DNA from: Microgenomates group bacterium GW2011_GWF2_46_18
GTDB taxonomy: Bacteria; Patescibacteriota; Microgenomatia; UBA1400; UBA12108
Assembly: GCA_001002415.1 (NCBI GenBank)
Contig: LCMB01000001.1
Coordinates: 33,999 to 97,998, forward strand
DNA length: 64,000 bases
Direction of reading: 5' to 3'
Shown: piece after piece, positions 1 to 64,000 of the stretch
Numbering within the stretch: the stretch's first letter is position 1
How the letters are laid out: every line of letters starts with the position of its first letter
The notes under the pieces: model-generated
Told to the model about the DNA's origin: nothing
Database searches by the model: none
Seen by the model: the letters and a program-made list of their open reading frames with translations, nothing else
Made by a program: the position numbers and the translations under genes

Positions 1-140
1 AGGTACCTCGAGTACTAACTCTTAATGGTTCAGGAAAACACGCAGAAAGGCCCAAAAATTAGGCTGAGAAGAGAGTGAAAAAAGATAAATCGATAAACAT
101 AATTTGATTTAACTCGTGTTTTCTTGAATGTGTCCTTATT

Positions 141-743
141 CTACGCCAAAATACCCATTTCGTCCAGTTCGGAGCGGATTTTTGAATAAGAAAAACCATG
201 GCGGGCAAGATAGGCTACCAGATGGGAACGATCGTAGAGGGCGGATTTTTTGCGGATTAGCTTACGAAGAGCCGAATGGTCTATTTCGGGGGTGATAACC
301 ATCTTAATAAGATCGCGTGAAATCCCCTTTTGAGCTAATTCGGCGGATAACTGGAGAGCGGAGCGGGGACGAAACGAATTGCGGGAGTTGACAAACCAGC
401 GGGCAAAGGCGAGATCATCTAAATAGCCTTTGTCAATTAATCGATTAATCAATGAGTCTTGTTGATCAGGATCTTTGACTTGATACTCTCTAAGCCGATC
501 GCGGACTTCTTTGATGGAGCGAGGGCGAAAAGAGAGAAAGTTGAGGACTTTGGCATAAACTTTTTCGGCGTCGTCGAAAGCTTTGAGTGATTGAATGCGC
601 TCAGGCGAAAGTTCGACTCCTTTTGCTAAACCCTGTTTAACCACTTCATCAAGGGAAAGAGCAAGAGTAAAGAGGCCATCCACGTAGATATTAACGCGAG
701 ACGGATTACGCTTGCCGGCTGACAGACGCGTAATTATTGCCAT
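141..743 (-). CDS. recX: RecA regulator RecX
   Basis: Track ORF is 141..809. I prefer the internal Met (MAIITRLSAGKRNPSRVNIYVDG...), with cat at 741-743. Helical-repeat RecX-like sequence, located two genes downstream of recA. Confidence 0.8.
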   Translation of the reverse strand: MAIITRLSAGKRNPSRVNIYVDGLFTLALSLDEVVKQGLAKGVELSPERIQSLKAFDDAEKVYAKVLNFLSFRPRSIKEVRDRLREYQVKDPDQQDSLINRLIDKGYLDDLAFARWFVNSRNSFRPRSALQLSAELAQKGISRDLIKMVITPEIDHSALRKLIRKKSALYDRSHLVAYLARHGFSYSKIRSELDEMGILA

Positions 744-1489
744 AATGCAATTATCAAGGTGATTGAGAGAAAATAACTGGCAACAAATACTGTGCGGTTT
801 GTATACCACTGTTTGTTGAGTATGGTTGGGAAAAATTTTCCGGGCGTGCTGAGAATGATAAAGGTTTTGTAAAATTCGACAATGAGTCTTTCGAGTCCAG
901 CTGATCCTAAAATCAATATAGCTAAATTGTCTGTATAGCTATGAATAATAAAAGCTGAAAGAAACATAACTATAAAACTACGGGGAAATTTCAAAATCTC
1001 AAACCCTTCAATAGGAGCATCTTTCCAGACCCCCCCGATTGCTGGTATTATGGAAAGGATAATAGAGGGGATAATCCAGTAATTTCCATAATATTTGAGT
1101 AAAGAAAGCAAAATAATTATTACAGAAGTGAGGCTGGTGATCAGAATTCCGATAATTATTCGAGTCGTATACGTGGGAACTTTTCCGAAGATGTGAAATG
1201 ATTGGGGTATTTTATAGATATTTTTTCTTTGATTTTTGCGAAAAAATGCTTTCCAATATTCTTGTGTTAGTCTTTCTAGCGCAATGGCGGAAAATAGATA
1301 TACAAAGTTATGAATATTAGACTGATTTCCTGTGAATATCGTCAATAATCCCATGTAATAAACTACGGTTATCAGGGGGGATCGTAAAAAGCTAAGTAAG
1401 CTAAAATTTTCGTATGGAGAATCTTTGAAAGCTCCCCAAGAGGCTGTGGCAAATCCACCCGACAAACCAAAAATGAGATTATAGATCAT
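734..1489 (-). CDS. polytopic membrane protein with internal duplication, unknown function
   Basis: 251-aa ORF with many hydrophobic segments. Two homologous halves: GGFATASWGAFKDSPYENFSLLSFLRSP...ALERLTQEYWKAF versus GGVWKDAPIEGFEILKFPRSF...GLERLIVEFYKTF. The stop overlaps the recX start by 10 nt. Confidence 0.55.
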   Translation of the reverse strand: MIYNLIFGLSGGFATASWGAFKDSPYENFSLLSFLRSPLITVVYYMGLLTIFTGNQSNIHNFVYLFSAIALERLTQEYWKAFFRKNQRKNIYKIPQSFHIFGKVPTYTTRIIIGILITSLTSVIIILLSLLKYYGNYWIIPSIILSIIPAIGGVWKDAPIEGFEILKFPRSFIVMFLSAFIIHSYTDNLAILILGSAGLERLIVEFYKTFIILSTPGKFFPTILNKQWYTNRTVFVASYFLSITLIIALWQ

Positions 1490-1555
1490 AAATTTATGAT
1501 GAAGGAGACACGCGGAAGTGTCAAATTGTTCTATGGCTAGTTATGTTTTACACTA

Positions 1556-2599
1556 TTAGCTGGCTTTTTCAGTCGTTTTGATTTTGTCCCAGATTTCCTT
1601 CTCAAGCTTCTTCATTAATTCCGGTCTTTCTTCCAAAATAACTTTGGTAGCTTCCCGGCCTTGGGCAAGCATTTCTCCTTTGTATTTAAAGAATGAACCA
1701 GATTTTTCGATAATTTCATGTTCGACGGCAATATCAAGCACACCTCCAGAGCGGGAAATACCGCCTGTCGTCATAATATCAAACTCGGCGAGTTTAAACG
1801 GAGGAGCAACTTTGTTTTTAACAATTTTGGCACGGTGGCGGGAGCCAATGATGGTCTCTCCTTCGGTAATATTGCCAATCTTGCGCATATCGATCCGAAC
1901 GGAAGAGTAAAATTTGAGGGCTTGTCCACCAGTAGTTGTTTCGGGATTACCAAACATGACACCGATTTTCATTCTGAGTTGATTGGTAAAGATCATAACG
2001 GCTTTACTTTTGCTGATAGCCCCGGTTAATTTGCGCAGAGCTTGACTCATCAGCCGAGCTTGCATACCCATCACGGCGTCACCCATTTCCCCTTCAATTT
2101 CGGCTTTGGGAACCAGAGCGGCTACGGAATCAACCACAATCACATCAATAGCACCGGAACGGATTAGGGTTTCGGCAATTTCGAGAGCTTGTTCACCGGT
2201 ATCGGGTTGAGAAATCAAAAGCTCATCAAGATTGACACCAACAGCCTTGGCGCGGGAAGGATCCAATGCGTGCTCGGCGTCGATAAAGGCAGCGGTGCCA
2301 CCATGTTTTTGGGCTTCAGCGATAACATGAAGACAAACTGTGGTTTTGCCGGAAGCTTCCGGACCATATATTTCGGTGATCCTGCCACGGGGAAATCCAC
2401 CAATACCGAGAGCCAAATCAAGAGCGAGAGCACTGGTCGGAATACAATCGATATCCATGTGGGTGGAAGTGCCTAGTTTCATGATGCTTCCGGTTCCGAA
2501 CTGTTTATCGATTTGTTCCATAGCCACTTTAATGGCCTGAAGTTTTTCAGATTGAAGAGTGCTTTTGGGAGGAGTGGTTTTGTCAATATTTTTGGTCAT
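1556..2599 (-). CDS. recA: recombinase RecA
   Basis: 347 aa. Walker [10 protein letters not shown], plus FIDAEHALD and the canonical RecA L1/L2 region. GGAGGT Shine-Dalgarno upstream. Confidence 0.98.
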
Positions 2600-2689
2600 A
2601 GTATTACCTCCATAAATATAATATCAGTAATATAAATATGACCCAAAAAGGACCCGAAATCAAGTGATCAAAATAGAACAAAGGGAAAT

Positions 2690-3103
2690 TTACCGTTTCG
2701 GAGATTGTTTGCCGCGGCGAGATTTGCCACCCTTGCCAACTTGGCGACGCTGGCGAGCACGAGGATCGCGAGTTAAAAGACCGGCGGATTTGAGAATTGG
2801 ACGGAAAGCGGCAGGATCGAGGGCGGAGAGAGCCCGGCTGAGTCCATGGACGGTAGCCCCAAGTTGAGAATTTTTGCCTCCACCTTTGACCATAATAGAA
2901 GCGGAATATTTGTTGAGAGTGTCGGTTAAAATAAAGGGTTGTCGATAAAGAGCTTTGGCGGTATCACCCGAAAAATAAACTTCGGCGGAAACCCCATTGA
3001 CGGTTAATTGGATTTTTTCGGTGTTGGGAACGGAAGGTTTACCGTAAAGACGGATACGGGCAATACTGGTCTTGCGACGGCCGACAGCGGGGGTATAGTT
3101 CAT
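2690..3103 (-). CDS. rpsI: 30S ribosomal protein S9
   Basis: 137 aa. C-terminal GGGKSRRGKQSPKR and an S9-like core. 4-nt overlap with rplM. Confidence 0.95.
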   Translation of the reverse strand: MNYTPAVGRRKTSIARIRLYGKPSVPNTEKIQLTVNGVSAEVYFSGDTAKALYRQPFILTDTLNKYSASIMVKGGGKNSQLGATVHGLSRALSALDPAAFRPILKSAGLLTRDPRARQRRQVGKGGKSRRGKQSPKR

Positions 3104-3531
3104 GATAATTTCTCCTTGTGGGTAAAGTTATTGGCGTGGGGATGAGTGGAGTCCAAATAAATTTTGAGACGGCGAAGACGAGGGGATTGGAGTTTATTTT
3201 TGGGAAGCATGCCACGGACGGCAAATTCGATCACTTTTCTAGCATCTTTCTCCATTTGTTTGCCCAAAGTAATTTCGCGATAGCCACCGGGATAATTGGA
3301 GTGGCGAGAGTAGGTTTTGGCCAAAAGTTTGTTACCAGTTACATGAATGGCTTTGGCGTTAATCACGACGCAGTAGTCACCCAAATCTAAGTTGGGAGTG
3401 AAGGAGGGTTTGTGTTTGCCCATGAGAAGTCCGGCAATTTGGGAGGCTAAGCGACCCAAGGTTGCACCCTGGCAGTCAAGCAAATGCCAAGCTCTAACGG
3501 TAGAGGCATTTTTGGCGGAAGTAGTTTTCAT
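3100..3531 (-). CDS. rplM: 50S ribosomal protein L13
   Basis: 143 aa. WHLLDCQGATLGRLASQIAGLLMGKHKP is typical of the L13 N-terminus. Confidence 0.95.
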   Translation of the reverse strand: MKTTSAKNASTVRAWHLLDCQGATLGRLASQIAGLLMGKHKPSFTPNLDLGDYCVVINAKAIHVTGNKLLAKTYSRHSNYPGGYREITLGKQMEKDARKVIEFAVRGMLPKNKLQSPRLRRLKIYLDSTHPHANNFTHKEKLS

Positions 3532-4052
3532 CGATCTCCTCGTTTACCTGCCCTCGAGGGGGCGAGTTTGACAGAACTAACTTTGGTCGTTTTGGGAGCG
3601 GTTAATTTGGGGAGAATAGGACTGGTTTTGACGGGAGTGGAGGCTGGGGATTCGGCTGGAGCAACTGAGGATTTGGTGGGAGTCACCGGTAATGCTTGTT
3701 TAGTCAAAGCAAGCCGAACCATTTTGGAGTTGTCTCCTAGGCGGACTCGAATGGGGGTAAGGCGAGTGTAACCCCCGCTTTTGGCGGCAGAGTAACGAGG
3801 GGCAATTACTTTGATGAGTTTGGCGGTGGCGCGTTTTTGTTGGACGAAGGAATGAACGCGACGCGTTGAAGCTAAGGTACCAGCAAGAGCCTGGGTAAGA
3901 AGTTTTTCAAAAATTGGCTGGACGGCTGAAGCCTTGGCAAAAGTGGTTTGGAGAGACTCTTTCTCGATCAACGAGATTACCAGGCTACGAAAAAGTGCCT
4001 GACGTTGTTGGGAGTCTCTCCCGAGCCGGTAGTGACTAATCTGTTTTTTCAT
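3528..4052 (-). CDS. rplQ: 50S ribosomal protein L17 with P/S/T/K-rich C-terminal extension
   Basis: 174 aa. The L17 core (HYRLGRDSQQRQALFRSL...GGYTRL) is followed by roughly 55 aa of low-complexity tail. Confidence 0.9.
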   Translation of the reverse strand: MKKQISHYRLGRDSQQRQALFRSLVISLIEKESLQTTFAKASAVQPIFEKLLTQALAGTLASTRRVHSFVQQKRATAKLIKVIAPRYSAAKSGGYTRLTPIRVRLGDNSKMVRLALTKQALPVTPTKSSVAPAESPASTPVKTSPILPKLTAPKTTKVSSVKLAPSRAGKRGDR

Positions 4053-4951
4053 TTGACTCTAGTTAAACCTTTGCTAGTAAGGGCTTCATCGAGAAGATCA
4101 ACCGACTTGCCGCCAAGATTTTTGACATTCTTGAGATCTTTGTTGGTAGCCTTGATTAATTCTTGAGCCGAATTATAACCGGCGTTTTTGAGGGCATTAC
4201 TGACCCGAGTAGGTAAACCCAGTTCATCAATCCCTACCACAGAGGAGGTTCCGAGAGAACTAGCTACTTGCTCGTCGGGAAGAGTAGGATTAATAATCTG
4301 ACTAAAGGCGGCAACTAAGACCTCGGCGGCGGACTTGAGGGCGTCAGAGGGAGAAGTGGCTCCATCGGTAGTAATATCAATAACTAGTTTGTCGTAGTCA
4401 GTACGGCGGCCAACCCGAGTGGCGGCGACTTGATAACTAACGCGTTCGACGGGAGAAAAGATCGCATCAAGAGACAAAATACCGAGGGTTGAAGAAGGAC
4501 GTTCTTCGGCGGGCGAGTAACCATAGCCAGTTTCGATGGTTAGTTCAAGCTCAAGTTTGGTACCAGAACTAACGTTGGCGATCACCGCATCGGAATTGAT
4601 AACTTTCACGGTGGCGGGAGCGACAATGTCTTTGGCGGTAACAACCTTGGGGCCTTTAACCGAAAGTTTGGCGGTAACGGGTTCGTCACCAGTATAGGCA
4701 ACTTTGACAGTTTTGAGGTTGAGCATCAAATCAACCATGTCTTCGCTCAAGCCTTCAAGGGTGGAAAATTTGTGGGTAACACCAGCAACTTTGACGGCAG
4801 TAATGGCGGCCCCGCGGAAACTTCCCAAAAGGACACGACGGAGGGCATTGCCGAGGGTGTGGCCAAAACCGTTTTCAAGCGGTTCGATCGAGAAAATGCC
4901 ATGATTGGCAGTTTCTTGCTGAGTATTGAGGGCGAAGTGCATAGCTTTCAT
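4049..4951 (-). CDS. rpoA: DNA-directed RNA polymerase subunit alpha
   Basis: 300 aa. FGHTLGNALRRVLL motif, a C-terminal HhH-like CTD, and the canonical position between rpsD and rplQ. Confidence 0.95.
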   Translation of the reverse strand: MKAMHFALNTQQETANHGIFSIEPLENGFGHTLGNALRRVLLGSFRGAAITAVKVAGVTHKFSTLEGLSEDMVDLMLNLKTVKVAYTGDEPVTAKLSVKGPKVVTAKDIVAPATVKVINSDAVIANVSSGTKLELELTIETGYGYSPAEERPSSTLGILSLDAIFSPVERVSYQVAATRVGRRTDYDKLVIDITTDGATSPSDALKSAAEVLVAAFSQIINPTLPDEQVASSLGTSSVVGIDELGLPTRVSNALKNAGYNSAQELIKATNKDLKNVKNLGGKSVDLLDEALTSKGLTRVK

Positions 4952-4962
4952 AAAGAACTCCT

Positions 4963-5571
4963 TTAGCGACTATAAAATTCTACGATTAATTGTTCATTAA
5001 TAGGTTCGGTTAAATCGGTGCGGACGGGGACGCGGAGCATTTTGCCAGCAGTAGCTTGACGTTTCAGCCAAGCTGGAGCTGAGATATCTTTGTTGGTTAA
5101 GAGAACTTTGATATAGGGGATCTGGGCGGCATGGTCTGAGAGAGAAACAACTTCGTCGGGACAAACGTTGTAGGAGGGAATAGAGAGCTTATGGCCGTTA
5201 ACTAGGACGTTGCCATGAGAAACTAATTGACGAGCGGCGCGACGAGTTGGAGCAAAGCCAAGCCGATAGATGACATTATCAAGTCGGCGTTCGAGGAGAG
5301 AAAGCATCACTTCGCCGGTAGCCAGGGGATTTTTGGAAGCCTGCAAATAATATTTATGGAATTGTTTTTCCAGCAAGCCATACATAACCTTGGCTTTTTG
5401 TTTCTCGGCGAGTTGGATTCCATAATCAGATTGTTTGCGAATACCCTTTTTCCCGTGTTGGCCAGGGGGGGTATTGAGCCGGCGTTCAAGTGATTTGGGA
5501 TTGGTTTTTAAGCCTAAATCAACTCCAAGACGACGAGCTTTTTTGTTTTTGGGTCCAGTATAACGAGCCAT
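4963..5571 (-). CDS. rpsD: 30S ribosomal protein S4
   Basis: 202 aa. MARYTGPKNKKARRLG N-terminus and an S4 RNA-binding domain. Confidence 0.95.
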   Translation of the reverse strand: MARYTGPKNKKARRLGVDLGLKTNPKSLERRLNTPPGQHGKKGIRKQSDYGIQLAEKQKAKVMYGLLEKQFHKYYLQASKNPLATGEVMLSLLERRLDNVIYRLGFAPTRRAARQLVSHGNVLVNGHKLSIPSYNVCPDEVVSLSDHAAQIPYIKVLLTNKDISAPAWLKRQATAGKMLRVPVRTDLTEPINEQLIVEFYSR

Positions 5572-5573
5572 AT

Positions 5574-5945
5574 TTATCCGTGCCTTGGTTTTTTGGCTCT
5601 GGTCCCGTTGTGGGGGATCGGAGTCACATCTTGTAATTCGGTCACGCGAATACCAATATTGCGTAAAACACGCAAGGCCGCATCGCGACCTGGTCCGGGA
5701 CCTTTAATGTAGACAGCAGCTGAACGAAGCCCTTTGCCTTTGGCGGTTTCGATGGCAGCGGTGATCGCTTGAGTGGCGGCATAGGGAGTACTTTTGCGCG
5801 AACCCTTAAAACCAACTTTACCGGTAGAACTCCAGGCGAGGGCGTTGCCGGAAGGGTCAGTAATCGTTATCAAGGTATTGTTGAAGGTAGCTACGACGTA
5901 GATACGACCTTCATTGATTTGGGGAGAGGAGTTAGTAATTGGCAT
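5574..5945 (-). CDS. rpsK: 30S ribosomal protein S11
   Basis: 123 aa. GFKGSRKSTPYAAT and DVTPIPHNGTRAKKPR motifs. Confidence 0.95.
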   Translation of the reverse strand: MPITNSSPQINEGRIYVVATFNNTLITITDPSGNALAWSSTGKVGFKGSRKSTPYAATQAITAAIETAKGKGLRSAAVYIKGPGPGRDAALRVLRNIGIRVTELQDVTPIPHNGTRAKKPRHG

Positions 5946-5966
5946 AAAATGTTTAGGTTAATTTAG

Positions 5967-6368
5967 TTATTGTCCTTCTGGAGTAGCGACTTTGGCGGCA
6001 TCTTCTTTCTTCATGGCACCAATGGTTTTACGTTTGCCGCGGAGGGTGCGAGCATTGGTACGGGTCCGTTGACCATGGACTGGCAAACCGACAGCATGGC
6101 GGTGGCCACGATAACTACCGACGCGCTTGAGTCTTTGAATGTTTTCGCGAATTTCTTTGCGGAGATCACCCTCTACTTTGTGAGATTCGAGGGCTTTTTG
6201 TAATTTGGCGACGTCTGTCGCGGTTAAATCTTTGGCTCGAGTATCGGGATTAATTTTGGTCACGGTTAATACGCTCTTGGCCAGGTGAGGTCCTACCCCA
6301 TAGATGTAGGTTAAGGCAACTTCAATGCGTTTTTTCTCTGGTAAATCGATACCGACTAAACGTAACAT
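5967..6368 (-). CDS. rpsM: 30S ribosomal protein S13
   Basis: 133 aa. LRLVGIDLPEKKRIEVALTYIYGVG and RGHRH motifs. Confidence 0.95.
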   Translation of the reverse strand: MLRLVGIDLPEKKRIEVALTYIYGVGPHLAKSVLTVTKINPDTRAKDLTATDVAKLQKALESHKVEGDLRKEIRENIQRLKRVGSYRGHRHAVGLPVHGQRTRTNARTLRGKRKTIGAMKKEDAAKVATPEGQ

Positions 6369-6373
6369 ATAAA

Positions 6374-6487
6374 TTAACCCTGTCTTTGCTTATGACGAGC
6401 ATTCTCGCAAACAATAAATAATACGCGGCGTCGGCGGACAAATTTACATTTCTGACAGCGTTTTTTGAGTGAAGATTGAACTTTCAT
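6374..6487 (-). CDS. rpmJ: 50S ribosomal protein L36
   Basis: Not in the ORF track because it is under 60 aa. My manual minus-strand translation is [37 protein letters not shown] (37 aa). It sits in the canonical slot between infA and rpsM. Confidence 0.88.
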
Positions 6488-6490
6488 AGG

Positions 6491-6733
6491 TTATTTGGCG
6501 GGTGGCAGTTGGCCTTCCCGGATACGATAGGTAATACGACCCTTTTGAGAATCGTAAGGAGTCATTTCGATTTTAACTTTATCTCCAGGCATAATACTAA
6601 TTCTAAACATGCGCATCTTGCCAGATAAATGCGCAAGGATTTCGGATCCTTCGTCTAGTTGGACACGAAACATGGTGTTAGGGAGGGCTTCTGTTACTAC
6701 CCCTAAATGTTCTGTGACACCTGTTTTGGCCAT
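6491..6733 (-). CDS. infA: translation initiation factor IF-1
   Basis: 80 aa. S1-like OB fold, e.g. [23 protein letters not shown]. Confidence 0.95.
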
Positions 6734-6751
6734 AGGATGGATTGTACCAGA

Positions 6752-7507
6752 TTAGACAATCTGAGACAATGCTGGATTGGTCAGAATAAGACAACCGCCC
6801 GGGACAACCTGGACGGTCTCTTCGAATACGGCTGAAAGTGTACCATCTTTTACGGAGATTGTCCAGCCATCTTCCTCAAGAAAGAGAGCTGGTTTACCCT
6901 CGACATAGATGAGTTCAATGGCGAGAGTCTGCCCGAGGGTAATGACTGGGGTTTGCTCACGTGGGCCTAACACGCGATTACTAATCATGGGCTCTTCGTG
7001 AAGTTCCCGCCCTACCCCGTGACCAGTTAGCTCCCGAGTAGTGGAATAGCCATATTTTTTGACTGTCGAGTCCATCGCTAACGAGATATCGCCAATATAA
7101 TTTCCGGGTTTGACAGCGTCGATGGCTAGTTGAAGTCCCTCGAGTCCGGCTTGCAAAAAACGCCTTTGTTCGGGAGTACTATTTCCCACCACTTTACTAA
7201 AAGCGGCGTCGGTGTGAAACCCATGGTAATATACCCCGACATCAACCGTAATTAGGTCACCATCCCGAAAAGGAACGGTCGAGGTAGGAATACCATGAAC
7301 AATCCCGGCGTTTAGGTTAACACAGGTCGCCCAGTGATAGGAGGGAACTTTGGTAAAGCTTAGTTCACCCCCTAGTTGTTTGATCAGGCGACGAGCTTCT
7401 TGTTCGATAGCGGCAGGGGTGACGCCAACTTGGGTAAAAGCGTAGAGGTCACGCCTAACTTGGCCCAAAATAGCCCCTCCTTCTTGCATGGCGTGGAGTT
7501 TGTTCAT
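6752..7507 (-). CDS. map: type I methionine aminopeptidase
   Basis: 251 aa. Metal-ligand context DVGVYYHGFHTDAA, GHGVGRELHEEP and EETV. Confidence 0.9.
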   Translation of the reverse strand: MNKLHAMQEGGAILGQVRRDLYAFTQVGVTPAAIEQEARRLIKQLGGELSFTKVPSYHWATCVNLNAGIVHGIPTSTVPFRDGDLITVDVGVYYHGFHTDAAFSKVVGNSTPEQRRFLQAGLEGLQLAIDAVKPGNYIGDISLAMDSTVKKYGYSTTRELTGHGVGRELHEEPMISNRVLGPREQTPVITLGQTLAIELIYVEGKPALFLEEDGWTISVKDGTLSAVFEETVQVVPGGCLILTNPALSQIV

Positions 7508-7511
7508 AGAT

Positions 7512-8090
7512 TTAGGCGTTAATGTGCGAGAGAATTTCTTGGTGAACGGTGTTGATATCGGCTTCGCCGTTAATTTCGATTAAGACTCCTTGAGCCCGGT
7601 AATACGAAAGAACTCCTTCTTCTTCGGCCTGATAACGTCGAAGACGTTCGCGGATTAATTCTTCGGAGTCGTGGAGAGAACCGTCTTGAAGCTTGCGGCC
7701 ACGTTTAAGCAGGCGGTCAATACTAACTTCCTCACGAACTTTGAGATAAAAAACAAAATCGACTTTTTTGCCGTATTTGTCGAGTTTATCAGCCAAGAAT
7801 TCGGCTTGAGTCAGATTGCGGGGGAAGCCATCGATCACCCAGCCACTTTGCATTTCGGGATCTTTGAGCCTGGCTTTCCAGAGGACAAACATTTCGGAAT
7901 CACCGACATAGTGCCCGCTAGCCATGGTTTCTCGACAGATATCACCCATAATACCTTTGTCGATTTCAGCCATGCGACGAACTAAATCTCCGGAGGGTTG
8001 ACAGGGAATGGCAAGTTTCTCGGCCAACATTTTGGCTTGGGTGGTTTTACCCGCACCTTCGGGGGCATAAAAGATGATGTTCTTGGCCAT
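7512..8090 (-). CDS. adk: adenylate kinase (short-lid type)
   Basis: Track ORF is 7512..8108. I prefer the Met at 8090, which has an AAGGAG SD. P-loop APEGAGKTT, and no Cys4 lid. Confidence 0.88.
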   Translation of the reverse strand: MAKNIIFYAPEGAGKTTQAKMLAEKLAIPCQPSGDLVRRMAEIDKGIMGDICRETMASGHYVGDSEMFVLWKARLKDPEMQSGWVIDGFPRNLTQAEFLADKLDKYGKKVDFVFYLKVREEVSIDRLLKRGRKLQDGSLHDSEELIRERLRRYQAEEEGVLSYYRAQGVLIEINGEADINTVHQEILSHINA

Positions 8091-8171
8091 AATAAAACTC
8101 CTTAACATGAACTTATGATGAACAACTGGGTTATTATAGCGTACCGGAAGGAATGTGGAATAGTCCCCGAT

Positions 8172-8603
8172 TCATCGATAATTTTCGATTTTTCTACGTA
8201 ATACCCAACTGTTTATTAGATATAGAATACTTGCGAGCATTAAATATTGGATCAGGGCATTGGCTGTAAAGTTTTTATCGAGAGCAAAAGATACCTGTGG
8301 GGGTCCTTGTGTAAAATAGCTCCAAGTACGAAGCGCCAAGAACCAGATTGGAGTAAATAGGATAAATATTAAAATATCTAACAAATACCATGGCATTATT
8401 GGCAATCTGCGATATCTGGAAATAAGAATAAAAATGCTCGCTATAATTATTGGTGTAAATGTAGTTACACCAATTATGTATAGACTCAAAGATAGTTGAG
8501 GGTTAACGAGAGAAACGACGCGAGACATGATCATGGCATAGACAAAGAGTAAACCTATACCGATCAGATACGAAATAAGAAATGTAAAATAAAACTTTCT
8601 CAT
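8172..8603 (-). CDS. small 4-TM membrane protein, unknown function
   Basis: 143-aa hydrophobic ORF with no motif I recognise. It lies between secY and adk, which are normally adjacent. Confidence 0.5.
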   Translation of the reverse strand: MRKFYFTFLISYLIGIGLLFVYAMIMSRVVSLVNPQLSLSLYIIGVTTFTPIIIASIFILISRYRRLPIMPWYLLDILIFILFTPIWFLALRTWSYFTQGPPQVSFALDKNFTANALIQYLMLASILYLINSWVLRRKIENYR

Positions 8604-8626
8604 AAGTAATTGTGTAAGTAAAGAAA

Positions 8627-9910
8627 CTACCTAACAAAACTATCGTAGGAACGGGCAACGGTGTAGGATTGCATTTTGCGGTAGGTTTCGAGAATAACGG
8701 AAACAACAATCAAGAGGCTGGTTCCGCCGACAGTAAAGGTCGAGACACCGGTAGCGCCGGAGATAAGACTAGGGAGAATGGCTATAAGACCCAGAAAAAC
8801 TGCACCGGGAAGAGTGGTTTTGCGCACAATGTTTCCCAGATAGGTGGCGGTGTGGGTACCAGGACGAATACCGGGAATATAGCCACCATTTTTTTTGAGA
8901 GAATCGGCAATTTTGGTTGTATCAAAAACAACGGCAGTGTAAAAGTAGGTAAAGCCGACCACAAGACTAAAATAAATGAGATTATAGGAGAGCGAGGTGG
9001 GGGTAAAGTGGGCGGAAAAATTGGCGGCAACAGAGGCGATATTTGGATTGGGGAGCTTAGCTAAAGCCTGGGCCAACATGGAGGGAGCTAGAACTAAGGC
9101 AATGGCAAAAATAATCGGGATCACTCCGGCGTTATTCAGTTTGATTGGCAAATAGGTCGAGGTAGTTCCACTGGCTCCACCGCGAATGCGACGAGAGTAC
9201 TGAACAGGAATTTGGCGTTTGGCTTCGTCGATGGCAATAATCGCGGCAATGACAGCCAAGCCGGCGACGGCGACGGCCAAAATATTCCAGGGATTGACAG
9301 TCGAGAGGATGGCTTCCGTACGCAAGAAACTAAGGGGAATGCGGCCAACGATACCAGCAAAAATAATCAAGGAGATCCCGTTGCCGAGGCCGTACTCGGT
9401 CAAGTTTTCACCCAGCCACATGAGAAAAATACTGCCGGCGGCCATGGTTGCAAGGAGCGCAAACAGAGCCAAGGGAGAAGTGATGGTGACGAGATTGCCG
9501 GACCTAAGAAGCATGTACATAGCGGCCGACTGTAGGAGTGCTAAAGGAACGGTAATCATGCGGGTGTACTGATTAATTTGTTCACTGCCGCTTTCACCCT
9601 CTTTGGAGAGTTCGGACAGTTTGGGAGAGATCATGGTCATAAGCTGCATAATAATCGAAGCGTTAATGTAGGGATTTAACCCTAAAGCTAAGACGGAAAA
9701 ATTGGCGAGAGTCCCACCAGAAAAAACGTCGAGAAGTGACAAAAGCTGATTGTTGGAAAAAACATCTTTAATCGCTTCGACGTTGACACCAGGAACGGGG
9801 ATATGAGTAATCAGACGGAAAATGGCAAGAATCAAAAGGGTAAAAAGCAACCTCCGCTTAAGTTCGCGGTTGGTTTTAATGGTAGTGATAATTTCACTGA
9901 TCTTGGGCAC
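8627..9910 (-). CDS. secY: preprotein translocase subunit SecY
   Basis: The track ORF extends to 10003, well inside rplO. I prefer the GTG at 9910, preceded by GGTGGAG. Ten-TM SecY-like sequence. The start is uncertain. Confidence 0.9.
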
Positions 9911-10316
9911 GATATTCTCCACCGGCTTTTTTGATCGCGGCAATGGCGGAAGCCGAAGCCGGAACTTGCACGATAAGCTTTTTGGTAAGGGTACCATTAC
10001 CAACGATACGGCATTTGGCTTTGTGAGCGGAAAGAGTGGAAAGAGTCACGACTGTGCCGCTTTTTAATTTATCTAAGTCAGATAGAGTAAATGTTAATTT
10101 GGGAAGACGAGCGGTAAACAAAGCTTTGCCCCGCATAAAGGGAAGTCGCTTGAACCAGACCCAGGAACTACCGGTAAAGGAAAGACGGACACTCCCACGG
10201 CTTTTTTGGCCTTTTTGGCCTCGGCTACTGGTGTGACCACCTTTGCCTGAGCCATAGCCGTGACCGAGACGCTTGTTTTTGGAGGTGGTAAGTTTGGGTT
10301 GGGTGTGTAGTTTCAT
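9894..10316 (-). CDS. rplO: 50S ribosomal protein L15
   Basis: 140 aa. [25 protein letters not shown] motif. Confidence 0.92.
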
Positions 10317-10321
10317 AAGGG

Positions 10322-10846
10322 TTAGTTTTTAGATTTTTGATTGGTTTGGCCGAGAGCAGTTTTGGTGGCCATGGTTTCGGTCATAGTTTTTAAAGCGTTA
10401 AAGGTGGCGGTCACGTTACTCATGGGATTGTTGGTTCCCAAGATTTTGGCAACGACGTCACGGACACCCGCAAGTTCCAGGATAGCACGAACGCTACCAC
10501 CAGCAATAACACCAGTTCCAGCGGGAGCGGGTTTGAGAATAAGTTTGGCGGCCCCGAACTTGATGCGGGTAATGTGGGGAAGAGTGCGATTGTCGACAAG
10601 CGGGACTTTGATGAGATTCTTTTTGCCACGACGGACACCTTTTTTGATCGCATTCATGACATCTTTGGCTTTTCCTAAAGCCATGCCAACCCGACCCTTG
10701 TGATCTCCCACAACCACCAGAGCGGTGAAACTCATTTTGTTGCCGCCTTTAGTTTTTTTGGTAACGCGAGAAATGCGGACAACTTTTTCATCAAATTCTT
10801 GAGGGGGTTTGTTGGCGGATTGAGAGCGATTATTGTTTCGTTGCAT
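10322..10846 (-). CDS. rpsE: 30S ribosomal protein S5
   Basis: 174 aa. RVTKKTKGGNKMSFTALVVVGD and a C-terminal S5 domain. Only 5 nt separate it from rplO. Confidence 0.95.
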   Translation of the reverse strand: MQRNNNRSQSANKPPQEFDEKVVRISRVTKKTKGGNKMSFTALVVVGDHKGRVGMALGKAKDVMNAIKKGVRRGKKNLIKVPLVDNRTLPHITRIKFGAAKLILKPAPAGTGVIAGGSVRAILELAGVRDVVAKILGTNNPMSNVTATFNALKTMTETMATKTALGQTNQKSKN

Positions 10847-10861
10847 AAAAAATCCTTAAAA

Positions 10862-11194
10862 TTAGAATGATAGACCAGCTTTCCTGGCAGCTTCGGCGAG
10901 AGCTTTAACCCTGCCATGATAACGATAACTACCACGGTCAAAAACCACTTCTCGGCATTTGGCGGCTAAAGCTTTTTGAGCGATTATTTCGCCGACAAGA
11001 GCGGCCTTGGCAAGTTTGGTGCCAGACAACTTTTGGTCCGAGGCCGAGGCTAAGGTTATCCCACGAGCATCATCAATAACCTGAGCCCAAATGTGTAAAT
11101 TGGAGCGAAAAACGCTCAACCTGGGGCGCGAGGAACCAGCCAGTTTTAGTCTGGTGCGGCGGCGACGAGAGAGGAGCGAAGCATTGTTGGTCAT
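10862..11194 (-). CDS. rplR: 50S ribosomal protein L18
   Basis: 110 aa. [20 protein letters not shown] and [20 protein letters not shown]. Confidence 0.92.
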
Positions 11195-11199
11195 AAGTT

Positions 11200-11751
11200 T
11201 TAGGCGGCAGCGGCAGTTTTGCCAGTTTTACCAGCTTTCTTTTTCACAACTTCACCTTCGTAACGGATACCTTTCCCCTTATAGGGTTCGGGTTTCCTGA
11301 AGGATCTAATTTCGGCGGCAACTTGACCGACGGCTTGTTTTTCAAAACCAGTGACGGAGATAAGATTGGTGCCTTCGACAGTTAAAGTTACTCCTACGGG
11401 AGGAGTATATTCGATTTCGTGAGAGAAACCTAGGGAGAGGACCAATTTGGGGCCAGCTAACCGAGCGCGGTAACCGGTTCCCACGAGCTCAAGTTTTTTG
11501 GAGTACCCCTCGGAAACTCCTTGGACCATGTTACTGATGAGGGAGCGGGTGGTGCCGTGCAAGGCTCGAACTGGTTTAGCCTCACTACTACGCTCACAAA
11601 GGAGGGTTTGATCCTGAATGGTTAGGGTGATACCAGATGGAAGGGTGTGGCTGAGGACACCTTTGGTTCCTTTGATCTCAACGACACGGCCAGTCAAAGT
11701 GGCAGTGACACCAGAGGGTAAAGTGATGGGGAGACGACCGATTTTGGACAT
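11200..11751 (-). CDS. rplF: 50S ribosomal protein L6
   Basis: 183 aa. [16 protein letters not shown]-terminus and [11 protein letters not shown]. Confidence 0.95.
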
Positions 11752-11754
11752 AAG

Positions 11755-12147
11755 TTAATAAAGTTCGGCGAGAACTTCTCCTCCTAATTTGGCTTTTCTG
11801 GCAGCTTTGTTGGACATAATCCCTTGGGAAGTAGAAATCAAGGAGATTCCCAGCCCGGATAAAACGGGACGAAGGGCAGTAGTTTTATGATAAATTCGGA
11901 CACCGGGTTTGCTAATTCGACGAGCAAAAGAGAGAGCGGGACGATCATTTGCATACTGGAGTTTGAGAACAAGAACTTTGTCGATCCCTTCGCCAGCAAC
12001 ATCAACTTTGGCGAGGTAGTTTTCGGTAACTAAAACTTTGGCCACTGCCAAACAGAGTTTGCTGTAGGGGAGTTTAACTTCGTCTTTCCTAATAGCGGAA
12101 GCATTTTTGATGCGAGTGAGCATGTCGCCGAGAGTATCTGTAACCAT
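11755..12147 (-). CDS. rpsH: 30S ribosomal protein S8
   Basis: 130 aa. DTLGDMLTRIKNA N-terminus and GGEVLAELY C-terminus. Confidence 0.95.
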   Translation of the reverse strand: MVTDTLGDMLTRIKNASAIRKDEVKLPYSKLCLAVAKVLVTENYLAKVDVAGEGIDKVLVLKLQYANDRPALSFARRISKPGVRIYHKTTALRPVLSGLGISLISTSQGIMSNKAARKAKLGGEVLAELY

Positions 12148-12153
12148 AAATTT

Positions 12154-12339
12154 TTACCAACTAGCTTTGGTAACTCCGGGTATATTACCTTTATAAACGT
12201 TTTCGCGGAAGCAGAGACGGCAGAGACCGAACTGACGAAGATAGGCTTTGGAACGGCCACACAGCTTGCAGCGATTGTGAGAGCGCACCGAAAATTTGGG
12301 GGTTTTTTGACTTTTGAGAATAAGCGCAATACGAGCCAT
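12154..12339 (-). CDS. rpsN: 30S ribosomal protein S14, zinc-binding type Z
   Basis: Track ORF is 12154..12402. The internal Met gives a 61-aa protein, [16 protein letters not shown]...[20 protein letters not shown], with CxxC...CxxC. Confidence 0.9.
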
Positions 12340-12340
12340 A

Positions 12341-12904
12341 TTAATTTTCCTTTTCCAGTTTGGCAAACGGCATCCCGAGCGCAGTAAGAAGCTCTCGAGC
12401 ATCTTTGTCGTTTTTAGCTGAAGTTACAATCACGATTTCCAGGCCGTGAATTTTTTCGGTTTTACTATAATCAATCTCCGGAAAGATGATTTGTTCGGTA
12501 AGTCCGAGTGTATAGTTACCGGAGCCATCAAAGGCAGTGGTTTTGACCCCACGAAAGTCTTTGACTTGCGGAAGCACTATTCTACACAATTTATCGAGGA
12601 AATCAAACATTTTGCTGCCTCGCAGAGTCACCGAAACTCCAACGGGGTCGCCGGCACGGATTTTAAAGCCGGCAATGGATTGTTTGGCACCGCCCACTTT
12701 GGGTTGCTGACCAGTAATACTGGCGAGTTCACCCCGGGCAATTTCGACATCCTTGGTGGAAGTATCAGATTTTTTGATTCCCACGTTGACAATAACTTTG
12801 AGGGGGCGAGGAATGGCCATCAAGTTGGCAGATCCTAACGATTTACCCAGAGCTGGACGAATGGTTTGGGCAAAGCGTACTTGGAGGTTTGGATCAGTCG
12901 TCAT
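12341..12904 (-). CDS. rplE: 50S ribosomal protein L5
   Basis: 187 aa. Typical L5 core: [22 protein letters not shown]. Confidence 0.95.
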
Positions 12905-13203
12905 ATAGTTTTACCGGTTTTTTTGTTAATACGGACAACTTTGGATGCGGTGCGTTTGAGTCCAACCCGCACTGGTTTACCATCAACTAAAAGAGCGATT
13001 TTGGCAAAAGATAAGGGTCGCTCGATAGATTTAATCCCGCCTTCTTTGTTTTGGGTGGGTTTGATGTGACGTTTGTAGAGATTGACACCTTGGACTACCA
13101 CCAAATTAGCTTTGGTCATGATTTTGACAATGGGGCCGCTTTGACCTTTGTCCCGTCCGGAAGTTAGGATAACTTGGTCTCCCTTTTTAAATTTTTTGAT
13201 CAT
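12901..13203 (-). CDS. rplX: 50S ribosomal protein L24
   Basis: 100 aa. KOW motif: KKGDQVILTSGRDKGQSG. Confidence 0.9.
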   Translation of the reverse strand: MIKKFKKGDQVILTSGRDKGQSGPIVKIMTKANLVVVQGVNLYKRHIKPTQNKEGGIKSIERPLSFAKIALLVDGKPVRVGLKRTASKVVRINKKTGKTI

Positions 13204-13204
13204 A

Positions 13205-13576
13205 TTAGATTACCTCCGTGGCGAGAGACGCAATTTTGGCGAAACCGGCTTCTTTGACTTCACGCGCGATGGGACCGAAAACACGGGAAGCTAATGGATC
13301 TTTGGTTTTGGGATCGATCACGACGGCGGCATTATCATCAAAACGAATATAGGTGCCATCACTTCTTCTGGTTTCTTTGCGGGTACGAACGATGACGGCT
13401 TGGACTTTTTCACTATCTTTGACATAACCATTAGGATCGGCTTGGTCGACAACAACTTTGACAATGTCGCCCACATAGCCGAAACGGCGAGAAGAACCCC
13501 CATAAATATGGATGACACGAAGACGCTTGGCGCCGGAGTTGTCAGCGGGAGTGAGGACGGAGAGGAGTTGAATCAT
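13205..13576 (-). CDS. rplN: 50S ribosomal protein L14
   Basis: 123 aa. [23 protein letters not shown]-terminus. Confidence 0.95.
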
Positions 13577-13595
13577 AGTTGGTTATGAATAATGA

Positions 13596-13826
13596 TTATT
13601 TTTTGATAATTTGAGTAATAGTAAAACGCTTGCGAGCGGAGAGAGGGCGAGTCTCCTCTAGGGAAACTCGATCGCCCACTTGGGCTTTGTGGATATTTTC
13701 CACTAAGTATTTTTTGCTCCGACGGATGGCTTTGTGGTAAAGGGGATGTTTCCAGAGAGTTTCGACCACAACCACCGCACTAAGAGTATTTTTGGTGGAG
13801 ATAACAGTGCCAATTAATTGTCTCAC
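13596..13826 (-). CDS. rpsQ: 30S ribosomal protein S17
   Basis: 76 aa. HPLYHKAIRRSKKYLVEN motif. Confidence 0.9.
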   Translation of the reverse strand: MRQLIGTVISTKNTLSAVVVVETLWKHPLYHKAIRRSKKYLVENIHKAQVGDRVSLEETRPLSARKRFTITQIIKK

Positions 13827-14008
13827 TTGACTCCTTCTTGTAGTTGAGCGATTACACGGCGAAGATGTTTGGGAGCGCGCAGATTTTTTTGTTCACCGCG
13901 AGATTGCTTGAGTTTGGCGGTAGTTAGAGTAGCTTTGAGTTCGGCAATTTTGGCCCAAACAGCTTTGCTACCAAGTTTGATAAGTTCGCGACGTTCGTTC
14001 TTTTTCAT
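13823..14008 (-). CDS. rpmC: 50S ribosomal protein L29
   Basis: 61-aa helical hairpin in the canonical slot between rplP and rpsQ. Confidence 0.85.
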   Translation of the reverse strand: MKKNERRELIKLGSKAVWAKIAELKATLTTAKLKQSRGEQKNLRAPKHLRRVIAQLQEGVK

Positions 14009-14421
14009 ATAATCGCTCCTCTGACGACGAATTTGGTGATCATGGGTAGTTTGGAAGCGGCTTTGCGGAAAGCTTCTTTGGCGGTAGCTTCGTCGAGACT
14101 ACCAAGTTCAAAAATGATAACGCCTCGTTTGACGACAGCGGTGTAGTGGCTGATATCACCTTTACCAGAACCCATTTTACTGCCAGCGGCTTTGTGAGTC
14201 AGGGGTTTGTGGGGAAAGATTCTCAACCAAAGCTTGCCACCCCGTTTGGTGTGATGGGTGATGGTTCGACGGGCGGCTTCGATTTCGGCGGAAGTGACCC
14301 AGGAACTCTCGAGGGCTTTGAGGCCATAGTCGCCAAAAGCCACAGTGGCGCCACGAGTGGCGATTCCATCCATGGTGCCTCGGAATTCTTTGCGGTATTT
14401 GCGTTTTTTGGGTTGTAACAT
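14005..14421 (-). CDS. rplP: 50S ribosomal protein L16
   Basis: 138 aa. MLQPKKRKYRKEFRG N-terminus. Confidence 0.95.
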   Translation of the reverse strand: MLQPKKRKYRKEFRGTMDGIATRGATVAFGDYGLKALESSWVTSAEIEAARRTITHHTKRGGKLWLRIFPHKPLTHKAAGSKMGSGKGDISHYTAVVKRGVIIFELGSLDEATAKEAFRKAASKLPMITKFVVRGAII

Positions 14422-14460
14422 ATTTATTGGTTTGTATAATTGAGAATTTAGAATTCAAAA

Positions 14461-15111
14461 TTACAAAGTTGCCTCTCCTTTGTAAATCCAAACTTTAATG
14501 CCGACATAACCGGAGCGGGTCAAGGATTTGACTTCGGCATAGTCGATATCGGAACGAAGAGTTTGGGTGGGAATACTCCCAATCGCATATTTTTCCTGAC
14601 GGCCAATTTCGGCGCCACCGATCCGACCGGAGATTTGAATTTTGATTCCTTTGGCTCCAGCGGCCATGACCCGTTCGTGAGCTTGGCTGATGGCACGACG
14701 GTGAGGATAGCGTTTGATTAATTGTTCAGAAATGCGTTCACCAACTAATTTGGCGGAGAGATCGGGGTTTTTGACTTCTTTGACATCGAGAGCCAGTTTG
14801 ACGGTGTTACTAACACCAATGTTTTTGAGGAATGCTTCAACTTCTTTTTTGAGCATTTCGAGATTGGCACCTCCGCGGCCAATGACAACCCCGGGCCGAG
14901 CGGCTTCGATAATCACGTGGATGGTATTGATGGAGCGTTCGACGCCGACACTAACAATACCAGCGAGAGCGAGACGGTGAAAGATAAATTTCTTGAGTTT
15001 AATATCCTGCAAAACAAATTTTTGGTAATCGCGTTTGGGCGCGAACCAAATAGAAGAAGCCTTATAGAGGATGCCTAGGCGGAAGCCAAAGGGATTAACT
15101 TTTTGTCCCAT
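14461..15111 (-). CDS. rpsC: 30S ribosomal protein S3
   Basis: The track ORF extends to 15129. I prefer the Met at 15111 (MGQKVNPFGFRLG), preceded by AAGGAGG. KH and S3-C domains. Confidence 0.95.
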   Translation of the reverse strand: MGQKVNPFGFRLGILYKASSIWFAPKRDYQKFVLQDIKLKKFIFHRLALAGIVSVGVERSINTIHVIIEAARPGVVIGRGGANLEMLKKEVEAFLKNIGVSNTVKLALDVKEVKNPDLSAKLVGERISEQLIKRYPHRRAISQAHERVMAAGAKGIKIQISGRIGGAEIGRQEKYAIGSIPTQTLRSDIDYAEVKSLTRSGYVGIKVWIYKGEATL

Positions 15112-15436
15112 GGGCCTCCTTGAGTTCAACTTTAATTTGAGCGGTTCGCTTCATAATGTGGTGAGCCATCCCTCGACTAACTGCGCGAAAGCGTTTGAAC
15201 GTAGCACCTTCACCGATATCAATGGTTTTGAAAGCGAGTTTTTCAATCGGAAGACCAAAGTTTTCTTTGGCATTACCAACGGCGGCTTTGATGGTTTTGG
15301 CAAGGGGAAGACTGGCGGCTTTGGGGGTAAATTTGAGATGAGCCAAAGCATCTTTGGGGGTAAGATGACGCACCGCGGCAGCAACGAGGCGAAGCTTGCG
15401 GGCGCTGGTACGAATATATTTTTGAGTAGATTGCAT
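15095..15436 (-). CDS. rplV: 50S ribosomal protein L22
   Basis: 113 aa. YIRTSARKLRLVAAAVR motif. Confidence 0.9.
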   Translation of the reverse strand: MQSTQKYIRTSARKLRLVAAAVRHLTPKDALAHLKFTPKAASLPLAKTIKAAVGNAKENFGLPIEKLAFKTIDIGEGATFKRFRAVSRGMAHHIMKRTAQIKVELKEAHGTKS

Positions 15437-15442
15437 AAGTAG

Positions 15443-15727
15443 TTAAGTTTTGGATAAGACACGTTTAACAATTTTGCCGTGACCGTGGAAGGTTCGGGTA
15501 AGTGAAAACTCGCCCAATTTATGGCCAACCATGGCTTCGGAGACAAAAACTTCTTTAAAAACTCGACCATTGTGGACGAGGAAAGTATGGCCGACGAACT
15601 CGGGAGGAATACTACAATTCCGAGCCCAAGTTTGGATAGGTTTTTTGATACCACTAGTTTGCTGCTTGGTGACTTTGCCCAACAGCTTGGCATCAACATA
15701 TGGCCCTTTAATACTACTTCGACTCAT
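15443..15727 (-). CDS. rpsS: 30S ribosomal protein S19
   Basis: 94 aa. [11 protein letters not shown] and [16 protein letters not shown]. Confidence 0.95.
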
Positions 15728-16555
15728 TTACTTAATTCTCCTGTCTTTAACAATATATTTGTTGGAGTATTTGGATCGACTGCGGGTTTTGTAACCCAAA
15801 GCCGGTTTACCCCAAGGAGTTTTGGGAGAGGGCATACCAATACCACTTCTCCCCTCACCACCACCATGGGGATGAGAATCGGGATGTTGAGCAATACCAC
15901 GGACAGTGGGACGCCAACCCATGTGGCGGCGGCGTCCGGCTTTGCCAATCTTGCGATTTTTGTGATCCAGATTAGAAACCTGGCCGATTGTAGCAAAACA
16001 GCTGTCTTTAATCAACCTAATTTCCCCTGAAGGGAGCTTGACGGTGGCAAAACCACCCTCTTTGGATTGGATGAGGGCTAAACCACCGGCGGAGCGGACA
16101 ATTTGGCCACCGCGACCGCTTTTGAGTTCGAGATTGTGGATAGGCATACCAATGGGGATTTTCTTAAGGGGAAGAGTATTACCAACCTTGGGTTCGGCAG
16201 TATCACTGGCAACAACAATAGCACCAACAACTAAACCGTCGGGAGCCAAAATATAGCGCTTTTCGCCGTCACGGTAAAAAAGAAGAGCAATGTTGGCGCT
16301 CCTATTCGGATCATATTCGATCGAATGAACTTTGGCTTCGACACCGGGTTTGTTGCGTTTATAGTCGATCAAACGATAGCGACGATCGGCTCCCCCACCC
16401 CGATGGCGGGTAGTGACGTGACCGTGGGCGTTGCGACCAGAATTTTTCTTGACTCTTTGAGTCAAAGATTTGTGGGGTTGACTGGCAGTTAGTCCTCGTT
16501 CGATATCAATTTTGTGACGGACACCACTACTGGTTGGTTTAGAGATTTTGAGCAT
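15728..16555 (-). CDS. rplB: 50S ribosomal protein L2
   Basis: 275 aa. [16 protein letters not shown] and [10 protein letters not shown] motifs. Confidence 0.97.
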
Positions 16556-16558
16556 AGA

Positions 16559-16846
16559 TTAGGCCTTTTCTTTCAGATCAAACAGGGAAATGGTTTGACC
16601 AGCTTTAAGTTGAACCCTAGCATATTTGCCAACTTTGGCAGTTCCCTCCAGTCGACGGCTGCCGGTTTTTTTGGGGGTAAGGTGGGCACGGCGGGTGGTA
16701 ATTTTGAGGACGTTGACTTTGAACAAAGTCTCAACTTCTTGGCGGATTTGGGATTTGGAGGCTAGAGGGAGAACCGCAAAGGTAAAGACTCCACGGGAAG
16801 TGGCCTGGTGAGATTTTTCGGTGATGATGGGTTTAAGTAAAATCAT
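16559..16846 (-). CDS. rplW: 50S ribosomal protein L23
   Basis: 95 aa in the canonical slot between rplD and rplB. LLKPIITEKS N-terminus. Confidence 0.9.
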   Translation of the reverse strand: MILLKPIITEKSHQATSRGVFTFAVLPLASKSQIRQEVETLFKVNVLKITTRRAHLTPKKTGSRRLEGTAKVGKYARVQLKAGQTISLFDLKEKA

Positions 16847-16848
16847 AG

Positions 16849-17487
16849 TTATTTGCTCGTCGGGCCTTTAATGCGAGTAAGGATAGAAGTTAACGCCGGA
16901 AGAGTCATAATGACTTGGTCGTGAGCCAAGAGATCGTAGGCATTGACTAAGGAGGCCCGTTTCATGGTTACTCCTTGCAAGTTACGCACGGCACCAAAAA
17001 GAGAGGGGGCCGGAGCGAGAGTAACAAGGAGAACATCACGCTTGGGGTGCCCGACTACTGAGAGAAAATGAGCGGCTTGAGAGGTTTTGGTAGGAGCTTC
17101 TTTAACACCTTTCATCAGACTTAACTCACTGTCTTTGAGCTTGTTTAAGAGAGCAACTGAGAGGGCCCGGCGACGCATTTTCTTGGGAAGAACCAAGTTG
17201 GCGGGGCGGATCCCCTTGGGTCCATGAGCAATTCCACCACCGACAAAAATAGGGGCATATTTGGCTCCATGACGAGCATTACCGGTACCTTTTTGACGGT
17301 AAATTTTGCGGGTACTGCCAGCAACTTCGCCACGAGTCAAAACTTTGCTGGTTTTTTGATGAAAATTGGCTTGGTAGATGCGCAAAGCTTGAGCGAGCAA
17401 CGGAGAGTTATCACTACCCAAAACCTTGGGATCGAGTTCCTGAGGGGTTAATTCTTTGGCCTGGAGGTTGTAAACTTTGATTTTCAT
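16849..17487 (-). CDS. rplD: 50S ribosomal protein L4
   Basis: 212 aa. RQKGTGNARHG motif. Confidence 0.92.
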   Translation of the reverse strand: MKIKVYNLQAKELTPQELDPKVLGSDNSPLLAQALRIYQANFHQKTSKVLTRGEVAGSTRKIYRQKGTGNARHGAKYAPIFVGGGIAHGPKGIRPANLVLPKKMRRRALSVALLNKLKDSELSLMKGVKEAPTKTSQAAHFLSVVGHPKRDVLLVTLAPAPSLFGAVRNLQGVTMKRASLVNAYDLLAHDQVIMTLPALTSILTRIKGPTSK

Positions 17488-17494
17488 AGATTAA

Positions 17495-17938
17495 TTAAGC
17501 TTTTTTAACAGTGAGTCTGATGAGCGAACCGGTGTGCCCAGGAACGGAACCTTTGACGGTTAAGATCTTTTTGGTTTCGTCCAGAGCCAAAATAAGACTA
17601 TTTTTGATAGTGACATGAGCACTGCCCATCCGGCCTGACATATGTTTGCCTTTGTAGACTCTTCCAGGGGTAGTACCCTGACCGATAGAACCAGCGCGGC
17701 GCAGACGGTCTGATTGGCCATGAGTGCGGGGACCACCGGCGAAACCCCACTTCTTAACCACACCAGCTCGACCTTTGCCTTTGCTGACCCCCTGAAGGTC
17801 ACAGGAAGCCCCAATGGGGAAGAGTTCGGTCAAAGGGTCGGTTATGGCAGAAAGATCGATCAGGGTACTAGCGAAGCGAGTATCGCCTTGATAGAACTCA
17901 CGCATCCCGATTTTTTTGCCAAAAGAAATGTTTATCAT
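17495..17938 (-). CDS. rplC: 50S ribosomal protein L3, internally shortened
   Basis: 147 aa. GKKIGM N-terminus, SKGKGRAGVVKKWGFAGGPRTHG and GSIGQGTTPGRVYKGKHMSG. Roughly 60 aa of the usual middle region are missing. Confidence 0.87.
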   Translation of the reverse strand: MINISFGKKIGMREFYQGDTRFASTLIDLSAITDPLTELFPIGASCDLQGVSKGKGRAGVVKKWGFAGGPRTHGQSDRLRRAGSIGQGTTPGRVYKGKHMSGRMGSAHVTIKNSLILALDETKKILTVKGSVPGHTGSLIRLTVKKA

Positions 17939-17945
17939 GGAATCC

Positions 17946-18254
17946 TTACATCTTTACTTCAATTCCTACCCCGGCAGGGAGTTCGAGGTGCATCAAGGAA
18001 TCGATGGTTTTGCCGGTCGGACTAACAATATCGATTAAGCGTTTGTGAGTGAGGATTTGGAAGTGGTCGCGAGCATTTTTCTCAACGTGAGGAGAGGTTA
18101 AGACGGTAATTAAGCGGCGGCGAGTGGGGAGTGGAACGGGACCCACGATCCGAGCACCTGTGGCTGTAGCGGTATCGACAATCTTTTGCGCTGCCTCGTC
18201 GATGACGCGGTGGTCAAATGATTTGAGTTTGACTCGAATGCGGCCAGTGGCCAT
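17946..18254 (-). CDS. rpsJ: 30S ribosomal protein S10
   Basis: 102 aa. [21 protein letters not shown] and PLPTRRR motifs. Confidence 0.95.
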
Positions 18255-18282
18255 ACGTTAGTCACCTTTCTATTTAACTATT

Positions 18283-18316
18283 AATGCGGCCCCGCCGAGG
18301 CGGGACCGCATTTTTT
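18283..18316. terminator. GC-rich hairpin between tuf and rpsJ
   Basis: AATGCGGcCCCGCC / GGCGGGaCCGCATT forms a 12-bp stem with one mismatch and a 4-nt loop. The T6 tract follows on the plus strand. On the minus strand the hairpin is preceded by A6 and followed by UUAAUAGUU. Confidence 0.35.
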
Positions 18317-18356
18317 GCTCTATGGGGTTAACCCATGAGCAGAATAAATGCCTCGT

Positions 18357-19553
18357 TTATTTGGAGTCGGGGAGGATTTTGGTAATGACTCCAGCTCCAA
18401 CGGTCTTGCCGCCTTCGCGAATGGCGAAGCGTAAACCTTCTTCCATCGCGACCGGAACGATCAATTTGACGGTCATTTTGGCGTTGTCGCCAGGCATAAC
18501 CATCTCAACTCCTTCGGGGAGTTTGATGTCACCGGTAATATCGGTAGTCTTGACGTAGAACTGAGGTTTGTAACCGGAGAAGAAAGGAGTATGACGTCCA
18601 CCTTCTTCTTTGGTTAAGACGTAAACCTCGGATTCGAAGTCGGTATGAGGTTTGATACTGCCGGGTTTGGCAATAACCTGACCGCGTTCGATATCATCTT
18701 TTTCGATGCCGCGCAAAAGAAGTCCGACGTTATCGCCAGCTTGGCCTTCTTCGAGTTGTTTTCTAAACATTTCGACACCGGTAATGACAGTTTTTTTGTC
18801 TTTACCCATGCCGACAACTTCCATTTCTTCGCCGATTTTGCACTTGCCGCGTTCGATTCTACCGGTTGCAACGGTTCCGCGACCCTTGATGGAAAAGACA
18901 TCTTCGACGGGCATTAAGAAGGGTTTGTCTAGATCTCGCTCGGGAGTCGGAATGTATTCATCGACTTTGTCCATGAGTTCGTAGATCTTTTTCTCCCACT
19001 CGGCATCACCTTCGATGGATTTTAGCGCGGAGACGCGAACAATCGGGATTTCGTCACCGGGATATTGGTATTTTTTCAAGAGATCGCGAATTTCCATCTC
19101 GACTAGATCGAGCAATTCGGGGTCATCAACCATATCACATTTATTGAGAGCCACCACAATTTTGGGAACGTTGACTTGGTGGGCCAAAAGAATGTGTTCA
19201 CGAGTCTGAGGCATGGGTCCATCGGTGGCGGCTACGACGAGGATCGCACCATCCATCTGAGCAGCACCAGTGATCATGTTTTTGATATAGTCAGCATGAC
19301 CTGGGGCATCGATGTGAGCGTAGTGACGTTTTTCGGTTTCGTATTCTTGGTGAGAAAGGTTAATGGTAACACCGCGTTGACGTTCTTCGGGAGCATTGTC
19401 GATATCGGCGTAAGATTTGGCTTCGGCTAGGCCTTTTTTGGCGAGAGCCGTGGTAATCGCCGCGGTCAGGGTGGTTTTGCCGTGATCGACGTGACCGATG
19501 GTTCCAATGTTGATGTGAGGTTTGTTACGAACGTATTTTTGGGCGTCGGCCAT
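18357..19553 (-). CDS. tuf: elongation factor Tu
   Basis: 398 aa. [18 protein letters not shown] and NKCD GTPase motifs. Confidence 0.98.
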
Positions 19554-19561
19554 AGTGCTCC

Positions 19562-21691
19562 TTATTTGTTTTCTTTGTTAATAATTTTTTCGGCAATGTT
19601 ACCGGGAACGGGTTCGTAGTGGGACATCTCCATATACGAATTAGCTCGACCCTGGGTCATGCTACGGAGAATTGTAACATAGCGAGAGAGTTCTGCCAAG
19701 GGAACTTGACAAAGAATAATTCTGGCATTACCTCTTTGTTCGGTATCCAAAACCTGACCACGTTTGCTAGAAACATCACCAATCACATCGCCCATAAATT
19801 CTTCGGGGGTAGTGATCTCGAGTTTCATGATGGGCTCGAGAAGGATGGGGTTCCCGGCGCGAACGGCAGATTGAAGGGCCATACTGCCGGCGATTTTAAA
19901 GGCAATTTCACTACTATCTACCTCATGGAAGGAGCCATCATAGAGCTCGACTTCTATATCAACTAGCGGATAGCCAGCGACAACGCCATTTTCCATGGCT
20001 TCTTTAATACCCTTTTCGATGGGAGTAATAAATTCTTTGGGGATAGCGCCACCCACAATCTTGTTGACAAATTGATAGCCTTCGCCACGCCCCAAAGGTT
20101 TAATCCTAATTAAACAGTGACCATATTGACCGCGGCCACCGGACTGACGAATGTATTTGCCTTCGGCTTGGGAAGGTATACTAATCGTTTCGCGGTAAGC
20201 TACTTGGGGGTCCCCGACGTTGGCTTCGACTTTGAATTCGCGTTTCATCCGGTCAACCAAGACGTCGAGCTGGAGTTCGCCCATGCCGGCGATTAGGGTT
20301 TGACCAGTTTCTTGATTGGTTTTGATTTTGAAGGTGGGGTCTTCTTCGGCCAAACGAGCTAAGGCAGTCCCCATTTTTTCCTGATCAGCTTTGGTTTTGG
20401 GTTCGATGGCGAGACTAATCACGGGTTCGGCGAAGGAAATACCTTCGAGGATAACGGGGTGCTCTTTGACACAAAGGGTGTCACCGGTACGAGTATCTTT
20501 CATCCCGACGACGCCAATAATTTCTCCGGCTTCGGCAAAAGGAACTTCTTCGCGATTATTAGCATGCATGAGAACCAAACGACCCACACGTTCGGTGACA
20601 TCACGAGTAGCGTTATAAATATAACTACCAGATTCGATTTTGCCGGAATATACTCTTAAATAGGTCAGTTTGCCAATGTGGGGATCGGCTTGAATTTTGA
20701 AAGCTAAGCCAGCAAAAGGGGCTGTCACATCGGGAGGACGAGCAACTTTTTCGTCGGAGTTCGGGACCATACCTTCGGCGGGAGGGACATCGAGGGGAGA
20801 GGGAAGATAATCAACAATCCCATCCAAAAGGGGCTGGACACCTTTGTTACGCAAGCTAGTTCCACAATAAATGGGGACGAGTTTGTAGGCGATGGTGGCT
20901 TTCCGAAGAGCTTGTTTGAGCTCAATTAAAGAGGGAACTTCCCCATTTAAATATTTTTCGAGTAAAAGATCATCAGTCTCACAGATTTGTTCAATAAGGC
21001 GGGCGCGTTCTTTGGCAATAACATCGACTAGATCGGCAGGAATATCCACGATCTCGTATTTGGCGCCAGTTTCGTCGCCAGCCCAGATGATGGCTTGCTC
21101 TTCGAGGAGCATCACCACTCCCTTAAAGGTATTTTCGGCACCAATGGGGTAGGTAACGATGGCGGTTTTGACACCTAATTTATCTTCAACATCGGCCAAG
21201 GTGGCTTTAAAGTCGGCCCCTAATTTGTCCATTTTGTTGACGAAACAAATCCGGGGAACTTTGTATTTGTCGGCTTGGCGCCAGACGGTTTCGGATTGAG
21301 ATTGGACCCCTTCTTCGGCGTCGAGAACGGTGACCCCTCCATCTAAAACCCGGAGTGAGCGCTCAACTTCGGCGGTGAAGTCGACGTGTCCGGGAGTATC
21401 AATCAGGTTGATACGGTATTTGTCAGAGAAAAGACTTTTGGGAAGTTGGGGAGTCCAGAAAGTGGTGGTGGCGGCAGAGACGATGGTAATCCCCCGCTCT
21501 TTCTCTTGCTCCATCCAGTCCATCTGGGTGTTGCCTTCGTCGATATCACCAATTTTGTAGGATTTGCCGGTGTAGAAAAGGATGCGTTCACTAGTCGTGG
21601 TTTTGCCAGCGTCGATATGGGCGATAATGCCAATATTTCTAATCTTGTCCATGGCCAGTTCGCGGTCGGCGGTTTTGACGAGTTGAGACAT
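19562..21691 (-). CDS. fusA: elongation factor G
   Basis: 709 aa. [17 protein letters not shown] and NKMD motifs, with all five EF-G domains apparent. Confidence 0.97.
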
Positions 21692-21810
21692 AAATTTAGC
21701 TCAAAGTTTAAAAATGAATAAATATTACTCAAACAAATGAGGCAAGGGGTATTGTACTCTATTACCGGGGGTGAGATCAAGAGATCTTGGAAAGGTATAA
21801 TCACGGGGAT

Positions 21811-22899
21811 ATGCAGAAGAATTTTCGCCGGTTGGACGGGATGACACTACCCTACCCCCTATTCTTCCCCGACGCGACGCGGGGCGAGGTGCGACAACTC
21901 AGCTTTGAGGACGTTAAAAAGGTGGGGTTACCGGGAATACTTGTGAACACTTTCCACTTACTGAGACTTGTGGGAACCGAAAAAACTGAACTAGCGGGTG
22001 GGATTCGGTCACACTTGGGTTGGGATAAAGCCATGATCTCAGACTCGGGTGGATTCCAGATTATGTCGATTGCAAAAAAAGGAGGAGATAATAGTACTGT
22101 GACTGATAAGGGCGTGACTTTTACCATTGATGGGGTTAAACATCATTTTTCTCCCGAAGATTCGATTAAATATCAAATGGCGATGCGGACCGATTTGATG
22201 GTAGTTTTGGATGACTTTACTCCACCGGATGCGACCTACGAGGAAGCGTTGATGACCGTGAACCGCACGACGTTGTGGGCCAAGCGGTGTAAAGCGACCT
22301 ACTTGGCAGAGTGTAAACGATTAAACATACCGCGGGACCGTAGACCGTATTTGATTGGTGTCGTGCAAGGAGCCTACTTTGATGACCTGAGGATACAAAG
22401 TATTAGAGAACTAACGGAAATTGGGTTTGATGGATATGGTTATGGCGGGTGGGTGATGCGTGATGGAAAGTTCGACATTGCAACCGCAAAATTGATGGCC
22501 GATAATTTGCCAAAGGATAGTGTTCTGTATGGATTGGGGATCGGGAAGCCAGACGATATTGTGAAGTGTGTAGAACTGGGTTACCAAATATTTGATTGTG
22601 TTCTTCCTACCCGGGACGCTAGACATGGTCGACTTTATGTATATAAAGCGAAAGAGATAGAGAAAATTGATGTCTACCAAGATAGTTTTTATGAGTATTA
22701 CAATCCGAGACAAGCACAACACTTGGAAGAAAATGCGCCGGTATCAACCGCGTGTGATTGTGAGCTGTGTATGACAGTAACTAGAGCCGAACTAGCGAAA
22801 AGATGGAGAGAGCGGGATGAGCGGGTGCTTAGGCTAGCGACTATTCACAATTTGCGTTTCTACGCGATTTTGATGGAGAAACTGGGTAGCGGGAATTGA
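21811..22899 (+). CDS. tgt: tRNA-guanine transglycosylase family protein (short N-terminus)
   Basis: The track ORF starts at a TTG at 21787; I prefer the ATG at 21811. DSGGFQ, LDDF, GVVQGAYFDDLR, IFDCVLPTRDARHG and a CDCELC...H zinc site. This is the only plus-strand gene. Confidence 0.85.
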   Translation: MQKNFRRLDGMTLPYPLFFPDATRGEVRQLSFEDVKKVGLPGILVNTFHLLRLVGTEKTELAGGIRSHLGWDKAMISDSGGFQIMSIAKKGGDNSTVTDKGVTFTIDGVKHHFSPEDSIKYQMAMRTDLMVVLDDFTPPDATYEEALMTVNRTTLWAKRCKATYLAECKRLNIPRDRRPYLIGVVQGAYFDDLRIQSIRELTEIGFDGYGYGGWVMRDGKFDIATAKLMADNLPKDSVLYGLGIGKPDDIVKCVELGYQIFDCVLPTRDARHGRLYVYKAKEIEKIDVYQDSFYEYYNPRQAQHLEENAPVSTACDCELCMTVTRAELAKRWRERDERVLRLATIHNLRFYAILMEKLGSGN

Positions 22900-23338
22900 T
22901 GTACTCTGAGTCGAGAAAACTATCAAAGTCAAAAATTTCTATATATGCAGCGGTAAATAAAAGCTCGTCGGGAAGTTCGAATAATTCTTGAGGTTGAGCT
23001 ACCATCGTCGGGTACTTTTGGATAACTGCGCGGATTTGATGCGGATCCTCTGAATTAAAGGCTCTTAAGAGAGCGTGAAGAAAATCATTGACTTGTTCAT
23101 TACTGAATTTTCTAGAATTATCTCCGTCGTCAATGGCGGTGAGAGCTAAATTTACTGTGTGTGGATTTGACCAATTGACAACTTTCCCTTCATATACATC
23201 AAGTCGTTGGAGCCAAAAAAAAGATTCTGGCGGAAGTTCGCCGATAGCAATACGGTGAGCTAAACTACTTTTTGATTCACCATAGGCTTGGCCAATAACG
23301 CTGGGAAAAATCTTAATTTCAGAGGTAAGCTGTGACAT
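22841..23338 (-). CDS. hypothetical protein (orphan)
   Basis: 165-aa ORF between rpsG and fusA with an acidic C-terminal part (ELFELPDELLF...FDFDSFLDSEY). I recognise no motif. Its last 59 nt overlap the tgt 3' end convergently. Confidence 0.45.
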   Translation of the reverse strand: MSQLTSEIKIFPSVIGQAYGESKSSLAHRIAIGELPPESFFWLQRLDVYEGKVVNWSNPHTVNLALTAIDDGDNSRKFSNEQVNDFLHALLRAFNSEDPHQIRAVIQKYPTMVAQPQELFELPDELLFTAAYIEIFDFDSFLDSEYINSRYPVSPSKSRRNANCE

Positions 23339-23362
23339 GACACGTTACCGAAATAACTAGTT

Positions 23363-23839
23363 TTACCAGCGGAAGTGAGCGAAGGCTTTGTTGGCGTCAG
23401 CCATCCTATGGACATCATCGCGTTTTTTGATGGCGGCACCCGTATTGTTGTAGGCATCCATGATTTCGGCGGCGAGTTTTTCACCGAATGTGTGGTATTC
23501 GGAGTTACTGCGTTGGTTGGCATATTCGAGAAGCCAGCGAATAGAAATGGAGAATTGGCGGGTGGGAGTTACAGGGACAGGAACCTGATAAGAAGCACCA
23601 CCAACCCGGCGGGAGCGAACTTCGGTTTTGGGTTTGATGTTATTAAGAGCGGCTAACAAAATATCCAGAGGTTTTTCTTTGGTTTTTTGAGCTAAGAGTT
23701 CCAACGCTGCGTAGATTTCATGACGAGCGGCGGCTTTTTTGCCGTTTTTCATACTGCGGTTGATCAATTTTGTGACCTCGAGAGAATTGTAGCGAGAATC
23801 GGGAGATAGAGCTTTACGTTTGGCGGGTTTGGCACGCAT
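23363..23839 (-). CDS. rpsG: 30S ribosomal protein S7
   Basis: 158 aa. VTKLINRSMKNGKKAAA and the AFAHFRW C-terminus. Confidence 0.95.
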   Translation of the reverse strand: MRAKPAKRKALSPDSRYNSLEVTKLINRSMKNGKKAAARHEIYAALELLAQKTKEKPLDILLAALNNIKPKTEVRSRRVGGASYQVPVPVTPTRQFSISIRWLLEYANQRSNSEYHTFGEKLAAEIMDAYNNTGAAIKKRDDVHRMADANKAFAHFRW

Positions 23840-23862
23840 ATAATTTTAATTTAGGTAATAAT

Positions 23863-24276
23863 TTATTTCTTGGGGCGTTTGGTCCCGTATTTACTGCGAC
23901 TGGTCATACGTTTGTCGACTCCGGCGGTATCAAATTTGCCACGGACGATGTGATATTTGACACCCGGTAAATCTTTGACCCGACCGCCGCGAACCAAGAC
24001 AACAGAGTGTTCGGCCAGGTTGTGACCTTCACCCATAATGTAGGCAGTCACTTCTTGTTTGTTACTAAGCCGGACACGTGCGACTTTACGCAGAGCGGAG
24101 TTAGGTTTTTTGGGGGTCATGGTTTTGACGATGGTACAAACTCCCCGTTTTTGAGGAGAAGGATACTCGACCATTTTGCGGGTTTTGGCGTTGTAACCAC
24201 GACGCAAGGCACTCCCCTTTTTCTTTTTGAGTTTAAACTTGCGGCCGATTCTAACTAGTTGATTGACGGTTGGCAT
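23863..24276 (-). CDS. rpsL: 30S ribosomal protein S12
   Basis: 137 aa. [25 protein letters not shown] and the [13 protein letters not shown] motif. Confidence 0.97.
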
Positions 24277-24283
24277 AAGTTCC

Positions 24284-27200
24284 TTATTCTAACACAACAG
24301 CCTGGGGCTCGGTAGGGATAAGCCGGCCAATAATAACGTTTTCCTTGAGGCCAAGGAGTTGATCGACCTTACCTTCCATGGCCGCATCGGAGAGAACATT
24401 GGTGGTTTGTTCGAACGAGGCTGCCGAGAGCCAGGATTGAGTATGAAGAGCGGCGCGAGTGACACCCAACATGACGGCGGTTGCTGTCGCGGGTTCGCCG
24501 CCTTCGGCGACCACCCCATTGTTGATATTTTCGAAAGTATAACGATCGATAATTTCACCGGTGATTAAATTGGTGTCACCTGACTCTTCAATCTTGACTT
24601 TGTTACTCATCTCGCGCAAGACAACTTCGAAGTGTTTGTCGGAAATCGGGATACCCTGAGATTCGTAAACAGCCTGGACTTCTTGGATCAGGTACTCTTG
24701 GCAAGCCAACATGCCACGAACGCGCAGAACTTCTTGGATGTTTTGCGGTCCTTGAGCAAGAGCGTCTCCCGCACTAATTAAGTCTTTGTCTTTGACGGCG
24801 AGAGTTAAGGTAGCGGGAACAAAATGTTCTTCTTTGGTTTCCCCACCTTTTTCCTGAATGGTCACTTTGGTGCCGTCGGCAACAGATTCGAGACTGACTT
24901 TACCAGAAATGGTCGAGAGAGGTGCCATGACTTTGGGGGTTCTAGCTTCGAAAAGCTCTTCGACGCGAGGCAAACCTTGGGTCACGTCCAAACCAACAAT
25001 ACCACCGGCGTGTTTGACCCGCATGGTTAACTGAGTTCCTGGTTCACCAATACTTTGGGCGGCGATAACCCCGACTGGAACACCGAGTTCAACGAGTTTG
25101 CGAGTACCAAAGTCCCAGCCGTAACAAGCGGCACACAAGCCATAACTGGCTTGGCAAGTTAAGGGAGAGCGAATTTCGATACTAGTAACCCCGGCTTCGA
25201 GGAAGCGAGCGGAGAGAGCGTCATCGATAAGTTCACCTTTTTTTGCGAGAGTGGTTTTTTTGCGCGGATCTTTAACAGCTTTGGCCAAAGTCCGACCCAG
25301 AACGCGTTTTTCGAATTGTTTGCCGCGAAGTCCGGTTGCGGGAATAATGAGAGAGTTAGTAGTACCACAATCATCTTCGCGAATGATGGAGGTATGAGAG
25401 ACATCTACCAAGCGACGAGTCAGGTAACCAGCATCGGCAGTTTTGAGAGCTGAGTCAGTTAAGCCTTTACGAGAACCACGACTAGAAGTCACATATTCAA
25501 AGATCGAGAGACCTTCGCGGAAGTTACTTTTGGTCGGCATTTCCACAATTTTGCCCAAAGGATCAACCACCAATCCACGCATGGCAGAGAGCTGCTTGAC
25601 TTGGTCACGAGAGGCCCGAGTACCACCAGAGTCAATGATAATTTTGACGGCGTTACGTTCGTCGAATTTTTCCCAGGTGGCAGTCGCAATCTCTTCGGTG
25701 GTTTCCATCCAGACTTCAAAGGACAAGCGGCGCTTTTCTTCTTCGGTGATTAACCCCTGGTTAAACGTCTCGAGGATTTGGTTAACACGCGAATCGGCCG
25801 CTTTGATCATCTGATCTTTGTTGGCGACCATAATATTATCGGGAACAGAAACTGAGAGACCGGAAGTAGTTAGGTATTGGAAACCAATGGTCTTAATTTG
25901 GTCAACTAGAGCAGCAACGGAAGAATTATCGAAGAGGCGAATAGCTTCTTTGATGAGATCGGTAATTTTTTTCGCGTTAATACTCTCATTGATAAAGCGT
26001 AATTGTTCGGGAATCGCGGCGTTGAAAATTAAGCGGCCGACAGAAGTTTCGATGATTTGGCCGTTAAGACGAATTTTAATGGGTTGGCGAAGATTAATTT
26101 TGCCGGCTTCGCGGGCGGCGTAGGCTTCACTCGAATCAGCAAAAATACTGGGAGCGGTTTTTAAATCAGGGTCAAAACTGGTTAAGTAATAACAACCCAG
26201 CGCCATCTCTTTGTTGGGGACGGTGATCGGACTGCCATTGGCGGGCTTGAGGAGGTTATTTTCGGCCAACATGCGTAACTTGGCTTCTTCGACAGCGGTA
26301 GTACTGAGCGGGACATGGACGGCCATTTGGTCACCATCAAAGTCGGCGTTATAACCAGCACAAACACAAGGATGGAGCTGAATGGCGTTGCCTTCGATGA
26401 GGACCGGATAAAAAGCTTGAATACCTAATTTATGAAGAGTGGGGGCGCGGTTAAGAAGGACGGGATGATTTTTGGTAATGCGCTCGAGAATATCAAAAAC
26501 TAAGGGGTCTTTGCGTTCGATCGCGTGCTTGGCACTTTTGACGTTGGGGGCGGTGCCTTCGGCAATTAATTCACGCAAGACAAAGGGTTTGAACATTTCC
26601 AAAGCCATATCTTTGGGAAGACCACATTCTTTGAGGGAAAGTTCGGGACCAACCACGATGACGGAACGACCGGAGTAGTCGACACGTTTGCCGAGCAAGT
26701 TTTGGCGGAAACGACCTTGTTTGCCGGAGAGCATGTCGGAAAGGGAGCGCAAGGGTTTAACCACGCGGCGGCGAGTAGTTTTGGCTTGAGAAGCATCAAT
26801 TAGGGAATCGACAGCTTCTTGAAGCATGCGTTTTTCGTTGCGCAAGATAATTTCGGGAGCGCCGAGATCGATTAAGTGTTTGAGGCGATTATTACGATTG
26901 ATAACGCGACGATACAAGTCATTTAAATCACTGCTAGCAAAACGGCCGCCAGAGAGCTGGACCATGGGGCGGAGTTCGGGGGGGAGAACGGGGAGAACTT
27001 GGAGAACCATCCAGGAGGGAGAGAGGCCGGCGTTCTTGAGTCCATCGACCACTTTGAGCCGCTTGGCAAGTTTGCCTTTTTTGAGAAGAGTAGTTTCAAC
27101 TTTGAGATCATCTTTGAGATCTTTGCTGAGTTTTTGGAGATCAACCGTACCCAAAAATTCCAAAATGGCCTCGGCACCCATCCCAACTTTGAGGTGAACG

Positions 27201-27925
27201 GTAGCTTCGTATTCTTCGAGTTTGAGGAATTCGTCTTCGGAAATAACGGTGCCGGGAGTAATGCGGCGCGCTAAAGCGGTTACAGTTTTGTAAATTTCTT
27301 CGAGAGAATCTTTGTCGGCAACGAGACTGGCACGGAGAGATTCAATAGTCTTTTTGACGGAGAGTTTCTCTCCGTCTGTCGCAGTTTTAGTGAGAGAATT
27401 TTTCAGTTTTTCTAGTTCGGCTTTGATCTTGTCTTCGAGCTCGGAAATGGCAGCGGATTTTTTGGCGGCGAGAGCTTCGACAACCTGAGAACGAGCATCT
27501 TTGTCGACTCCGAGCACCAAATATTTAGAGAAGTAAACAACAGCGGAGAGAGATTTGGGGGCGACATTCATCAAAAGAGAGAGTTTGCTGGGAGCCCCTT
27601 TAAAGTACCAAATATGAGCTACGGGAGCGGCTAAGTTAATGTGACCCATGCGTTCACGACGAACGCGGGATTGGGTGACTTCAACACCACATTTGTCACA
27701 AACGATACCGCGATAACGAATCCGTTTGTATTTGCCACAGTAACATTCATAGTCTTTGGTTGGACCAAAAATACGTTCACAGAAGAGACCATCTTTTTCT
27801 GGTTTAAGGGTGCGATAATTGATGGTTTCGGGTTTGATAACTTCGCCAAAACTCCAGGCACGAATCGTGTCAGGAGAAGCCAGCTGAATTTTTAGTCCTT
27901 TGAAGTCGAGAATGTTTTTGATCAT
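24284..27925 (-). CDS. rpoC: DNA-directed RNA polymerase subunit beta'
   Basis: 1213 aa. Zn-finger [20 protein letters not shown] and catalytic [12 protein letters not shown]. Confidence 0.97.
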
Positions 27926-30900
27926 AATTCAGTCTCCTTTTTGAGTTCTTCGTCCGTTGGTCCCTCAATGTCGTCGAGATTGGTGGTGGGAGTTGGTTCG
28001 GTGGACGAGTCGGCGGGAGCGGCTTCGGCAACACTGGGAGGGGTAGCTTCGTCGTCGACAAGAACTTGTTTGTCTTTTTCGATTTCGTCGATATCTTCTT
28101 CGGGAACAAGCACTTCTTTAGGTTCGACAGGAATAACATCGAGACCTAGTGAATTGAGTTCTTTGAGTAAGACTTTAAACGATTCCGGAACGGTACTTTC
28201 GGGGATTTCCACACCCTTGACGATGGCTTCGAAGGCTTTGGCACGGCCCACAAGATCATCAGATTTGATCGTGAGCATTTCTTGCAAGACATGAGCGGCA
28301 CGGTGAGATTCGAGAGCCCAGACTTCCATTTCTCCGAGTCGTTGACCACCCATTTGAGCTTTACCACCCAAGGGTTGTTGCGTTACCAAAGAGTATGGAC
28401 CAGTTGAGCGAGCGTGGGTCTTGTCTTCGACCATGTGAATAAGTTTGAGAATGTAGCCGGTACCAACGGTCGTATCTTTGTCAAAGGGAAGACCAGTCCG
28501 GCCGTCGTACAGGCGGGTTTTGCCAGAGATAGGAAGGTGGGCTTTTTCCAATTCGGCGGTAATTTTGGCTTCGGCAATGGGTTCAAAAACGGGAAGAGCG
28601 ACTTGATAGCCAAGTTTGCTGGCGGCCCAACCCAAGTGGGCTTCAAGCAATTGGCCAAGGTTCATACGGGCAAGGACGGAGAGAGGAGAGATAATAATGT
28701 CGACGGGAGTTCCATCGGCAAGGTAGGGCATGTCGGAAGTAGGAATGATCCGGGAGATAACACCTTTATTCCCGTGGCGGCCCGCCAATTTGTCACCCAC
28801 GGTGACTTTTCTGATTTGAGCTACTTTAATCTTGACGGTTTGGAGAACGCCGGGATCAAGTTCATCTCCTTCTTCGCGGTTAAGAATGGCAATATCAATG
28901 ACAGTTCCAGATTCGCCATTGGGCATTCTGAGACTGGTATCACGCACTTCACGAGCTTTTTCACCAAAGATGGCACGGAGCAGGCGCTCTTCGGCGGTTA
29001 ATTCCGTCTCGCCTTTGGGGGCAATTTTGCCAACTAAGATGTCGTTACCGGTTACTTCGGCACCAACAACTACAATTCCGTCTTCGCCAAGATTACGCAG
29101 ATCGTGTTCTGACACGTTAGGGATATCACGGGTTAGTTCTTCGGCACCCAGTTTGGTGTCCATGACGGCAGATTCGTATTCATTAATATGGATACTAGTT
29201 AAGACATCTTCTTTGACGAGGCGATCGGAGATAATGATGGCGTCTTCGTAGCCTAAACCCATGAAAGAAGCGTAGGCGATGGTTAAGTTGCGACCGAGAG
29301 CAAGTTCTCCTTGATCAGCGGCGGGGCCATCGATTAAAAGGTCACCGAGTTTGATTTTATCGCCAACTTTCACGACTGGTTTTTGGTTGTAGCAGGTGGA
29401 GCCGGCAGTGCGATGAAATTTAATCAAGGAATAAATTGCTTTACCCTTTTCGAGTTTGATTTGTTCGCTTTCGGCGGAAGTGGATTTTTTGGCTTTGTCG
29501 TAATCGGTTTTACTTAACGTAAGTTCGATTTTGTTGGCGTCAACGTAGGAAACAGTCCCCGCATGACGAGCACGGACGACCCAATTCATACTTTCCGCCA
29601 CAGCTCCCTCCATACCGGTTCCCACAATGGGAGCTTCGGGACGGACCAAGGGGACAGCTTGACACTGCATGTGAGTACCCATCAAAGCACGGTTGGCTTC
29701 GTCATGAGCAATAAAGGGAATAAGTGAGGCTGAGGTCCCGACCACTTGGCGAGGAATGACATCAATATATTGAACTTGGTTGGCTGGAACCTCGATAAAA
29801 TTACCGTGATAACGGGCGGGAACCCAGGACTCAATAATTTCGTCTTTATCGCTTAAGGCGATGCCGGAGTGAGTGATGTAGTAATTTTGTTCGTCATCGG
29901 GAGCTAGGTAGACCATTTTGTTGGTAACAGTCATTTTGGTTTTGCCACCCTTTTTCACGGCCACAACTTCACGGTAGGGAGTTTCCAGAAAACCGTATTC
30001 GTTGACGCGAGAGTAGAGGGAGAGATAGGTAACCAAGCCGATGTTGGGGCCTTCGGGTGAGCGAACTGGACAAATCCGACCGTATTGACTGGCGTTGATA
30101 TCGCGCATACTAAAGCTAGCGCGTTCGCGAGTAACACCACCAGTACCCATGACGGAGAGACGACGAAGATTATCGATTTCGGCTAAGGGATTGGTTTGAT
30201 CAAGAATGGTGGAGAGGCGGTTGCGACGGAAAAACTCACTAATGGTGGCGATCACGGGACGGGCATTAATGAGTTGAACGGGGGTAATAGATTCTTCGGG
30301 TTTAACCAAGGACATTTTTTCTTTGATACTGCGCTCCAGGCGGAGCAGACCGATACGGAAGGCAGTGGCACCTAAGAGTTCTCCGACACGGCGCACTCGG
30401 CGATTGCCCAAGTGATCGATGTCGTCGACAGAGCCAACCCCGTTTTGCAAACCAATCAAATATTTGATCATCGCGATCAAATCGGTCTTTTGGAGGACGT
30501 GGTTATCGGGAATGTTTTTGATGTCAAGATCGAGCTTTTTGTTGAGTTTGTAACGGCCGACACTTTCTAGATCGTAGCGGCGAGCATCAAAGAAACTTTG
30601 GAAGAAAAGATTTTTGGCGTTTTCGAGAACGGCTGGTTCACCAGGTCTAATTTTGTCGTAAAGGTCGAGTAGAGCTTCGGCTTGAGTGTGGCAGGGATCT
30701 TTGGCTAAAGTGGCAAAAATGTATTGATGGTCGGGATTATTGTCGACGTCTTTGAAAAGAGCTTTAATCTCTTCGTCATCGACGATACCGAGGGCACGCA
30801 GGAGTGTAGTGACATAAAATTTGCGATGGCGATCGATTTTGGCAGTTAGGACGTCGTTTTTACCCACGGTCATCTCGAGCCAGCTACCACGCATGGGGCG

Positions 30901-31368
30901 GAGTTCGGCACTATAGAGGACACGACCAGTGGTCGGATCAAGACTACCGGCGTAGAAAACACCGGGAGCGCGGACTAATTGATTGACTACACAGCGTTCG
31001 ATACCCGAAACAACGAATGTGCCACGTTCGGTCATTTTGGGAATGTCACCCAAGAAAACGTCTTGTTCGATTTCATCACCGGTCACTTTGTTGACCAGGC
31101 GAACTTTGACACGCAGGGGCATGTCATAACTAAGACCTTTAATGACGGCGGATTTGACCGTTAGTTTGGGTTCTTCGAAATAGTGAGAGAGAAAAGAAAG
31201 TTCCCAGGTTTTGCCGGTAAAGTCGAGGATCGGACTAATTTCACGGAGGTATTTGGCGATATCATGCTTGAGAAAACGGTCGTAAGATTCTTGTTGGACA
31301 AAAGTTAAATCGAGGGAGGGAAGGTTGATACCTTGCTTGCCCCAATACTGTCTTTTAGCCTTTGACAT
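27922..31368 (-). CDS. rpoB: DNA-directed RNA polymerase subunit beta
   Basis: 1148 aa. Rif-cluster-like region (FFGTS-equivalent: FFRRNRLSTILDQTNPLAE), GRHGNKGV, and an acidic C-terminal tail. ATGA overlap with rpoC. Confidence 0.97.
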   Translation of the reverse strand: MSKAKRQYWGKQGINLPSLDLTFVQQESYDRFLKHDIAKYLREISPILDFTGKTWELSFLSHYFEEPKLTVKSAVIKGLSYDMPLRVKVRLVNKVTGDEIEQDVFLGDIPKMTERGTFVVSGIERCVVNQLVRAPGVFYAGSLDPTTGRVLYSAELRPMRGSWLEMTVGKNDVLTAKIDRHRKFYVTTLLRALGIVDDEEIKALFKDVDNNPDHQYIFATLAKDPCHTQAEALLDLYDKIRPGEPAVLENAKNLFFQSFFDARRYDLESVGRYKLNKKLDLDIKNIPDNHVLQKTDLIAMIKYLIGLQNGVGSVDDIDHLGNRRVRRVGELLGATAFRIGLLRLERSIKEKMSLVKPEESITPVQLINARPVIATISEFFRRNRLSTILDQTNPLAEIDNLRRLSVMGTGGVTRERASFSMRDINASQYGRICPVRSPEGPNIGLVTYLSLYSRVNEYGFLETPYREVVAVKKGGKTKMTVTNKMVYLAPDDEQNYYITHSGIALSDKDEIIESWVPARYHGNFIEVPANQVQYIDVIPRQVVGTSASLIPFIAHDEANRALMGTHMQCQAVPLVRPEAPIVGTGMEGAVAESMNWVVRARHAGTVSYVDANKIELTLSKTDYDKAKKSTSAESEQIKLEKGKAIYSLIKFHRTAGSTCYNQKPVVKVGDKIKLGDLLIDGPAADQGELALGRNLTIAYASFMGLGYEDAIIISDRLVKEDVLTSIHINEYESAVMDTKLGAEELTRDIPNVSEHDLRNLGEDGIVVVGAEVTGNDILVGKIAPKGETELTAEERLLRAIFGEKAREVRDTSLRMPNGESGTVIDIAILNREEGDELDPGVLQTVKIKVAQIRKVTVGDKLAGRHGNKGVISRIIPTSDMPYLADGTPVDIIISPLSVLARMNLGQLLEAHLGWAASKLGYQVALPVFEPIAEAKITAELEKAHLPISGKTRLYDGRTGLPFDKDTTVGTGYILKLIHMVEDKTHARSTGPYSLVTQQPLGGKAQMGGQRLGEMEVWALESHRAAHVLQEMLTIKSDDLVGRAKAFEAIVKGVEIPESTVPESFKVLLKELNSLGLDVIPVEPKEVLVPEEDIDEIEKDKQVLVDDEATPPSVAEAAPADSSTEPTPTTNLDDIEGPTDEELKKETEL

Positions 31369-31461
31369 GGAGTTCCCCTCTATTTATATGGCCGCCAAAT
31401 ATAAAAATGGACGTACGGACAAGCCCTGTACGCCCACGTTAGATTCCCACGGGCGAGTGGT

Positions 31462-31491
31462 ATTTAACCACACTCGATGAGCATTCGTCAA
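31462..31491 (-). promoter_or_regulatory. candidate sigma70-type promoter upstream of rpoB
   Basis: Minus strand reads TTGACG-18 nt-(TGg)TTAAAT, immediately after the mltG stop. This leaves a leader of roughly 90 nt with short hairpins and a GAGGGG SD. Confidence 0.3.
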
Positions 31492-31494
31492 TAG

Positions 31495-32415
31495 TCAATA
31501 TAAGTAGGTTTGAATGTTTTGGGTGTGTTCGGCGTTGGTTTTGGCATAGCGGATCACCCCTTCCCGGTCGTGAAGATAGAACCAGTAGGGAGAATCTTCG
31601 GGGGAAGCGGCGGCTTTAAGACTGGCGAGACCAGGGTTACAAATGGGGGAAGGGGGAAGACCTGGGTGAAGATAGGTATTGTAGCGAGAGGGAAGCTGGC
31701 GATCACTAAGCGAGGTTTGGGGCCACCAATCACGGGCTGAACCTTTGATGTATTGGACTGTAGCATCTAATTCGAGAGGCCAATCGTTGGCAAGCCGCTT
31801 GTGGAGAATGCCGGAGACCAGGGGTTTTTCGGCGTCTCCCTTGGTCTCGCGTTCAATCAGAGAGGCCAGAATGAGAGTAGAAGAATCGACTGAGCCAGCT
31901 TTCTGGAGGAAATTGTCGTGCATTAATTTGACCAATTCGGGGGCGGTTATCCCCTCTTTGAGGAAATAGGTGTCCGGAAAAAGCTGACCTTCCAATCCCT
32001 TGGCGGCCGCCAAAAAATCTGGAAGAGGAAGTCCCGCGGCAAGTGCAATTTGTTCGGCGCGATATCCTTCGGGAATGGTTAACTTGGTAGACTTGGCAAG
32101 ACCCCGGGTGAGAGAGTGGGCAATGTCACTAACTGATTGGTGGGGAGAAAGTTGATAATAACCAGCTTGAAGGGTAAGACTTTTTATACGAACGAAGAGC
32201 CGAAAATAAAGCGGGGAGCGAATGAGACGGTTACTATGCAAGTTTTTGGCAATAGATTGGGCGCTTTGGCCGGTCTGGACAATGAATTCCTGAGAGGAGG
32301 CCTGGCGAGAGACCGGCAGGGTGAGAAAATATAGATAGAGACCAGCGCCGACAAGAGCGAGAACACTAAACCTCGCTAAAAAGGGCACGGCGGTATTTTT
32401 TCGTGTTTTCGTCAT
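31495..32415 (-). CDS. mltG: endolytic transglycosylase MltG (YceG-like)
   Basis: 306 aa. N-terminal TM, LTIPEGYRAEQIA and YNTYLHPGLPPSPICNPG motifs. Confidence 0.85.
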   Translation of the reverse strand: MTKTRKNTAVPFLARFSVLALVGAGLYLYFLTLPVSRQASSQEFIVQTGQSAQSIAKNLHSNRLIRSPLYFRLFVRIKSLTLQAGYYQLSPHQSVSDIAHSLTRGLAKSTKLTIPEGYRAEQIALAAGLPLPDFLAAAKGLEGQLFPDTYFLKEGITAPELVKLMHDNFLQKAGSVDSSTLILASLIERETKGDAEKPLVSGILHKRLANDWPLELDATVQYIKGSARDWWPQTSLSDRQLPSRYNTYLHPGLPPSPICNPGLASLKAAASPEDSPYWFYLHDREGVIRYAKTNAEHTQNIQTYLY

Positions 32416-32563
32416 AAATAAAGATCCGTCCGCACTTACAGGTTACTTTGGTATATTTTCCTTGCTGGGTCTTTTTCCCCTTGGAAAGAGGCATACCACA
32501 GCCAACACACTGACCCAGGGAAAGTAACCAAGCCTGAACGGGAGCAATCAAAGTTTTGAACAT
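32366..32563 (-). CDS. small zinc-ribbon protein
   Basis: 65 aa. CVGC-x17-CKC, with an AAGGAG SD. Overlaps the annotated mltG start by 50 nt. Confidence 0.4.
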   Translation of the reverse strand: MFKTLIAPVQAWLLSLGQCVGCGMPLSKGKKTQQGKYTKVTCKCGRIFIYDENTKKYRRALFSEV

Positions 32564-32603
32564 AAATCTCCTTTACATTAAGTAATATAGCTAACTGACT
32601 AGA

Positions 32604-32990
32604 CTAGGTTAGTTTAACAGATTCAAGGTAATCTTCCAAAATGAGGGCGGCGGCATAAGAGTGGTCATGCCGACGTTTGTGGGCGGAGACACCTGGATGG
32701 CGGAGCTTCTGCTGAGCTTCGTAGGAACTAAGGGTTTCGTCATGGAGGGTGACTGGTAAGGCAAGATGTTGTTGAAGGAGAAGGGCAAATTGGCGGACAG
32801 CGGGTTCGAGCGGTCCGGTGGGTAAGCCAACAATAACCTGAGTCACTTGGTGTTGAGAGCAGAGGGAGTGAAGGCGAGAGAGGAGCTTTGAATCATTGGG
32901 GAGAAAGGGAAGAGGGGTGGCAAGGGTGTGCTCGGCCAAAGCGAGACCGAGATGAGCCAAGCCGTAATCAATACCAAGATATTGGGTCAT
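32604..32990 (-). CDS. ruvX: putative pre-16S rRNA nuclease / Holliday-junction-resolvase-like RuvX (YqgF)
   Basis: The track ORF extends to 33044. I prefer the Met at 32990 (MTQYLGIDYGLAHLGLALAE), which gives an ATGA overlap with the sortase stop. YqgF-type LGIDYG motif. Confidence 0.85.
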   Translation of the reverse strand: MTQYLGIDYGLAHLGLALAEHTLATPLPFLPNDSKLLSRLHSLCSQHQVTQVIVGLPTGPLEPAVRQFALLLQQHLALPVTLHDETLSSYEAQQKLRHPGVSAHKRRHDHSYAAALILEDYLESVKLT

Positions 32991-33691
32991 AAGAGGACAG
33001 CTTTCACAATAAGCCGGCGGAGATAGGTGCCGGGAGGAGTACAAGTAATGAGAGTTAGAACGCGATTATTATAGCTTTGGGCGAGCGGGGAGAGGTCATC
33101 GGGAGTAGTTTCGTAGATATCTTTGATTTGGTAAGTGTAGGTAGCTGGACCAAAGACGATTTCGATTTCGTCGCCAGGCTCAAGAAGGTGGAGGGTAGAA
33201 AAAATCGTGAGATAGTTTTTTGGATTAAAAAACTGAGGCAAGACGGAATGACCAAAAATGACACCGTTACCTAAATCCCCCGGGAAAGCGGTGCCGGGAT
33301 AGTGAATAAGCGATTCTTTCAGATCGGTGTGATCGTTTCTGACAACGGCAGAATAAATGTTGAGCCGGGGAATAGAGAGGGTGTAACTGATTTGGGAAGA
33401 ATTATTGGGGTGGGTAGCGGGAGAAAACCAGGCATCGGAGTTGGTGTAGTCTAGAGCTGTATTGACCATTTCGGGTAAGACGGTCGTGGTGTCATTGGAA
33501 TTGGCAGCAGCAGCGGTGGAAAACCGAGGAGCAAAGGTTAGCTGATAAACAAGCATGGGGTAAGCCACTGAGGTAAAAGCGGTCACTCCGAGAGTTAAAA
33601 GGAGGCTGGAAAAAAGGAGACGAAAATTAAGGGCGCGAGGGCGACGACGCAAGGTATAGCCAGGGGGAGCTTTGATATAACGGTATGACAT
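32987..33691 (-). CDS. sortase family transpeptidase
   Basis: 234 aa. N-terminal TM, GNGVIFGHS His motif, catalytic LTLITCTP, and a downstream R (YLRRLIV). Confidence 0.85.
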   Translation of the reverse strand: MSYRYIKAPPGYTLRRRPRALNFRLLFSSLLLTLGVTAFTSVAYPMLVYQLTFAPRFSTAAAANSNDTTTVLPEMVNTALDYTNSDAWFSPATHPNNSSQISYTLSIPRLNIYSAVVRNDHTDLKESLIHYPGTAFPGDLGNGVIFGHSVLPQFFNPKNYLTIFSTLHLLEPGDEIEIVFGPATYTYQIKDIYETTPDDLSPLAQSYNNRVLTLITCTPPGTYLRRLIVKAVLL

Positions 33692-33692
33692 A

Positions 33693-35906
33693 CTAGTTGG
33701 CGGCGGGAGTGATTAGGAGCTCGATGTGTTTGGGATTGCGCGGCAGGAGTTTGAGACGCGGAGGGAGAAAATGGGGAGTGACAGTAATTTGGGCATCGGC
33801 ATAACCAGGCAAGGTTTGGAGGATGGAGATTGATTGGGCGAGGGATTTACCACGAAGACTATTAATCAGACTGGCTTGATCAAGGGTGGGAAGAAGAAGA
33901 ACGGTGATTTTGGCGGTAGCACTGACCTCACCATCTTTGGTTTCGGTAACGTCAGTTAAGGAAATACTGGGAGAAGAGTCAAGACGAGAATAACCAGGAG
34001 GGATGGCTTCGGAGAGACGAGAACTGATTAGATTTTCAACATCACTATTAGCGTAACGCAAAATTGATAACTCGAGTTCTAAGGTCCCGGTTAAAGAGTT
34101 AGCGACTTCCCCTATTTTGGCGGAAAAATCACTCTGTACTGTTTTGGGTGAACTAGTTAAAACGTAATAACTAAAACCCGGTTCGCGACGGGATTCGAGA
34201 CTAGCACGAGCATCTTGGATAATAGTGTCAGTCAGAGTTTTGGTGAGTGAAGATGAATCTTCTTTGCCCACAACTTGAACGTCTTGACTGGTCCCGCCAG
34301 CAAGAGCTTGTTCGTTTTTGGCGATGTAGGTATCCTTGGAAAAGCTAGCCACAACAAATTCACTACCACTACCAAGGTTACCGGCAGTACCAAAAGTGGC
34401 GGCAGTAATTGCTGCGGAGGCTTTCCCAGGAATATCGACATAATCAGTCCCGGCCGATTTACTTGCAATGGTAGTATCTTGATCAAGAGTAAATTTGAGC
34501 GAGTTGCTAGTTAGCACGGTCCCTTTGGGGAAAGTCTTAACGAGAGTGGTGCGATTGTAAATGGTAACAGTGCCACGGGCGGGATCACCGATGGTAGAGT
34601 TTCCGGTCGTAGGAATGGTTTGAGTGGACGTTAAAGTTTCGGTACTGACGGTGGCGGGAATAAGAGAAGAAGCAGAATCAGGCGAAGTTATGGTAGAGGA
34701 GAGGGTGAGCGGGAGTGATTCTTCTAGGGGAGTAGGAGTCAAAAAGAGAGTAATTTTGGCTTGAGGTAAAAGATAGAAAAGGAATGTGAATAAACCCACA
34801 AGGACAAGGAGAATGAGACCACCAAGAATAAGGGGTAGGCGGGAAAAATGAACGCGAGGGAGAGAAAATTGGGGTAGTGAAAGGTGGGGTAATTGGAGAG
34901 TGGGAAGTTTCCGGGAAGGAGGTGGGGGCGGAGAAATGATGGGTTCAGAAGAGACGGGATCGGTATCTCCGAGAGAGAAACCAACATCGCTGGCGGTTAG
35001 AAGGGGGGTTGGAGCCACACCTTCGCTAGAGTCTTCGGCGGGCTCAGCCACGCCTTCTCCAGAAGCTTCGACGGGTGAAGAGGGAGAATCGATGGGTTCG
35101 GGGGAAACAGGAGATTCTTCGGAATTAAGGTCGGCAACGGTAGAGCCGATTGCTTGGGCAACGGCAGCTCCGCCGGCTAGAATTAAGCTACGAATGGCGG
35201 TATCGCGAGGAAGACTTTCTATTTTGGGAATGTGGAGAAAATTAAATTTTTTCTGCCAATCAAAAGTTAAAAGGGATTGCACGACATCGCTGGGGTTTTG
35301 CAGAGAGCTTTGGACAATAATACGAGAAGGAAGATGGTCTAGCTGGGGGAAATGGGAGATGCCACTGGCAACGTCCTCGACAATATCTTCGCTGCGAGAG
35401 ATTAGTTCGGTGGCTTCGATCCGGCCCAATTGAACAAGGAGAAGGGAAATGTGGCGCAAACCAACGTTGACTAAGATACAAGTGGTGGGAGTCCCCTCTT
35501 CTTTTTTGAGATAATGGAGAGTGCTGTCGGTTAAAACCACCAAACCAATTGCCTTGAGGGCGAGCTCTTTGCAGATGGCTTTGAGTAGATTGCGTTTACT
35601 ACCGAGGATACCTTGGGCATCTACCCAACTGGGTTCTACTCCAACCACCACTTCGTTGGGTTCGACAGAAAGGCCATCCAAAGCTGAACTGACGGTGGCA
35701 TCGGCGGCTGAAATAAGTTCGGTCGTGGTACCGGTTTCGCCGTTCCATTCAACGGGGGTACCGAGAGCGGTAATTTCGGGAGTGCCTTGAGTGATCTGCC
35801 AGACGGCGGATTGGACAAGTTCATCGGTAACAACCAGAGCGAGAAAAGTCTGAGGAATCTCCTCACCTTTGCCCTTTAATTTACCCAGAAGATCAGGGAT
35901 TGCCAT
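33693..35906 (-). CDS. bitopic protein with a degenerate actin/FtsA-like N-terminal domain, a Pro-rich linker, one TM and a beta-rich extracellular region
   Basis: 737 aa. The N-terminal ~260 aa show the strand pattern of ASKHA/actin-like folds (FLALVVTD..., TCILVNVGLRHISLLLV) without canonical DxG/GGG phosphate motifs. This is followed by a P/S/E-rich stretch, a TM (LILGGLILLVLVGLFTFLFYLL), and then GTVTIYNRT...GTVLTS...FGTAGNLG, which is reminiscent of baseplate-J-like modules. Confidence 0.5.
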   Translation of the reverse strand: MAIPDLLGKLKGKGEEIPQTFLALVVTDELVQSAVWQITQGTPEITALGTPVEWNGETGTTTELISAADATVSSALDGLSVEPNEVVVGVEPSWVDAQGILGSKRNLLKAICKELALKAIGLVVLTDSTLHYLKKEEGTPTTCILVNVGLRHISLLLVQLGRIEATELISRSEDIVEDVASGISHFPQLDHLPSRIIVQSSLQNPSDVVQSLLTFDWQKKFNFLHIPKIESLPRDTAIRSLILAGGAAVAQAIGSTVADLNSEESPVSPEPIDSPSSPVEASGEGVAEPAEDSSEGVAPTPLLTASDVGFSLGDTDPVSSEPIISPPPPPSRKLPTLQLPHLSLPQFSLPRVHFSRLPLILGGLILLVLVGLFTFLFYLLPQAKITLFLTPTPLEESLPLTLSSTITSPDSASSLIPATVSTETLTSTQTIPTTGNSTIGDPARGTVTIYNRTTLVKTFPKGTVLTSNSLKFTLDQDTTIASKSAGTDYVDIPGKASAAITAATFGTAGNLGSGSEFVVASFSKDTYIAKNEQALAGGTSQDVQVVGKEDSSSLTKTLTDTIIQDARASLESRREPGFSYYVLTSSPKTVQSDFSAKIGEVANSLTGTLELELSILRYANSDVENLISSRLSEAIPPGYSRLDSSPSISLTDVTETKDGEVSATAKITVLLLPTLDQASLINSLRGKSLAQSISILQTLPGYADAQITVTPHFLPPRLKLLPRNPKHIELLITPAAN

Positions 35907-35915
35907 ACCTTTAGC

Positions 35916-37694
35916 TTACACTATTTTGGCGTAGATGCGACGTTTGCCGGAACCCAAGGCTTCATCCTTGAGAATGGTGATGGGACCGATTGCCCCAGTA
36001 TGATCGACATGAGGACCACCACAAAGTTCTTTGGAGTAATCTCCGATAGTATAAACCGTAACTTGGGCGGGATATTTTTCGGCAAAAAAAGCTCGGGCGC
36101 CGGACTTGATGGCCTCCTCTTTGTTTTCGGTAGTTTTTATGACAGGAAGGTTGGCTTTGATTTTTGCGTTTATGATAGTTTCAATTTGCTTTAATTCAAC
36201 CTGGGTTGGCTTGCCGTTATAGGTGTAATCAAAACGTAATCGCTCGACAGTAATGTTACTTCCGGCCTGAGTAACTTCCTTTCCCAACACTTCGATTAAA
36301 GCTTGGTGAAGAAGATGGGTGGCAGTGTGATATTTGGTAGTGGTCTCACTATGATCGGCCAAGCCTCCCTTGAACATCCCAGCGCTCGCGGTACGACTTC
36401 CCTCTTTGTGTTTGGCAAAAATCTGGTCAAACTCGCTTTGGTTGAGAACAATATTTTTTTCGGCTAACAAATCGCGGGTGATTTCAAAGGGGAAACCTAA
36501 GCTTTGATAGAGATTAAAGGCAAATTGAGCGTCAATTAGCTTGGGATCGGTACGCTCGATATCTTTGAGGCCTTTATCAAGGGCTTTGCCAAATTTGTCG
36601 AGCTCAGTGTTGATGATTTCCTTGACGCGGGGGAGAACAGTTGAGTCAATGAAGCCGGCTTCGGCATATTGGTTGACAATAGTTGGTGTACATTCAGTAA
36701 AGATTTTCTTGGCGTCTAAACCAAGGCGGCGAGCGCGAACAGCACTGCGACGAAGAAGCCGGCGGAGAACGTATCCCTGGAGTTTGTTACTGGGTTCCAG
36801 TCCCTGAGCAATCATAAAGACCGAAGCGCGGAGGTGATCAGCGATCACACGCATGGGAGACATAAAATCTCCTTGATATGATTTCCCAGATGAATCTTCA
36901 ATCATTTTAATAATTGGGGTGAACATATCGGTGGCGAAAACGTCGGGATTATTTTGAGAAGCTGCCGTAATACGTTCAAGACCACCACCAAAATCTACGT
37001 TTTGGGCTGGGAGAGGTTTTAGGCCATCGGCAACTTTTTCGTAGGCCATAAAAACCGAGTTGCCAATTTCTAGAAATTTTCCACAGTCACAGTTGGGGTG
37101 ACATACATCACCAAATTTTGGGTCGTGCTTAATATTGGTGAATTCATAAAAAATCTCACTAGTTGGACCACCAATCTCCCCTACTGGCATTTGATCGGGA
37201 GTACCGGCGCGGCTCCACCAATTTTTCTTTCCTGGATAATAAAAAATATGATTATCTAAAACTCCAAGGCTTCGCCAAATATCATATGACTCCAAGTCTT
37301 TGGCAATAAATTCATTGCCTTCGAAAAGGGTCACATATAATTTATCGGTAGGTAATTGTATTTCTTTGGTGAAAAACTCCCAGATCCATGACAGTTGCTC
37401 ATATTTAAAATAATCGCCGAGACTCCAGTTACCCAACATTTCGAACATACAGGTGTGACGATTGTTCCCGACTTCTTCAATGTCGTCGGTGCGAAAGCTG
37501 GGCTGAGAATTGACAAGCCTTTTCCCCATCGGATGAGGTTCGCCCTTGAGATAGGGAACTAGTTGTTGCATGCCGGAACTGGTAAAAAGAGTGGTCGGGT
37601 CACCCGCGGGTATTAGGGGGGCGGCCGGAACAAGGGCGTGAGTGTGCGCGGCGAAAAAATCAAGATACTTCTTGCGGATATCACTACTTTGCAT
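35916..37694 (-). CDS. alaS: alanine--tRNA ligase, short form lacking the C-Ala domain
   Basis: 592 aa. N-terminal class II core (FTSSGMQQ, FEMLGNWS), editing-domain HxxxH (HTATHLLH) and CGGPHV. It ends right after the editing core. Confidence 0.9.
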   Translation of the reverse strand: MQSSDIRKKYLDFFAAHTHALVPAAPLIPAGDPTTLFTSSGMQQLVPYLKGEPHPMGKRLVNSQPSFRTDDIEEVGNNRHTCMFEMLGNWSLGDYFKYEQLSWIWEFFTKEIQLPTDKLYVTLFEGNEFIAKDLESYDIWRSLGVLDNHIFYYPGKKNWWSRAGTPDQMPVGEIGGPTSEIFYEFTNIKHDPKFGDVCHPNCDCGKFLEIGNSVFMAYEKVADGLKPLPAQNVDFGGGLERITAASQNNPDVFATDMFTPIIKMIEDSSGKSYQGDFMSPMRVIADHLRASVFMIAQGLEPSNKLQGYVLRRLLRRSAVRARRLGLDAKKIFTECTPTIVNQYAEAGFIDSTVLPRVKEIINTELDKFGKALDKGLKDIERTDPKLIDAQFAFNLYQSLGFPFEITRDLLAEKNIVLNQSEFDQIFAKHKEGSRTASAGMFKGGLADHSETTTKYHTATHLLHQALIEVLGKEVTQAGSNITVERLRFDYTYNGKPTQVELKQIETIINAKIKANLPVIKTTENKEEAIKSGARAFFAEKYPAQVTVYTIGDYSKELCGGPHVDHTGAIGPITILKDEALGSGKRRIYAKIV

Positions 37695-37709
37695 GAGACG
37701 AATTATAAA

Positions 37710-38045
37710 CTATTTCTTGAGGGAGAGACCATGGCGTTGAAAGAAGGTTTTTTTGGAAGTGGTTTCTACTGAGGTGGCATCAGCCACGCGTTCGGCAGCA
37801 GAGTTAACGGTTGAACGAGCCTGGTCAATGGTAGATTGCAGATCGGCGATTTTCTCGGCGAGGGCGGGATTGTCTTTGATTGACTCAACAGCATCCTTGG
37901 CTTGATCTTTGAGGTTGGCAAGCATTTTCTTGCCTTGTTCGGTATTTTCTAGGTAGTAGGAGCCAGCAGCTCCAAGAACTAGCCCCAGCGCTAGGCCGGA
38001 GAGAAAACCGGAATGATCAGAGGGAGGAGAGTTGTAGTCAGACAT
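37710..38045 (-). CDS. YtxH-like protein
   Basis: 111 aa. Gly-zipper TM (GLALGLVLGAAGSYY) followed by a helical region, as in the YtxH family. Confidence 0.55.
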   Translation of the reverse strand: MSDYNSPPSDHSGFLSGLALGLVLGAAGSYYLENTEQGKKMLANLKDQAKDAVESIKDNPALAEKIADLQSTIDQARSTVNSAAERVADATSVETTSKKTFFQRHGLSLKK

Positions 38046-38048
38046 AGA

Positions 38049-38315
38049 TTATTTTTTGACTTTGGGAGCTATTAATTTGGTGACCATACCCACAAGCTGT
38101 AAGCCTGATTCGAGACTGGTAATAGCATGGGAGAGAGCGCTTCCCCCGCGAGTTAAACTGCGAGTTAAGAAACTAACATCATCGAGAATGAGATCGGTTT
38201 TTTTCAGGGTTTCTTTCGCGTCCTTGAGGATTCCAATGAGCTGGATCCCGATTACGATCAAGATCACACTAATAGTGAGAATAACTACCAAAAGAATAAT
38301 TTGGGGCAGGTCCAT
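38049..38315 (-). CDS. DUF948-like membrane-anchored protein
   Basis: 88 aa. An N-terminal TM then a helical region. Adjacency with the YtxH-like gene mirrors the Firmicute ytxG/ytxH pairing. Confidence 0.45.
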   Translation of the reverse strand: MDLPQIILLVVILTISVILIVIGIQLIGILKDAKETLKKTDLILDDVSFLTRSLTRGGSALSHAITSLESGLQLVGMVTKLIAPKVKK

Positions 38316-38332
38316 AGTTAGATGGTATCACG

Positions 38333-38959
38333 TTACTTGGAAACCGTGAAGGTGCGCTCGAGGAGACGAGTTTTGCCTTCGCGACTTTGGGCTTGGATCA
38401 ATACTCGGTGGGTACCGGCGGGAAAAAGTAAGTCAAGACTAAACTCGCCGTTTTGGCCAACAATAACTTTTTGATCGTTAATAATGACGGTGGCATCGGG
38501 AGCAGTCAGACCTTTAACGGTAATTTTCTCACCGTAAGTCTCGCCATCCTGAGGCTCTAGGACGTTGAGTTTGGGGAGACTCCACCAAGAAAACAGTTGG
38601 AAACCCAAAAAGGTCAGAAAAACCACAATACAAGTGATGAGTAAAATAAGATTGATGGGAAGAGGGGGATGGCGATCCAGAACTGGTTTGACTAAACCAC
38701 TAGGAATAATTTCGCCAGTGTGGCTTTCGGAAAAATCACGACGGAACATGGCGAGAATAGTTTCAGGATTGAGATGAAGAACTTTGGCATAACTACTGAG
38801 GAAACCCTTGGTAAAGGTACCGGAGGGAAGTAACGAAAAATCGGAGTTTTCGAGAGCCTGAAGGTATGATTCTTTGACCTTAATTTTTTGGGCAATGTCA
38901 GCAAGAGAGAGCTCGAGGAGGAGACGTTTGTCGCGAAGTAATTGACCGGCGGTTTTCAT
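38333..38959 (-). CDS. RodZ-like HTH membrane protein
   Basis: 208 aa. N-terminal XRE-type HTH (LSLADIAQKIKVKESYLQALE...GFLSSYAKVL), one TM, and a beta-rich C-terminal domain. Confidence 0.6.
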   Translation of the reverse strand: MKTAGQLLRDKRLLLELSLADIAQKIKVKESYLQALENSDFSLLPSGTFTKGFLSSYAKVLHLNPETILAMFRRDFSESHTGEIIPSGLVKPVLDRHPPLPINLILLITCIVVFLTFLGFQLFSWWSLPKLNVLEPQDGETYGEKITVKGLTAPDATVIINDQKVIVGQNGEFSLDLLFPAGTHRVLIQAQSREGKTRLLERTFTVSK

Positions 38960-38960
38960 A

Positions 38961-41084
38961 TTATGGTTGGGGAGTCGATTCGCGGGCTTTGAGTTCGGCG
39001 AGACTGGTAATTAAAACCGATCGGGGTTTGACCCCTTCGGCTTGGCCGACAACACCAGCTTTTTCGAGTTGATCCATAATCCGGGCAGCTTTGTTATATC
39101 CAAGAGACATTTTGCGTTGCAAATAGCTGGTACTAGCTTTGCCGGCGGCAATGACCACATTGACTGCATCATCGAATTCGGCATCGCGTTCGTCACCAGA
39201 ACCACCGGCAACGGTTTCTTCGCCCTTGAGATACTTTTCGGTGACATCGGTTTCATATTGAACCGGTTTTTGAGTAGTGGCTTTTAGATATTCGATTAAA
39301 CCTTTGATCTCGGTGTTGGTCACAAAAGTTCCCTGAATCCGGGTAGGCAAAGGCCGATCGGGTGGGACATAGAGCATATCTCCCCTACCCAAAAGTTTTT
39401 CGGCTCCCGGTTGATCAATAATAACCCGAGAGTCGATCATGCTCGTGACGTTAAAGGCAATCCGGGTGGGAATATTGGCTTTGATCAGACCGGTAATGAC
39501 GTTAACGGATGGGCGTTGGGTAGCAATAACTAGGTGGAGTCCGGTAGCCCGGGCCATTTGAGCCAGGCGAACAATGAGATCTTCCACTTTGGTGGGAGCG
39601 GTCAACATAATATCGGCGAGTTCGTCGATGACGATGACAATATATTCCATGGCAGTAAAGCCGGAGGCTTCGTTATACTCTTCGATATTTCTGACCCCTA
39701 CTTCGGCAAATATTTTGTAGCGTTTATCCATTTCTTTGGTAGCCCAATTGAGAGCGGAAATAACCCGTTCGGCATCAACAATGACAGGGGTAAGCAAGTG
39801 AGGAATGCCGTTATAACCGGTCAATTCGACTCGTTTGGGATCTACCATGATAAAGCGGAGTTCTTGGGGAGAGTTGCGAAAAAGAAGAGTGGTAATAATG
39901 GTGTTGATACAGACAGATTTACCAGAACCAGTCGAGCCGGCAACCAGAATATGCGGCATTTTTTTGATATCAGCAATGGCCGGAGTACCAGAAACTCCCA
40001 ATCCCAGACCCACAGCCAGACGGGATTTTTCTTTTTTCATATCTGGGTGATGCATGATTTCGGCTAAAGTCACATATTCGGGGGAGCGATTGGGGATTTC
40101 GATCCCAACTAGATTGCGACCGGGGATCGGAGCTTCAATCCGGATTTGACCGGTCGGGGCAGCTAGAGCAAGCGCCAGATCAGTTTGGAGAGCTTTGACT
40201 TTGCTGAGTTTGGTACCTTCGGCGATTTTGATCGCGTATTGAGTAATGGCTGGTCCACCATTCACCTCAATGACTTTAGCCCGAATATTAAAGGATTCAA
40301 GAGTGGATTCGATAATATCAGCGTTTTCTTGAACATTACCACGATCAGCCTTGGTACCTTTCTCACCGGAGAGAAGGGAAAGCGGGGGGTATTTCCAGAT
40401 TTCGGGAGTTCCTTCTTTGGCGGGAGAGAGGGAAGAGGCAAATTCAAGATCGGGGGGAGCTTCTTTGGTGGGAGCTGAAGAAGCGGATTCAGATGATTTG
40501 GCGGGTTTGTTTGATTCGGGTAAGTTAATTTTGGTGGTCATGTTTTTATCAAAGGAGGTTTGTTTGACAGCTGATTTTCGGGAGAAGAGTGCTGATACTC
40601 CCCGGCCAACTAAACGGAAAAAACCAGCAATGACGAGAAAGAAGTCCTCGATCGGGGTATTGGTCAGAACAATAAGACCGATCGTCATGATGGCAAAAAA
40701 GATAATGCTGGCGCCGACAGAAGTAAAAAGAGCGGAGAGGGCTTCATTTGCTTGAGTACCCAGCTCCCCAGCACCAGTTAAACCGAGGGTACCAAGAAAG
40801 AGTAAGGTGCCTCCCAAAAGGAGACTGGGGCTGGCAATCGCCCACTTAAGAGTGGTCATCATAAGTCCGACTGATAAGAGGAGGAAAGGCAAGATGAGCA
40901 TGGTCCAGCCAAAGGCGGTGTAAACGACTAAATAAACTTGGGTCAAGAGTGGACCAGAACGGGTAAAACTCAACATAATGAGGATAGAGAGAAGAATAAA
41001 AAGAATCGAGACAATAGAGTAAACAATTTCCTTGCGGAGCTTGAGTTTGAAGGGTTTCTTGCGGCGGCCACGGCGATGCGACAT
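38961..41084 (-). CDS. ftsK: DNA translocase FtsK/SpoIIIE
   Basis: 707 aa. N-terminal TMs, Walker A GSTGSGKS, Walker B IVIVIDELAD, and a C-terminal gamma (wHTH) domain. Confidence 0.92.
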   Translation of the reverse strand: MSHRRGRRKKPFKLKLRKEIVYSIVSILFILLSILIMLSFTRSGPLLTQVYLVVYTAFGWTMLILPFLLLSVGLMMTTLKWAIASPSLLLGGTLLFLGTLGLTGAGELGTQANEALSALFTSVGASIIFFAIMTIGLIVLTNTPIEDFFLVIAGFFRLVGRGVSALFSRKSAVKQTSFDKNMTTKINLPESNKPAKSSESASSAPTKEAPPDLEFASSLSPAKEGTPEIWKYPPLSLLSGEKGTKADRGNVQENADIIESTLESFNIRAKVIEVNGGPAITQYAIKIAEGTKLSKVKALQTDLALALAAPTGQIRIEAPIPGRNLVGIEIPNRSPEYVTLAEIMHHPDMKKEKSRLAVGLGLGVSGTPAIADIKKMPHILVAGSTGSGKSVCINTIITTLLFRNSPQELRFIMVDPKRVELTGYNGIPHLLTPVIVDAERVISALNWATKEMDKRYKIFAEVGVRNIEEYNEASGFTAMEYIVIVIDELADIMLTAPTKVEDLIVRLAQMARATGLHLVIATQRPSVNVITGLIKANIPTRIAFNVTSMIDSRVIIDQPGAEKLLGRGDMLYVPPDRPLPTRIQGTFVTNTEIKGLIEYLKATTQKPVQYETDVTEKYLKGEETVAGGSGDERDAEFDDAVNVVIAAGKASTSYLQRKMSLGYNKAARIMDQLEKAGVVGQAEGVKPRSVLITSLAELKARESTPQP

Positions 41085-41089
41085 ATGAA

Positions 41090-42736
41090 TTAGCTTTCAA
41101 TAATAATCGGAATTACCAAGGGGTTTTTGCCGATTTTTGCCACAAATAAACGGCTAACCTCTTTGGCAATTCTATCCTTACTATACAACTTATCTCTGGT
41201 AATGTCGTCAGGCCTGAGGATAGTAAGTAATTGTCCCTTGATGTCAGACAAAATATCGTTACCAACGGGCGGGGTCAAGCCCTTGGGGATAAGATCTAGG
41301 TCAAGGGTGTGCTGGCGAATGGTGATGGCCGCAATGACTACCCCCTCTTGATACATGAGTTTGCGATCAGTTAGCGGAGCGTCAGAGCGGAAGATTTGGC
41401 CGGACTCAACGTAGACACTTTTGATATCGAGTTTTTCGCCGTAGTGAACGATACCGGTTGGTTCGAGCACAATCACTTGATTTTCGGGCATTAAGATATG
41501 ATCGGAGGCTAACCCCATTTTGGCGGCAAGTTTGCCGTATTGAATCATGTGCCGATAAGTACCACCGGTCGGAAGAACATATTTGGGTTTGGTCATAGCA
41601 ATGAGCATCATGAGCTCGCTACTGCTGGCATGACCAGAAACATGGAGATCGTCGGCGATATCATAATAGATGACTTCCAATTGATGAGCACTCAGCATAT
41701 CAACTAAGCGGTAAACATTGGCTTCGTTGCCAGGAATAGGGTCGGAAGAAAAAATGACTTTGTCGCCGGGGTCGAGATGGACGACCTTGTGCTCACCGGT
41801 GGCAATTTTCTCGAGGGAAGAGCCGAGTTGGCCCTGGCTGCCGGCGATAATTAAACACTGTTCGTTTTTGGGAAGCGCGGCAATTTTCCGTTTATCAATC
41901 ACGAGACGGGGAGGGATTTTCAAAAATCCTAGTTCGGCGGCGACTTTGACGTTGCGCTCGATAGAAAAGCCGACAAAGGCGACTTTGCGGTTGTTGCGTT
42001 TGGCCACCCAAAGAGCTTGTTGAATTCGACTGATGTTGCTGCTCATGGTAGTTAGGACAACTCGATTGGATTCATCACGAAATTCGCGTTCCAGAGAGTC
42101 TTCGACACTCGCCTCGGAAAGAGAGTAACCTTTTTTCTCACCGCGCAAACAGTCGGACAGCAAGAGAGTAACCCCTTCCGCACCAGCCCGAGTAATGGAT
42201 TGAATGTCGGGAAGTTCTTGGCCGACCGGGGTCCAGTCAAACTTGAAATCGGAGCCGTGGTAGATATTACCGTAGGGAGTTTTGATCACTAAGTGTTTGG
42301 TATCGGGGACAGAGTGAGTCACGGGAATCATTTTGACTTCAAAAATACCAAGTTGAATAGGTTGGCGGTCACCGACTACATTGATCAAACGAAGATCAAT
42401 ATCAAATTCGCGAAATTTTTCTCGGATGAAACCGGCAGTTAATTTACTCGCATAGATCGGGATCTGCCCGCCTAGTTCGGGAATGATATAGGGGAAGCCG
42501 CCAATGTGATCTTCGTGTCCGTGGGTGACGACGAAGCCGCGGATTTTGCTGATTTTGTCTTTGAGATAGGTGATATCGGGAATAGTTAAATCAACCCCGG
42601 GAACTCCTTCGTCGGGGAAACCCATGCCACAGTCGACGATAAAAATATCGTCAGCAGACTCATAAACATACATGTTATCGTGGACGTTGGGCATGCCCCC
42701 CAAGGGGACAATGCGGATGGGGTAGTTGTAAGACAT
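41090..42736 (-). CDS. rnj: ribonuclease J
   Basis: 548 aa. Metallo-beta-lactamase/beta-CASP protein with THGHEDHIGG and an RNase J-type N-terminus (IRIVPLGG). Confidence 0.9.
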   Translation of the reverse strand: MSYNYPIRIVPLGGMPNVHDNMYVYESADDIFIVDCGMGFPDEGVPGVDLTIPDITYLKDKISKIRGFVVTHGHEDHIGGFPYIIPELGGQIPIYASKLTAGFIREKFREFDIDLRLINVVGDRQPIQLGIFEVKMIPVTHSVPDTKHLVIKTPYGNIYHGSDFKFDWTPVGQELPDIQSITRAGAEGVTLLLSDCLRGEKKGYSLSEASVEDSLEREFRDESNRVVLTTMSSNISRIQQALWVAKRNNRKVAFVGFSIERNVKVAAELGFLKIPPRLVIDKRKIAALPKNEQCLIIAGSQGQLGSSLEKIATGEHKVVHLDPGDKVIFSSDPIPGNEANVYRLVDMLSAHQLEVIYYDIADDLHVSGHASSSELMMLIAMTKPKYVLPTGGTYRHMIQYGKLAAKMGLASDHILMPENQVIVLEPTGIVHYGEKLDIKSVYVESGQIFRSDAPLTDRKLMYQEGVVIAAITIRQHTLDLDLIPKGLTPPVGNDILSDIKGQLLTILRPDDITRDKLYSKDRIAKEVSRLFVAKIGKNPLVIPIIIES

Positions 42737-42769
42737 AGATTCCTTTCTTAATTATATGACAAAATTGCT

Positions 42770-43435
42770 TTACCAAAAGATCGGGGTTTCCCCATGAGCG
42801 ACTAAGTAAGTATCACAGCGAGAAAAAGGCCGAGAACCAAAGAAGCCATTATGAGCGGATAAGGGAGAGGGATGAGCGGAGCGAATCACCAAGTGACGGG
42901 ATTCGTCGATGACGGCACCTTTTTTCTGAGCATAAGCACCCCAAAGGATAAAAACCAAATTCTGTTTTTGTTGGGAGAGCACGCGAACAACAGCATCGGT
43001 GAATTGCTCCCAACCGAGGTTTTGATGGGAACCGGCTTGATGAGCACGAACAGTTAAGGTTGCGTTTAAAAGCAGAACTCCCTGTTGGGCCCACTTGGTT
43101 AAATCGCCGTCTTTCTGGCTAGGAGGTTTTCCTGTATCAGACTCGATTTCTTTGTAGATGTTTTGCAGGGAGGGAGGGAGTTTGACTCCCTGGTTAACGG
43201 AGAAACAAAGCCCGTTGGCTTGATCCGGCTCGTGATAAGGATCTTGGCCCAAAATAACTACTTTGACTTGATCAAAAGGGGTTAAATCGAACGCGCGAAA
43301 AATAAAGCGAGGAGGAGGATAAATGGTCGCACTTTCATATTCTGATTTAACAAACTTGGTGAGTTTGCGAAAGTAGTCTTTGTCAAATTCTTTTTGAAGA
43401 ACTTTTTCCCAGCTGGGTTCAATTTTTACTTGCAT
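42770..43435 (-). CDS. ung: uracil-DNA glycosylase, family 1
   Basis: 221 aa. GQDPYH, a water-activating loop and HPSPLSA motifs. Confidence 0.92.
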   Translation of the reverse strand: MQVKIEPSWEKVLQKEFDKDYFRKLTKFVKSEYESATIYPPPRFIFRAFDLTPFDQVKVVILGQDPYHEPDQANGLCFSVNQGVKLPPSLQNIYKEIESDTGKPPSQKDGDLTKWAQQGVLLLNATLTVRAHQAGSHQNLGWEQFTDAVVRVLSQQKQNLVFILWGAYAQKKGAVIDESRHLVIRSAHPSPLSAHNGFFGSRPFSRCDTYLVAHGETPIFW

Positions 43436-43436
43436 T

Positions 43437-44084
43437 TTAGGGTTGATATTGTTCGGTTATACTAGTTACCGTTCCGTTGGTAGATTCTATCCAAAATAAG
43501 GTATTAGTCCATTTTTCTGGTTTTTTTTGAAAATCATCCAAAAACTGACTAAAGGTCACTGATTCATTTTTGACTTGACCATCCGTTTCTAACGTATATG
43601 TTTGAAGGGTAACTTTGGGTTCGGCTCCTGGAACATCTGTATATAACTTTTCTGTTGTTGTGATTGGATTATTTATGCGATATCCATTAGGGGCATTATT
43701 GTCATTAATCCATTCAACATAGTCTATATCTAAAGCATAATTATCGTAGTTGGGTTTGATTGATTTGATATAGCCAATTTTTTTTGTGATATTACTATCT
43801 AAATTCTGTGTTTGAGTAAACTTGAAGGTGGAGAGGATTTGGTCAAAAATGATTTCGTAAGCGGAACCATTTTCGTTGGAAGGATAACTTAGTGCGAAAG
43901 AATAAGTAATTCCATTAACTTTAAATACTCCCAAGGTATTTTTGAGCTGGTCTGTAATTCCTATACCCTGGTTGCCGTTTGAATATGTACGGTGATATTT
44001 GTAAAGTTTTATTCCATCGAGTTCGAAGGGTTCTCCTTCGAGATCCATCCCTAAGCCCCCAATACCAACTAGATTAAATGTCAT
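43437..44084 (-). CDS. hypothetical protein (possible C-terminal part of a split gene)
   Basis: 215-aa ORF, visibly A+T-rich, with no SD. The frame stays open upstream to 44120, which overlaps the end of the preceding ORF. Confidence 0.4.
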   Translation of the reverse strand: MTFNLVGIGGLGMDLEGEPFELDGIKLYKYHRTYSNGNQGIGITDQLKNTLGVFKVNGITYSFALSYPSNENGSAYEIIFDQILSTFKFTQTQNLDSNITKKIGYIKSIKPNYDNYALDIDYVEWINDNNAPNGYRINNPITTTEKLYTDVPGAEPKVTLQTYTLETDGQVKNESVTFSQFLDDFQKKPEKWTNTLFWIESTNGTVTSITEQYQP

Positions 44085-44107
44085 ACTAATTTTTGCTTTT
44101 TCGTGTG

Positions 44108-44473
44108 TTATTGACCATTGTCATTGTCCCCTGCGTTTTCAATTTTCAAGTCCCATGACGAGGGATACTTAAAAGAGACTTTATGTTCATTGTTAATGTA
44201 GGTTTGCCAGTCGGCGGTGGGATCAGTCGGTGCCATGGCTATGGCAGACGCAGTCGGTGAGGGAGAGGCAGTAAGCTGGGATTGGAGGGTGCGATTTTGC
44301 CAGAAGAGGTAACCGGAAATGCCGAGAAAAATTAGAAATATGGGTAAAAGAAGCCATGGACTGAGTGAGCGAGAGGGTGCTGGAAGAGGACTATCGGGGA
44401 CAGGGGCGGGCTGGGGAGGTAGGGACGATTCGAGATTGGGGCTGGGTGCAAGTTGATGAGAATTGATTTCCAT
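44108..44473 (-). CDS. membrane-anchored hypothetical protein (possible N-terminal part of a split gene)
   Basis: 121 aa. Pro-rich N-terminus, one TM, an S/T/A/P linker, then WQTYINNEHKVSFKYPSSW. It ends only a few residues into that domain. Confidence 0.4.
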   Translation of the reverse strand: MEINSHQLAPSPNLESSLPPQPAPVPDSPLPAPSRSLSPWLLLPIFLIFLGISGYLFWQNRTLQSQLTASPSPTASAIAMAPTDPTADWQTYINNEHKVSFKYPSSWDLKIENAGDNDNGQ

Positions 44474-44485
44474 AATTCCTTTCGG

Positions 44486-45547
44486 CTAGTAAGCTTTCAT
44501 GTATTGTTTGTAGTTGGCCATGTCGATTTTGACTGTTTGGGCCTTGCCTTCAACAACTTCCCTGGCCACGCGGCGAGTTAGGGCGTTGATGGTCCGCTCG
44601 AGGGTGCGGATCCCAGCATCATAACCAAGAGGTCGGGTAACTACCGGCCAAACGGCAGGGTCGATAGTGAGTTGGGAGGCTAAAAGGCCAGCGTCTTTGA
44701 GGGCTTTGGGAAGGAGAAAATCTTGGGAAATATGAGTTTTCTCTTCGTCGGTATAAGAGGGCATTTGAATGATTTCGAGGCGGTCGAGGACGGCGGTTGC
44801 CACATTGGTAGTATTGTTGGCGGTCGCCACAAAAAGAACTTGCGAGAGATCAAGTGGATAGTCAAGGTAATGGTCCAGGAAGCGATTGTTTTGGGTGGGG
44901 TCCAAAAGTTCGACTAGGACACCCATAATATCGGCGCGTTCTTCGACTCCGACCCGATCAATTTCATCGAGGAGAATAATGGGGTTCATACTCCCAGCAT
45001 CACGAATGGCTTTGACAATGGCACCAGGCTCAGCTTCGGCGAAGAGACGGGATTTGCCGCGCAAATCGCGAGCGCTCCCCAAGCCACCAAAGGGAATACG
45101 GGCCAATTTTCTCCCAAGAGTATTGGCAAGACTGTAGGCAAAAGTGGTTTTGCCGGTACCAACCAGACCGACGAGGAAAATGGCGGGAGCGCGGGGAGAG
45201 GTTTCACCACCTTGGCTTGCGCGCAGTTTGAGAGTAGCTAAGTATTCGAGGATTCGGTCTTTGGTTTCGATCATACCGTAGTGAGAAGCGTTCATGGCAG
45301 AAGCGGCCTGAGTAATATCAAGTTTATCTTGGGTGTAAATACCCCAGGGAAGATGGGTAATCCAGTTGATATAGTGGGCACTCCGGTCGTATTCGGCGCT
45401 ATAGACTCCAGTGTCGACCATACGCTCTAGACGGGAAAGCATGTCGAGGGCTTTGACCGACAAATCGGGAGGGAGTTTCGCACCACTAATTTGGGATTTA
45501 AGACTGACTAGTTCGGCAGCAAATTGAGTCGAGTGAGTATCGGGCAT
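44486..45547 (-). CDS. Lon-type AAA+ ATPase module without LAN or protease domains
   Basis: The track ORF starts at a TTG at 45565; the ATG at 45547 is the alternative. It matches the Lon pre-AAA helix through the AAA+ module (LPWGIYTQDKLD, HYGM..KDRILEYLA, GLVGTGKTT, ILLDEIDR, LDRLEII). It ends at the point where the Lon protease domain would begin. Confidence 0.7.
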   Translation of the reverse strand: MPDTHSTQFAAELVSLKSQISGAKLPPDLSVKALDMLSRLERMVDTGVYSAEYDRSAHYINWITHLPWGIYTQDKLDITQAASAMNASHYGMIETKDRILEYLATLKLRASQGGETSPRAPAIFLVGLVGTGKTTFAYSLANTLGRKLARIPFGGLGSARDLRGKSRLFAEAEPGAIVKAIRDAGSMNPIILLDEIDRVGVEERADIMGVLVELLDPTQNNRFLDHYLDYPLDLSQVLFVATANNTTNVATAVLDRLEIIQMPSYTDEEKTHISQDFLLPKALKDAGLLASQLTIDPAVWPVVTRPLGYDAGIRTLERTINALTRRVAREVVEGKAQTVKIDMANYKQYMKAY

Positions 45548-45574
45548 AGATCTATGGTAACACAAGCACTTACC

Positions 45575-47761
45575 TTACCGGCGAGGACGGAAGCCACCGC
45601 GGTCGCCACTGCGCCCGCCAAAACCACCTCGGCGGGGACCACCAAAGTCATTAGAGCGAGGAGGACGAGGAGCATCGGGCTTGAGTTGATCAAGAGGCAC
45701 CATGGAAAGATCAGTCCTGCCCATGTCGTCAACACCTTTGACCCAGACGTGGACAGAGTCACCTTCTTTGACCAAGGATCCGGCGTCTTGTACGTATTCC
45801 GCACTCATGCGAGAAACGTGGACCAGGCCTTGTTTCCCGGGCAAAAATTCGACGAAACAACCATAACCCTCGACTCGGGTGACTTTACCATCGTATTCTT
45901 CACCGGCTTCGGGCACATGAACCATACCTTTAATCCAATTGACGGCTTTGTCCATCCCGACGGGGTCTACTCCACTCACGGTGACTTTACCAACTCCGGT
46001 TGCGTCATCGATGTCAACTTGGACACCACAATCGGCCATGATTTGTTTGATGTGTTTGCCTCCTGGGCCAATCACTTCACCAATTTTGTCATTGGGAATT
46101 TCGAATTGGACAATTTTGGGAGCATACTTACTGAGTTCTTTCCTGGGTTCGGGAATAGCTTTGAGCATGACTTTCATGATTTCCATGCGAGCATCTTTGG
46201 CCTGAGCTAGAGCTTGGGTTAGAACTTCGAAGGAAATACCACTGACTTTAATATCCATTTGGAGGGCGGTAATCCCATCACGGGTTCCAGCCACTTTAAA
46301 GTCCATATCTCCCACATGATCTTCGATTCCGGCGATATCGGTTAAGACCACACTCTTTTTTCCATCGGTCATGAGACCCATGGCGATCCCAGCAACCGGT
46401 TTCTTGAGGGGAACTCCGGCAGCCATTAAAGCCATACAAGAGCCACAAACGGAAGCCTGACTGGTACTACCGTTGCTACTCATAACTTCAGAAACGACTT
46501 GGATGGTGTAGGGAAAGTCTAGTTCGGAAGGAAGCATGGGGACAATGGCCCGTTCGGCCAAGGCACCGTGACCAATTTCACGGCGACCAGGAGCGCCAAA
46601 GCGACCGGTTTCACCGCTAGCATAAGGAGGCATGGCATAGTGATGAATGTAGTGTTTCACTTTTTCGTCTTCCATAGTCTCTAAGATTTGACCTAAGGAA
46701 GGGGCGCCCAACGTCGCAATAGAAAGTACTTGAGTTTGACCACGCTTGAACATGGCACTCCCGTGGGGGCGAGGCAAGATATCGACCTCGGCCTCTAGTG
46801 GACGAATATCGACAGTTTTGCGGCCATCGATCCGAATGCCAGTATTAATGGTTTTGGCTCGAGTTTCCTCGCCCAAAACATCGTGAATAATCTCCCCTAA
46901 TTGGCGAGAGTCCAGTTGTTCGGCGTAACTATCTTCCAGGGCGGCCACAAAATCTTCGACTAAGCCGTCTTCACAGCCGGGGACACCAAGGCGCTTGGCA
47001 ATGTCGGGGCGAACTTTGTTGGTGATCTCAGCTTTAAGCGCGGCGGGAATAATTTCCACGGTAGGAAATTCGAGTTTGGGTTTGCCGATTTTCTCCCGAA
47101 AATCTTCGATCACGGTGACAATTTTTTTGATTTCACCGTGGGCAAATTCTAGGGCTTTGAGCATATCCTCTTCACTAACTTCGTTAGCTCCAGCTTCGAC
47201 CATAACAATGGCTTCTTTGCTACCAGAAACTATTAGGTCGAGGGAAGAAGTAGCGCGTTGTTCGTAGGTCGGGTTGGCAACAAAAGCTCCCTCGATCATC
47301 CCAACACGAATGCCGGCGATAGGACCATCCCAGGGAATATTACTAACGTGGAGAGCGGAAGAAGTGCCGACCAAGCCAAGCATGTCGGCATCGTTAGCAC
47401 CATCGGCAGAGAGAACAGTAGCAATAATTTGAACGTCGCGTTTGACGTTTTTGGGGAAGAGCGGGCGAATTGAGCGGTCAATAATCCGGCCTTTGAGGAT
47501 GGCTTCATCGGAGGGTCGGCCATCACGCTTGACCCAGCGACTGCCCTTGATTTTGCCACCAGCGTAGAGCTTTTCGGCAAAGTCGACAGAGAGAGGGAAA
47601 TAGGACAAAGTGGTATCACTTTTACCCATTACTGCAGTTACGTGGACGACGGTATCGCCGTAACTAACGAGAATGGCGGCATTGGCTTGTTCGGAAAAAC
47701 GACCGTATTCGAGGGTAAGGTCTTTGCCACCGATGGCGGCTTTTACTTTGGTTGATGACAT
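45575..47761 (-). CDS. pnp: polyribonucleotide nucleotidyltransferase (PNPase) with RGG-rich tail
   Basis: 728 aa. Two RNase PH domains, KH and S1 domains, then an FGGPRRGGFGGRSGDRGGFRPRR tail. Confidence 0.97.
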   Translation of the reverse strand: MSSTKVKAAIGGKDLTLEYGRFSEQANAAILVSYGDTVVHVTAVMGKSDTTLSYFPLSVDFAEKLYAGGKIKGSRWVKRDGRPSDEAILKGRIIDRSIRPLFPKNVKRDVQIIATVLSADGANDADMLGLVGTSSALHVSNIPWDGPIAGIRVGMIEGAFVANPTYEQRATSSLDLIVSGSKEAIVMVEAGANEVSEEDMLKALEFAHGEIKKIVTVIEDFREKIGKPKLEFPTVEIIPAALKAEITNKVRPDIAKRLGVPGCEDGLVEDFVAALEDSYAEQLDSRQLGEIIHDVLGEETRAKTINTGIRIDGRKTVDIRPLEAEVDILPRPHGSAMFKRGQTQVLSIATLGAPSLGQILETMEDEKVKHYIHHYAMPPYASGETGRFGAPGRREIGHGALAERAIVPMLPSELDFPYTIQVVSEVMSSNGSTSQASVCGSCMALMAAGVPLKKPVAGIAMGLMTDGKKSVVLTDIAGIEDHVGDMDFKVAGTRDGITALQMDIKVSGISFEVLTQALAQAKDARMEIMKVMLKAIPEPRKELSKYAPKIVQFEIPNDKIGEVIGPGGKHIKQIMADCGVQVDIDDATGVGKVTVSGVDPVGMDKAVNWIKGMVHVPEAGEEYDGKVTRVEGYGCFVEFLPGKQGLVHVSRMSAEYVQDAGSLVKEGDSVHVWVKGVDDMGRTDLSMVPLDQLKPDAPRPPRSNDFGGPRRGGFGGRSGDRGGFRPRR

Positions 47762-47780
47762 GAGATTTTAGACAGGAACT

Positions 47781-48047
47781 CTATTTCACGAGGTTTAAAG
47801 TCTTGACTAGGGTACGATAACGGTCTTCGACGTTGGTTCTTAAATAATTTAAGAGCCGACGGCGCTTGCTGACCATTTTTAGTAACCCGCGGCGAGAATG
47901 ATTGTCCTTCTTGTGAACCTTCAAGTGCTCGGTAAGCTCCTTGATGCGCTCAGTGAGAAGTGCAATCTGCACCTCGGGAGATCCAGTGTCTCCTTTCGTT
48001 GTTGCAAATTTTTTAATAATTTTACTTTTGTCGTCGATTTTTAGCAT
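47781..48047 (-). CDS. rpsO: 30S ribosomal protein S15
   Basis: 88 aa. [17 protein letters not shown] and [11 protein letters not shown] motifs. Confidence 0.95.
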
Positions 48048-48059
48048 AGCTAGAGGTGG

Positions 48060-48088
48060 ATTATAGCGGATACGAGGGAATCTGACAA
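48060..48088 (-). promoter_or_regulatory. candidate sigma70-type promoter for rpsO-pnp
   Basis: Minus strand reads TTGTCA-17 nt-TATAAT, with the -10 ending 12 nt before the rpsO ATG. There is no SD in between. Confidence 0.45.
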
Positions 48089-48099
48089 TGGGAAAGTTC

Positions 48100-50049
48100 T
48101 TACAGGGTTGTGGGGGATGGATAGGCGGAAATGAGTGGAACAGGAATGGGAGTGGGGGTTGGAGTAGGAGTTAGTTTGGGAGTGGGGGTTGGAGTAGGTT
48201 TTGGAGTGGGAGTTGGCAGAGTAGTAAGTTTGTATTGAAAGTAACCATTGCAGTTCAGCCATTCAGAACGAGCATAACGAGGGGCACATTTGCCGTCAGG
48301 ACTTTTGGTACCAGTAGAGAAAGTAACAGCACTTTCACTTTGAAAAACTTTGCCGTCAATGGTTATTAAATTAACCCGTAAATCTCGTTTGCTAAAATCG
48401 TTGGTAAAGGCGACTTGAAGTTTGTCGGTAGGCAAAATTTTTGTAGGGTGAGTGTAGGTAAATTTTTGAAAAGTGCGAAGAAATGGATTACCACGAACGT
48501 TTTTCCATTGCATGACTGTGCGACCATTAATCCGTAAGGCCATGGTGGGATAAAGGTCAGCATATTTGGTCCCAGCGGCGAGAATAGTAATCGTACTTTT
48601 CTGGGTGGTGAGAGAACAATCTTTGGGACATGATATGGGAGTTTCGGGACAAGGACAGCCGGTGCCGAGACAAACAATTTCTTCACAGGTACCATTGCCA
48701 CAGGTGTTCTTGCAGATAATCGAAGGACTCGGTGAGGGGAAAGTTGAGGGAATGGGTGGAAGAGAAGGTTGGGTTTTGAAAGCTAAAAGTTTGAGGTTTT
48801 TGAACACAAGATATCCCTGGTATTTACCTGAAGTGCTGGTTAAGACAAAACGATTAATAAACCTAGGTTCACCATACCAACCCATGCCGTTACGATGATC
48901 ATAGTAGATCCAATCACCGGGAGTTTTGCCATCGTAGGTACGGATTTGAGAAACACCCCATTGTTTGAGAGTACCATTGGTAGTCGCGACGTCTTCGGCA
49001 TAAAAATAGATATTAAGCCGCATCTCGCGGTCTTTCTCATGCCAGGTCGTTTCGAGGGTGGTGTAGTTGGGATTGCCTGGGTCAGAATGGAGGGTAACTT
49101 GGGTGTTACGACTATCAAAACGGACGCCGTCAGCGACTAAGTAAAAATCATCGGCAGATAGAGACACCTGGGGAGTTTCCCAAGAAACCTGATTGGGGGG
49201 AGAAGTGGGGACGGTTGATTCGACAAAGACTAAACCATCTCCGACAGGGGTTCCGGCGTGGGTTTGCCAATTCATCCCATTAAGATAATCGTTGTTCAGT
49301 TCGTAGCTGGCGATGATGCCGGGTTGCCAAATGGGCTCGCTGGGAATATCAAAATCGTGGGCGTATTTAGGCTGATCATAGATATAAATGTTGTCCAGTT
49401 TACCGAGAAAAACATTGTTGAGAGTAAGATTGTCGATGGGTTGAGAATTGTATCCTCCTAGAGTAAAAACGAGTCTGGAGTGTTTGGGGGAAGTGGAGCT
49501 AGTGGTAGTGGTGGCAATGATTTTCCCGTTAAGGAAAATTTTTACCCCTCGCAAGTCTCTTTGAAAAACTACGTGGTGCCAAGAGTTGGGGGTGACAACA
49601 AAAGGAGTGCGAAGTTCACGAGGACCAGATTCTTCCCAGTACCAACCAACAAGACTGCCCTTACCTTCGTTAAAATCGGCATTGCCCTGAAGGGAAAGTG
49701 AGGTTTGAATCCCACTATTATTACTGGGTTGGGAAAAAATATAGCGATCTTCTGATTGGGATGTGAAAGAATTGGGATAAATCCAAGCTTCAAAGGTAAA
49801 AGAACCGTCGGAAATTAGGGGGGGAAGGATGACGGCAGAGTTTTGATCGGTGATTTCAAGGGCTTGTTTAAATGGTTGGACTCCAGCGATTTCAGCGATT
49901 CGAGCAGGTTGAGAGAAACTGCGGTAGAGATAGACAAAAAGAGTTCCCAAGAGTAGAAGTAGCAGAAGAACAAACCAGGGTGCTTTAAAATTTAACTTGT
50001 GAGATCGGGATTTTTTGAGAAGGCGGCGCTTTTTTGATTTGGCGGGCAT
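48100..50049 (-). CDS. membrane-anchored surface protein with LamG-like, Cys-rich and CBM-like modules and a TP-repeat tail
   Basis: The track ORF starts at a TTG at 50091; I prefer the ATG at 50049. Basic N-terminus plus TM, a LamG-like stretch ([11 protein letters not shown]...WHHVVFQRD...[10 protein letters not shown]), [23 protein letters not shown], a beta-rich C-terminal module, and [22 protein letters not shown]. Confidence 0.55.
48148..48198. repeat. 30-nt-period tandem repeat encoding the Thr-Pro tail
   Basis: The 21-mer GGGAGTGGGGGTTGGAGTAGG occurs at 48148-48168 and again at 48178-48198, inside the 3' end of the surface-protein gene. Confidence 0.8.
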
Positions 50050-50100
50050 GATTTGATGGTAGGAGGTTGAGAGGGAGCTGTCAACTAGCAACTGAAAAGG

Positions 50101-50943
50101 TTAGTTAGACTTACTGCCTTTGAAAATTTTGGGCTGGAGCCAGTCCTCTTTGATGGAAGCGGGAGTGGTGTTATCAATAATCGGCATGTCGGCGACAATT
50201 TTGGCTTCACGTACGGGAATGGTCGCAGTTTGGCGGCGAGCGCCAGCGCGATACAGAATAGCGAGAGCTTCGAAGGTGTCAGCTGTTAAGTTGGGAGCAG
50301 AGAGTCCACTGGTGGCTGCCTCGATTCCTTGCATAAGGTTATTGGCAATATCAATATCGAGAGGAAGGGAGAGTTCTTTAATGAGGGCGGTAATTAATTC
50401 GGAATTGCTACTGGCGGGATCGGTCAAATTGACGGCGCCAAAACTACCGACCTGACTACTGATGTTAATAATTTTGTCTTGGACAAACAGAGTATTTTCC
50501 CGCTCGGCCAAAGCGCCGAGATCACGGAGGTCAGAGGCACCAAGGATGATGACAAGATCAGCGACCGCTCCTGAATAAGAAAAAGTCACGTCTTTTTCGG
50601 TTACGGGAGCAACCCCAGTACGAGGATTGATGATCAAGTTGAGATGACCACCTTCGGTGTTACTGGTTACCTTGTCGACCGCGTCTTCGGGAACATTGAG
50701 GGTGATAACCAAGTTATTACCTCCCAAGTCGGTAGTGATTTTGTCGAGGCCAACCAAGTGTGAATCGCGAACGGTCGGGGGAGTACTGGTAACGATGGAG
50801 ACGGCTTTACCAGATTGCTTAAGGGAGAGATACAGGGCTAAACTGGCGGCCACGACGTCTTGACTGGCGACAGCAGGGAAAGTCAAAAGGAGACTACTCG
50901 CTAAATCGAGTTTAGTTTTGAGAGCTGAAAGCTGATCGTTCAT
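50101..50943 (-). CDS. DHH-domain-like protein with substituted catalytic motifs
   Basis: 280 aa. The layout resembles the NrnA-type DHH domain (SLALYLSLKQSGKAVSIV, LVIILGASD, GIEAATSGL...TFEALAILYRAGA). The DHH position reads SSQ, and I see no DHHA1/GGGH module. Confidence 0.45.
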   Translation of the reverse strand: MNDQLSALKTKLDLASSLLLTFPAVASQDVVAASLALYLSLKQSGKAVSIVTSTPPTVRDSHLVGLDKITTDLGGNNLVITLNVPEDAVDKVTSNTEGGHLNLIINPRTGVAPVTEKDVTFSYSGAVADLVIILGASDLRDLGALAERENTLFVQDKIINISSQVGSFGAVNLTDPASSNSELITALIKELSLPLDIDIANNLMQGIEAATSGLSAPNLTADTFEALAILYRAGARRQTATIPVREAKIVADMPIIDNTTPASIKEDWLQPKIFKGSKSN

Positions 50944-50946
50944 AGG

Positions 50947-52410
50947 TTAATCTTCGGTATTTATTTTCTTATAGGATATTATAAGGTCTTTTTCTTTGAT
51001 GTCAAGATTGGGGGAAAAAAGCAGACCACATTCATGACCGGTCTCGACTTTTTTGACCTCTTCTCTGCCTAGCCGAATACTGCGAATTTTGGCATCTTTG
51101 CTCACTTCACTGCGGACAAGGTGGATGGTGTCGCCAGTTTCAAAACGACCAGAGTCGACGCGGGTTCCGGCAATATGACTTCCATCAATATCAAAAGTTT
51201 TGAGGACGACTCCCCTACCCAATTCTTCTTCATCGATAGTTGGTTCCATGAGTTTAAAGACTTTCTTTTCCAAATAATCGAGAAGTTCGTAGATGATCGT
51301 AAAGCTTTTGACAGCAACCCCTTCGGCTTCGGCAAGTTTTTGGACACTACTAGGGATCCGAACGGCAAAGCCCAAGACGAGAGCTTGAGTCGAGATGGCG
51401 TGAAGAATATCGCTTTCAGTTAAGTCTCCGGTTCCGACGGTAATGATGTTGATTTCGGGGGTAAAACTGGCTTCAATGGCTTCGAGAGACCCAAGGGTGT
51501 CAGCACGGAGGATGAGGTTGAGACGATTGGGAGCCACGCCGTCGCCAGAGGCTATGGCGGGCGAGGCAATGTCGTCACTAGGGGCCATGGCGGGTTCGGG
51601 GGGCAAAGCCACCGAGCGAATAATTTCACCGACAGCGGGAAGAATTTTGAAACCAAGGATCTGGACGGGCATGCCGGGAGTAGCGAAAGGAATAGACTTA
51701 CCCAAATCATTAAACAAAGCCCGCACCCGACCGCCAACTATATCTTGACCAACTTTGATAGTACCTTCGCGAACGATAATGGAGACAAGGGGACCGCGGG
51801 TTGAATCAAGTTTGGCTTCGATGACGGGGGCAACGAGAGGAACGTCTGGGGAAGAGACTAGTTCTTCGAGTTCTGCCAAAAGGAGAATGGTTTCGAGGAG
51901 AGAATCTACCCCCAGGCCGGTTTTGCCCGAAATGAGCACAAAAGGAGTGTTCCCTCCATAACCTTCGACAAAAACTTGGTGCTCGGTCAATTGGGCTTTG
52001 ACACTATCGGGATTACTCCCCTCTTTGTCGACTTTATTAATGGCCACAACAAAAGGAATGGCGGCTTTTTGAATATGTTTGATGCTCTCGATAGTTTGGG
52101 GCATGACACCATCGCCGGCATCGACAACGAGGACAGCAATATCAGCAACTCCAGCACCGCGAGAACGCATGCGGTTAAAGGCAGCATGACCAGGAGTATC
52201 AATAAAGGTTAGGGGGTGACCACGAAAGTCAACTTGATAAGCACCGATCTTCTGGGTGATTCCTCCGGCCTCGCGGGCGGCAACGTGGGTGCTGCGAATA
52301 TAGTCAAGGAGGGTGGTTTTGCCGTGATCAACGTGCCCTAGAATTGCCACAATTGGCGGACGAGACGGTACAGAAGATTTTTGAGGTAGAGGTGTTTTTT
52401 GTTTCTTCAT
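50947..52410 (-). CDS. infB: translation initiation factor IF-2, short form
   Basis: 487 aa. It begins about 15 aa before the G domain ([21 protein letters not shown]) and has no long N-terminal region. Confidence 0.95.
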   Translation of the reverse strand: MKKQKTPLPQKSSVPSRPPIVAILGHVDHGKTTLLDYIRSTHVAAREAGGITQKIGAYQVDFRGHPLTFIDTPGHAAFNRMRSRGAGVADIAVLVVDAGDGVMPQTIESIKHIQKAAIPFVVAINKVDKEGSNPDSVKAQLTEHQVFVEGYGGNTPFVLISGKTGLGVDSLLETILLLAELEELVSSPDVPLVAPVIEAKLDSTRGPLVSIIVREGTIKVGQDIVGGRVRALFNDLGKSIPFATPGMPVQILGFKILPAVGEIIRSVALPPEPAMAPSDDIASPAIASGDGVAPNRLNLILRADTLGSLEAIEASFTPEINIITVGTGDLTESDILHAISTQALVLGFAVRIPSSVQKLAEAEGVAVKSFTIIYELLDYLEKKVFKLMEPTIDEEELGRGVVLKTFDIDGSHIAGTRVDSGRFETGDTIHLVRSEVSKDAKIRSIRLGREEVKKVETGHECGLLFSPNLDIKEKDLIISYKKINTED

Positions 52411-52428
52411 ACGACATAGTTGCCCAGC

Positions 52429-53664
52429 TTATTTGGACTCAGCGGCACGGTCGGCGAGATAGTGAGCCATTTTTTCGGCTTCTTCGCGAGCCATGTTTTG
52501 TTTTTTGTACCAACGGGTAATTGCTTTGCCGGTCTCTTCGAAGGCACGGGGATCAAGCTCGGTTAGTTGATCTTTGAGCGAAGGCAATTTTTCTTCGAGG
52601 GCTTTGATCGTGGTAATCTTGAGGTCAAGCAAGGTATTTCTAACTTTGCTACCCAAGCCCAGTTGATCGATCTCAAAATCTTCGGTACCCGTAACGGTCA
52701 CAGTGTCTTTGATGGTTTCACCCTTGATATCAATCTTGTAGCCGGTCAACTTGGCAGCCAGACGGGCGTTTTGACCGCCGCGGCCAATAGCCAAACTAAG
52801 CTGGTCGTCTGGGACGGTGACCGTAACTTTGCGTTTTTTGTCATCGATTTTGACGTCAAGCCCCTCGGCGGGAGCAAGCGCGGATTTGACAAATTCGGCC
52901 AAATTATCAGAATATTCGACAATGTCGATTTTTTCACCATTTAACTCGTTGATGACCGCTTGAACACGGACACCTTTTTGGCCCACACAAGAGCCGACGG
53001 GGTCAACCCCATCTTCGTTGCTCTTGACGGCAATTTTGGTGCGATGACCACTTTCGCGGGCGATGGCGACAATCTCGACAGATTTACTACCGACTTCGGG
53101 AACTTCACGAGCAAATAATTCTTGAACTAATTCGGGGGCGGACCGGCTAACAATGATAGCTTGTCCTTTGTAGGTGTCACGGATTTCTTTGATGTAGACA
53201 GCGACGCGTTGATTGAGACGGTAAAATTCGTTGGTAATGGTTTCGGTTAGGGGCATGATAGCTTGGCCACGACCAATATCTACGACCACGTTGGGGCCAT
53301 CGAAGCGAAGGATCATCCCGGTGACCAAAGTGCCGATTTTATCCTGATATTCGGTAATAATGGCGTCCTTTTCGGCTTCGCGAACACGTTGCATGATGAC
53401 TTGTTTGGCGACTTGAGCGGCGATCCGACCAAAGCCGGCGGGGGTGGCATCTTGGCCATCTTTTTCAACCGCAATAGCTCCGGTATCTTCGTTGACGCTC
53501 ACAGCGTAACCAACGAGAACCTCTTCTTCGGCAACGCCGAGATCTCGTTTGAGGGCGGCGAGAATAGCCTGTTTGATAGACTCAATAACAACTTTGGGGT
53601 CGATGCCACGTTCAGCACAGATTTGGTTAAGGGCGAGGGCAAATTCTGATTTTACTTGACTCAT
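52429..53664 (-). CDS. nusA: transcription termination/antitermination factor NusA
   Basis: The track ORF extends to 53733. I prefer the Met at 53664 (MSQVKSEFALALNQ), preceded by GGAGGA. S1 and KH1/KH2 domains (GVDPVGSCVGQKGVR, AIGRGGQNARLA) and a C-terminal HhH-like region. Confidence 0.93.
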   Translation of the reverse strand: MSQVKSEFALALNQICAERGIDPKVVIESIKQAILAALKRDLGVAEEEVLVGYAVSVNEDTGAIAVEKDGQDATPAGFGRIAAQVAKQVIMQRVREAEKDAIITEYQDKIGTLVTGMILRFDGPNVVVDIGRGQAIMPLTETITNEFYRLNQRVAVYIKEIRDTYKGQAIIVSRSAPELVQELFAREVPEVGSKSVEIVAIARESGHRTKIAVKSNEDGVDPVGSCVGQKGVRVQAVINELNGEKIDIVEYSDNLAEFVKSALAPAEGLDVKIDDKKRKVTVTVPDDQLSLAIGRGGQNARLAAKLTGYKIDIKGETIKDTVTVTGTEDFEIDQLGLGSKVRNTLLDLKITTIKALEEKLPSLKDQLTELDPRAFEETGKAITRWYKKQNMAREEAEKMAHYLADRAAESK

Positions 53665-53712
53665 AGTTCCTCCATTTGGGTTAGGGTTATGACTAATTTT
53701 GGTTGTTTGTGC

Positions 53713-53737
53713 AAAAAAAGGTGGGAACCCCACCTTT
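53713..53737 (-). terminator. rho-independent terminator
   Basis: Minus strand reads AAAGGTGGG-GTT-CCCACCTTT followed by further Ts, giving a T7 run in total. It lies 49 nt upstream of the nusA ATG and 68 nt downstream of the lipoprotein stop. Confidence 0.65.
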
Positions 53738-53763
53738 CACGTATGCACACTACAACAGGTGTG

Positions 53764-53772
53764 ATTATAACA
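53764..53772 (-). promoter_or_regulatory. candidate extended -10 promoter (TGTTATAAT)
   Basis: A perfect TGnTATAAT on the minus strand, 26 nt upstream of the terminator hairpin. I see no good -35. Confidence 0.4.
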
Positions 53773-53805
53773 CCCGCCTACGCATAAAGCTACGGCGGGC
53801 AAGCA

Positions 53806-54045
53806 CTACTCTAGATTGGAGAAGTCTTCGTCTAAGATTACGGTGTTATTGAGATCGGTTTCGAGACTGGTGGCATCACTACTGGAACTAACCGGCTCGG
53901 TGGACTCGAGGGCGGAGTCAGGAGTCGGGGTAGTTGTGGCAATGGGTGAGCCGGTAGTTGATTCTCCCCCGGAGGGAATTAGGTTAGATAGGGAGCAACC
54001 ACCCAATAAAAGAGCACAAAAGCCGACTAGAATTAGTTTATTCAT
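53806..54045 (-). CDS. small lipoprotein
   Basis: 79 aa. Signal peptide with a lipobox (LLLGGC), then an S/T/P-rich acidic mature part. Confidence 0.6.
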   Translation of the reverse strand: MNKLILVGFCALLLGGCSLSNLIPSGGESTTGSPIATTTPTPDSALESTEPVSSSSDATSLETDLNNTVILDEDFSNLE

Positions 54046-54629
54046 AGGGAGTTCTCCACTCCAGCGCTACTGGCAGGTAGGGCCGGTTTACTAATGGTTT
54101 TAAGTTCCTTGAGGGCATCCTTGAGTAGTTGGTGAGCTTCCTGGAAAAGCTGCTTGGCAGAGAGCGCAAGATCTTTGGCAGCTAAAAGTTCGGTCTTTTG
54201 CTCGGCAAATTTGGCGGGATCGATAGCCTGAAAAGCGGCAATAGCGTCGTTCCCCTTGGCCTTGGCAGCGGTTAATTTGGCTTCGGCAAGATCTAGTTTG
54301 GCTTCAATACTCGTCACGGTTTTTCCGGCAGTGCGCAAAATTTCGAGGCGAGCGCGGAAGCGAATAATGATGTTAGTCAAGCGATCAAAGTAAAACTGAA
54401 AGCGACGAGTTAAACGGTTGGCGTGATTTTCGGCCACCTGGGATCTGATTTGTTGCCGTTCAGCTTGGATTTCTTGAATTTCAGCTTGACGAACTTCCCT
54501 AATTTCATCACGGCGTCTCAGGGGAGAGGCTTCGATCGAAGCGTCTTGGGCGAGAGCGGGGAGGGCAATACTGAAGAAAATGAAGGAGAGTACAAAGAGC
54601 CAAGTAGTTTTTTTGAACGACATAAACAA
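54042..54629 (-). CDS. secreted coiled-coil protein
   Basis: 195 aa. Signal peptide (ALPALAQD) followed by a long helical A/K/E/Q/R-rich sequence. GGAGG SD. Confidence 0.45.
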   Translation of the reverse strand: MFMSFKKTTWLFVLSFIFFSIALPALAQDASIEASPLRRRDEIREVRQAEIQEIQAERQQIRSQVAENHANRLTRRFQFYFDRLTNIIIRFRARLEILRTAGKTVTSIEAKLDLAEAKLTAAKAKGNDAIAAFQAIDPAKFAEQKTELLAAKDLALSAKQLFQEAHQLLKDALKELKTISKPALPASSAGVENSL

Positions 54630-54674
54630 CCTCCTTTTTTCTATAAGTTGGTTATAACAGAATCAAGAGGGATG

Positions 54675-55682
54675 TCAATCTGGCAGAGTAATAGTAAAAG
54701 TGCGAGTTTGTTCGGTTTTATTCCCTCTGGCATCGGTAATTTTGACGCTATAGGTGTGGGTGGTGTTGTGCTCATTGGCAAAACAGTACCTAGTACCAGT
54801 AAAAGCAGTCCAGTCGGCCGAGTCGACTTTTTGTTCGATTTTGAGAGCGGAGACCAAAGTCACATTGTCAGAAATATATTGGGGGAAGAGACAAACTCCG
54901 GTAGTACCCTCGTAAACAGGACCCATCAAAGTAAAGTTGGGAGGGATATTGTCCGCTAGGTTGGTCCAGTCTACCCGAGCCAAGTCGTTGGCATAATTTC
55001 CCTCTTTTAATGAACGGGTGGGATTAAGGACAAGTTTGGCAGTGTGAGCACCGAGTGCGGTCGTGACATCGTGGCACCAGTCATAAATTCTGCCAGCTTC
55101 CATAATGCCAATACTAGAAAAATTATCTTGGACTTCGGTTACATTGTCGAGAGAAAAGGTGTAATTGATCAGCGCGCCGTCTAGTTTTTCGTTGGCAATA
55201 AGATGATAACAGACGGTAACACGAGGAGACCAGCTAGAGGGAAGTTCATCAAATTGACCAGTTTGAATACTACTGTATTCTCGGTTAATTACCCGCCCAG
55301 TGCCGGAGCCATCATCAAAGGTCTGTTTGATGTTGGCACTCGGGTTGCCAAAGCGAAGATCAAGATTTATGGGGGTAAAACTGGGAATGGTCGGAAGAGG
55401 AGATGGTTTGGAGGTGGGTTTAAGGGATGGTTTGAGAGAGGGCTTGGGAGAAGATTTGGGAGAAGCCGAAGGGGTTGCACTCACTGAGGGGGTGGGAGAG
55501 ACGATGGGGGAAGGAGAGGGAGAAGAATTAATTTCTGATTTTAATTTGGTGAGATAGTAAAAACCGCCAAGCCCGCCGGCTAACAGAAAAACGAAGAGAC
55601 TACCTAATAAGAGTGGCCAAAGGGGAAAACTCCGCCTGGGAGGAGTAACGGGGAGGATGGGGGTAGTTTCTAGTTCGGACAT
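54675..55682 (-). CDS. membrane-anchored surface protein with S/P-rich linker and CARDB-like/Ig-like C-terminal region
   Basis: 335 aa. N-terminal TM, then SPSPSPIVSPTPSVSATPSASPKSSPKPSLKPSLKPTSKPSP, then beta-rich domains. GAHTAKLVLNPTRSLKEGNYAND resembles CARDB motifs. Confidence 0.45.
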   Translation of the reverse strand: MSELETTPILPVTPPRRSFPLWPLLLGSLFVFLLAGGLGGFYYLTKLKSEINSSPSPSPIVSPTPSVSATPSASPKSSPKPSLKPSLKPTSKPSPLPTIPSFTPINLDLRFGNPSANIKQTFDDGSGTGRVINREYSSIQTGQFDELPSSWSPRVTVCYHLIANEKLDGALINYTFSLDNVTEVQDNFSSIGIMEAGRIYDWCHDVTTALGAHTAKLVLNPTRSLKEGNYANDLARVDWTNLADNIPPNFTLMGPVYEGTTGVCLFPQYISDNVTLVSALKIEQKVDSADWTAFTGTRYCFANEHNTTHTYSVKITDARGNKTEQTRTFTITLPD

Positions 55683-55690
55683 GACAAGAT

Positions 55691-56569
55691 TTAGTATAGT
55701 TCAGCATGGAGCTGTTGTACAAGCTCTTTGCCACGACGAGATAGTTTGGTGGGGAACATCACCTTAAATTTGATGTAAAGATCACCGCGGCCGCTTCTTT
55801 GCAAGTGTTTGACACCTTTGCCGGAAAGCCGGATGCTAGTGCTGGGCTGAGTAAGCGGACGAACTTTGATAGTTAATTTGCCTTCGAGAGTGGGGATCTC
55901 GGTTTCTCCTCCTTGGATAGCCAGGGTGAACGGAATAGCGTGGAGAAGAAACAGATCATCTCCTTCTCGGCGGAAGGTAGAGTCGGGACGGACATTAAGG
56001 GAAATATCAAACTCGGAATAGCGAATCCTGGTTCCATCACTGGCCCCGGCGGGGATTTTGACAGTGTATTGTTTACCCTGGTGGACAAAGGTTTTTTCCG
56101 CACCGCGGACTGCTTCAAGAAAATCGATGGTTAAACTGTAGTGGGGTTTGGGACGGTAACTTCCGCCAAAAGGATTACTCCCACCAAAGAAAGATTCAAA
56201 AATATTAAAGGGGTCAGAGAAGCCTTGGCCTTGGGTACCACCAAAAAGATCTTCAAAGCCACCACCTGTGGAATAGGTGTAGGTAAAGGGACCAGAACGA
56301 TAACTTTGTCCCCCACCCCCATAGTTACCAAAACCAGAAGAGGGATCGAAAGCGGCATGACCAAATTGATCGAATTTGGCACGTTTATCGGCTGAGCTTA
56401 AAACTTCGTAGGCTTCGTTAATTTCTTTGAATTTGGCTTCGGCACCGGGCTCTTTGTTGCGGTCTGGGTGCCATTTGAGGGCAAGTTTCCGATAGGCACT
56501 TTTGAGTTCAGCGTCGGAGGCCTTCCGGCTGACTCCCAAAACTTCATAATAATCGCGTTTAGAGCTCAT
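55691..56569 (-). CDS. dnaJ: DnaJ-family co-chaperone, class B-like (no zinc-finger domain)
   Basis: 292 aa. J domain with HPD ([13 protein letters not shown]), a G/F-rich region and C-terminal substrate-binding domains. It has no Cys at all, so there is no CxxCxGxG repeat. Confidence 0.87.
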
Positions 56570-56570
56570 G

Positions 56571-56597
56571 GTAGCAATTTTAACACGAGAGTGCTAA
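56571..56597 (-). promoter_or_regulatory. CIRCE-like inverted repeat with embedded extended -10, abutting the dnaJ start
   Basis: Minus strand reads TTAGCACTC-tcgtgttaa-AATTGCTAC-c-ATG. The left arm matches the CIRCE half-site 9/9 and the right arm 6/9. TGTTAAAAT lies inside it, 7 nt before the ATG. Confidence 0.45.
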
Positions 56598-57676
56598 GAA
56601 CCGGAAGCGGAGCGTTCTTCTTGAGTTTTGAACCAGTCGCGCATGGTATTGACCATTAGTCGTTTGAGAATTTCGGGGAAATCGATCTCATAGAGCGAGA
56701 GAATATTGGCGAGAGCAACGTCTAGTTCTTTGGGACCAAAGGCGGGGTTACTATTACTATCGATGAAGTAATAACGACCAGATTGGTCGACGCGAATATC
56801 AAATTTTCCGTAACCACCCATTTTGAGAATATCAAAGGCACGGCGGACTAATTCGTTGAGGGTAGGATCACTGATTTTTTTGTAAGTATAGGTTTCGCCA
56901 CCTTCAACCCATTGTGCATCGAAAGTGACAAATTGCATGGGGTCAGTAGCGTCCGGAAAGACTTTTTCGGCAAGATAGACTTTGGTATTGCCACCCTCTA
57001 GAACAATGGCGGTATATTCGCGGCCGGCAATAAATTCTTCGGCGATAATTGGTTGTTGATAGGTTTTGATCAAAAATTTAATACGGTCACGAAGGTGTTT
57101 TTCGTCAGGAGAGATGGCATCTTGAGTGACTTCGACAGCTCCATGAATTTCGTTAAGTTTGGTAATTAGGGGGAAGCGGAGCTCGGGATTAAGAGGAGTT
57201 GTTGCTGAGGTTAAAAGTTGAGTACGGGGGACAGGAATGCCATGACTAACTAGGAGTTCTTTGACCAAATACTTGTTGTAAGCTAAGGCTTCCCCCAACA
57301 TCCCGGCGCCAGTATAGGGGATATCCATCGCTTCGAGAATCCCGGGGATGGTGGCTGACAAGTATTCTTGACCACTAATAGAGCCAACTAGATTAAAGAT
57401 CATGTCGGGTTTGTCACGGAGAATACTTGACAAAGTTTCGGGACGGCCAGCGTAGAGTTTGGTTTTGATCCCCATTTTCACTAAATAGGTGGCAATGACT
57501 TCAGCTTCGTGAGTAGCATCTTTTTCGGTCAAGTATTGAGTTTCGGTCGGAAAGTATTCTCGTTTGACCTCACTATGGAGGATACCCACAAATTTGGGAA
57601 GGGGAAAACCATTGCCGTTAGTTTTGCTAGTACCTCCAGGTTCGTCGGGTTTTTTGGGGGGTTGATCAGTGGCCAT
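56594..57676 (-). CDS. ATP-grasp ligase, D-Ala-D-Ala-ligase-like paralogue of unknown substrate
   Basis: 360 aa. DMIFNLVGSISGQEY...IPYTGAG, PLITKLNEIHGAVEV, IAEEFIAGREYTAIVL and GKFDIRVD...YFIDSNSNP follow the ATP-grasp order. It lacks the Ddl N-terminal GGxSxE motif. The disordered N-terminus is P/K/G-rich. Confidence 0.75.
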   Translation of the reverse strand: MATDQPPKKPDEPGGTSKTNGNGFPLPKFVGILHSEVKREYFPTETQYLTEKDATHEAEVIATYLVKMGIKTKLYAGRPETLSSILRDKPDMIFNLVGSISGQEYLSATIPGILEAMDIPYTGAGMLGEALAYNKYLVKELLVSHGIPVPRTQLLTSATTPLNPELRFPLITKLNEIHGAVEVTQDAISPDEKHLRDRIKFLIKTYQQPIIAEEFIAGREYTAIVLEGGNTKVYLAEKVFPDATDPMQFVTFDAQWVEGGETYTYKKISDPTLNELVRRAFDILKMGGYGKFDIRVDQSGRYYFIDSNSNPAFGPKELDVALANILSLYEIDFPEILKRLMVNTMRDWFKTQEERSASGS

Positions 57677-58142
57677 ATTGATTCAAGATAACGATCAGAC
57701 GACGAATAGTCAAGTCAGCCGAACTTTTAATATATTCGCCAGGGAAGTCAAACCAGATACGAAAAAATTTGCTGCGGCGCATGGCGCGCACATGGCCAAT
57801 TTCGGGGTCAAGGAGATAGATGTTTTCGGTATCAAGATCAACCACAACCGAGTAATGACCATCATCTTCGGAGAACCAGTCAACAATGACGGGAATTTGA
57901 TCGGTTTTGACTAAACGTTCGAGATCTTCGAAAGTTGAATTGTCTTGAAAGTAACCCTTAAAACCGAGGGACTCGGACGCTTCGATCATGCGAGAGGCAT
58001 CAACACCGACAGCGGGGTCAGCCCGCATTAACTCGGCAAGTTCGGCTTCGGTTTTCTCGACACCATAGTAGGAAAGAACCATCTTGATGGTGGCGGGGCC
58101 ACAGAGACCGGTTTTTTGACGAAAAGGTTTGACTTTGAGCAT
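57666..58142 (-). CDS. stand-alone C39-like papain-fold cysteine peptidase
   Basis: 158 aa. RQKTGLCGPATIKMVLSYYG (Gln9, Cys14), DGHYSVVV (His96) and YLLDP (Asp112) match the C39 catalytic arrangement. It starts 2 nt after the dnaK stop, and its stop overlaps the ATP-grasp start by 11 nt. Confidence 0.75.
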   Translation of the reverse strand: MLKVKPFRQKTGLCGPATIKMVLSYYGVEKTEAELAELMRADPAVGVDASRMIEASESLGFKGYFQDNSTFEDLERLVKTDQIPVIVDWFSEDDGHYSVVVDLDTENIYLLDPEIGHVRAMRRSKFFRIWFDFPGEYIKSSADLTIRRLIVILNQYGH

Positions 58143-58144
58143 AG

Positions 58145-60025
58145 TTATTTTTGCTCGTCAACGACTTCACCCTCTTCGGCCTTGGCCGCGTCTTCGGAGG
58201 CGGCAGTCGGCTCCTCGGCCTTGGATTCACCTTCTTTGGGAGCAGTCTCGGCAGCGGCTTTATACAGGCGTTCGCCGTATTTGGAAAGAGCTTCGGAAGC
58301 CTTTTTAAAAGCTTCGTCGATACTTTCGACAGTTGCATCCTCTTTGTCTTTGGCTTCCTTGAGGGCCTTGACAGAGTCTTCGATTGCGGTTTTCTCATCC
58401 GCCTGAAGTTTGTCCCCGGCTTCCTTGAGGGTTTTTTCGGTTTGGAAGATTAAAGAATCGGCTTCGTTCTTTTTTTCGATCAACTCTTTCTTCTTCTTGT
58501 CTTCTTCGGCGTGGAGTTCGGCCTCTTTTTTCATCTTCTCCACCTCTTCGTCACTCAAATTGGTGGCGTTTTGGATGGTGATTTTTTGTTCTTTGCCGGT
58601 ACCTTTGTCTTTGGCATTGACATGCAAAATACCTGAGGCGTCAATATCGAAGGTAACTTCGATTTGGGGAATTCCGCGCGGAGCGGGGGCAATCCCATCG
58701 AGGATGAAGCGGCCGAGCGATTTGTTGTCGGCGGCCATCGGACGCTCACCTTGCAAGATATTGATTTCAACCTGAGGTTGATTGTCGCTGGCGGTACTAA
58801 AGACCTGGCTCTTGCTGGTCGGGACGGTGGTGTTACGGTCGATTAAAGGAGTGCGAACAGCCCCCATGGTTTCGATACCGAGAGTCAGAGGAGTTACGTC
58901 GAGTAACAGCACGTCGTTGACTTCCCCACCCAAGATACCAGCTTGGATAGCGGCACCAACAGCAACGACTTCGTCGGGGTTTACTCCTTTGTGAGGCTCT
59001 TTGCCGAAGAAGTCTTTGACGGCTTTTTGGACGGCGGGCATTCTGGTCTGACCACCAACCAAAACAACTTCGTCGATATCACTGGTTTTGAGTGTTTTCT
59101 TGATCAAATCATCCACAAGCTCTTCTAGTTTGGAGCGGGTGATTGTCATGGTTAAGTGTTTGGGTTGACCATCACTTCCTTGGGTAATAAAGGGTTGATT
59201 GATCTCAGCGGAAGCCGAACTACTGAGTTCAATTTTGGCTTTTTCGGCGGCATCGCGGATCCGTTGGAGGGCTTGTTTGTCGCTTGCAAGATCGATCCCC
59301 TGATCTTTTTTGAACTCGGAAACGAGGTAGTCTACCAGGCGATGATTAAAATCATCACCTCCTAAAAAGGTATCACCGTTGGTGGCTTTGACTTCGAAAA
59401 CTCCGTCACCGATTTCCAAAACACTAATGTCAAAAGTGCCACCACCCAAATCATAGACAGCAATTTTCCCGACTTTCTTTTTGTCGAGACCGTAGGCTAA
59501 AGCAGCCGCAGTTGGCTCGTTGACGATGCGTTCAACTTTGAGGCCAGCAATTTCTCCGGCTTGTTTGGTAGCCTGGCGTTGGGAGTCGTCGAAGTAGGCA
59601 GGAACGGTGATGACGGCACTATCAACTTTGGTACCCAAATAAGCTTCGGCGTCAGCTTTGGCTTTTTGGAGGATTTTGGCGGAAATTTCTTGGGGAGTAT
59701 AGATTTTGCCATCGACTTTGACGGCAGCGGTGTCATTTTTGCCGCCAACGATTTCATAGGGCACTTTTTTGATCGTGTCTTTGACCATTGCGTCGTCCAA
59801 GTGGCGACCCATCAGGCGCTTGATACTATAGATAGTATTTTTGGAGTTTAAAACCATTTGATTTTTGGCCACTTGACCAACTAAACCTTTAACTGGTTCA
59901 ACAATGCTGGGGATGGTGTTTCCGCCTTCGGCGGAAGGAATAACTTTGGGTTTGCCGCCTTCCATAACAGCCACACAACTGTTGGTAGTACCTAGGTCGA
60001 TTCCGATAGTTTTAGTGTTGGACAT
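58145..60025 (-). CDS. dnaK: chaperone DnaK (Hsp70)
   Basis: 626 aa. [18 protein letters not shown] and [12 protein letters not shown] motifs, with an acidic C-terminus. Confidence 0.98.
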
Positions 60026-60046
60026 AAAATCCTCCTGTAAAAATAT

Positions 60047-60502
60047 TTAATTTGACGAATTAATTTGGCCGTTGCCCACGACCACACGAGCGGGGCGAAG
60101 GACACGACCATTTAGTATATAACCTGGACGAATAACAGAGAGAACCTGATCTTTAACTCCAGGAGCGGTTTCGTGACATTCCATGAGGTTGGGATCGAAA
60201 ACTCCATCCGTTTTGACAACGGTAACCCCTTCTTCGGTCAAGATTTTGTCGAAAGCGGAGAGAATAAGCTCTAGAGATTGGTCCCCGCGTGCGGCGGCTA
60301 AACCCAAATGATCACGGACTTCGAGGAGTTTGGCCAAGAGATTGGCGTTGGCAAATTGGACAATACTGGCGCTATCACGAGCGAAACGTTTCTCAAGATT
60401 GGCATAATCGGCAAGCGCCCGGGCTAGGGAAGATTCTAGATCTTTAACTGATTTGGACGAAGAATGAGTTTTGACGGGTTTAGTTTTCATAGTTAACTCC
60501 AA
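60047..60502 (-). CDS. grpE: nucleotide exchange factor GrpE (short)
   Basis: 151 aa. Coiled-coil plus beta-domain (FDPNLMECHE...GYILNGRVLRPARV). The start may instead be the Met at 60490. Confidence 0.85.
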   Translation of the reverse strand: MELTMKTKPVKTHSSSKSVKDLESSLARALADYANLEKRFARDSASIVQFANANLLAKLLEVRDHLGLAAARGDQSLELILSAFDKILTEEGVTVVKTDGVFDPNLMECHETAPGVKDQVLSVIRPGYILNGRVLRPARVVVGNGQINSSN

Positions 60503-61224
60503 GAAGCGGAGATTTCATCTAATAAATTGCTCATATGTCTAAGCATGGGCATAACGTAGGGATAGTTGAGACGGGCGGGACCAATCACTCCTAAGTGGCC
60601 GTTGATATTGCCAGCACGGAAATCAAGATAGGCCATGGCACAAGGGTAGAGGAACTCATTACCAAATTCGTCACCCAGAATAATATGGAGGGGTTGAGTG
60701 TCTAAAACCCGGCCAAAAATTGCTTCGAGCGCGGCATGGCTCTCGATGATAGAGAGAACTTGGCGGGTAACGTCAATGTCAAAAAATTCGGGAAGGGTTA
60801 AGAGGTTGGCGTAACCAGCTGAGTAGACGGCTCCGTCGCTCGTTGTGGCAAAGCCAATGTTGTTGGTTTTTTCGGAGAGAACGTGAGTGGCTTCACGCAA
60901 GAGAGTATCAATTTTTTGACGGTGATCCCAGATCCGCTCTTTGACCGAAACTTCTTCGGTTACGGGAAGCGTATCTTCTTTCATGAGTTCGGAGATATAG
61001 AGTTTGAGGGCCACGGGAGTTGGGACGCGGCCAGCAGAGGTGTGGGGTTGCTTGAGGTAACCCAAATCTTCAAGCCTCACCATTTCGTTTCTGATGGTGG
61101 CCGGAGAGATACCAAGGTTGTATTTTTTATCGAGAGTGTCACTCCCGACAGCTTCGCCAGTAGTCGTATATTCCTCGACAATGGCTTTGATAATACTGAT
61201 TTGGCGGGGTGATAAAGGTTTCAT
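60493..61224 (-). CDS. hrcA: heat-inducible transcription repressor HrcA (short)
   Basis: The track ORF extends to 61311. I prefer the Met at 61224 (MKPLSPRQISIIKAIVEEY...GEAVGS...SPATIRNEM). wHTH N-terminus. First gene of the hrcA-grpE-dnaK order. Confidence 0.85.
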   Translation of the reverse strand: MKPLSPRQISIIKAIVEEYTTTGEAVGSDTLDKKYNLGISPATIRNEMVRLEDLGYLKQPHTSAGRVPTPVALKLYISELMKEDTLPVTEEVSVKERIWDHRQKIDTLLREATHVLSEKTNNIGFATTSDGAVYSAGYANLLTLPEFFDIDVTRQVLSIIESHAALEAIFGRVLDTQPLHIILGDEFGNEFLYPCAMAYLDFRAGNINGHLGVIGPARLNYPYVMPMLRHMSNLLDEISASWS

Positions 61225-61250
61225 TAGCACTATAATAGCGAGAGTGCTAG
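61224..61250. promoter_or_regulatory. CIRCE operator
   Basis: Plus strand reads TTAGCACTa-N9-GAGTGCTAg, against the consensus TTAGCACTC-N9-GAGTGCTAA. Its last base is the A of the hrcA ATG on the minus strand. Confidence 0.85.
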
Positions 61251-61260
61251 GTCGTGTCAA
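61232..61260 (-). promoter_or_regulatory. sigma70-type promoter of the hrcA operon
   Basis: Minus strand reads TTGACA-17 nt-TATTAT-AGTGCTA-ATG. The -35 begins 4 nt after the lepA stop, and CIRCE overlaps the spacer and the -10. Confidence 0.65.
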
Positions 61261-61264
61261 GAGG

Positions 61265-63046
61265 CTAAATTTTAAGGATGGCGGTAAAGGCAGCTTGGGG
61301 GACTTCGACATTACCCAGCATTTTCATCTTCTTTTTCCCCTTCTTTTGTTTTTCGAGCAGTTTGCGATTGCGAGTCATATCACCACCATGAAGTTTGGCA
61401 GTTACATCTTTGCGAAAAGCCCGAATGGTGGCACGAGCGATGATTTTTCCACCAATGGCGGCTTGAATAGCCACTTCAATCAGAGAACGGGGAATCGCAT
61501 CTTTAAGTTTTTCGACTAGGACTCTTCCCCTCCCCTCGGCAGAAAAACGAGGAGAAACAAAAGAGAGAGCGCCGGCTTCTTCACCGTTTAAGAGAATATC
61601 GACTTTGACGGCGTCGACTACTTGATAACCGCCGTGATCATACTGGACGCTGGCGTAGCCGGAACTAACTGATTTGAGGCGATCATAAAAATCGGTAATA
61701 AGTTCGGATAAGGGCATTAGGTAGTTGAGACGAACACGACCTCCCAAATACTCTAGATCAATAAACTCGGCTCGCTTGCCCTGACAAAGTTCCATGATCC
61801 CCCCAACATATGGTTCGGGGGTAAAGACAGTTAGAGTCACAACTGGTTCTTCGATATGATCAATGACTTCAGGACGCGGCCAATCAGAAGGAGAAGAAAC
61901 TTCGAGGTGATCGCCATTTTTGAGAGTCATTTGATAGGGAACGGAGGGAGAGGTATTGACAACCTGGACTTCAAATTCGCGGGAAAGACGTTCGGTTACA
62001 ATCTCGGCGTGCAAAATGCCGAGAAAACCCACGCGGAAACCATGTCCTAGGGCGGGGCTGGCGGCAGCATGGTAGGAAAGAGCGGCGTCATTGAGGGCAA
62101 GTTTGCCTAGAGCGTCAACAAGATTACGATAATTACCAGCGTCAATCGGGTACAGATCCATGAAAACCATGGGCTGGGGACGTTGATAACCAGCGATGGG
62201 AGTGATGTTTGCTCCAACGACAGTAAGGGTGTCACCAATGGTAATAGCGCGAATGTCTTTGTGACCGGTGGCGATATAACCGACTTCGCCTACCCCGAGG
62301 TGATCAACGGAGTGCATGTCGGGAGCAAAATAGCCAATTTCTAGAGGGGATAATTTCTCACGAGTAGCAAAGAGGTAAAGTTGGTCACGATTGTTCGGGT
62401 TGATGTCGCCTTCGAAAATTTTGACAAAGGCAATAACACCTTTGTGCTGGTCAAAAATTGAATTAAAGACTAGTGCGCGCAATGATGTATGGTTCGGAAC
62501 TGAAGGGGACGGAATGCGCGTGACAATGGCATCCAAGAGTTCGGTTACACCGGCACCTGATTTGGCGGAGCCAAAAATAATTTCTTCGGCCTTAAAGCCG
62601 AGAGTGTCGATCAGCTCTTGTGCCAACCGTTCTGGTTCGGCGGCGGCCATATCAATTTTGTTAATGAAGGGAATGATGGTTAGGCCAGCACTAATGGCTT
62701 TGTCATAGTTGGCAAGAGTCTGTGCTTGAATACCTTTGGTAGCATCAACTACCAAGACGGCTCCTTCACACGCGTGAAGGGCACGACTAACTTCGTAACT
62801 AAAGTCGACGTGACCGGGAGTATCAATGAGATTGAGCTGATAATTGATATTTGCGAGCTGATAATGCATGCGGACGGGGGCGAGCTTGATGGTAATTCCC
62901 CTTTCCTGTTCGATGGGATTACTATCCAATCGCCGCGCAGTTCCACCCATGGGAATGGTATGAGTAACCTCGAGCAAACGATCGGTGAGGGTAGTTTTGC
63001 CGTGATCAATATGAGCAATAATCGAAAAATTGCGAATGTTAGACAT
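61265..63046 (-). CDS. lepA: elongation factor 4 (LepA)
   Basis: The track ORF extends to 63133. I prefer the Met at 63046 (MSNIRNFSIIAHIDHGKTTL). DTPGHVDF and NKID motifs, with the LepA-specific C-terminus. Confidence 0.95.
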   Translation of the reverse strand: MSNIRNFSIIAHIDHGKTTLTDRLLEVTHTIPMGGTARRLDSNPIEQERGITIKLAPVRMHYQLANINYQLNLIDTPGHVDFSYEVSRALHACEGAVLVVDATKGIQAQTLANYDKAISAGLTIIPFINKIDMAAAEPERLAQELIDTLGFKAEEIIFGSAKSGAGVTELLDAIVTRIPSPSVPNHTSLRALVFNSIFDQHKGVIAFVKIFEGDINPNNRDQLYLFATREKLSPLEIGYFAPDMHSVDHLGVGEVGYIATGHKDIRAITIGDTLTVVGANITPIAGYQRPQPMVFMDLYPIDAGNYRNLVDALGKLALNDAALSYHAAASPALGHGFRVGFLGILHAEIVTERLSREFEVQVVNTSPSVPYQMTLKNGDHLEVSSPSDWPRPEVIDHIEEPVVTLTVFTPEPYVGGIMELCQGKRAEFIDLEYLGGRVRLNYLMPLSELITDFYDRLKSVSSGYASVQYDHGGYQVVDAVKVDILLNGEEAGALSFVSPRFSAEGRGRVLVEKLKDAIPRSLIEVAIQAAIGGKIIARATIRAFRKDVTAKLHGGDMTRNRKLLEKQKKGKKKMKMLGNVEVPQAAFTAILKI

Positions 63047-63056
63047 GATCCGCATT

Positions 63057-64000
63057 TTACACTGAGCTCTCGGAGGTATCGAGCGTTTCTTTGGATTGAC
63101 CCAGCGCTTTTTGCCAGTTACCGATTTTCTCAATAAGGTGAAGGAAGACGCCTAATTCGCGAATATTAAAGAGATAAGAAAGGGTTAAGTAGACGGCAGT
63201 GCCGATTAAAGTAACGGAGAGAGTCAACATAATGAGGGGAATGGTGCGAGTAGTATCAAAAATCATTTGATCTAAGATTCGGAGCGGGGCCCAGAGGGCA
63301 AGAGCGGTTAGAGCAGAGGCAAACAAGATTTTGCCCAAGGGAAAAAGAATGTGAACAAGGGCAAATTGAGCCAAGCTGTAAAGAATCAGAACTAAGACAA
63401 TCGTTTCGATCAGCGAGGCAATGGAGATGGCAGCGGCCATCCCCAAAACACTGGATTTGAGAACAAACAAAAAATAGTAACTCAAGCTCACATTAGTAAC
63501 GGTCGAGATGGTGTTGATAATGAGGGGGGTGCGAGTATCGTGCATAGCATAAAAAACACGGACAAGAACGTGGGTTAGGGAGCGAGCGGCAATGGAAATC
63601 GCTAAGATGGCTACCAGTTTGCCAGTTAAGACGGTTTCACTCCAGGGGAATGAGTCAGCTCCGTAGGCTAACCGAACTAAGGGGACGCGTAAGATGAGGA
63701 TAATTACGGAAGCAGGAAGGGCGAGATAGAGCATTTCTAAAATAGTATTGTTCACCATCGAAGCGAGATCTTTGAGATTGTTGCCATGAGTAACTTTGGC
63801 GAAAAATGGCAAAGAAGCTTGGCCGATCGGAATTCCAATCAAGCGAACAGGAAGATTGGCTAATTGTTGAGCGAGGGAGATTAAAGTGACGGTCCCGGAA
63901 GAAAGCCAGGTGGAGAAAGTAATAATCATTGTTGCTTCAATTTGAGTTAGGGAAAGAGTAAGCATCCGCGGCAACATCAAGCGAGACATTTCGGAAACGG
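63057..64000 (-). CDS. murJ: lipid II flippase MurJ (MviN), 3' part; gene continues beyond the window
   Basis: Polytopic sequence with MurJ-like motifs (LPFFAKV..., VFYAMHDTRTPLI). The reading frame is still open at position 64000. Confidence 0.8.
   Translation of the reverse strand, partial: VSEMSRLMLPRMLTLSLTQIEATMIITFSTWLSSGTVTLISLAQQLANLPVRLIGIPIGQASLPFFAKVTHGNNLKDLASMVNNTILEMLYLALPASVIILILRVPLVRLAYGADSFPWSETVLTGKLVAILAISIAARSLTHVLVRVFYAMHDTRTPLIINTISTVTNVSLSYYFLFVLKSSVLGMAAAISIASLIETIVLVLILYSLAQFALVHILFPLGKILFASALTALALWAPLRILDQMIFDTTRTIPLIMLTLSVTLIGTAVYLTLSYLFNIRELGVFLHLIEKIGNWQKALGQSKETLDTSESSV

Follow-up and report, generated by a model that had tools for sequence, protein, structure and literature searches.

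We analysed a 64,000-nucleotide stretch of a Microgenomates genome, referred to here as the window, and in particular the gene that occupies positions 33,693 to 35,906 of its minus strand. The gene, counted from its ATG start through its TAG stop, encodes a 737-amino acid protein in which an FtsA-derived ASKHA (actin-like) domain, a linker, a transmembrane (TM) helix and a baseplate-J-like ectodomain follow one another from N- to C-terminus. The first-pass annotation had described a bitopic protein of this length, and every element that it listed is present. An identical GenBank entry is labelled a hypothetical protein and assigned to the Microgenomates/Collierbacteria group. We collected 114 homologues, mostly full-length. 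An exhaustive search returned 11,933 cluster representatives at E ≤ 1e-3, of which the best 150 were all full length, indicating that word-indexed searching misses most of the family; a second word-indexed search with a 41-sequence profile yielded no further members. Since fused open reading frames (ORFs) occur in more than 100 independent assemblies, they are unlikely to be assembly artefacts. As far as we found, this large family is uncharacterised, and we found no paper tying baseplate J, FtsA fusions or the 737-aa family to CPR bacteria. Some databases label the family 'baseplate J/gp47 family protein'. To our knowledge, the cell biology of the CPR/Patescibacteria is almost unknown.

The gene order in the window is alaS–737-aa gene–sortase–ruvX–mltG. 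The co-operonic sortase gene (32,987 to 33,691, minus strand) encodes a membrane-anchored protein of 234 aa that matches Pfam Sortase at 1.1e-23 and no NCBIfam sortase class at cut-off. Its ATG lies 1 nt past the TAG stop of the 737-aa gene, confirming the previously noted position of that gene directly upstream of a sortase, and the sortase gene overlaps the likely ruvX start (ATGA). This adjacency is conserved. Among 42 loci around homologues, 39 of them from distinct GTDB species, the sortase adjoins the fused gene in 36 of the 38 that were informative, at spacings of −14 to +44 nt when the sortase start is taken as the candidate nearest the upstream stop, a choice that biases the gaps toward small values. 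The sortase overlaps the upstream gene by 4 nt in 14 of these 36. In metagenome loci, a sortase lay within 100 nt in 48 of 50 informative fused loci versus 0 of 13 split loci, where the two parts of the protein are encoded separately. Sortases are reported to be near-ubiquitous in Microgenomates (PMC6744442). A screen of about 120 loci for six families (sortase, alaS, ruvX, mltG, FtsA and FtsZ) found the 737-aa gene in the same housekeeping slot, and in relatives mreB–mreC join the cell-wall neighbourhood of alaS, ruvX and mltG. On its own, the adjacency says little about joint function, because all the genes from ftsK to rpoB form a syntenic block throughout this class of bacteria. The C-terminus of the 737-aa protein (...LPRNPKHIELLITPAAN) lacks an LPXTG-type motif followed by a hydrophobic segment and basic tail, and among all ORFs of the window LPXTG-type sorting signals occurred only in spurious off-frame ORFs and in no real one.

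The protein opens with a peptide (aa 1–19; 35,850 to 35,906, minus strand; family consensus MELGNFLGKLKG...) that occupies conserved alignment columns in the family and is predicted to be disordered, with pLDDT below 50 at aa 1–4 and 7–14 (AlphaFold2, AF2). Behind it lies the minimal ASKHA core (aa 20–254; 35,145 to 35,849, minus strand). The AF2 model of aa 1–262, built from a 59-sequence alignment (pLDDT 89.4, pTM 0.84), consists of two lobes, each with the β-β-β-α-β-α-β-α succession that is the RNase-H-like ASKHA order. Foldseek with the N-domain returned 668 PDB chains at E ≤ 1e-3. The 50 matches listed were all ASKHA proteins, with TMq up to 0.60, and were led by PilM and FtsA, essentially tied at E ~1e-9. 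Sequence searches of the PDB with the whole protein or the family profile gave no match to the N-domain. The residues at the nucleotide site are altered throughout: VVTD stands at the phosphate-1 position instead of DIGT, NVGLRH at the phosphate-2 position instead of DVGGGT, and QSSL at the adenosine position instead of CGGG. DxGGGT is kept in 0 of 105 fused family members, and the family's alignment columns at these motifs lack the characteristic glycines. The modelled N-domain is therefore an actin-like ASKHA core by its two-lobe fold, and it is degenerate in all three nucleotide-binding motifs (DxG, DxGGGT and GG). Both the ASKHA fold of the first ~260 aa and the replacement of the phosphate-binding motifs had been proposed in the first-pass annotation, and both are borne out.

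Since PilM was the best single Foldseek match of the N-domain (5eoy, E 1.7e-9), one explanation would make the protein a GspL- or PilM–PilN-type platform that docks a secretion or pilus ATPase and whose outside domain supports a type IV or sortase-built pilus. GspL has a similar plan, in which a nucleotide-free, ASKHA-like domain in the cytoplasm is followed by a single TM helix and a domain on the outside. Type IV pili are, moreover, common in CPR bacteria (PMC6744442). Profile comparison, however, placed the domain with FtsA rather than with PilM or GspL. The fused-family N-domain profile matched 14 FtsA-like proteins that are encoded separately with hhalign probabilities of 98.5–99.2% and E values of 3.5e-15 in local and 4.8e-19 in global mode, whereas E. 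coli HofM (PilM) and GspL gave E 0.39 each. The global alignment starts at residue 1 and takes in the N-terminal peptide; the separate proteins begin with similar peptides (MGLFDFIKSRK, MIKLPFLKPK). These separate proteins matched E. coli FtsA along its full length, with Prob 98.6% and E 5e-16 over 352 columns, versus E 0.21 for HofM and 0.73 for GspL. In tblastn, E. coli FtsA matched them at up to 1.35e-14, and a separate FtsA-like protein scored 3.6e-24 against TIGR01174 ftsA versus 3.7e-5 against pilM. The homology of the fused protein to FtsA is visible only profile to profile, by way of these split FtsA-like proteins; neither the whole protein nor aa 1–262 had a Pfam or NCBIfam FtsA match (TIGR01174 or PF14450), and the 737-aa protein had no PilM_2 or GspL Pfam match. 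On the evidence of the profiles, the N-domain descends specifically from FtsA and not from PilM or GspL. In the structural search FtsA was essentially level with PilM, and the ectodomain is unlike the ferredoxin-like periplasmic domain of PilN and GspL. No pilin, PilB/PilC or Gsp genes were seen among the genes and ORFs annotated around the gene in the window and in several related loci, and what the neighbourhood suggests is a setting of cell-wall and division genes rather than pilus genes. We consider a pilus platform very unlikely.

The separate FtsA-like proteins are encoded in sister CPR lineages (Dojkabacteria and others), where the slot alaS–[ ]–ruvX–mltG holds two overlapping genes in the order alaS–FtsA-like–membrane protein–ruvX–mltG–mreB–mreC. 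The overlap was present in all four Dojkabacteria loci. The FtsA-like proteins are 410–424 aa long, and the 12 complete ones all keep DIGT, D[IV]GGG[TS] and CGG[GA]. Their membrane partners, of 540–631 aa, carry an ectodomain of the same family as the fused protein: one of them, P0114, matched the 737-aa protein as a single sequence at E 2.3e-6, and the family profile A1, which itself includes P0114, at 321 bits (E 7.9e-90). The partner has in addition a conserved cytoplasmic domain of ~98 aa that is absent in the fused form, and a conserved Cys pair in its ectodomain. Gene order and profile matches together identify the 737-aa protein as the product of a fusion between two genes that have stayed apart in the sister lineages. 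By Rosetta-stone logic, we infer that the ancestral FtsA-like protein and its membrane partner physically interacted.

Global hhalign alignment with the FtsA-like proteins left two gaps in the fused N-domain, opposite their residues ~103–195 and ~265–312. The first gap we take, from its position in FtsA, to be the 1C (SHS2) subdomain, and the AF2 model contains no added domain between helix 61–76/strand 85–90 and helix 102–114. The second lies at the 2B position, where a short helix (175–183) alone fills the place. Neither subdomain is thus present. By this comparison, the losses of the fused form comprise the 1C- and 2B-position segments, all nucleotide motifs and the small cytoplasmic domain of the partner. 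The 2B subdomain of FtsA is the binding site of the FtsZ tail. Because the segment at this position is missing, canonical FtsZ binding or a canonical divisome link is unlikely for the fused protein. The same losses bear on the suggestion that the protein is a functional Microgenomates FtsA, still tethering FtsZ, with a true TM helix in place of the amphipathic one. By both position and sequence it is the orthologue of the sister-lineage FtsA gene, and other copies were not found close by: tblastn with E. coli FtsZ detected no homologue in the window or in the fetched loci, which amount to 1.3 Mb, no other FtsA gene was found in 1.3 Mb of related sequence made up of local neighbourhoods, and the one record followed beyond the window held ribosomal, recA, RNase Y and ABC-transporter genes, with no ftsA or ftsZ seen. 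A protein without the FtsZ-binding segment, the 1C-position segment and every nucleotide motif is nevertheless unlikely to act as FtsA in this way.

The actin-like core is followed by a variable, Pro/Ser/Glu-rich cytoplasmic linker (aa 255–333; 34,908 to 35,144, minus strand). Pro makes up 19.6% of aa 255–352, Ser 17.5% and Glu 9.3%. The first-pass annotation had recognised a P/S/E-rich linker, although this stretch is about 100 aa long and not ~80 as stated there. Within the linker, a motif A-(E/D)-x-x-G-F (aa 305–310; nt 34,977–34,994, minus strand) is conserved, with G309 and F310 invariant in alignment A4 and at least 90% conserved in alignment A1. The LPxLxLP-type repeats reported earlier resolve into four LPx(hydrophobic)x pentapeptides (LPTLQ LPHLS LPQFS LPRVH; aa 334–353; 34,848 to 34,907, minus strand) that adjoin the membrane on the predicted cytoplasmic side and in which P340, P345 and P350 are conserved. 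The single TM helix (aa 357–379; 34,770 to 34,838, minus strand) is the sole hydrophobic segment, with a Kyte-Doolittle value of 2.86. Its N-terminal flank carries four Lys/Arg and no Asp/Glu, its C-terminal flank one Lys/Arg and three Asp/Glu, and the N-flank is the more positive in 105 of 105 relatives. From the positive-inside rule, the C-terminal region is predicted to lie outside the cell (N-in/C-out), in agreement with the extracellular location originally proposed. The Cys pair of the split-form ectodomains was also counted toward an outside location. An 'LPxA' sequence after the TM helix was considered as a sortase site and dropped: its Pro is invariant also in the sortase-less split forms, and the same Pro begins the first β-strand of the ectodomain.

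The ectodomain (aa 381–737, 357 aa; 33,696 to 34,766, minus strand) was modelled by AF2 with a pLDDT of 95.6 and pTM of 0.80 as long β-hairpins, a baseplate-J barrel and α/β modules. The β-rich description of the first pass needs one correction, in that the C-terminal half of the model is α/β. The barrel (aa 442–539; 34,290 to 34,583, minus strand) passes the Pfam Baseplate_J profile (PF04865) marginally, at E 1.9e-4 and 21.2 bits versus a cut-off of 21.1, and precomputed PF04865 matches exist in about a third of homologues. The family profile matched diffocin TRI-2 at E 0.0049. With hhalign the ectodomain matched Mu gp47 at E 5e-4, versus at least 0.34 for shuffled gp47, and global hhalign gave no homology to Mu gp47 outside the barrel. 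The best Foldseek matches in the PDB and BFVD were phage and diffocin baseplate wedge proteins of the J/gp47/TRI-2 type, on which the barrel superposes locally over 99–121 residues with an rmsd of 2.6–4.4 Å. Whole-chain TM-scores were 0.2–0.24, and only the ~100-aa barrel superposes well. The baseplate-J likeness seen in the first pass is real and conserved, but because good superposition is confined to the barrel, oligomerisation of the ectodomain in the manner of baseplate wedges would be a guess.

These matches, and the database name that goes with them, would be explained if the gene were a remnant of a prophage or contractile injection system, with a baseplate wedge protein here by chance. 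Such a remnant is effectively refuted by its surroundings and relatives. In the loci examined, the annotated neighbours are housekeeping genes, with no tail, sheath, hub or gp25-like gene seen among them, and the slot is the same in about 120 loci. A tblastn search with the ectodomain against 50,697 phage genomes gave no match at E ≤ 0.01, and the TM helix and FtsA-derived domain are absent from phage wedge proteins. At the level of the barrel, the structural matches also took in a domain of the cellular surface enzyme GlxA and a viral protein of the carbohydrate-binding, CenC-like kind. If the protein served an episymbiont primarily as an adhesin or for contact with its host, its FtsA remnant vestigial or a mere anchor, this would fit these matches, the large, well-folded extracellular region of the model and the attached life that CPR bacteria are thought to lead. 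Both domains and several short cytoplasmic motifs are, however, strongly conserved across a very large family, unlike fast-evolving adhesins, which argues against a vestigial N-domain. The gene also keeps a fixed housekeeping and cell-wall location, and the protein is without repeats or a variable tip. We regard an adhesin as quite unlikely.

The explanation that we prefer, and that we judge about equally apt to prove right or wrong, is that the protein spans the membrane as an FtsA-derived fusion scaffold and acts together with the sortase in division or in growth of the cell wall. An FtsA-type actin-like gene fused with the adjacent gene for its bitopic membrane partner, which carried the baseplate-J-type barrel, and the FtsA part of the Microgenomates fusion has been cut down to the bare two-lobe core. 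Since this core is without nucleotide motifs and 1C/2B-position segments, it is most likely a passive cytoplasmic docking module and not a polymerising ATPase. A true TM helix would hold it at the membrane, with the ~357-aa ectodomain on the outer face. Together with the membrane-anchored sortase, in one operon-like string within the alaS–ruvX–mltG cell-wall neighbourhood, the protein would position or organise an extracytoplasmic wall process, one that includes sortase-mediated anchoring to nascent peptidoglycan, with respect to the machinery for growth and division in the cytoplasm. Cooperation with the sortase and coupling of cytoplasmic machinery to the surface are the functional inferences in this scheme. 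A bolder version, which we think rather unlikely, holds that the ancestral Microgenomates ftsA itself became the fusion, that these bacteria divide without conventional FtsA, and that the fusion, with the sortase co-translated alongside it, makes up a trans-envelope machine particular to this lineage, in which a ring of the baseplate-type ectodomain organises the anchoring of the wall where the cell divides or touches its host.

FtsA is among the most conserved bacterial division proteins, and were its gene converted in this way, Microgenomates would divide without a conventional version of it. The locus presents an evolutionary series, from an FtsA with ATP motifs and a membrane partner to a fused, degenerate FtsA core with a sortase; the FtsA ancestry of the N-domain and the two-gene origin are new here. 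The split pair yields a predicted new FtsA-binding membrane partner in CPR bacteria, with a phage-baseplate-type outside domain, and the fused form a natural 'minimal FtsA core', which could reveal the FtsA surfaces that count when ATP plays no part. The scaffold that we favour would connect the cell-cycle machinery of the cytoplasm with sortase-dependent assembly of the surface, a link open to testing, in bacteria living attached to other cells, and it hints that growth of the cell envelope is wired in an unusual way in these tiny bacteria. The result also corrects a widespread label, since a gene named 'Baseplate J/gp47 family protein' would be taken for one of a phage, and this is a core cellular gene.

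Compared with FtsA, the fused protein shares a homologous ASKHA core, connected through the separate FtsA-like proteins, and membrane attachment. It differs in lacking the phosphate-1, phosphate-2 and adenosine motifs and the 1C- and 2B-position segments, in having a true TM helix where FtsA has a C-terminal amphipathic helix, in its 357-aa ectodomain, and in a gene that does not lie beside ftsZ. With the split pair it shares the ectodomain family, the ASKHA lineage and the alaS–...–ruvX–mltG slot. That pair, in contrast, is two genes with no adjoining sortase (0 of 13), an FtsA-like protein that keeps the ATP motifs and 1C/2B-position segments, and a membrane protein with the ~98-aa cytoplasmic domain and ectodomain Cys pair. 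The wedge proteins (Baseplate J, Mu gp47, P2 gpJ, T4 gp6, diffocin TRI-2) resemble it in the ~100-aa barrel, with weak but repeated sequence signals, and in α/β modules that align in the same order after the barrel. Whole-chain TM-scores nevertheless stay at 0.2–0.24, and aa 1–85 of Mu gp47, ahead of the barrel, cannot be aligned with the β-hairpins of the 737-aa protein, which is cellular and membrane-anchored, has no wedge, hub or sheath partner genes, and has no close phage relative. From GspL and PilM–PilN it is set apart by the lack of a detectable sequence relationship (hhalign E 0.39 for HofM and GspL), by a different outside domain, by neighbours among which no secretion or pilus genes were seen, and by the missing 1C-like subdomain, which GspL and PilM keep. 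The predicted N-in bitopic plan with a cytoplasmic actin-like domain is nevertheless the same, and GspL is the fused counterpart of PilM and PilN just as the 737-aa protein is the fused counterpart of the FtsA-like protein and its membrane partner.

The first-pass annotation had placed a 737-aa protein immediately upstream of a sortase, and both the gene and its position held up. The reading frame is a real one with an ATG start (33693-35906, minus strand), and it lies in a minus-strand series comprising RNase J, ftsK, a RodZ-like gene, two small membrane protein genes, alaS, the 737-aa gene, the sortase and ruvX, continuing past ruvX with a 65-aa Cys-rich ORF, mltG/yceG, rpoB and a 1213-aa ORF whose counterpart in the syntenic locus L001 is rpoC. 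The spacing from alaS is 9 nt, and the sortase ATG follows the TAG stop of the 737-aa gene by 1 nt. The sortase matches the Pfam Sortase model (E 1.1e-23) and reaches no NCBIfam class cut-off; a sorting signal is absent from the 737-aa protein and from every real ORF of the window. The ruvX ORF as listed begins at a TTG (33044) and shares 58 nt with the sortase gene (32988-33044, minus strand). The Pfam match and an available ATG suggest that the true start is at 32988-32990 (MTQYLGIDYG), sharing an ATGA overlap with the sortase stop, so that the 737-aa gene, sortase and ruvX would form a translationally coupled string. An identical protein is already in GenBank as 'hypothetical protein' from Microgenomates-group/Collierbacteria MAGs, and its UniRef name is 'Baseplate protein J-like barrel domain-containing protein'.

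All ORFs of at least 200 aa in the window lie on the minus strand, and plus-strand GC skew is positive in 32 of 32 2-kb bins (1-64000); extreme strand bias of this kind has been reported for one complete Microgenomates genome (PMC7143001). The RodZ-like protein (208 aa; 38333-38959, minus strand) combines HTH_25 and a TM segment with an outside domain resembling Glucodextran_B, and its gene adjoins ftsK in related loci too. The alanyl-tRNA synthetase (35916-37694, minus strand; tRNA-synt_2c and tRNA_SAD only) has 592 aa, well short of the roughly 870 aa typical of bacteria, and measures 616-626 aa in those related loci where its length was read. More than 30 related loci keep the Cys-rich ORF between ruvX and mltG (CxxC...CxC; 32366-32563, minus strand), at 55-77% identity. 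Encoded at 48100-50091 (minus strand) is a 663-aa protein that combines Laminin_G_3 with CBM60 and probably binds carbohydrates at the cell surface; in locus L002, too, a Laminin_G_3 protein occurs near the homologous gene.

The 737-aa protein is bitopic, with the anatomy that had been read from its sequence. Hydropathy gives one TM segment (aa 357-379), and the protein has no signal peptide. Since the N-side flank is basic and the C-side flank acidic, and the N-flank is the more positive in 105 of 105 family members, the positive-inside rule predicts an N-in/C-out topology, with the C-terminal region outside the cell. Ahead of the membrane runs the proposed P/S/E-rich linker (aa 255-352; 19.6% Pro, 17.5% Ser, 9.3% Glu), closed by the LP-type repeats, which are four LPx(hydrophobic)x pentapeptides (aa 334-353). 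It also holds a conserved A-(E/D)-x-x-G-F motif, whose G309 and F310 are invariant among the close homologue set. AlphaFold2 modelled aa 1-262 from a 59-sequence alignment (pLDDT 89.4, pTM 0.84) as a duplicated beta-beta-beta-alpha-beta-alpha-beta-alpha unit, which is the pattern of the actin/Hsp70/sugar-kinase superfamily (ASKHA), with no inserted subdomains. This agrees with the suggested actin-like domain, as do the Foldseek results against the PDB, where the 50 matches listed are all ASKHA proteins.

Because PilM (E 1.7e-9, TMq 0.58) and FtsA (2.8e-9) both lead these matches, structure alone cannot pick the ASKHA family, and the PilM match would suit a rival reading as a pilus or secretion platform. 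The decisive lead to FtsA came from the locus of the most distant sequence relative, P0114, which has no ASKHA domain of its own; its gene follows a separate ASKHA gene (418 aa) at a distance of 3 nt. The product of that ASKHA gene retains the canonical ALDIGTE, IDVGGGTTD and LCGGGS, scores 3.6e-24 with TIGR01174 ftsA (under that model's cut-off) versus 3.7e-5 with pilM, and has FtsA 7q6f as its best PDB sequence match (E 6.9e-9). In profile-profile comparisons, the N-domain family matched 14 separate FtsA-like proteins locally (Prob 98.5%, E 3.5e-15) and globally (Prob 99.2%, E 4.8e-19), and the separate FtsA-like profile matched E. coli FtsA over 352 columns (Prob 98.6%, E 5e-16) versus E 0.21 for HofM (PilM) and 0.73 for GspL. 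Compared directly, the N-domain family gave E 0.062 with E. coli FtsA, 0.39 with both HofM and GspL, 0.77 with DnaK from the window and 0.19 with MreB from locus L098; it thus reaches FtsA only via the separate FtsA-like proteins. The global alignment runs from residue 1 to the domain end with two large gaps, opposite FtsA-like aa ~103-195 and ~265-312, which we take from the established FtsA structure to be subdomains 1C and 2B. The FtsA-like nucleotide motifs align with VVTD, NVGLRH and QSSL, and DxGGGT is kept in 0 of 105 fused proteins, so the phosphate-binding motifs are replaced as had been claimed. The cytoplasmic core is an FtsA-derived ASKHA domain without nucleotide motifs.

A metagenome pattern scan yielded 80 loci, which were classified with five HMMs built for this analysis. 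In 52 the gene is fused, with a sortase downstream within 100 nt in 48, farther away in 2, and 2 at contig ends; 13 loci are truncated at the 5' end, all with a downstream sortase. In 14 the gene is split, with a 410-424-aa FtsA-like gene directly upstream, and a sortase follows in 0 of 13 informative cases. DIGT, D[IV]GGG[TS] and CGG[GA] are all kept in 12 of 12 complete split FtsA-like proteins. In split loci L098 and L057 the pair fills the slot of the fused gene (alaS, FtsA-like, membrane protein, ruvX, mltG, then mreB-mreC in L098); in Dojkabacteria it follows RNase J, the two genes overlapping in 4 of 4 loci. The split membrane protein (8001-9866 in locus L043) has its own strongly conserved N-terminal cytoplasmic domain of ~98 aa (alignment consensus KIVVN..HELTDIVR...LTFTEQTDLLISPINLKVL...QIIQNPTG.RNA), a candidate FtsA-binding module, and a conserved Cys pair in its ectodomain, both of which the fused form lacks. 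Over the whole split membrane protein there is no Pfam match, and an NCBIfam match elsewhere in it is non-significant. A gene fusion in the Microgenomates lineage is the simplest explanation, and we infer fusion rather than fission. Fusion would have made covalent a presumed non-covalent contact between FtsA and its partner, and may have been followed by loss of the ATP motifs, of the segments at the 1C and 2B positions, and of the cytoplasmic domain that the partner had.

An exhaustive profile search returned 11,933 cluster representatives at E<=1e-3 (9,470 at <=1e-10; 3,812 at <=1e-30), the best 150 of which are all full-length (689-847 aa). GTDB genomes with the fused form carry the labels Woesebacteria, Collierbacteria, Gottesmanbacteria, Daviesbacteria, Beckwithbacteria and Microgenomates group. 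Among loci L004-L042, some fused-form MAGs bear the title 'uncultured Pseudomonadales' or 'uncultured Gammaproteobacteria'; these look like mislabelled source records, because they share the Microgenomates gene order. Sortase adjacency proved conserved: taking as the start the candidate nearest the stop codon, a choice that favours small gaps, the sortase begins -14 to +44 nt from it in 36 of the 38 loci that extend far enough downstream, with a 4-nt overlap in 14 of the 36. The exceptions are L042 (773-nt gap) and L034, of a divergent lineage, where the next gene (8141-9004) encodes a non-sortase, exported-looking 287-aa protein with a GDS motif. The gene for the bitopic protein and the sortase are tightly linked within an alaS-ruvX-mltG(-mreBC) block. 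The sortase family is reported to be near-ubiquitous in Microgenomates, with a patchy distribution across the rest of the CPR (Meheust et al., 2019, PMC6744442), which fits the correlation of fused form and sortase.

The ectodomain (aa 381-737) was modelled by AlphaFold2 with pLDDT 95.6 and pTM 0.80, and the proposed baseplate-J resemblance was upheld for a barrel at aa ~442-539. Four independent, individually weak sequence signals tie this barrel to baseplate J: a Pfam PF04865 match at E 1.9e-4 that barely reaches the gathering score, similarity of the family profile to diffocin TRI-2 (E 0.0049), an hhalign match to Mu gp47 (E 5e-4; shuffled controls at least 0.34), and precomputed PF04865 matches on about a third of homologues. 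The Foldseek leaders in the PDB are the baseplate wedge proteins phi812, Mu gp47, diffocin TRI-2 and Pa193 (E from 3e-6), and nearly all named matches in BFVD are 'Baseplate J-like'. The barrel alone superposes at 2.6-4.4 A rmsd over about 100-120 residues, whereas whole-chain alignments reach TM-scores of only 0.2-0.24, and hhalign found no sequence homology to Mu gp47 outside the barrel. Foldseek also matched the barrel to one domain in GlxA, a cellular enzyme (21% identity). A phage remnant, the rival that these baseplate matches would invite, is very unlikely. The gene is not a phage gene; it has no tblastn match in 50,697 phage genomes, and its neighbours are housekeeping genes in the loci examined. 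The database names for the family are hypothetical or 'baseplate J/gp47 family', and our literature search found no paper describing it or linking baseplate J to CPR.

As for function, the core would be unable to bind ATP. Without the 1C- and 2B-position segments it would also be unable to assemble filaments of the FtsA type or to engage the FtsZ tail by the known mode, so that it would act as a docking module; the absence of these segments also counts against a still-functional FtsZ tether, the rival that draws on FtsA ancestry. As candidate contact sites the protein offers a conserved peptide at the N-terminus, the GF motif of the linker and the LP repeats. Baseplate wedge proteins self-associate, and by analogy the ectodomain may do so as well. 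An adhesin, a less likely rival, would also suit a module predicted to lie outside. We favour a protein that would organize a wall-associated process, most plausibly the co-encoded sortase acting on nascent peptidoglycan. Among known systems, GspL, the fused counterpart of PilM and PilN, has the same design, although the 737-aa protein is not a GspL family member. We rate it as an FtsA-family protein of GspL-like bitopic design, bearing an unprecedented ectodomain.

Follow-up and report, generated by a model that had tools for sequence, protein, structure and literature searches.

In Bacillus subtilis, the hrcA-grpE-dnaK-dnaJ operon carries extra genes, yqeT-yqeU-yqeV, after dnaJ. Glutathionylspermidine synthetase/amidase pairs an ATP-dependent amide ligase with a thiol amidase that acts on the same bond. 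C39 enzymes, for their part, cut after Gly-Gly. In closthioamide biosynthesis, amides are assembled jointly by an ATP-grasp enzyme and a papain-fold enzyme of the C39/BtrH-like kind, and both this CtaD/CtaG pathway and the BtrJ/BtrH pathway of butirosin are thiotemplated and require carrier proteins (PMC7183216). Here, we analyzed a C39-type peptidase and an ATP-grasp ligase encoded within a chaperone operon of a Microgenomates bacterium, a pair or family for which a literature search found no description.

The locus lies in a 64,000-nucleotide stretch of contig LCMB01000001.1 (hereafter the window), and Pfam supported the family of all six genes from hrcA to dnaJ (Table 1). The operon shares with Bacillus subtilis-type CIRCE/HrcA operons a CIRCE on the promoter, hrcA in first position, and non-chaperone genes in the same predicted transcript. 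It differs in that the extra genes sit between dnaK and dnaJ, that dnaJ has a CIRCE-like element of its own, and that the passengers vary among sister lineages. The layout given in the original prediction was confirmed: ORF coordinates and Pfam matches place two extra genes between dnaK and dnaJ, two nucleotides (CT) separate the dnaK stop (TAA) from the peptidase ATG, and the peptidase and ligase genes share 11 nt where the one stops and the other starts (ATGGCCACTGA). A strong Shine-Dalgarno sequence (AGGAGG) precedes dnaK, and no GGAGG-like sequence was seen upstream of either the peptidase or the ligase start. No terminator-like site was predicted between dnaK and the pair, an Rfam search of the window gave no match, and Pfam found no zinc finger in dnaJ.

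Table 1 Features of the chaperone operon and its control elements, in window coordinates.
Feature	Position	Strand	Basis
hrcA	60493..61311	minus	Longest ORF; Pfam HrcA 3.1e-15, HrcA_DNA-bdg 1e-3
grpE	60047..60502	minus	Pfam
dnaK, 626 aa	58145..60025	minus	Pfam HSP70 4e-240
Stand-alone cytosolic C39-type (clan CA) cysteine peptidase, 158 aa	57666..58142	minus	Pfam, catalytic residues, fold
Ddl-fold ATP-grasp carboxylate-amine ligase, not Ddl, 360 aa	56594..57676	minus	Pfam, alignment, fold
dnaJ, 292 aa	55691..56569	minus	Pfam: J domain and C-terminal domain
CIRCE, CTAGCACTC-N9-TAGTGCTAA, 2 mismatches	61224..61250 (written 61250-61224)	minus	Motif scan
Promoter-like TTGACA (61260-61255), 17 nt, TATTAT (61237-61232)		minus	Geometry read from sequence
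Second CIRCE-like inverted repeat, TTAGCACTC-N9-AATTGCTAC, 3 mismatches	56571..56597	minus	Motif scan

The CIRCE that the original prediction had assigned to this operon was recovered (chance expectation of 0.02 per window) on the hrcA promoter, where it overlaps the TTGACA-17-TATTAT sequence and, together with hrcA, places the operon in the CIRCE/HrcA regulon. The true hrcA start is probably the ATG at 61224, the A of which is the final A of the CIRCE, 7 nt past the -10 sequence, and grpE probably starts at the ATG at 60490, 2 nt past the hrcA stop, with GGAG upstream. The second, CIRCE-like repeat, absent from the original prediction, overlaps the ligase stop codon and directly precedes dnaJ. 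Within it, TGTTAAAAT resembles an extended -10 element that ends 7 nt before the dnaJ ATG and may act as a promoter, and the repeat is kept in the same place in loci L093 and L087. Across 1.5 Mb of related loci, the CIRCE scan picked up elements at just two loci, at their hrcA and dnaJ genes, and none ahead of the ligase at any other locus. In the lineage of the window, the pair very probably rides the HrcA/CIRCE-controlled hrcA-grpE-dnaK transcript. A conserved heat-shock control of the pair was rejected, as the scan of these 1.5 Mb was negative outside dnaK operons.

The peptidase matched Pfam Peptidase_C39 well above cutoff (8.9e-15, 55.1 bits, cutoff 22). Its Gln9/Cys14/His96/Asp112 arrangement, initially described as an intact C39-type set, held up across 22 homologues of 49–70% identity, with Cys14, His96, and Asp112 invariant and Gln9 conserved in at least 90%; the profile match and this residue set together make it a member of the C39 family. 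The top profile and fold matches were C39 domains of bacteriocin exporters. Like those of PCAT1, ComA, and LahT, the peptidase exceeds the Pfam C39 cutoff, has the Gln/Cys/His/Asp set, and shares the fold (TM-score ~0.7); unlike them, it is stand-alone and cytosolic, with no exporter and no leader-peptide gene, and neither an ABC exporter nor a precursor-peptide ORF was found with it, either in its own operon or across 160 related loci. The pseudomurein endoisopeptidase PeiR (PDB 8z4h) gave a comparable match (profile 1.8e-8; fold E 2e-7, TM 0.68). PeiR is, however, an extracellularly acting phage lysin with added parts for cell-wall binding, whereas the peptidase is a bare catalytic domain without export signal, a signal peptide being absent because the catalytic cysteine is residue 14. 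The family comprises proteins of ~154 aa across candidate-phyla bacteria, and probably also occurs in DPANN archaea. Most of its distant relatives (49–56% identity) lie in housekeeping contexts without a ligase, which suggests that the role of the peptidase may be wider than, or distinct from, work with the ligase; the cluster names of distant relatives included no functional name. PADLOC models matched neither the peptidase nor the ligase, and a reading of the pair as a defence system was dropped.

For the ligase, D-Ala-D-Ala ligase (Ddl) is the closest relative in both fold and sequence (Pfam Dala_Dala_lig_C, 2.6e-9), with the fold class taken from a structure model of moderate confidence (pLDDT 66.6) used for that purpose only. 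It shares with Ddl/VanA-type enzymes the fold, the three-domain ATP-grasp architecture, and the ATP/Mg-binding residues: K135, K173, E213/E214, D293, D306, and N308 align to K97, K144, E180, D257, E270, and N272 of DdlB and are invariant in the family, which places it in the ATP-grasp superfamily. The likeness does not extend to the substrate site. Scores against Ddl models fell far below cutoff (97.4 bits vs 243 for NF002378; 81.9 vs 245.65 for TIGR01205), and GGxSxE, with the D-Ala1-binding Glu15, is replaced by an invariant S-E-V-K-R-E-Y-F-P-T-E...T-E-K-D-A segment. Likewise, the omega-loop Lys215-Tyr216 of Ddl corresponds to Gln255-Trp256, Arg255 to Lys291, and Ser281/Leu282 of the D-Ala2 site to an inserted NPAFGPKE, all of them invariant in the family. 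In a complete Woesebacteria genome (CP055308), a true Ddl (318.6 bits, cutoff 262) is encoded 6 kb from the ligase, i.e., the two coexist. By these sequence criteria, the protein is not a D-Ala-D-Ala ligase. The missing GGxSxE motif and the disordered N-terminus noted at first were both recovered, residues 1–22 being modelled with low confidence. The protein is best explained as a carboxylate-amine ligase of an uncharacterised ATP-grasp family that arose from the Ddl lineage and in which the substrate pocket has been rebuilt. Public records often label members of this family "D-alanine-D-alanine ligase", which can inflate or distort cell-wall reconstructions. The family is 55–74% identical across deep lineages, including Microgenomates, other candidate-phyla bacteria, and Anaerolineae. 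This degree of conservation is unusual for secondary-metabolite ligases, and a substrate that is a protein or part of the cell envelope would be compatible with it as well.

We then considered the two genes as a unit. The ligase follows the peptidase in all 19 assessable relatives of at least 57% identity, with start/stop overlaps of 4–23 nt in most loci carrying the pair, so that the coupling proposed at the outset stands: within one subclade of Microgenomates, sequence comparison identifies peptidase and ligase as a genuine module with coupled translation. Each gene is also widespread without the other, and most ligase loci lack the peptidase. The pair does not stay inside dnaK operons: this position was confined to the species of the window itself (L087) and to about two sister lineages (L008, L093, and L088), where the arrangement is kept at ~72% identity and where the dnaK-dnaJ gap also holds unrelated genes (upp in L093, a 183-aa ORF in L008). 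Elsewhere, tRNA-island synteny was found in 42 of 101 ligase loci, with no tRNA genes between 50 and 64 kb of the window. The module may have relocated from the tRNA island where it usually resides to the interval that separates dnaK from the distinct CIRCE/promoter unit of dnaJ, and would therefore be co-transcribed with hrcA-grpE-dnaK and probably heat-induced. With the pair elsewhere among tRNA genes or beside other amino-acid ligases, its connection to heat shock appears to be accidental and local. Heat-shock control, initially proposed as an integral property, is thus best read as lineage-specific wiring rather than a defining feature, given the few lineages, mixed passengers, and lack of a CIRCE before the ligase elsewhere. 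The window's lineage would then represent a natural case of a module under heat-shock control, and not evidence of a chaperone-linked function.

Ligase neighbourhoods surveyed across 80 genome loci revealed a different set of partners. A second Ddl-like ligase adjoins the ligase in ~31 of these loci and can be ruled out as a true Ddl (165 bits vs 243, no GGxSxE); fused double Ddl-like ligases also exist. An LdmS/BesA-like L-amino-acid ligase of the ATP-grasp type lies beside it in nine loci, a MurL-like protein in five (a weak match, 5.8e-8, 31.7 bits vs a cutoff of 700), and a radical-SAM amino-acid 2,3-aminomutase of the KamA family in 7–9. The peptidase leads multi-ligase operons in L010, L014, L105/106, L066, and L104. 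A ClpB-like AAA+ gene divergently adjoins the ligase in 18 of the 80 loci, in one conserved synteny block with rpsB-tsf-galU-tmk rather than an operon. The original prediction of a dedicated cycle in which the ligase adds and the peptidase removes a tag gained no support, since the commonest partners of the ligase are amino-acid ligases and amino-acid-modifying enzymes. A reversal of the ligase reaction by the peptidase is conceivable. These partners point to peptide assembly, and suggest a small peptide or amide belonging to the core physiology of ultra-small bacteria.

We tentatively favor a stepwise, ATP-dependent and NRPS-independent assembly of a peptide or amide in which the ligase takes part, with the peptidase acting on the product and the heat-shock wiring confined to certain lineages, a reading to which we give somewhat less than an even chance. 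The ligase would activate a carboxylate as an acyl-phosphate and join it to an amine, which would be one step towards a small peptide or amide in the cytoplasm that possibly contains a beta- or D-residue. Cys14, His96, and Asp112 of the peptidase could form a thioester with the ligase product or a precursor, which would then be hydrolysed (turnover, trimming, or editing) or transferred. A precedent is offered by closthioamide CtaD/CtaG and butirosin BtrJ/BtrH, in which one amide pathway employs both an ATP-grasp ligase and a Cys-His-Asp enzyme of C39/BtrH-like type (PMC7183216), and CtaG is itself a weak fold match of the peptidase. However, the ligase belongs to another ATP-grasp branch than CtaD and BtrJ, and no small carrier-protein ORF was found beside the pair in the operon or related loci. 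The logic of ligase plus thiol amidase also recalls glutathionylspermidine synthetase/amidase, although there a CHAP amidase is fused to a GspS-type synthetase, whereas the pair consists of separate C39 and Ddl-type genes, neither of which had a CHAP or GspS match in Pfam.

Among the alternatives, we consider it unlikely that the pair serves a cell-wall variant, with the ligase, like VanA-type or D-Asp ligases, making or extending a variant amide in the stem or cross-bridge of peptidoglycan, and the peptidase cutting the competing or recycled peptide in the cytoplasm as a dipeptidase or endoisopeptidase, after the logic of VanA/VanX or of PeiR-like isopeptide cleavage. Such a role would agree with Ddl being the closest family of the ligase, with a peptidase that matches PeiR almost as well as C39 exporter domains, with the presence, in some loci, of the MurL-like protein and of a gene of the FemAB family close to the ligase, and with a conservation high enough for a core envelope function; a MurJ gene in the window also implies that the organism makes murein. 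Yet the ligase has lost both the omega-loop Lys-Tyr and the residues that bind D-Ala, a signal peptide is missing from the peptidase, the 80 loci show no consistent adjacency to mur genes, and pairs of related peptidases and Ddl-like ligases occur on archaeal-looking contigs, where murein is absent. A heat-shock-regulated, reversible tagging of proteins or small molecules, in which an amino acid or peptide tail is added during proteotoxic stress and later removed, appears rather improbable. It draws on the co-orientation of the module with dnaK, 2 nt away under a CIRCE promoter and without predicted terminator, on the persistence of this arrangement in sister lineages, on a sequence conservation compatible with a protein substrate, and on the ClpB-like neighbor. 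Against these stand the confinement of the dnaK position to few close lineages, with upp and an unrelated ORF in the same gap, the lack of a CIRCE before the ligase in other loci, the synteny-block nature of the ClpB-like adjacency, a ligase that is Ddl-like and not RimK-, TTL-, or PafA-like, and the many ligase loci without peptidase. The narrower version, in which HrcA/CIRCE would control the attachment of an amino acid or short peptide by the ligase to a protein such as a chaperone client or translation component, with removal of this amide tag by the peptidase, is less probable still; if true, it would constitute a new bacterial post-translational modification cycle.

It is about as improbable as reversible tagging in general that the two genes lack any functional link, to each other or to the chaperones, and are housekeeping genes kept adjacent by compact-genome synteny. 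Each is indeed widely found without the other, and mixed operons are numerous in the compact genomes of candidate phyla, but the stop/start overlap is conserved among relatives of 57%–97% identity and in at least three contexts (dnaK operon, tRNA island, multi-ligase operons), and a second, independent adjacency of the peptidase family to Ddl-like ligases was found on other contigs. Very unlikely, in our view, is self-processing, i.e., activation or regulation of the ligase through cleavage of its N-terminal tail after Gly-Gly at a [DE][EK]PGG motif. The known specificity of C39 enzymes would allow it, and the motif lies ~10–15 residues from the N-terminus in the window clade and several peptidase-linked ligases, most others having [DE][DE]KPP; in a first count, PGG occurred in 10 of the 15 ligases that adjoin a peptidase vs 3 of the 63 that do not. 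In a neighbor-joining tree, PGG represents only 2–3 independent clades, and in a wider sample ~8 peptidase-linked lineages lack it (P0025, P0029, P0038, P0040, P0043, P0044, P0055/P0059, L009), and some PGG ligases have no adjacent peptidase. Double-glycine leaders form an amphipathic helix, which is missing from the tail. The maturation of a RiPP or bacteriocin, with the peptidase as double-glycine leader protease and the ligase as graspetide-type cyclase, or a thiotemplated CtaD/CtaG-like pathway, has the lowest probability of all, bordering on negligible: the bacteriocin exporter domains among the best peptidase matches, and CtaG among the weaker ones, are offset by the absence of an ABC exporter, precursor-peptide ORF, and carrier-protein gene from the operon and related loci, by a ligase of the Ddl rather than microviridin or RimK type, and by the lack of a PADLOC match.

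Some further features of the loci sit less comfortably with peptide assembly, namely the weakness of the MurL-like match, a window genome in which only the ligase and peptidase were seen and no other ligases nearby, and the distant peptidases without ligase. Finally, large serine recombinases and phage-like genes flank the pair in L007, L090, and L096; they sit there because of the adjacent tRNA genes, and a reading of the pair as mobile cargo was dropped.

The dnaK-dnaJ gap holds two ORFs in the order originally described, encoding a C39-type peptidase and a Ddl-like ATP-grasp ligase, and the four chaperone-system genes of the operon were confirmed by Pfam. The junctions were also as first read, with 2 nt between the dnaK stop and the peptidase ATG and an 11-nt overlap of the peptidase stop with the ligase ATG (ATGGCCACTGA). 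No Shine-Dalgarno-like sequence was found at the peptidase or ligase start, again as first read; AGGAGG is present at dnaK. A stop-2 nt-start design, TAACTATG, is common to the hrcA/grpE (60488-60497) and dnaK/peptidase (58140-58149) junctions. The protein record that matches the ligase exactly comes from Microgenomates group bacterium GW2011_GWC1_46_16.

Features of the dnaK operon and nearby genes, in window positions
Feature	Position	Strand	Evidence or remark
MurJ (lipid II flippase) ORF	63057-63989		310 aa
LepA	61265-63133		
CIRCE repeat	61224-61250		2 mismatches; 61224-61260 with the promoter-like site
hrcA	60493-61311	minus	Pfam
grpE	60047-60502	minus	Pfam
dnaK	58145-60025	minus	Pfam
158-aa ORF (peptidase)	57666-58142	minus	Pfam Peptidase_C39 8.9e-15; C39_2, C70 also match
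360-aa ORF (ligase)	56594-57676	minus	Pfam Dala_Dala_lig_C 2.6e-9
Second CIRCE-like repeat	56571-56597		3 mismatches
dnaJ	55691-56569	minus	Pfam
IF-2	50947-52410		487 aa

Both sequence and fold relate the ligase to Ddl, and it reaches 82-97 bits where the curated Ddl cutoffs lie at 243-246. Aligned to E. coli DdlB, which served as a guide only, it keeps the ATP/Mg residues K135, K173, E213/E214, D293, D306, and N308, lacks the GGxSxE motif, has Gln-Trp for Lys215-Tyr216 and Lys for Arg255, and carries an NPAFGPKE insertion in place of the Ser281/Leu282 pocket. These D-Ala-site replacements are invariant in 24 family members. The complete Woesebacteria genome CP055308 encodes a genuine Ddl (318.6 bits, cutoff 262) at a distance of 6 kb from the ligase, so that the ligase there is an additional enzyme and not the Ddl of the cell. 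The original prediction was open to refutation on this point, and the ligase stands apart from genuine Ddl, neither clustering with it nor keeping its D-Ala residues. The N-terminal tail (residues 1-30, 57587-57676) is variable in homologues except for a short conserved motif, which reads [DE][DE]KPP in most of the family but [DE][EK]PGG in a few members and in the window clade.

In the peptidase, the triad of Cys14, His96, and Asp112 shows no variation across 22 homologues (49-70% identity) and Gln9 is kept in at least 90%, which bears out the intact C39-type catalytic set. The alignments of both proteins show an intact cysteine-peptidase triad and an intact ATP-grasp core with a non-Ddl pocket. 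With the peptidase family profile, the C39 domains of PCAT1 and ComA were matched at about 4e-10 and the pseudomurein endoisopeptidase PeiR almost as well (1.8e-8). A good structural model (pLDDT 83) gave the same ranking with TM-scores of ~0.7, and weaker matches to the closthioamide transacylase CtaG, staphopains, and Josephin-type enzymes. The catalytic Cys, at residue 14, leaves too short an N-terminus for an export signal. Members of this family are stand-alone proteins of ~154 aa found across candidate-phyla bacteria, with one recorded from a Woesearchaeota archaeon.

Whether the two genes co-occur in related genomes, as predicted, depended on the distance surveyed. Among 80 metagenome loci collected with the peptidase, the ligase follows it in 19/19 assessable relatives at ≥57% identity (the 20th runs off its contig), but in 0/60 relatives at 49-56%, which occupy smpB, infC-rpmI-rplT, and argS contexts; from the ligase side, a same-strand upstream peptidase was found in just 8 of 80 genome loci. 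Where the pair exists, the stop/start overlap is usually 4-23 nt, and some operons headed by the peptidase are longer, continuing with the ligase and then a second Ddl-like ligase or an LdmS-like ligase (loci L010, L014, L066, L104, L105/106). Based on these counts and overlaps, the pair is a genuine module with operonic coupling of peptidase and ligase, albeit in one subclade only, and each gene also occurs independently outside it. In 4 of the 60 more distant relatives, on contigs that may be DPANN-archaeal, the peptidase abuts two opposite-strand Ddl-like ATP-grasp genes (496 and 345 aa) tail to tail (L115 3275-6269, L152 1142-4139, L160 5001-6957, and L117), which is a second, independent peptidase/ligase adjacency.

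The ligase is recurrently linked to other amino-acid ligases and amino-acid-modifying enzymes. Across the 80 genome loci, it adjoins the second Ddl-like ligase in about 31 (165 bits, also under the Ddl cutoff), an LdmS/BesA-like ATP-grasp ligase in 9, a KamA-family radical-SAM aminomutase in 7-9, and a MurL-like protein in 5 (weak match, 5.8e-8). The ATP-grasp neighbours that weakly match the L-amino-acid ligases BesA and LdmS are 440-480 aa long (L037 7980-9371, L043, L051, L066, L083, L086), and the 460-aa neighbour weakly matching the UDP-MurNAc-L-Ala-L-Glu epimerase MurL lies upstream of the ligase (L067 5575-6957, L041, L073). Fused double Ddl-like ligases of 650-720 aa also exist (proteins P0278, P0283, P0285, P0293, P0299, P0301, and others), indicating that such ligases work in pairs; both fused units resemble the second ligase type more than Ddl. 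In 18/80 loci a membrane-anchored ClpB/ClpC-like AAA+ protein (~750 aa) is encoded just upstream on the opposite strand (L016, L017, L021, L023, L042, L049, L052, L057, and others) as part of a conserved rpsB-tsf-galU-Big_1-tmk block, and no CIRCE was found in the intergenic region shared by the two divergent genes.

Next to dnaK, the pair was found in the window, the same-species contig L087, and the close lineages L008, L088, and L093, and this arrangement accounts for 1 of the 80 ligase genome loci (L008). The dnaK-peptidase gap collects unrelated passengers, namely a uracil phosphoribosyltransferase gene in L093 (4318-4950; 2e-64) and a different, unrelated 183-aa ORF in L008 (3269-3820). 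Sister lineages (67-70% peptidase identity) carry the pair between tRNA-Gln and a tRNA-Leu/Lys/Val/Phe/Gly array, Woesebacteria and Chisholmbacteria have the ligase in a similar tRNA island, and tRNA genes lie near the ligase in 42/101 loci. In these islands (L072, L075, L077, L081, L055, L007, L089, L097, L020, L005), the ligase is preceded at 60-520 nt by tRNA-Arg(tct) or tRNA-Gln(ttg), and tRNA-Gly, Phe, Val, and Leu genes begin 1-70 nt downstream; the window itself carries no tRNA gene at 50-64 kb. In 1.5 Mb of related loci scanned, the sole CIRCE sites were those at hrcA and dnaJ of L087 and L093. Taken together, the restricted loci, varied passengers, tRNA-island synteny, and CIRCE scan lead us to regard the position next to dnaK as derived and specific to this lineage. 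The heat-shock embedding is real in the window lineage but local.

The hrcA element coincides with a TTGACA-17-TATTAT promoter-like site (chance expectation for CIRCE, 0.02 per window). The second element overlaps the ligase stop codon, ends 1 nt 5' of the dnaJ ATG, and is kept at the equivalent position in L087 and in L093, a relative at ~72% identity. Both spacers, as read from the sequence, hold a -10-like hexamer (TATTAT at hrcA, TGTTAAAAT at dnaJ) ending exactly 7 nt before the respective ATG, which suggests two predicted HrcA-controlled, possibly leaderless, transcription units of one design. We infer that dnaJ would be the second such unit, so that the hrcA-grpE-dnaK transcript would end with the peptidase and ligase genes; between dnaK and the pair, no terminator-like site was found.

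ATP-dependent amide ligase and thiol peptidase logic is known from several systems, and these families and their module are uncharacterised variants of it. The ligase may perform one step in building a small peptide or amide independently of NRPS, and the peptidase would act on the pathway product via a Cys14 thioester, by hydrolysis or transfer. A documented precedent is the closthioamide pathway, in which an ATP-grasp enzyme works together with a transacylase of the C39/BtrH-like Cys-His-Asp type (PMC7183216); carrier proteins, on which that pathway depends, are absent here. Mere adjacency of two genes without a functional link has to be weighed against the coupling seen in one subclade, and the stress-regulated reversible tagging originally proposed against the lineage-specific dnaK position. 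A cell-wall-precursor role of the pair and RiPP maturation are further rivals to small peptide or amide assembly, which is the favoured reading. Cleavage of the ligase's own PGG tail by the peptidase, another rival that arose from a real enrichment, was weakened after a tree and a wider sample were considered. No description of the pair or ligase family was found in the literature searched, and PADLOC and Rfam gave no matches; the main value here lies in flagging a very conserved family mislabelled "Ddl", with its partner set, in candidate-phyla bacteria.

Elsewhere in the window, the MurJ ORF, followed by LepA, covers just the C-terminal part of the MurJ profile, and IF-2 is short. The genes downstream of dnaJ include several for proteins predicted to be secreted or in the membrane, with linkers rich in Pro, Ser, and Thr (54675-55682, 54042-54629, 53806-54045, 48100-50091). 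In this region, 335-aa and 195-aa proteins had no Pfam match, and a 663-aa protein carries Laminin_G_3 and CBM60 domains and a (TPTPKP)n tail.

Follow-up and report, generated by a model that had tools for sequence, protein, structure and literature searches.

A predicted CIRCE-type HrcA operator on a putative internal dnaJ promoter in a Microgenomates bacterium

In the 64,000-nt stretch analyzed here (the window), dnaJ is preceded by a CIRCE-type element that overlaps a -10-like box and lies 1 nt 5' of the dnaJ ATG. The same kind of module, a predicted HrcA (CIRCE-type) operator on a putative internal promoter directly upstream of dnaJ, is kept in a clade of Microgenomates. We suggest that the window's copy is probably a working HrcA-type operator on a leaderless internal promoter that serves dnaJ and the three envelope genes behind it. 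RNA polymerase would use the extended -10 box TGTTAAAAT without the need of a -35 box. Transcription would start at or adjoining the A of the dnaJ ATG, so that dnaJ and the three genes for envelope or secreted proteins would be read from an mRNA that has no leader. HrcA, encoded 4.6 kb upstream, would bind TTAGCACTC-N9-AATTGCTAC at about -28 to -2, over the -10 box and the start point. This binding would block the dnaJ promoter in unstressed cells, as we infer for the near-identical layout of the hrcA promoter. Protein-folding stress would inactivate HrcA, the hrcA and dnaJ promoters would fire together, and dnaJ would stay co-regulated with dnaK across the intervening foreign genes. This ultra-small groundwater bacterium thus probably keeps dnaJ under heat-shock control despite the foreign genes that separate it from dnaK. 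We infer HrcA binding, promoter activity, the transcription start, and induction by stress from the sequence and its relatives. The initial annotation had proposed a separate HrcA-controlled, leaderless start for dnaJ and the three genes behind it, and the comparative tests described below favor that prediction.

All genes of the region lie on the minus strand, in the order lepA, hrcA, grpE, dnaK, C39 peptidase, ATP-grasp ligase, dnaJ, three Pfam-less genes, and nusA. The hrcA (60493-61224; 243 aa), grpE (60047-60502), and dnaK (58145-60025) genes were assigned by Pfam, hrcA to the HrcA families. Together, hrcA-grpE-dnaK (58145..61224) is the upstream part of an ancestral hrcA-grpE-dnaK-dnaJ operon. 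Residues 2 to 84 of the window's HrcA align to residues 13 to 95 of Thermotoga maritima HrcA (1STZ; E = 1e-15), and the winged-helix DNA-binding region is intact. The C39-family peptidase gene (57666..58142), the first of an inserted pair, starts right after the dnaK stop. It is followed by the ATP-grasp gene (56594..57676; Pfam D-Ala-D-Ala ligase C-like, 360 aa). The dnaJ gene (55691..56569) encodes 292 aa with a J domain and a DnaJ C-terminal domain; the Pfam matches of this DnaJ include no zinc-finger domain. Its N terminus, MSSKRDYY, lines up with the start codons of relatives. No groEL was found in the window or in the relatives' loci retrieved.

The three genes 3' of dnaJ (53806..55682) encode proteins of 335 aa, 193/195 aa, and 79 aa, and a Pfam search of the three returned no matches. 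The 335-aa protein has an N-terminal transmembrane anchor, the 193/195-aa protein has a signal peptide, and the 79-aa protein has a lipobox-like LLGGC. The label of envelope genes given to them earlier is therefore a reasonable one, since each has a membrane anchor, a signal peptide, or a lipobox-like motif. Relatives keep the order dnaJ-335-195-79-nusA. The three genes are likely co-transcribed with dnaJ.

The CIRCE-type operator TTAGCACTC-tcgtgttaa-AATTGCTAC occupies 56571..56597 of the minus strand and is called both by a position weight matrix (PWM) and by the equivalent sites of relatives. Its left arm, TTAGCACTC (56597..56589), matches the CIRCE consensus at 9/9 positions and contains the TAG stop of the ATP-grasp open reading frame (ORF) (56596..56594). 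The spacer tcgtgttaa (56588..56580) is 9 nt long. The right arm, AATTGCTAC (56579..56571), matches GAGTGCTAA at 6/9 positions; it begins with AAT and ends in C, not A, an uncommon combination. A single c at 56570 separates the operator from the ATG (56569..56567), and the whole intergenic gap between the ligase stop and dnaJ is 24 nt. The extended -10 box TGTTAAAAT (56577..56585, minus strand; hexamer TAAAAT at 56577-56582) extends from the operator spacer into the right arm, of which it takes up the first 3 nt. The remaining 7 nt form a discriminator, tgctacc (56570-56576), which together with the ATG (56567-56569) spans 56567..56576 and has no purine-rich Shine-Dalgarno (SD) sequence. Inspection of the sequence bore out the arms, the spacer, the TAG overlap, and the 6/9 right arm of the initial annotation, as well as its extended -10 box inside the element, 7 nt before an ATG without an SD.

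The hrcA promoter of the same genome has almost the same design. Promoter and primary CIRCE together span 61224..61260 of the minus strand. The promoter consists of TTGACA (61260..61255), 17 nt, TATTAT (61237..61232), and 7 nt to the ATG (61224). The hrcA CIRCE, CTAGCACTC-tcgctatta-TAGTGCTAA (61250..61224), lies 4655 nt upstream of the dnaJ ATG; it overlies the -10 box, and its last base is the A of the hrcA ATG. In both promoters CIRCE lies over the discriminator as well as the -10 box, 7 nt separate this box from the ATG, and an 11-nt string, TAGCACTCTCG, is common to the two. However, a consensus -35 box (TTGACA) and the better right arm, TAGTGCTAA, are found at hrcA only. The dnaJ promoter has a TG extension in place of the -35 box, and its -10 box is shifted by 2 nt relative to the arms. 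The likeness drawn earlier between the dnaJ geometry and the hrcA promoter 4.6 kb upstream holds, with layouts that match within 2 nt.

The PWM was derived from the hrcA-upstream operators of 23 related Microgenomates (CPR) genomes, which made it independent of the dnaJ sites. We then scored every position of the window on both strands (about 128,000 positions). The hrcA operator scored 21.9 bits and the dnaJ site, ranked second, 18.2 bits; the best unrelated position reached 9.5 bits. The score of the dnaJ site falls within the 14- to 24-bit range of the relatives' dnaJ sites. Allowing up to three mismatches, the full CIRCE consensus had two matches in the window, the hrcA and dnaJ sites, versus 0.02 expected. 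The lineage core TTAGCA-N15-TGCTAA, with at most one mismatch, likewise found these two sites alone, versus 0.12 expected. In the related loci (1.6 million positions scanned), only one site of at least 14 bits lay outside the regions upstream of hrcA or dnaJ.

The right arm had been called degenerate. The count of 6/9 is correct, but the arm is probably not simply a decayed copy, as the inner three bases are unconserved throughout the lineage. Across the group, hrcA-upstream operators conserve the outer six bases of each arm and leave the inner triplets free. Examples are TTATCACTC-N9-TACTGCTAA from Collierbacteria-like loci and TTAGCAGAG-N9-GATTGCTAA from Roizmanbacteria-like loci. The dnaJ and hrcA sites each depart from the core TTAGCA-N15-TGCTAA at a single position, and the dnaJ right arm matches TGCTAA at 5/6 positions. 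The aligned operators suggest that the right-arm asymmetry is a lineage trait rather than decay. The 6/9 figure understates the match because the inner triplets are free in this lineage and the site has one mismatch to the core.

We next compared the window with 80 loci retrieved with its DnaJ protein, from Microgenomates (CPR) genome bins with labels such as Woesebacteria, Collierbacteria, and Roizmanbacteria; to these we added six of the closest relatives (78 to 80% DnaJ identity). The common arrangement is lepA-hrcA-grpE-dnaK-dnaJ-...-nusA, with dnaJ from a few to about 250 nt after dnaK. The clade nearest the window (71 to 77% DnaJ identity) has 4 to 5.5 kb of unrelated genes between dnaK and dnaJ. 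Upstream of dnaJ this clade has TTAGCACTC-nnnCTTGTn-nnCTGCTnn, then 9 nt, TATAAT, 6 to 8 nt, and the ATG. The distribution of scores upstream of dnaJ was bimodal: 20 of the 80 loci have a site of 14 to 24 bits, and the remaining sixty score at most 2 bits. Four more near relatives (L093, L096, L097, and L098) also have the site, bringing the total to 24 loci. These sites, and half-sites that are invariant in the close clade, support the second CIRCE-type element that had been claimed at dnaJ.

In an alignment of 16 relatives, whose DnaJ proteins are 71 to 77% identical to the window's, with the window itself, TTAGCACTC and TGCT are invariant in all 17 sequences, and the positions between them and the flanks vary. 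TATAAT is invariant in the 16 relatives and missing from the window. The operator spacer of relatives contains a -35 box, TTGTCA or TTGTTT, which in L002 stands 17 nt from the -10 box. In the close clade the arms are thus conserved, a point that the initial annotation had left to such an alignment; in the window they stand at a different distance from the ATG. Seven contigs of the same species from other samples (L081, L082, and L088-L092) carry an identical element, and one of these, L088, has two substitutions just upstream of it.

The site accompanies a separated dnaJ. In every site-bearing locus whose dnaK-dnaJ gap could be measured, the two genes are 686 nt or more apart, with varying genes in between. 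The site occurs in 10/14 loci with a gap of at least 600 nt versus 0/49 with a smaller one (Fisher p = 8e-9, uncorrected for the shared ancestry of the loci). It is found in at least three lineages, namely, the Woesebacteria-like clade, the Collierbacteria-like L020/L027/L033, and L040. The predicted HrcA control of dnaJ is nevertheless dispensable in the clade, because L001, L003, L095, L018, and L094 lack an operator at dnaJ but have a -10/N7 promoter there.

Several observations support a leaderless start. In the window, 11 of 1663 ATGs have a -10-like hexamer (TAnnnT-type, at least 5/6 to TATAAT) that ends exactly 7 nt upstream. Among these 11 are the gene starts of lepA (63046), hrcA (61224), dnaJ (56569), and a 592-aa ORF at 37694. 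In the relatives, a -10 box of the form TATAAT or TGTTA(A/G)AAT lies 6 to 8 nt from the dnaJ ATG in 20/24 site-bearing loci (16/20 from the first 80 and 4/4 of the nearer ones). L040 has its -10 box 10 nt from the ATG, and no -10 hexamer was called 5 to 10 nt upstream of the dnaJ ATG in L020, L027, or L033. The 6- to 8-nt discriminators shown for the relatives are mostly pyrimidine rich and have no SD-like run. The exact string TGTTAAAAT-N7-ATG precedes dnaJ in L097, and TGTTAGAAT-N7-ATG does so in L093. The two genes of the inserted pair have adjoining or overlapping stop and start positions, whereas dnaJ does not overlap its upstream gene. In the window, dnaK and grpE carry GGAGG/GGAG and dnaJ carries no SD. 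This absence fits a transcript starting at the ATG, but taken by itself it would be a weak argument, because an SD scan found no SD-like motif at more than half of the window's gene starts. The positions of the relatives' -10 boxes and their discriminators give stronger support to the leaderless geometry suggested earlier, and we predict a dnaJ transcription start at or adjoining the A of the ATG.

The window's copy differs in layout from all the others. Five layouts were distinguished at dnaJ. The commonest (i) has the operator with a -35 box in its spacer, followed by TATAAT. In L097 and L093 (ii), the operator is followed by 16 to 17 nt, TGTTA(A/G)AAT, 7 nt, and the ATG. L093 is the closest relative (80% DnaJ identity), and its DnaJ has a 10-letter N terminus in common with the window's. 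In L040 (iii), the right arm overlaps the -10 box as TGCTAAAAT. L001, L003, and L095 (iv) have TGCTAAAAT-N7-ATG, and the left arm is missing. The window's compressed form (v) occurs, among the relatives sampled, in the window species alone. It is in none of the six nearest relatives, and the databases searched held no more distant carrier; the protein search returned no relative between 80% and 100% DnaJ identity. The operator lies at about -49..-23 in type (i), about -60..-34 in type (ii), and about -28 to -2 in the window. Between left arm and ATG, the window has 22 nt fewer than type (i) and 33 nt fewer than type (ii).

The window's module appears to be derived by deletion, with the right arm or the -10 box rebuilt afterwards. 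Two histories fit. In one, the deletion fell 3' of the ancestral right arm, and the extended -10 box arose anew in the old spacer. In support of this, TTAGCACTCtc...TGCTAC matches L002/L004/L017, and MAFFT prefers aligning the arms. In the other, the old spacer and right arm were deleted, and a new arm was formed from the 3' triplet of the -10 box joined to TGCTAC in the discriminator; here the support is the identity of TGTTAAAAT-N7-ATG with L097. By our estimate, TGCT would fall at the exact 9-nt spacing within a 7-nt discriminator by chance about 1 time in 256. A neighbor-joining tree of DnaJ did not separate the two histories, as its best grouping, window+L093+L018, had 39% bootstrap support. 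Because either history needs one part to be re-created in exact register, we suggest that promoter and operator are both under selection in the window species.

The main alternative is that the operator is crippled. In that case only the left half-site survives, TGCTAC is coincidental, and TGTTAAAAT drives constitutive leaderless expression of dnaJ. In Bacillus subtilis and Clostridium, an internal vegetative promoter upstream of dnaJ is constitutive and not heat-regulated (PMC5727486, PMC2952846), and dnaJ of the window would be expressed in a like manner. The match of the -10/N7 string to L097, which is nearly as good in L093, favors a deletion of the ancestral spacer and right arm, and L001, L003, L095, and L018 appear to run dnaJ from just such an operator-less promoter. 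However, the left arm is perfect, and TGCTA keeps exactly the 9-nt spacing from it. TGCT is absent from the eight other -10/N7 discriminators inspected (L001, L003, L018, L093, L095, L097, and those of window lepA and window 37694). The whole site also scores in the range of conserved dnaJ operators, and the resulting layout is that of the hrcA promoter within 2 nt. We consider a crippled operator unlikely.

It is more doubtful still that there is no active promoter here and that dnaJ is expressed only from an hrcA-grpE-dnaK-C39-ligase-dnaJ transcript, by reinitiation 24 nt past the ligase stop, with the CIRCE-like sequence as a remnant. The 24-nt gap indeed has no terminator-like site, the nearest minus-strand match being ~180 nt upstream inside the ATP-grasp gene. 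The canonical TATAAT of most relatives is also missing. Moreover, dnaJ has no recognizable -35 box, and a consensus promoter scan, which requires a -35 hexamer, did not call its promoter. But there is an exact extended -10 (TGnTAAAAT) at N7, as at other gene starts of the window and at dnaJ of relatives. Internal initiation would lack the SD that dnaK and grpE have, and both parts are in register, which is unexpected of a remnant.

An effect of CIRCE on mRNA stability has been proposed for some bacteria. Any read-through mRNA would include the element, and the initial annotation had raised the idea that it acts mainly at the RNA level. The inverted repeat would then form a hairpin affecting stability, processing, or translation. 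We found no support for this role and rejected it, because shuffled sequences fold at least as well as the window element and those of two relatives. The window's predicted fold is not the CIRCE hairpin (-7.7 kcal/mol, z = -1.1), and for the elements of the two relatives the shuffled versions gave the better folds (z = +0.6 and +1.2). What is conserved is the sequence of the half-sites, not their pairing, and the inner arm bases are unpaired in most relatives. If dnaJ is leaderless, most of the element would lie upstream of the transcript. An RNA-level role is thus very improbable. Least probable of all, and rejected on the full-site expectation of 0.02 per window, the outlying PWM score, the equivalent sites kept upstream of dnaJ in 24 related loci, and a background of about one site of at least 14 bits per 1.6 million positions, is a chance match at the end of a coding region, even though a lone TTAGCACTC half-site does arise by chance at 9536-9544, inside an ORF (0.39 expected per window).

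The C39/ATP-grasp pair was not found between dnaK and dnaJ in any relative examined. The relatives' cargo at this junction varies with the lineage and comprises upp, NUDIX, HIT, GNAT, alpha/beta-hydrolases, a histidine phosphatase (His_Phos), a toxin-antitoxin pair, and a MerR regulator. When metagenomes were scanned with the ATP-grasp protein, the matches were the same species (L081, L082) and five further contigs whose ligase is 73 to 75% identical. The peptidase (68%) is also on four of those five contigs, and none of them adjoins dnaJ. In L083, the pair sits among tRNA genes beside a 320-aa ORF and has its own start, TGATAGAAT-N7-ATG. Judged by eye from its sequence, this ORF looks like a transposase. 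We considered that the pair had brought its own CIRCE or a site-specific target and found no support for this, as the copies in L083-L087 lie among tRNA genes, beside a transposase-like ORF, with no CIRCE at the end. The pair is apparently mobile cargo that landed upstream of an older regulatory module, because it is absent here in relatives and present elsewhere in other contexts. An insertion upstream of a pre-existing module had been suggested before; the insertion stands, but the module was not left untouched, since the window's geometry is derived (22 to 33 nt shorter).

In 18/25 loci, the TAG of the left arm is the stop of an ORF that has 60 aa or more or that continues beyond the contig end, and these ORFs have at least 10 different C termini. 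These observations may be joined in one reading. In this Microgenomates clade, the dnaK-dnaJ junction would be a hotspot for unrelated cargo, bounded toward dnaJ by the invariant half-site, whose TAG serves as a stop codon for any gene that arrives; in the window species a deletion of 22 to 33 nt followed, and selection rebuilt the arm or the -10 box, converging on the hrcA layout. We hold this joint reading tentatively, as a possibility that we would not yet favor. If true, it would make operator and promoter turnover under selection for regulon membership traceable, in the setting of a streamlined, leaderless-prone CPR genome.

By its layout, its gene context, and the presence of hrcA, the dnaJ element is classed as a predicted CIRCE/HrcA operator. 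The CIRCE consensus of the B. subtilis type, known from the dnaK and groE operons, is TTAGCACTC-N9-GAGTGCTAA (PMC545781, PMC3192767). The dnaJ site shares its 9-N9-9 layout, its left arm, its place on a sigma-70-type promoter of a class I chaperone gene, and the presence of hrcA in the same operon. It differs in the right arm, where the inner bases are AAT, not GAG, and the last base is C. It differs also in being internal to the operon and in overlapping the -10 box and the start of a putative leaderless gene; the CIRCE of B. subtilis dnaK sits in the transcribed leader. Like the dnaJ promoters of Bacillus and Clostridium, the window's is internal to an hrcA-grpE-dnaK-dnaJ cluster and is predicted to give a shorter transcript for dnaJ and the downstream genes. 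None with a CIRCE is described there, whereas the window's has a CIRCE-type site and a predicted leaderless mRNA. In Lactococcus lactis, dnaJ sits apart from dnaK and has a canonical CIRCE palindrome and a leader with an SD. It is under HrcA/CIRCE control according to the part of PMC3164122 that cites van Asseldonk et al. 1993. As there, the window's CIRCE is in dnaJ's own upstream region, with HrcA control predicted. However, L. lactis belongs to another phylum, and its CIRCE is not known to lie 1 nt from the ATG.

A CIRCE-controlled dnaJ and an internal dnaJ promoter are thus already known. The novelty lies in the host phylum, in an operator core specific to the lineage, in the predicted leaderless layout, and in the remodelling that followed a deletion. 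No known biology is overturned; rather, the HrcA/CIRCE system is extended to an uncultured phylum. Regulation in CPR/Patescibacteria is almost unstudied. Our literature search found HrcA and Patescibacteria mentioned jointly only in the context of oral microbiota, and it did not find leaderless, Patescibacteria, and Shine-Dalgarno combined. The loci provide comparative evidence for -10/N7/ATG leaderless starts at operon-first genes in these genomes. The dnaJ locus is a compact test case for promoter-operator evolution, and it would be a worked example of how a private operator preserves dnaJ/dnaK co-regulation when insertions break an operon. The lineage core TTAGCA-N15-TGCTAA, with its free inner triplets, may be used for predicting heat-shock regulons of Microgenomates. 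Microgenomates operators score higher on the gene-sense strand, at hrcA and dnaJ alike.

The TAG triplet within TTAGCACTC of the dnaJ-upstream operator is the exact end of a same-strand ORF in 18 of the 25 loci that carry this operator, counting ORFs of at least 60 aa or running off the contig. The triplet lies at 56594 to 56596 in the window; among the related loci, those in which it is used in this way include L004 (5952 to 5954), L012 (5952 to 5954), L097 (2442 to 2444), and L098 (2386 to 2388). At least 10 unrelated C termini end on it at these operator loci, and the ORFs include upp, a histidine phosphatase, an ORF with a weak TPR_2 hit, the ATP-grasp ligase, and unknowns. It seems that the invariant operator supplies the stop codon for whichever cargo gene adjoins it; a bias toward deletions in streamlined genomes may have produced this arrangement.

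The C39 peptidase and ATP-grasp ligase pair also occurs in a second setting, between tRNA genes, at 68 to 75% identity (contig L083, positions 1 to 3386; also contigs L084 to L087). At L083, the pair has its own TGATAGAAT-N7-ATG start and adjoins a 320-aa ORF whose sequence looks transposase-like. The pair behaves as a two-gene mobile cassette, possibly for peptide maturation or ligation.

Several Collierbacteria-like genomes have two tandem CIRCE-like sites upstream of hrcA, TTATCACTC-N9-TACTGCTAA and then TAATCACTG-N9-GAGTGATAA, with a 3-nt overlap (L024, 2790 to 2840; L036, 2664 to 2714; L038, 2783 to 2833; also L041 to L043 and L048). The only strong match to the operator weight matrix that is not upstream of hrcA or dnaJ is TTACCAGAC-N9-TACTGCCAA in the related locus L031, which scores 18.5 bits. 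It is on the minus strand at about plus coordinates 543 to 569, within a 700-nt dnaK-dnaJ gap and on the opposite strand. In the Collierbacteria-like loci in which dnaJ directly follows dnaK (L024, L026, L034, L038, L042, L043, L046, and L048), TGATAAAAT or GTTAAAAT comes immediately after a G+C-rich hairpin (e.g., caggggctgaaagcgtcagcccctg) and lies about 15 nt from the dnaJ ATG. This junction resembles a terminator joined to an internal dnaJ promoter that has no CIRCE.

The window HrcA (60493 to 61224) has 243 aa, versus 338 aa in Thermotoga maritima (1STZ), and it aligns well to that structure only in the winged-helix region, residues 2 to 84. The short form is probably clade-wide, because the HrcA proteins of relatives cover it almost end to end (from window residues 1 to 4 through 238 to 242). 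The asymmetric operators might be linked to a missing or diverged HrcA domain. The window DnaJ (55691 to 56569; 292 aa, the same length as in all close relatives) has the J domain and the C-terminal domain. This operon DnaJ had no match to the Cys-rich zinc-finger domain, and so resembles the class II (CbpA-like) J-proteins.

Two other minus-strand genes in the window lack an SD and carry, exactly 7 nt upstream of the ATG, a -10 hexamer: lepA (start at 63046; TAAAAT) and a 592-aa ORF (start at 37694; TATAAT). This suggests that leaderless starts are common among operon-first genes in this genome. Given the position of its hexamer, lepA would begin 29 codons into the longest ORF. The nusA ATG at 53664 is preceded by an SD, and TGTTATAAT lies about 100 nt upstream (53764 to 53772, minus strand). 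TGTTATAAT is probably a separate promoter with a leader, and the dnaJ transcription unit would then end there.
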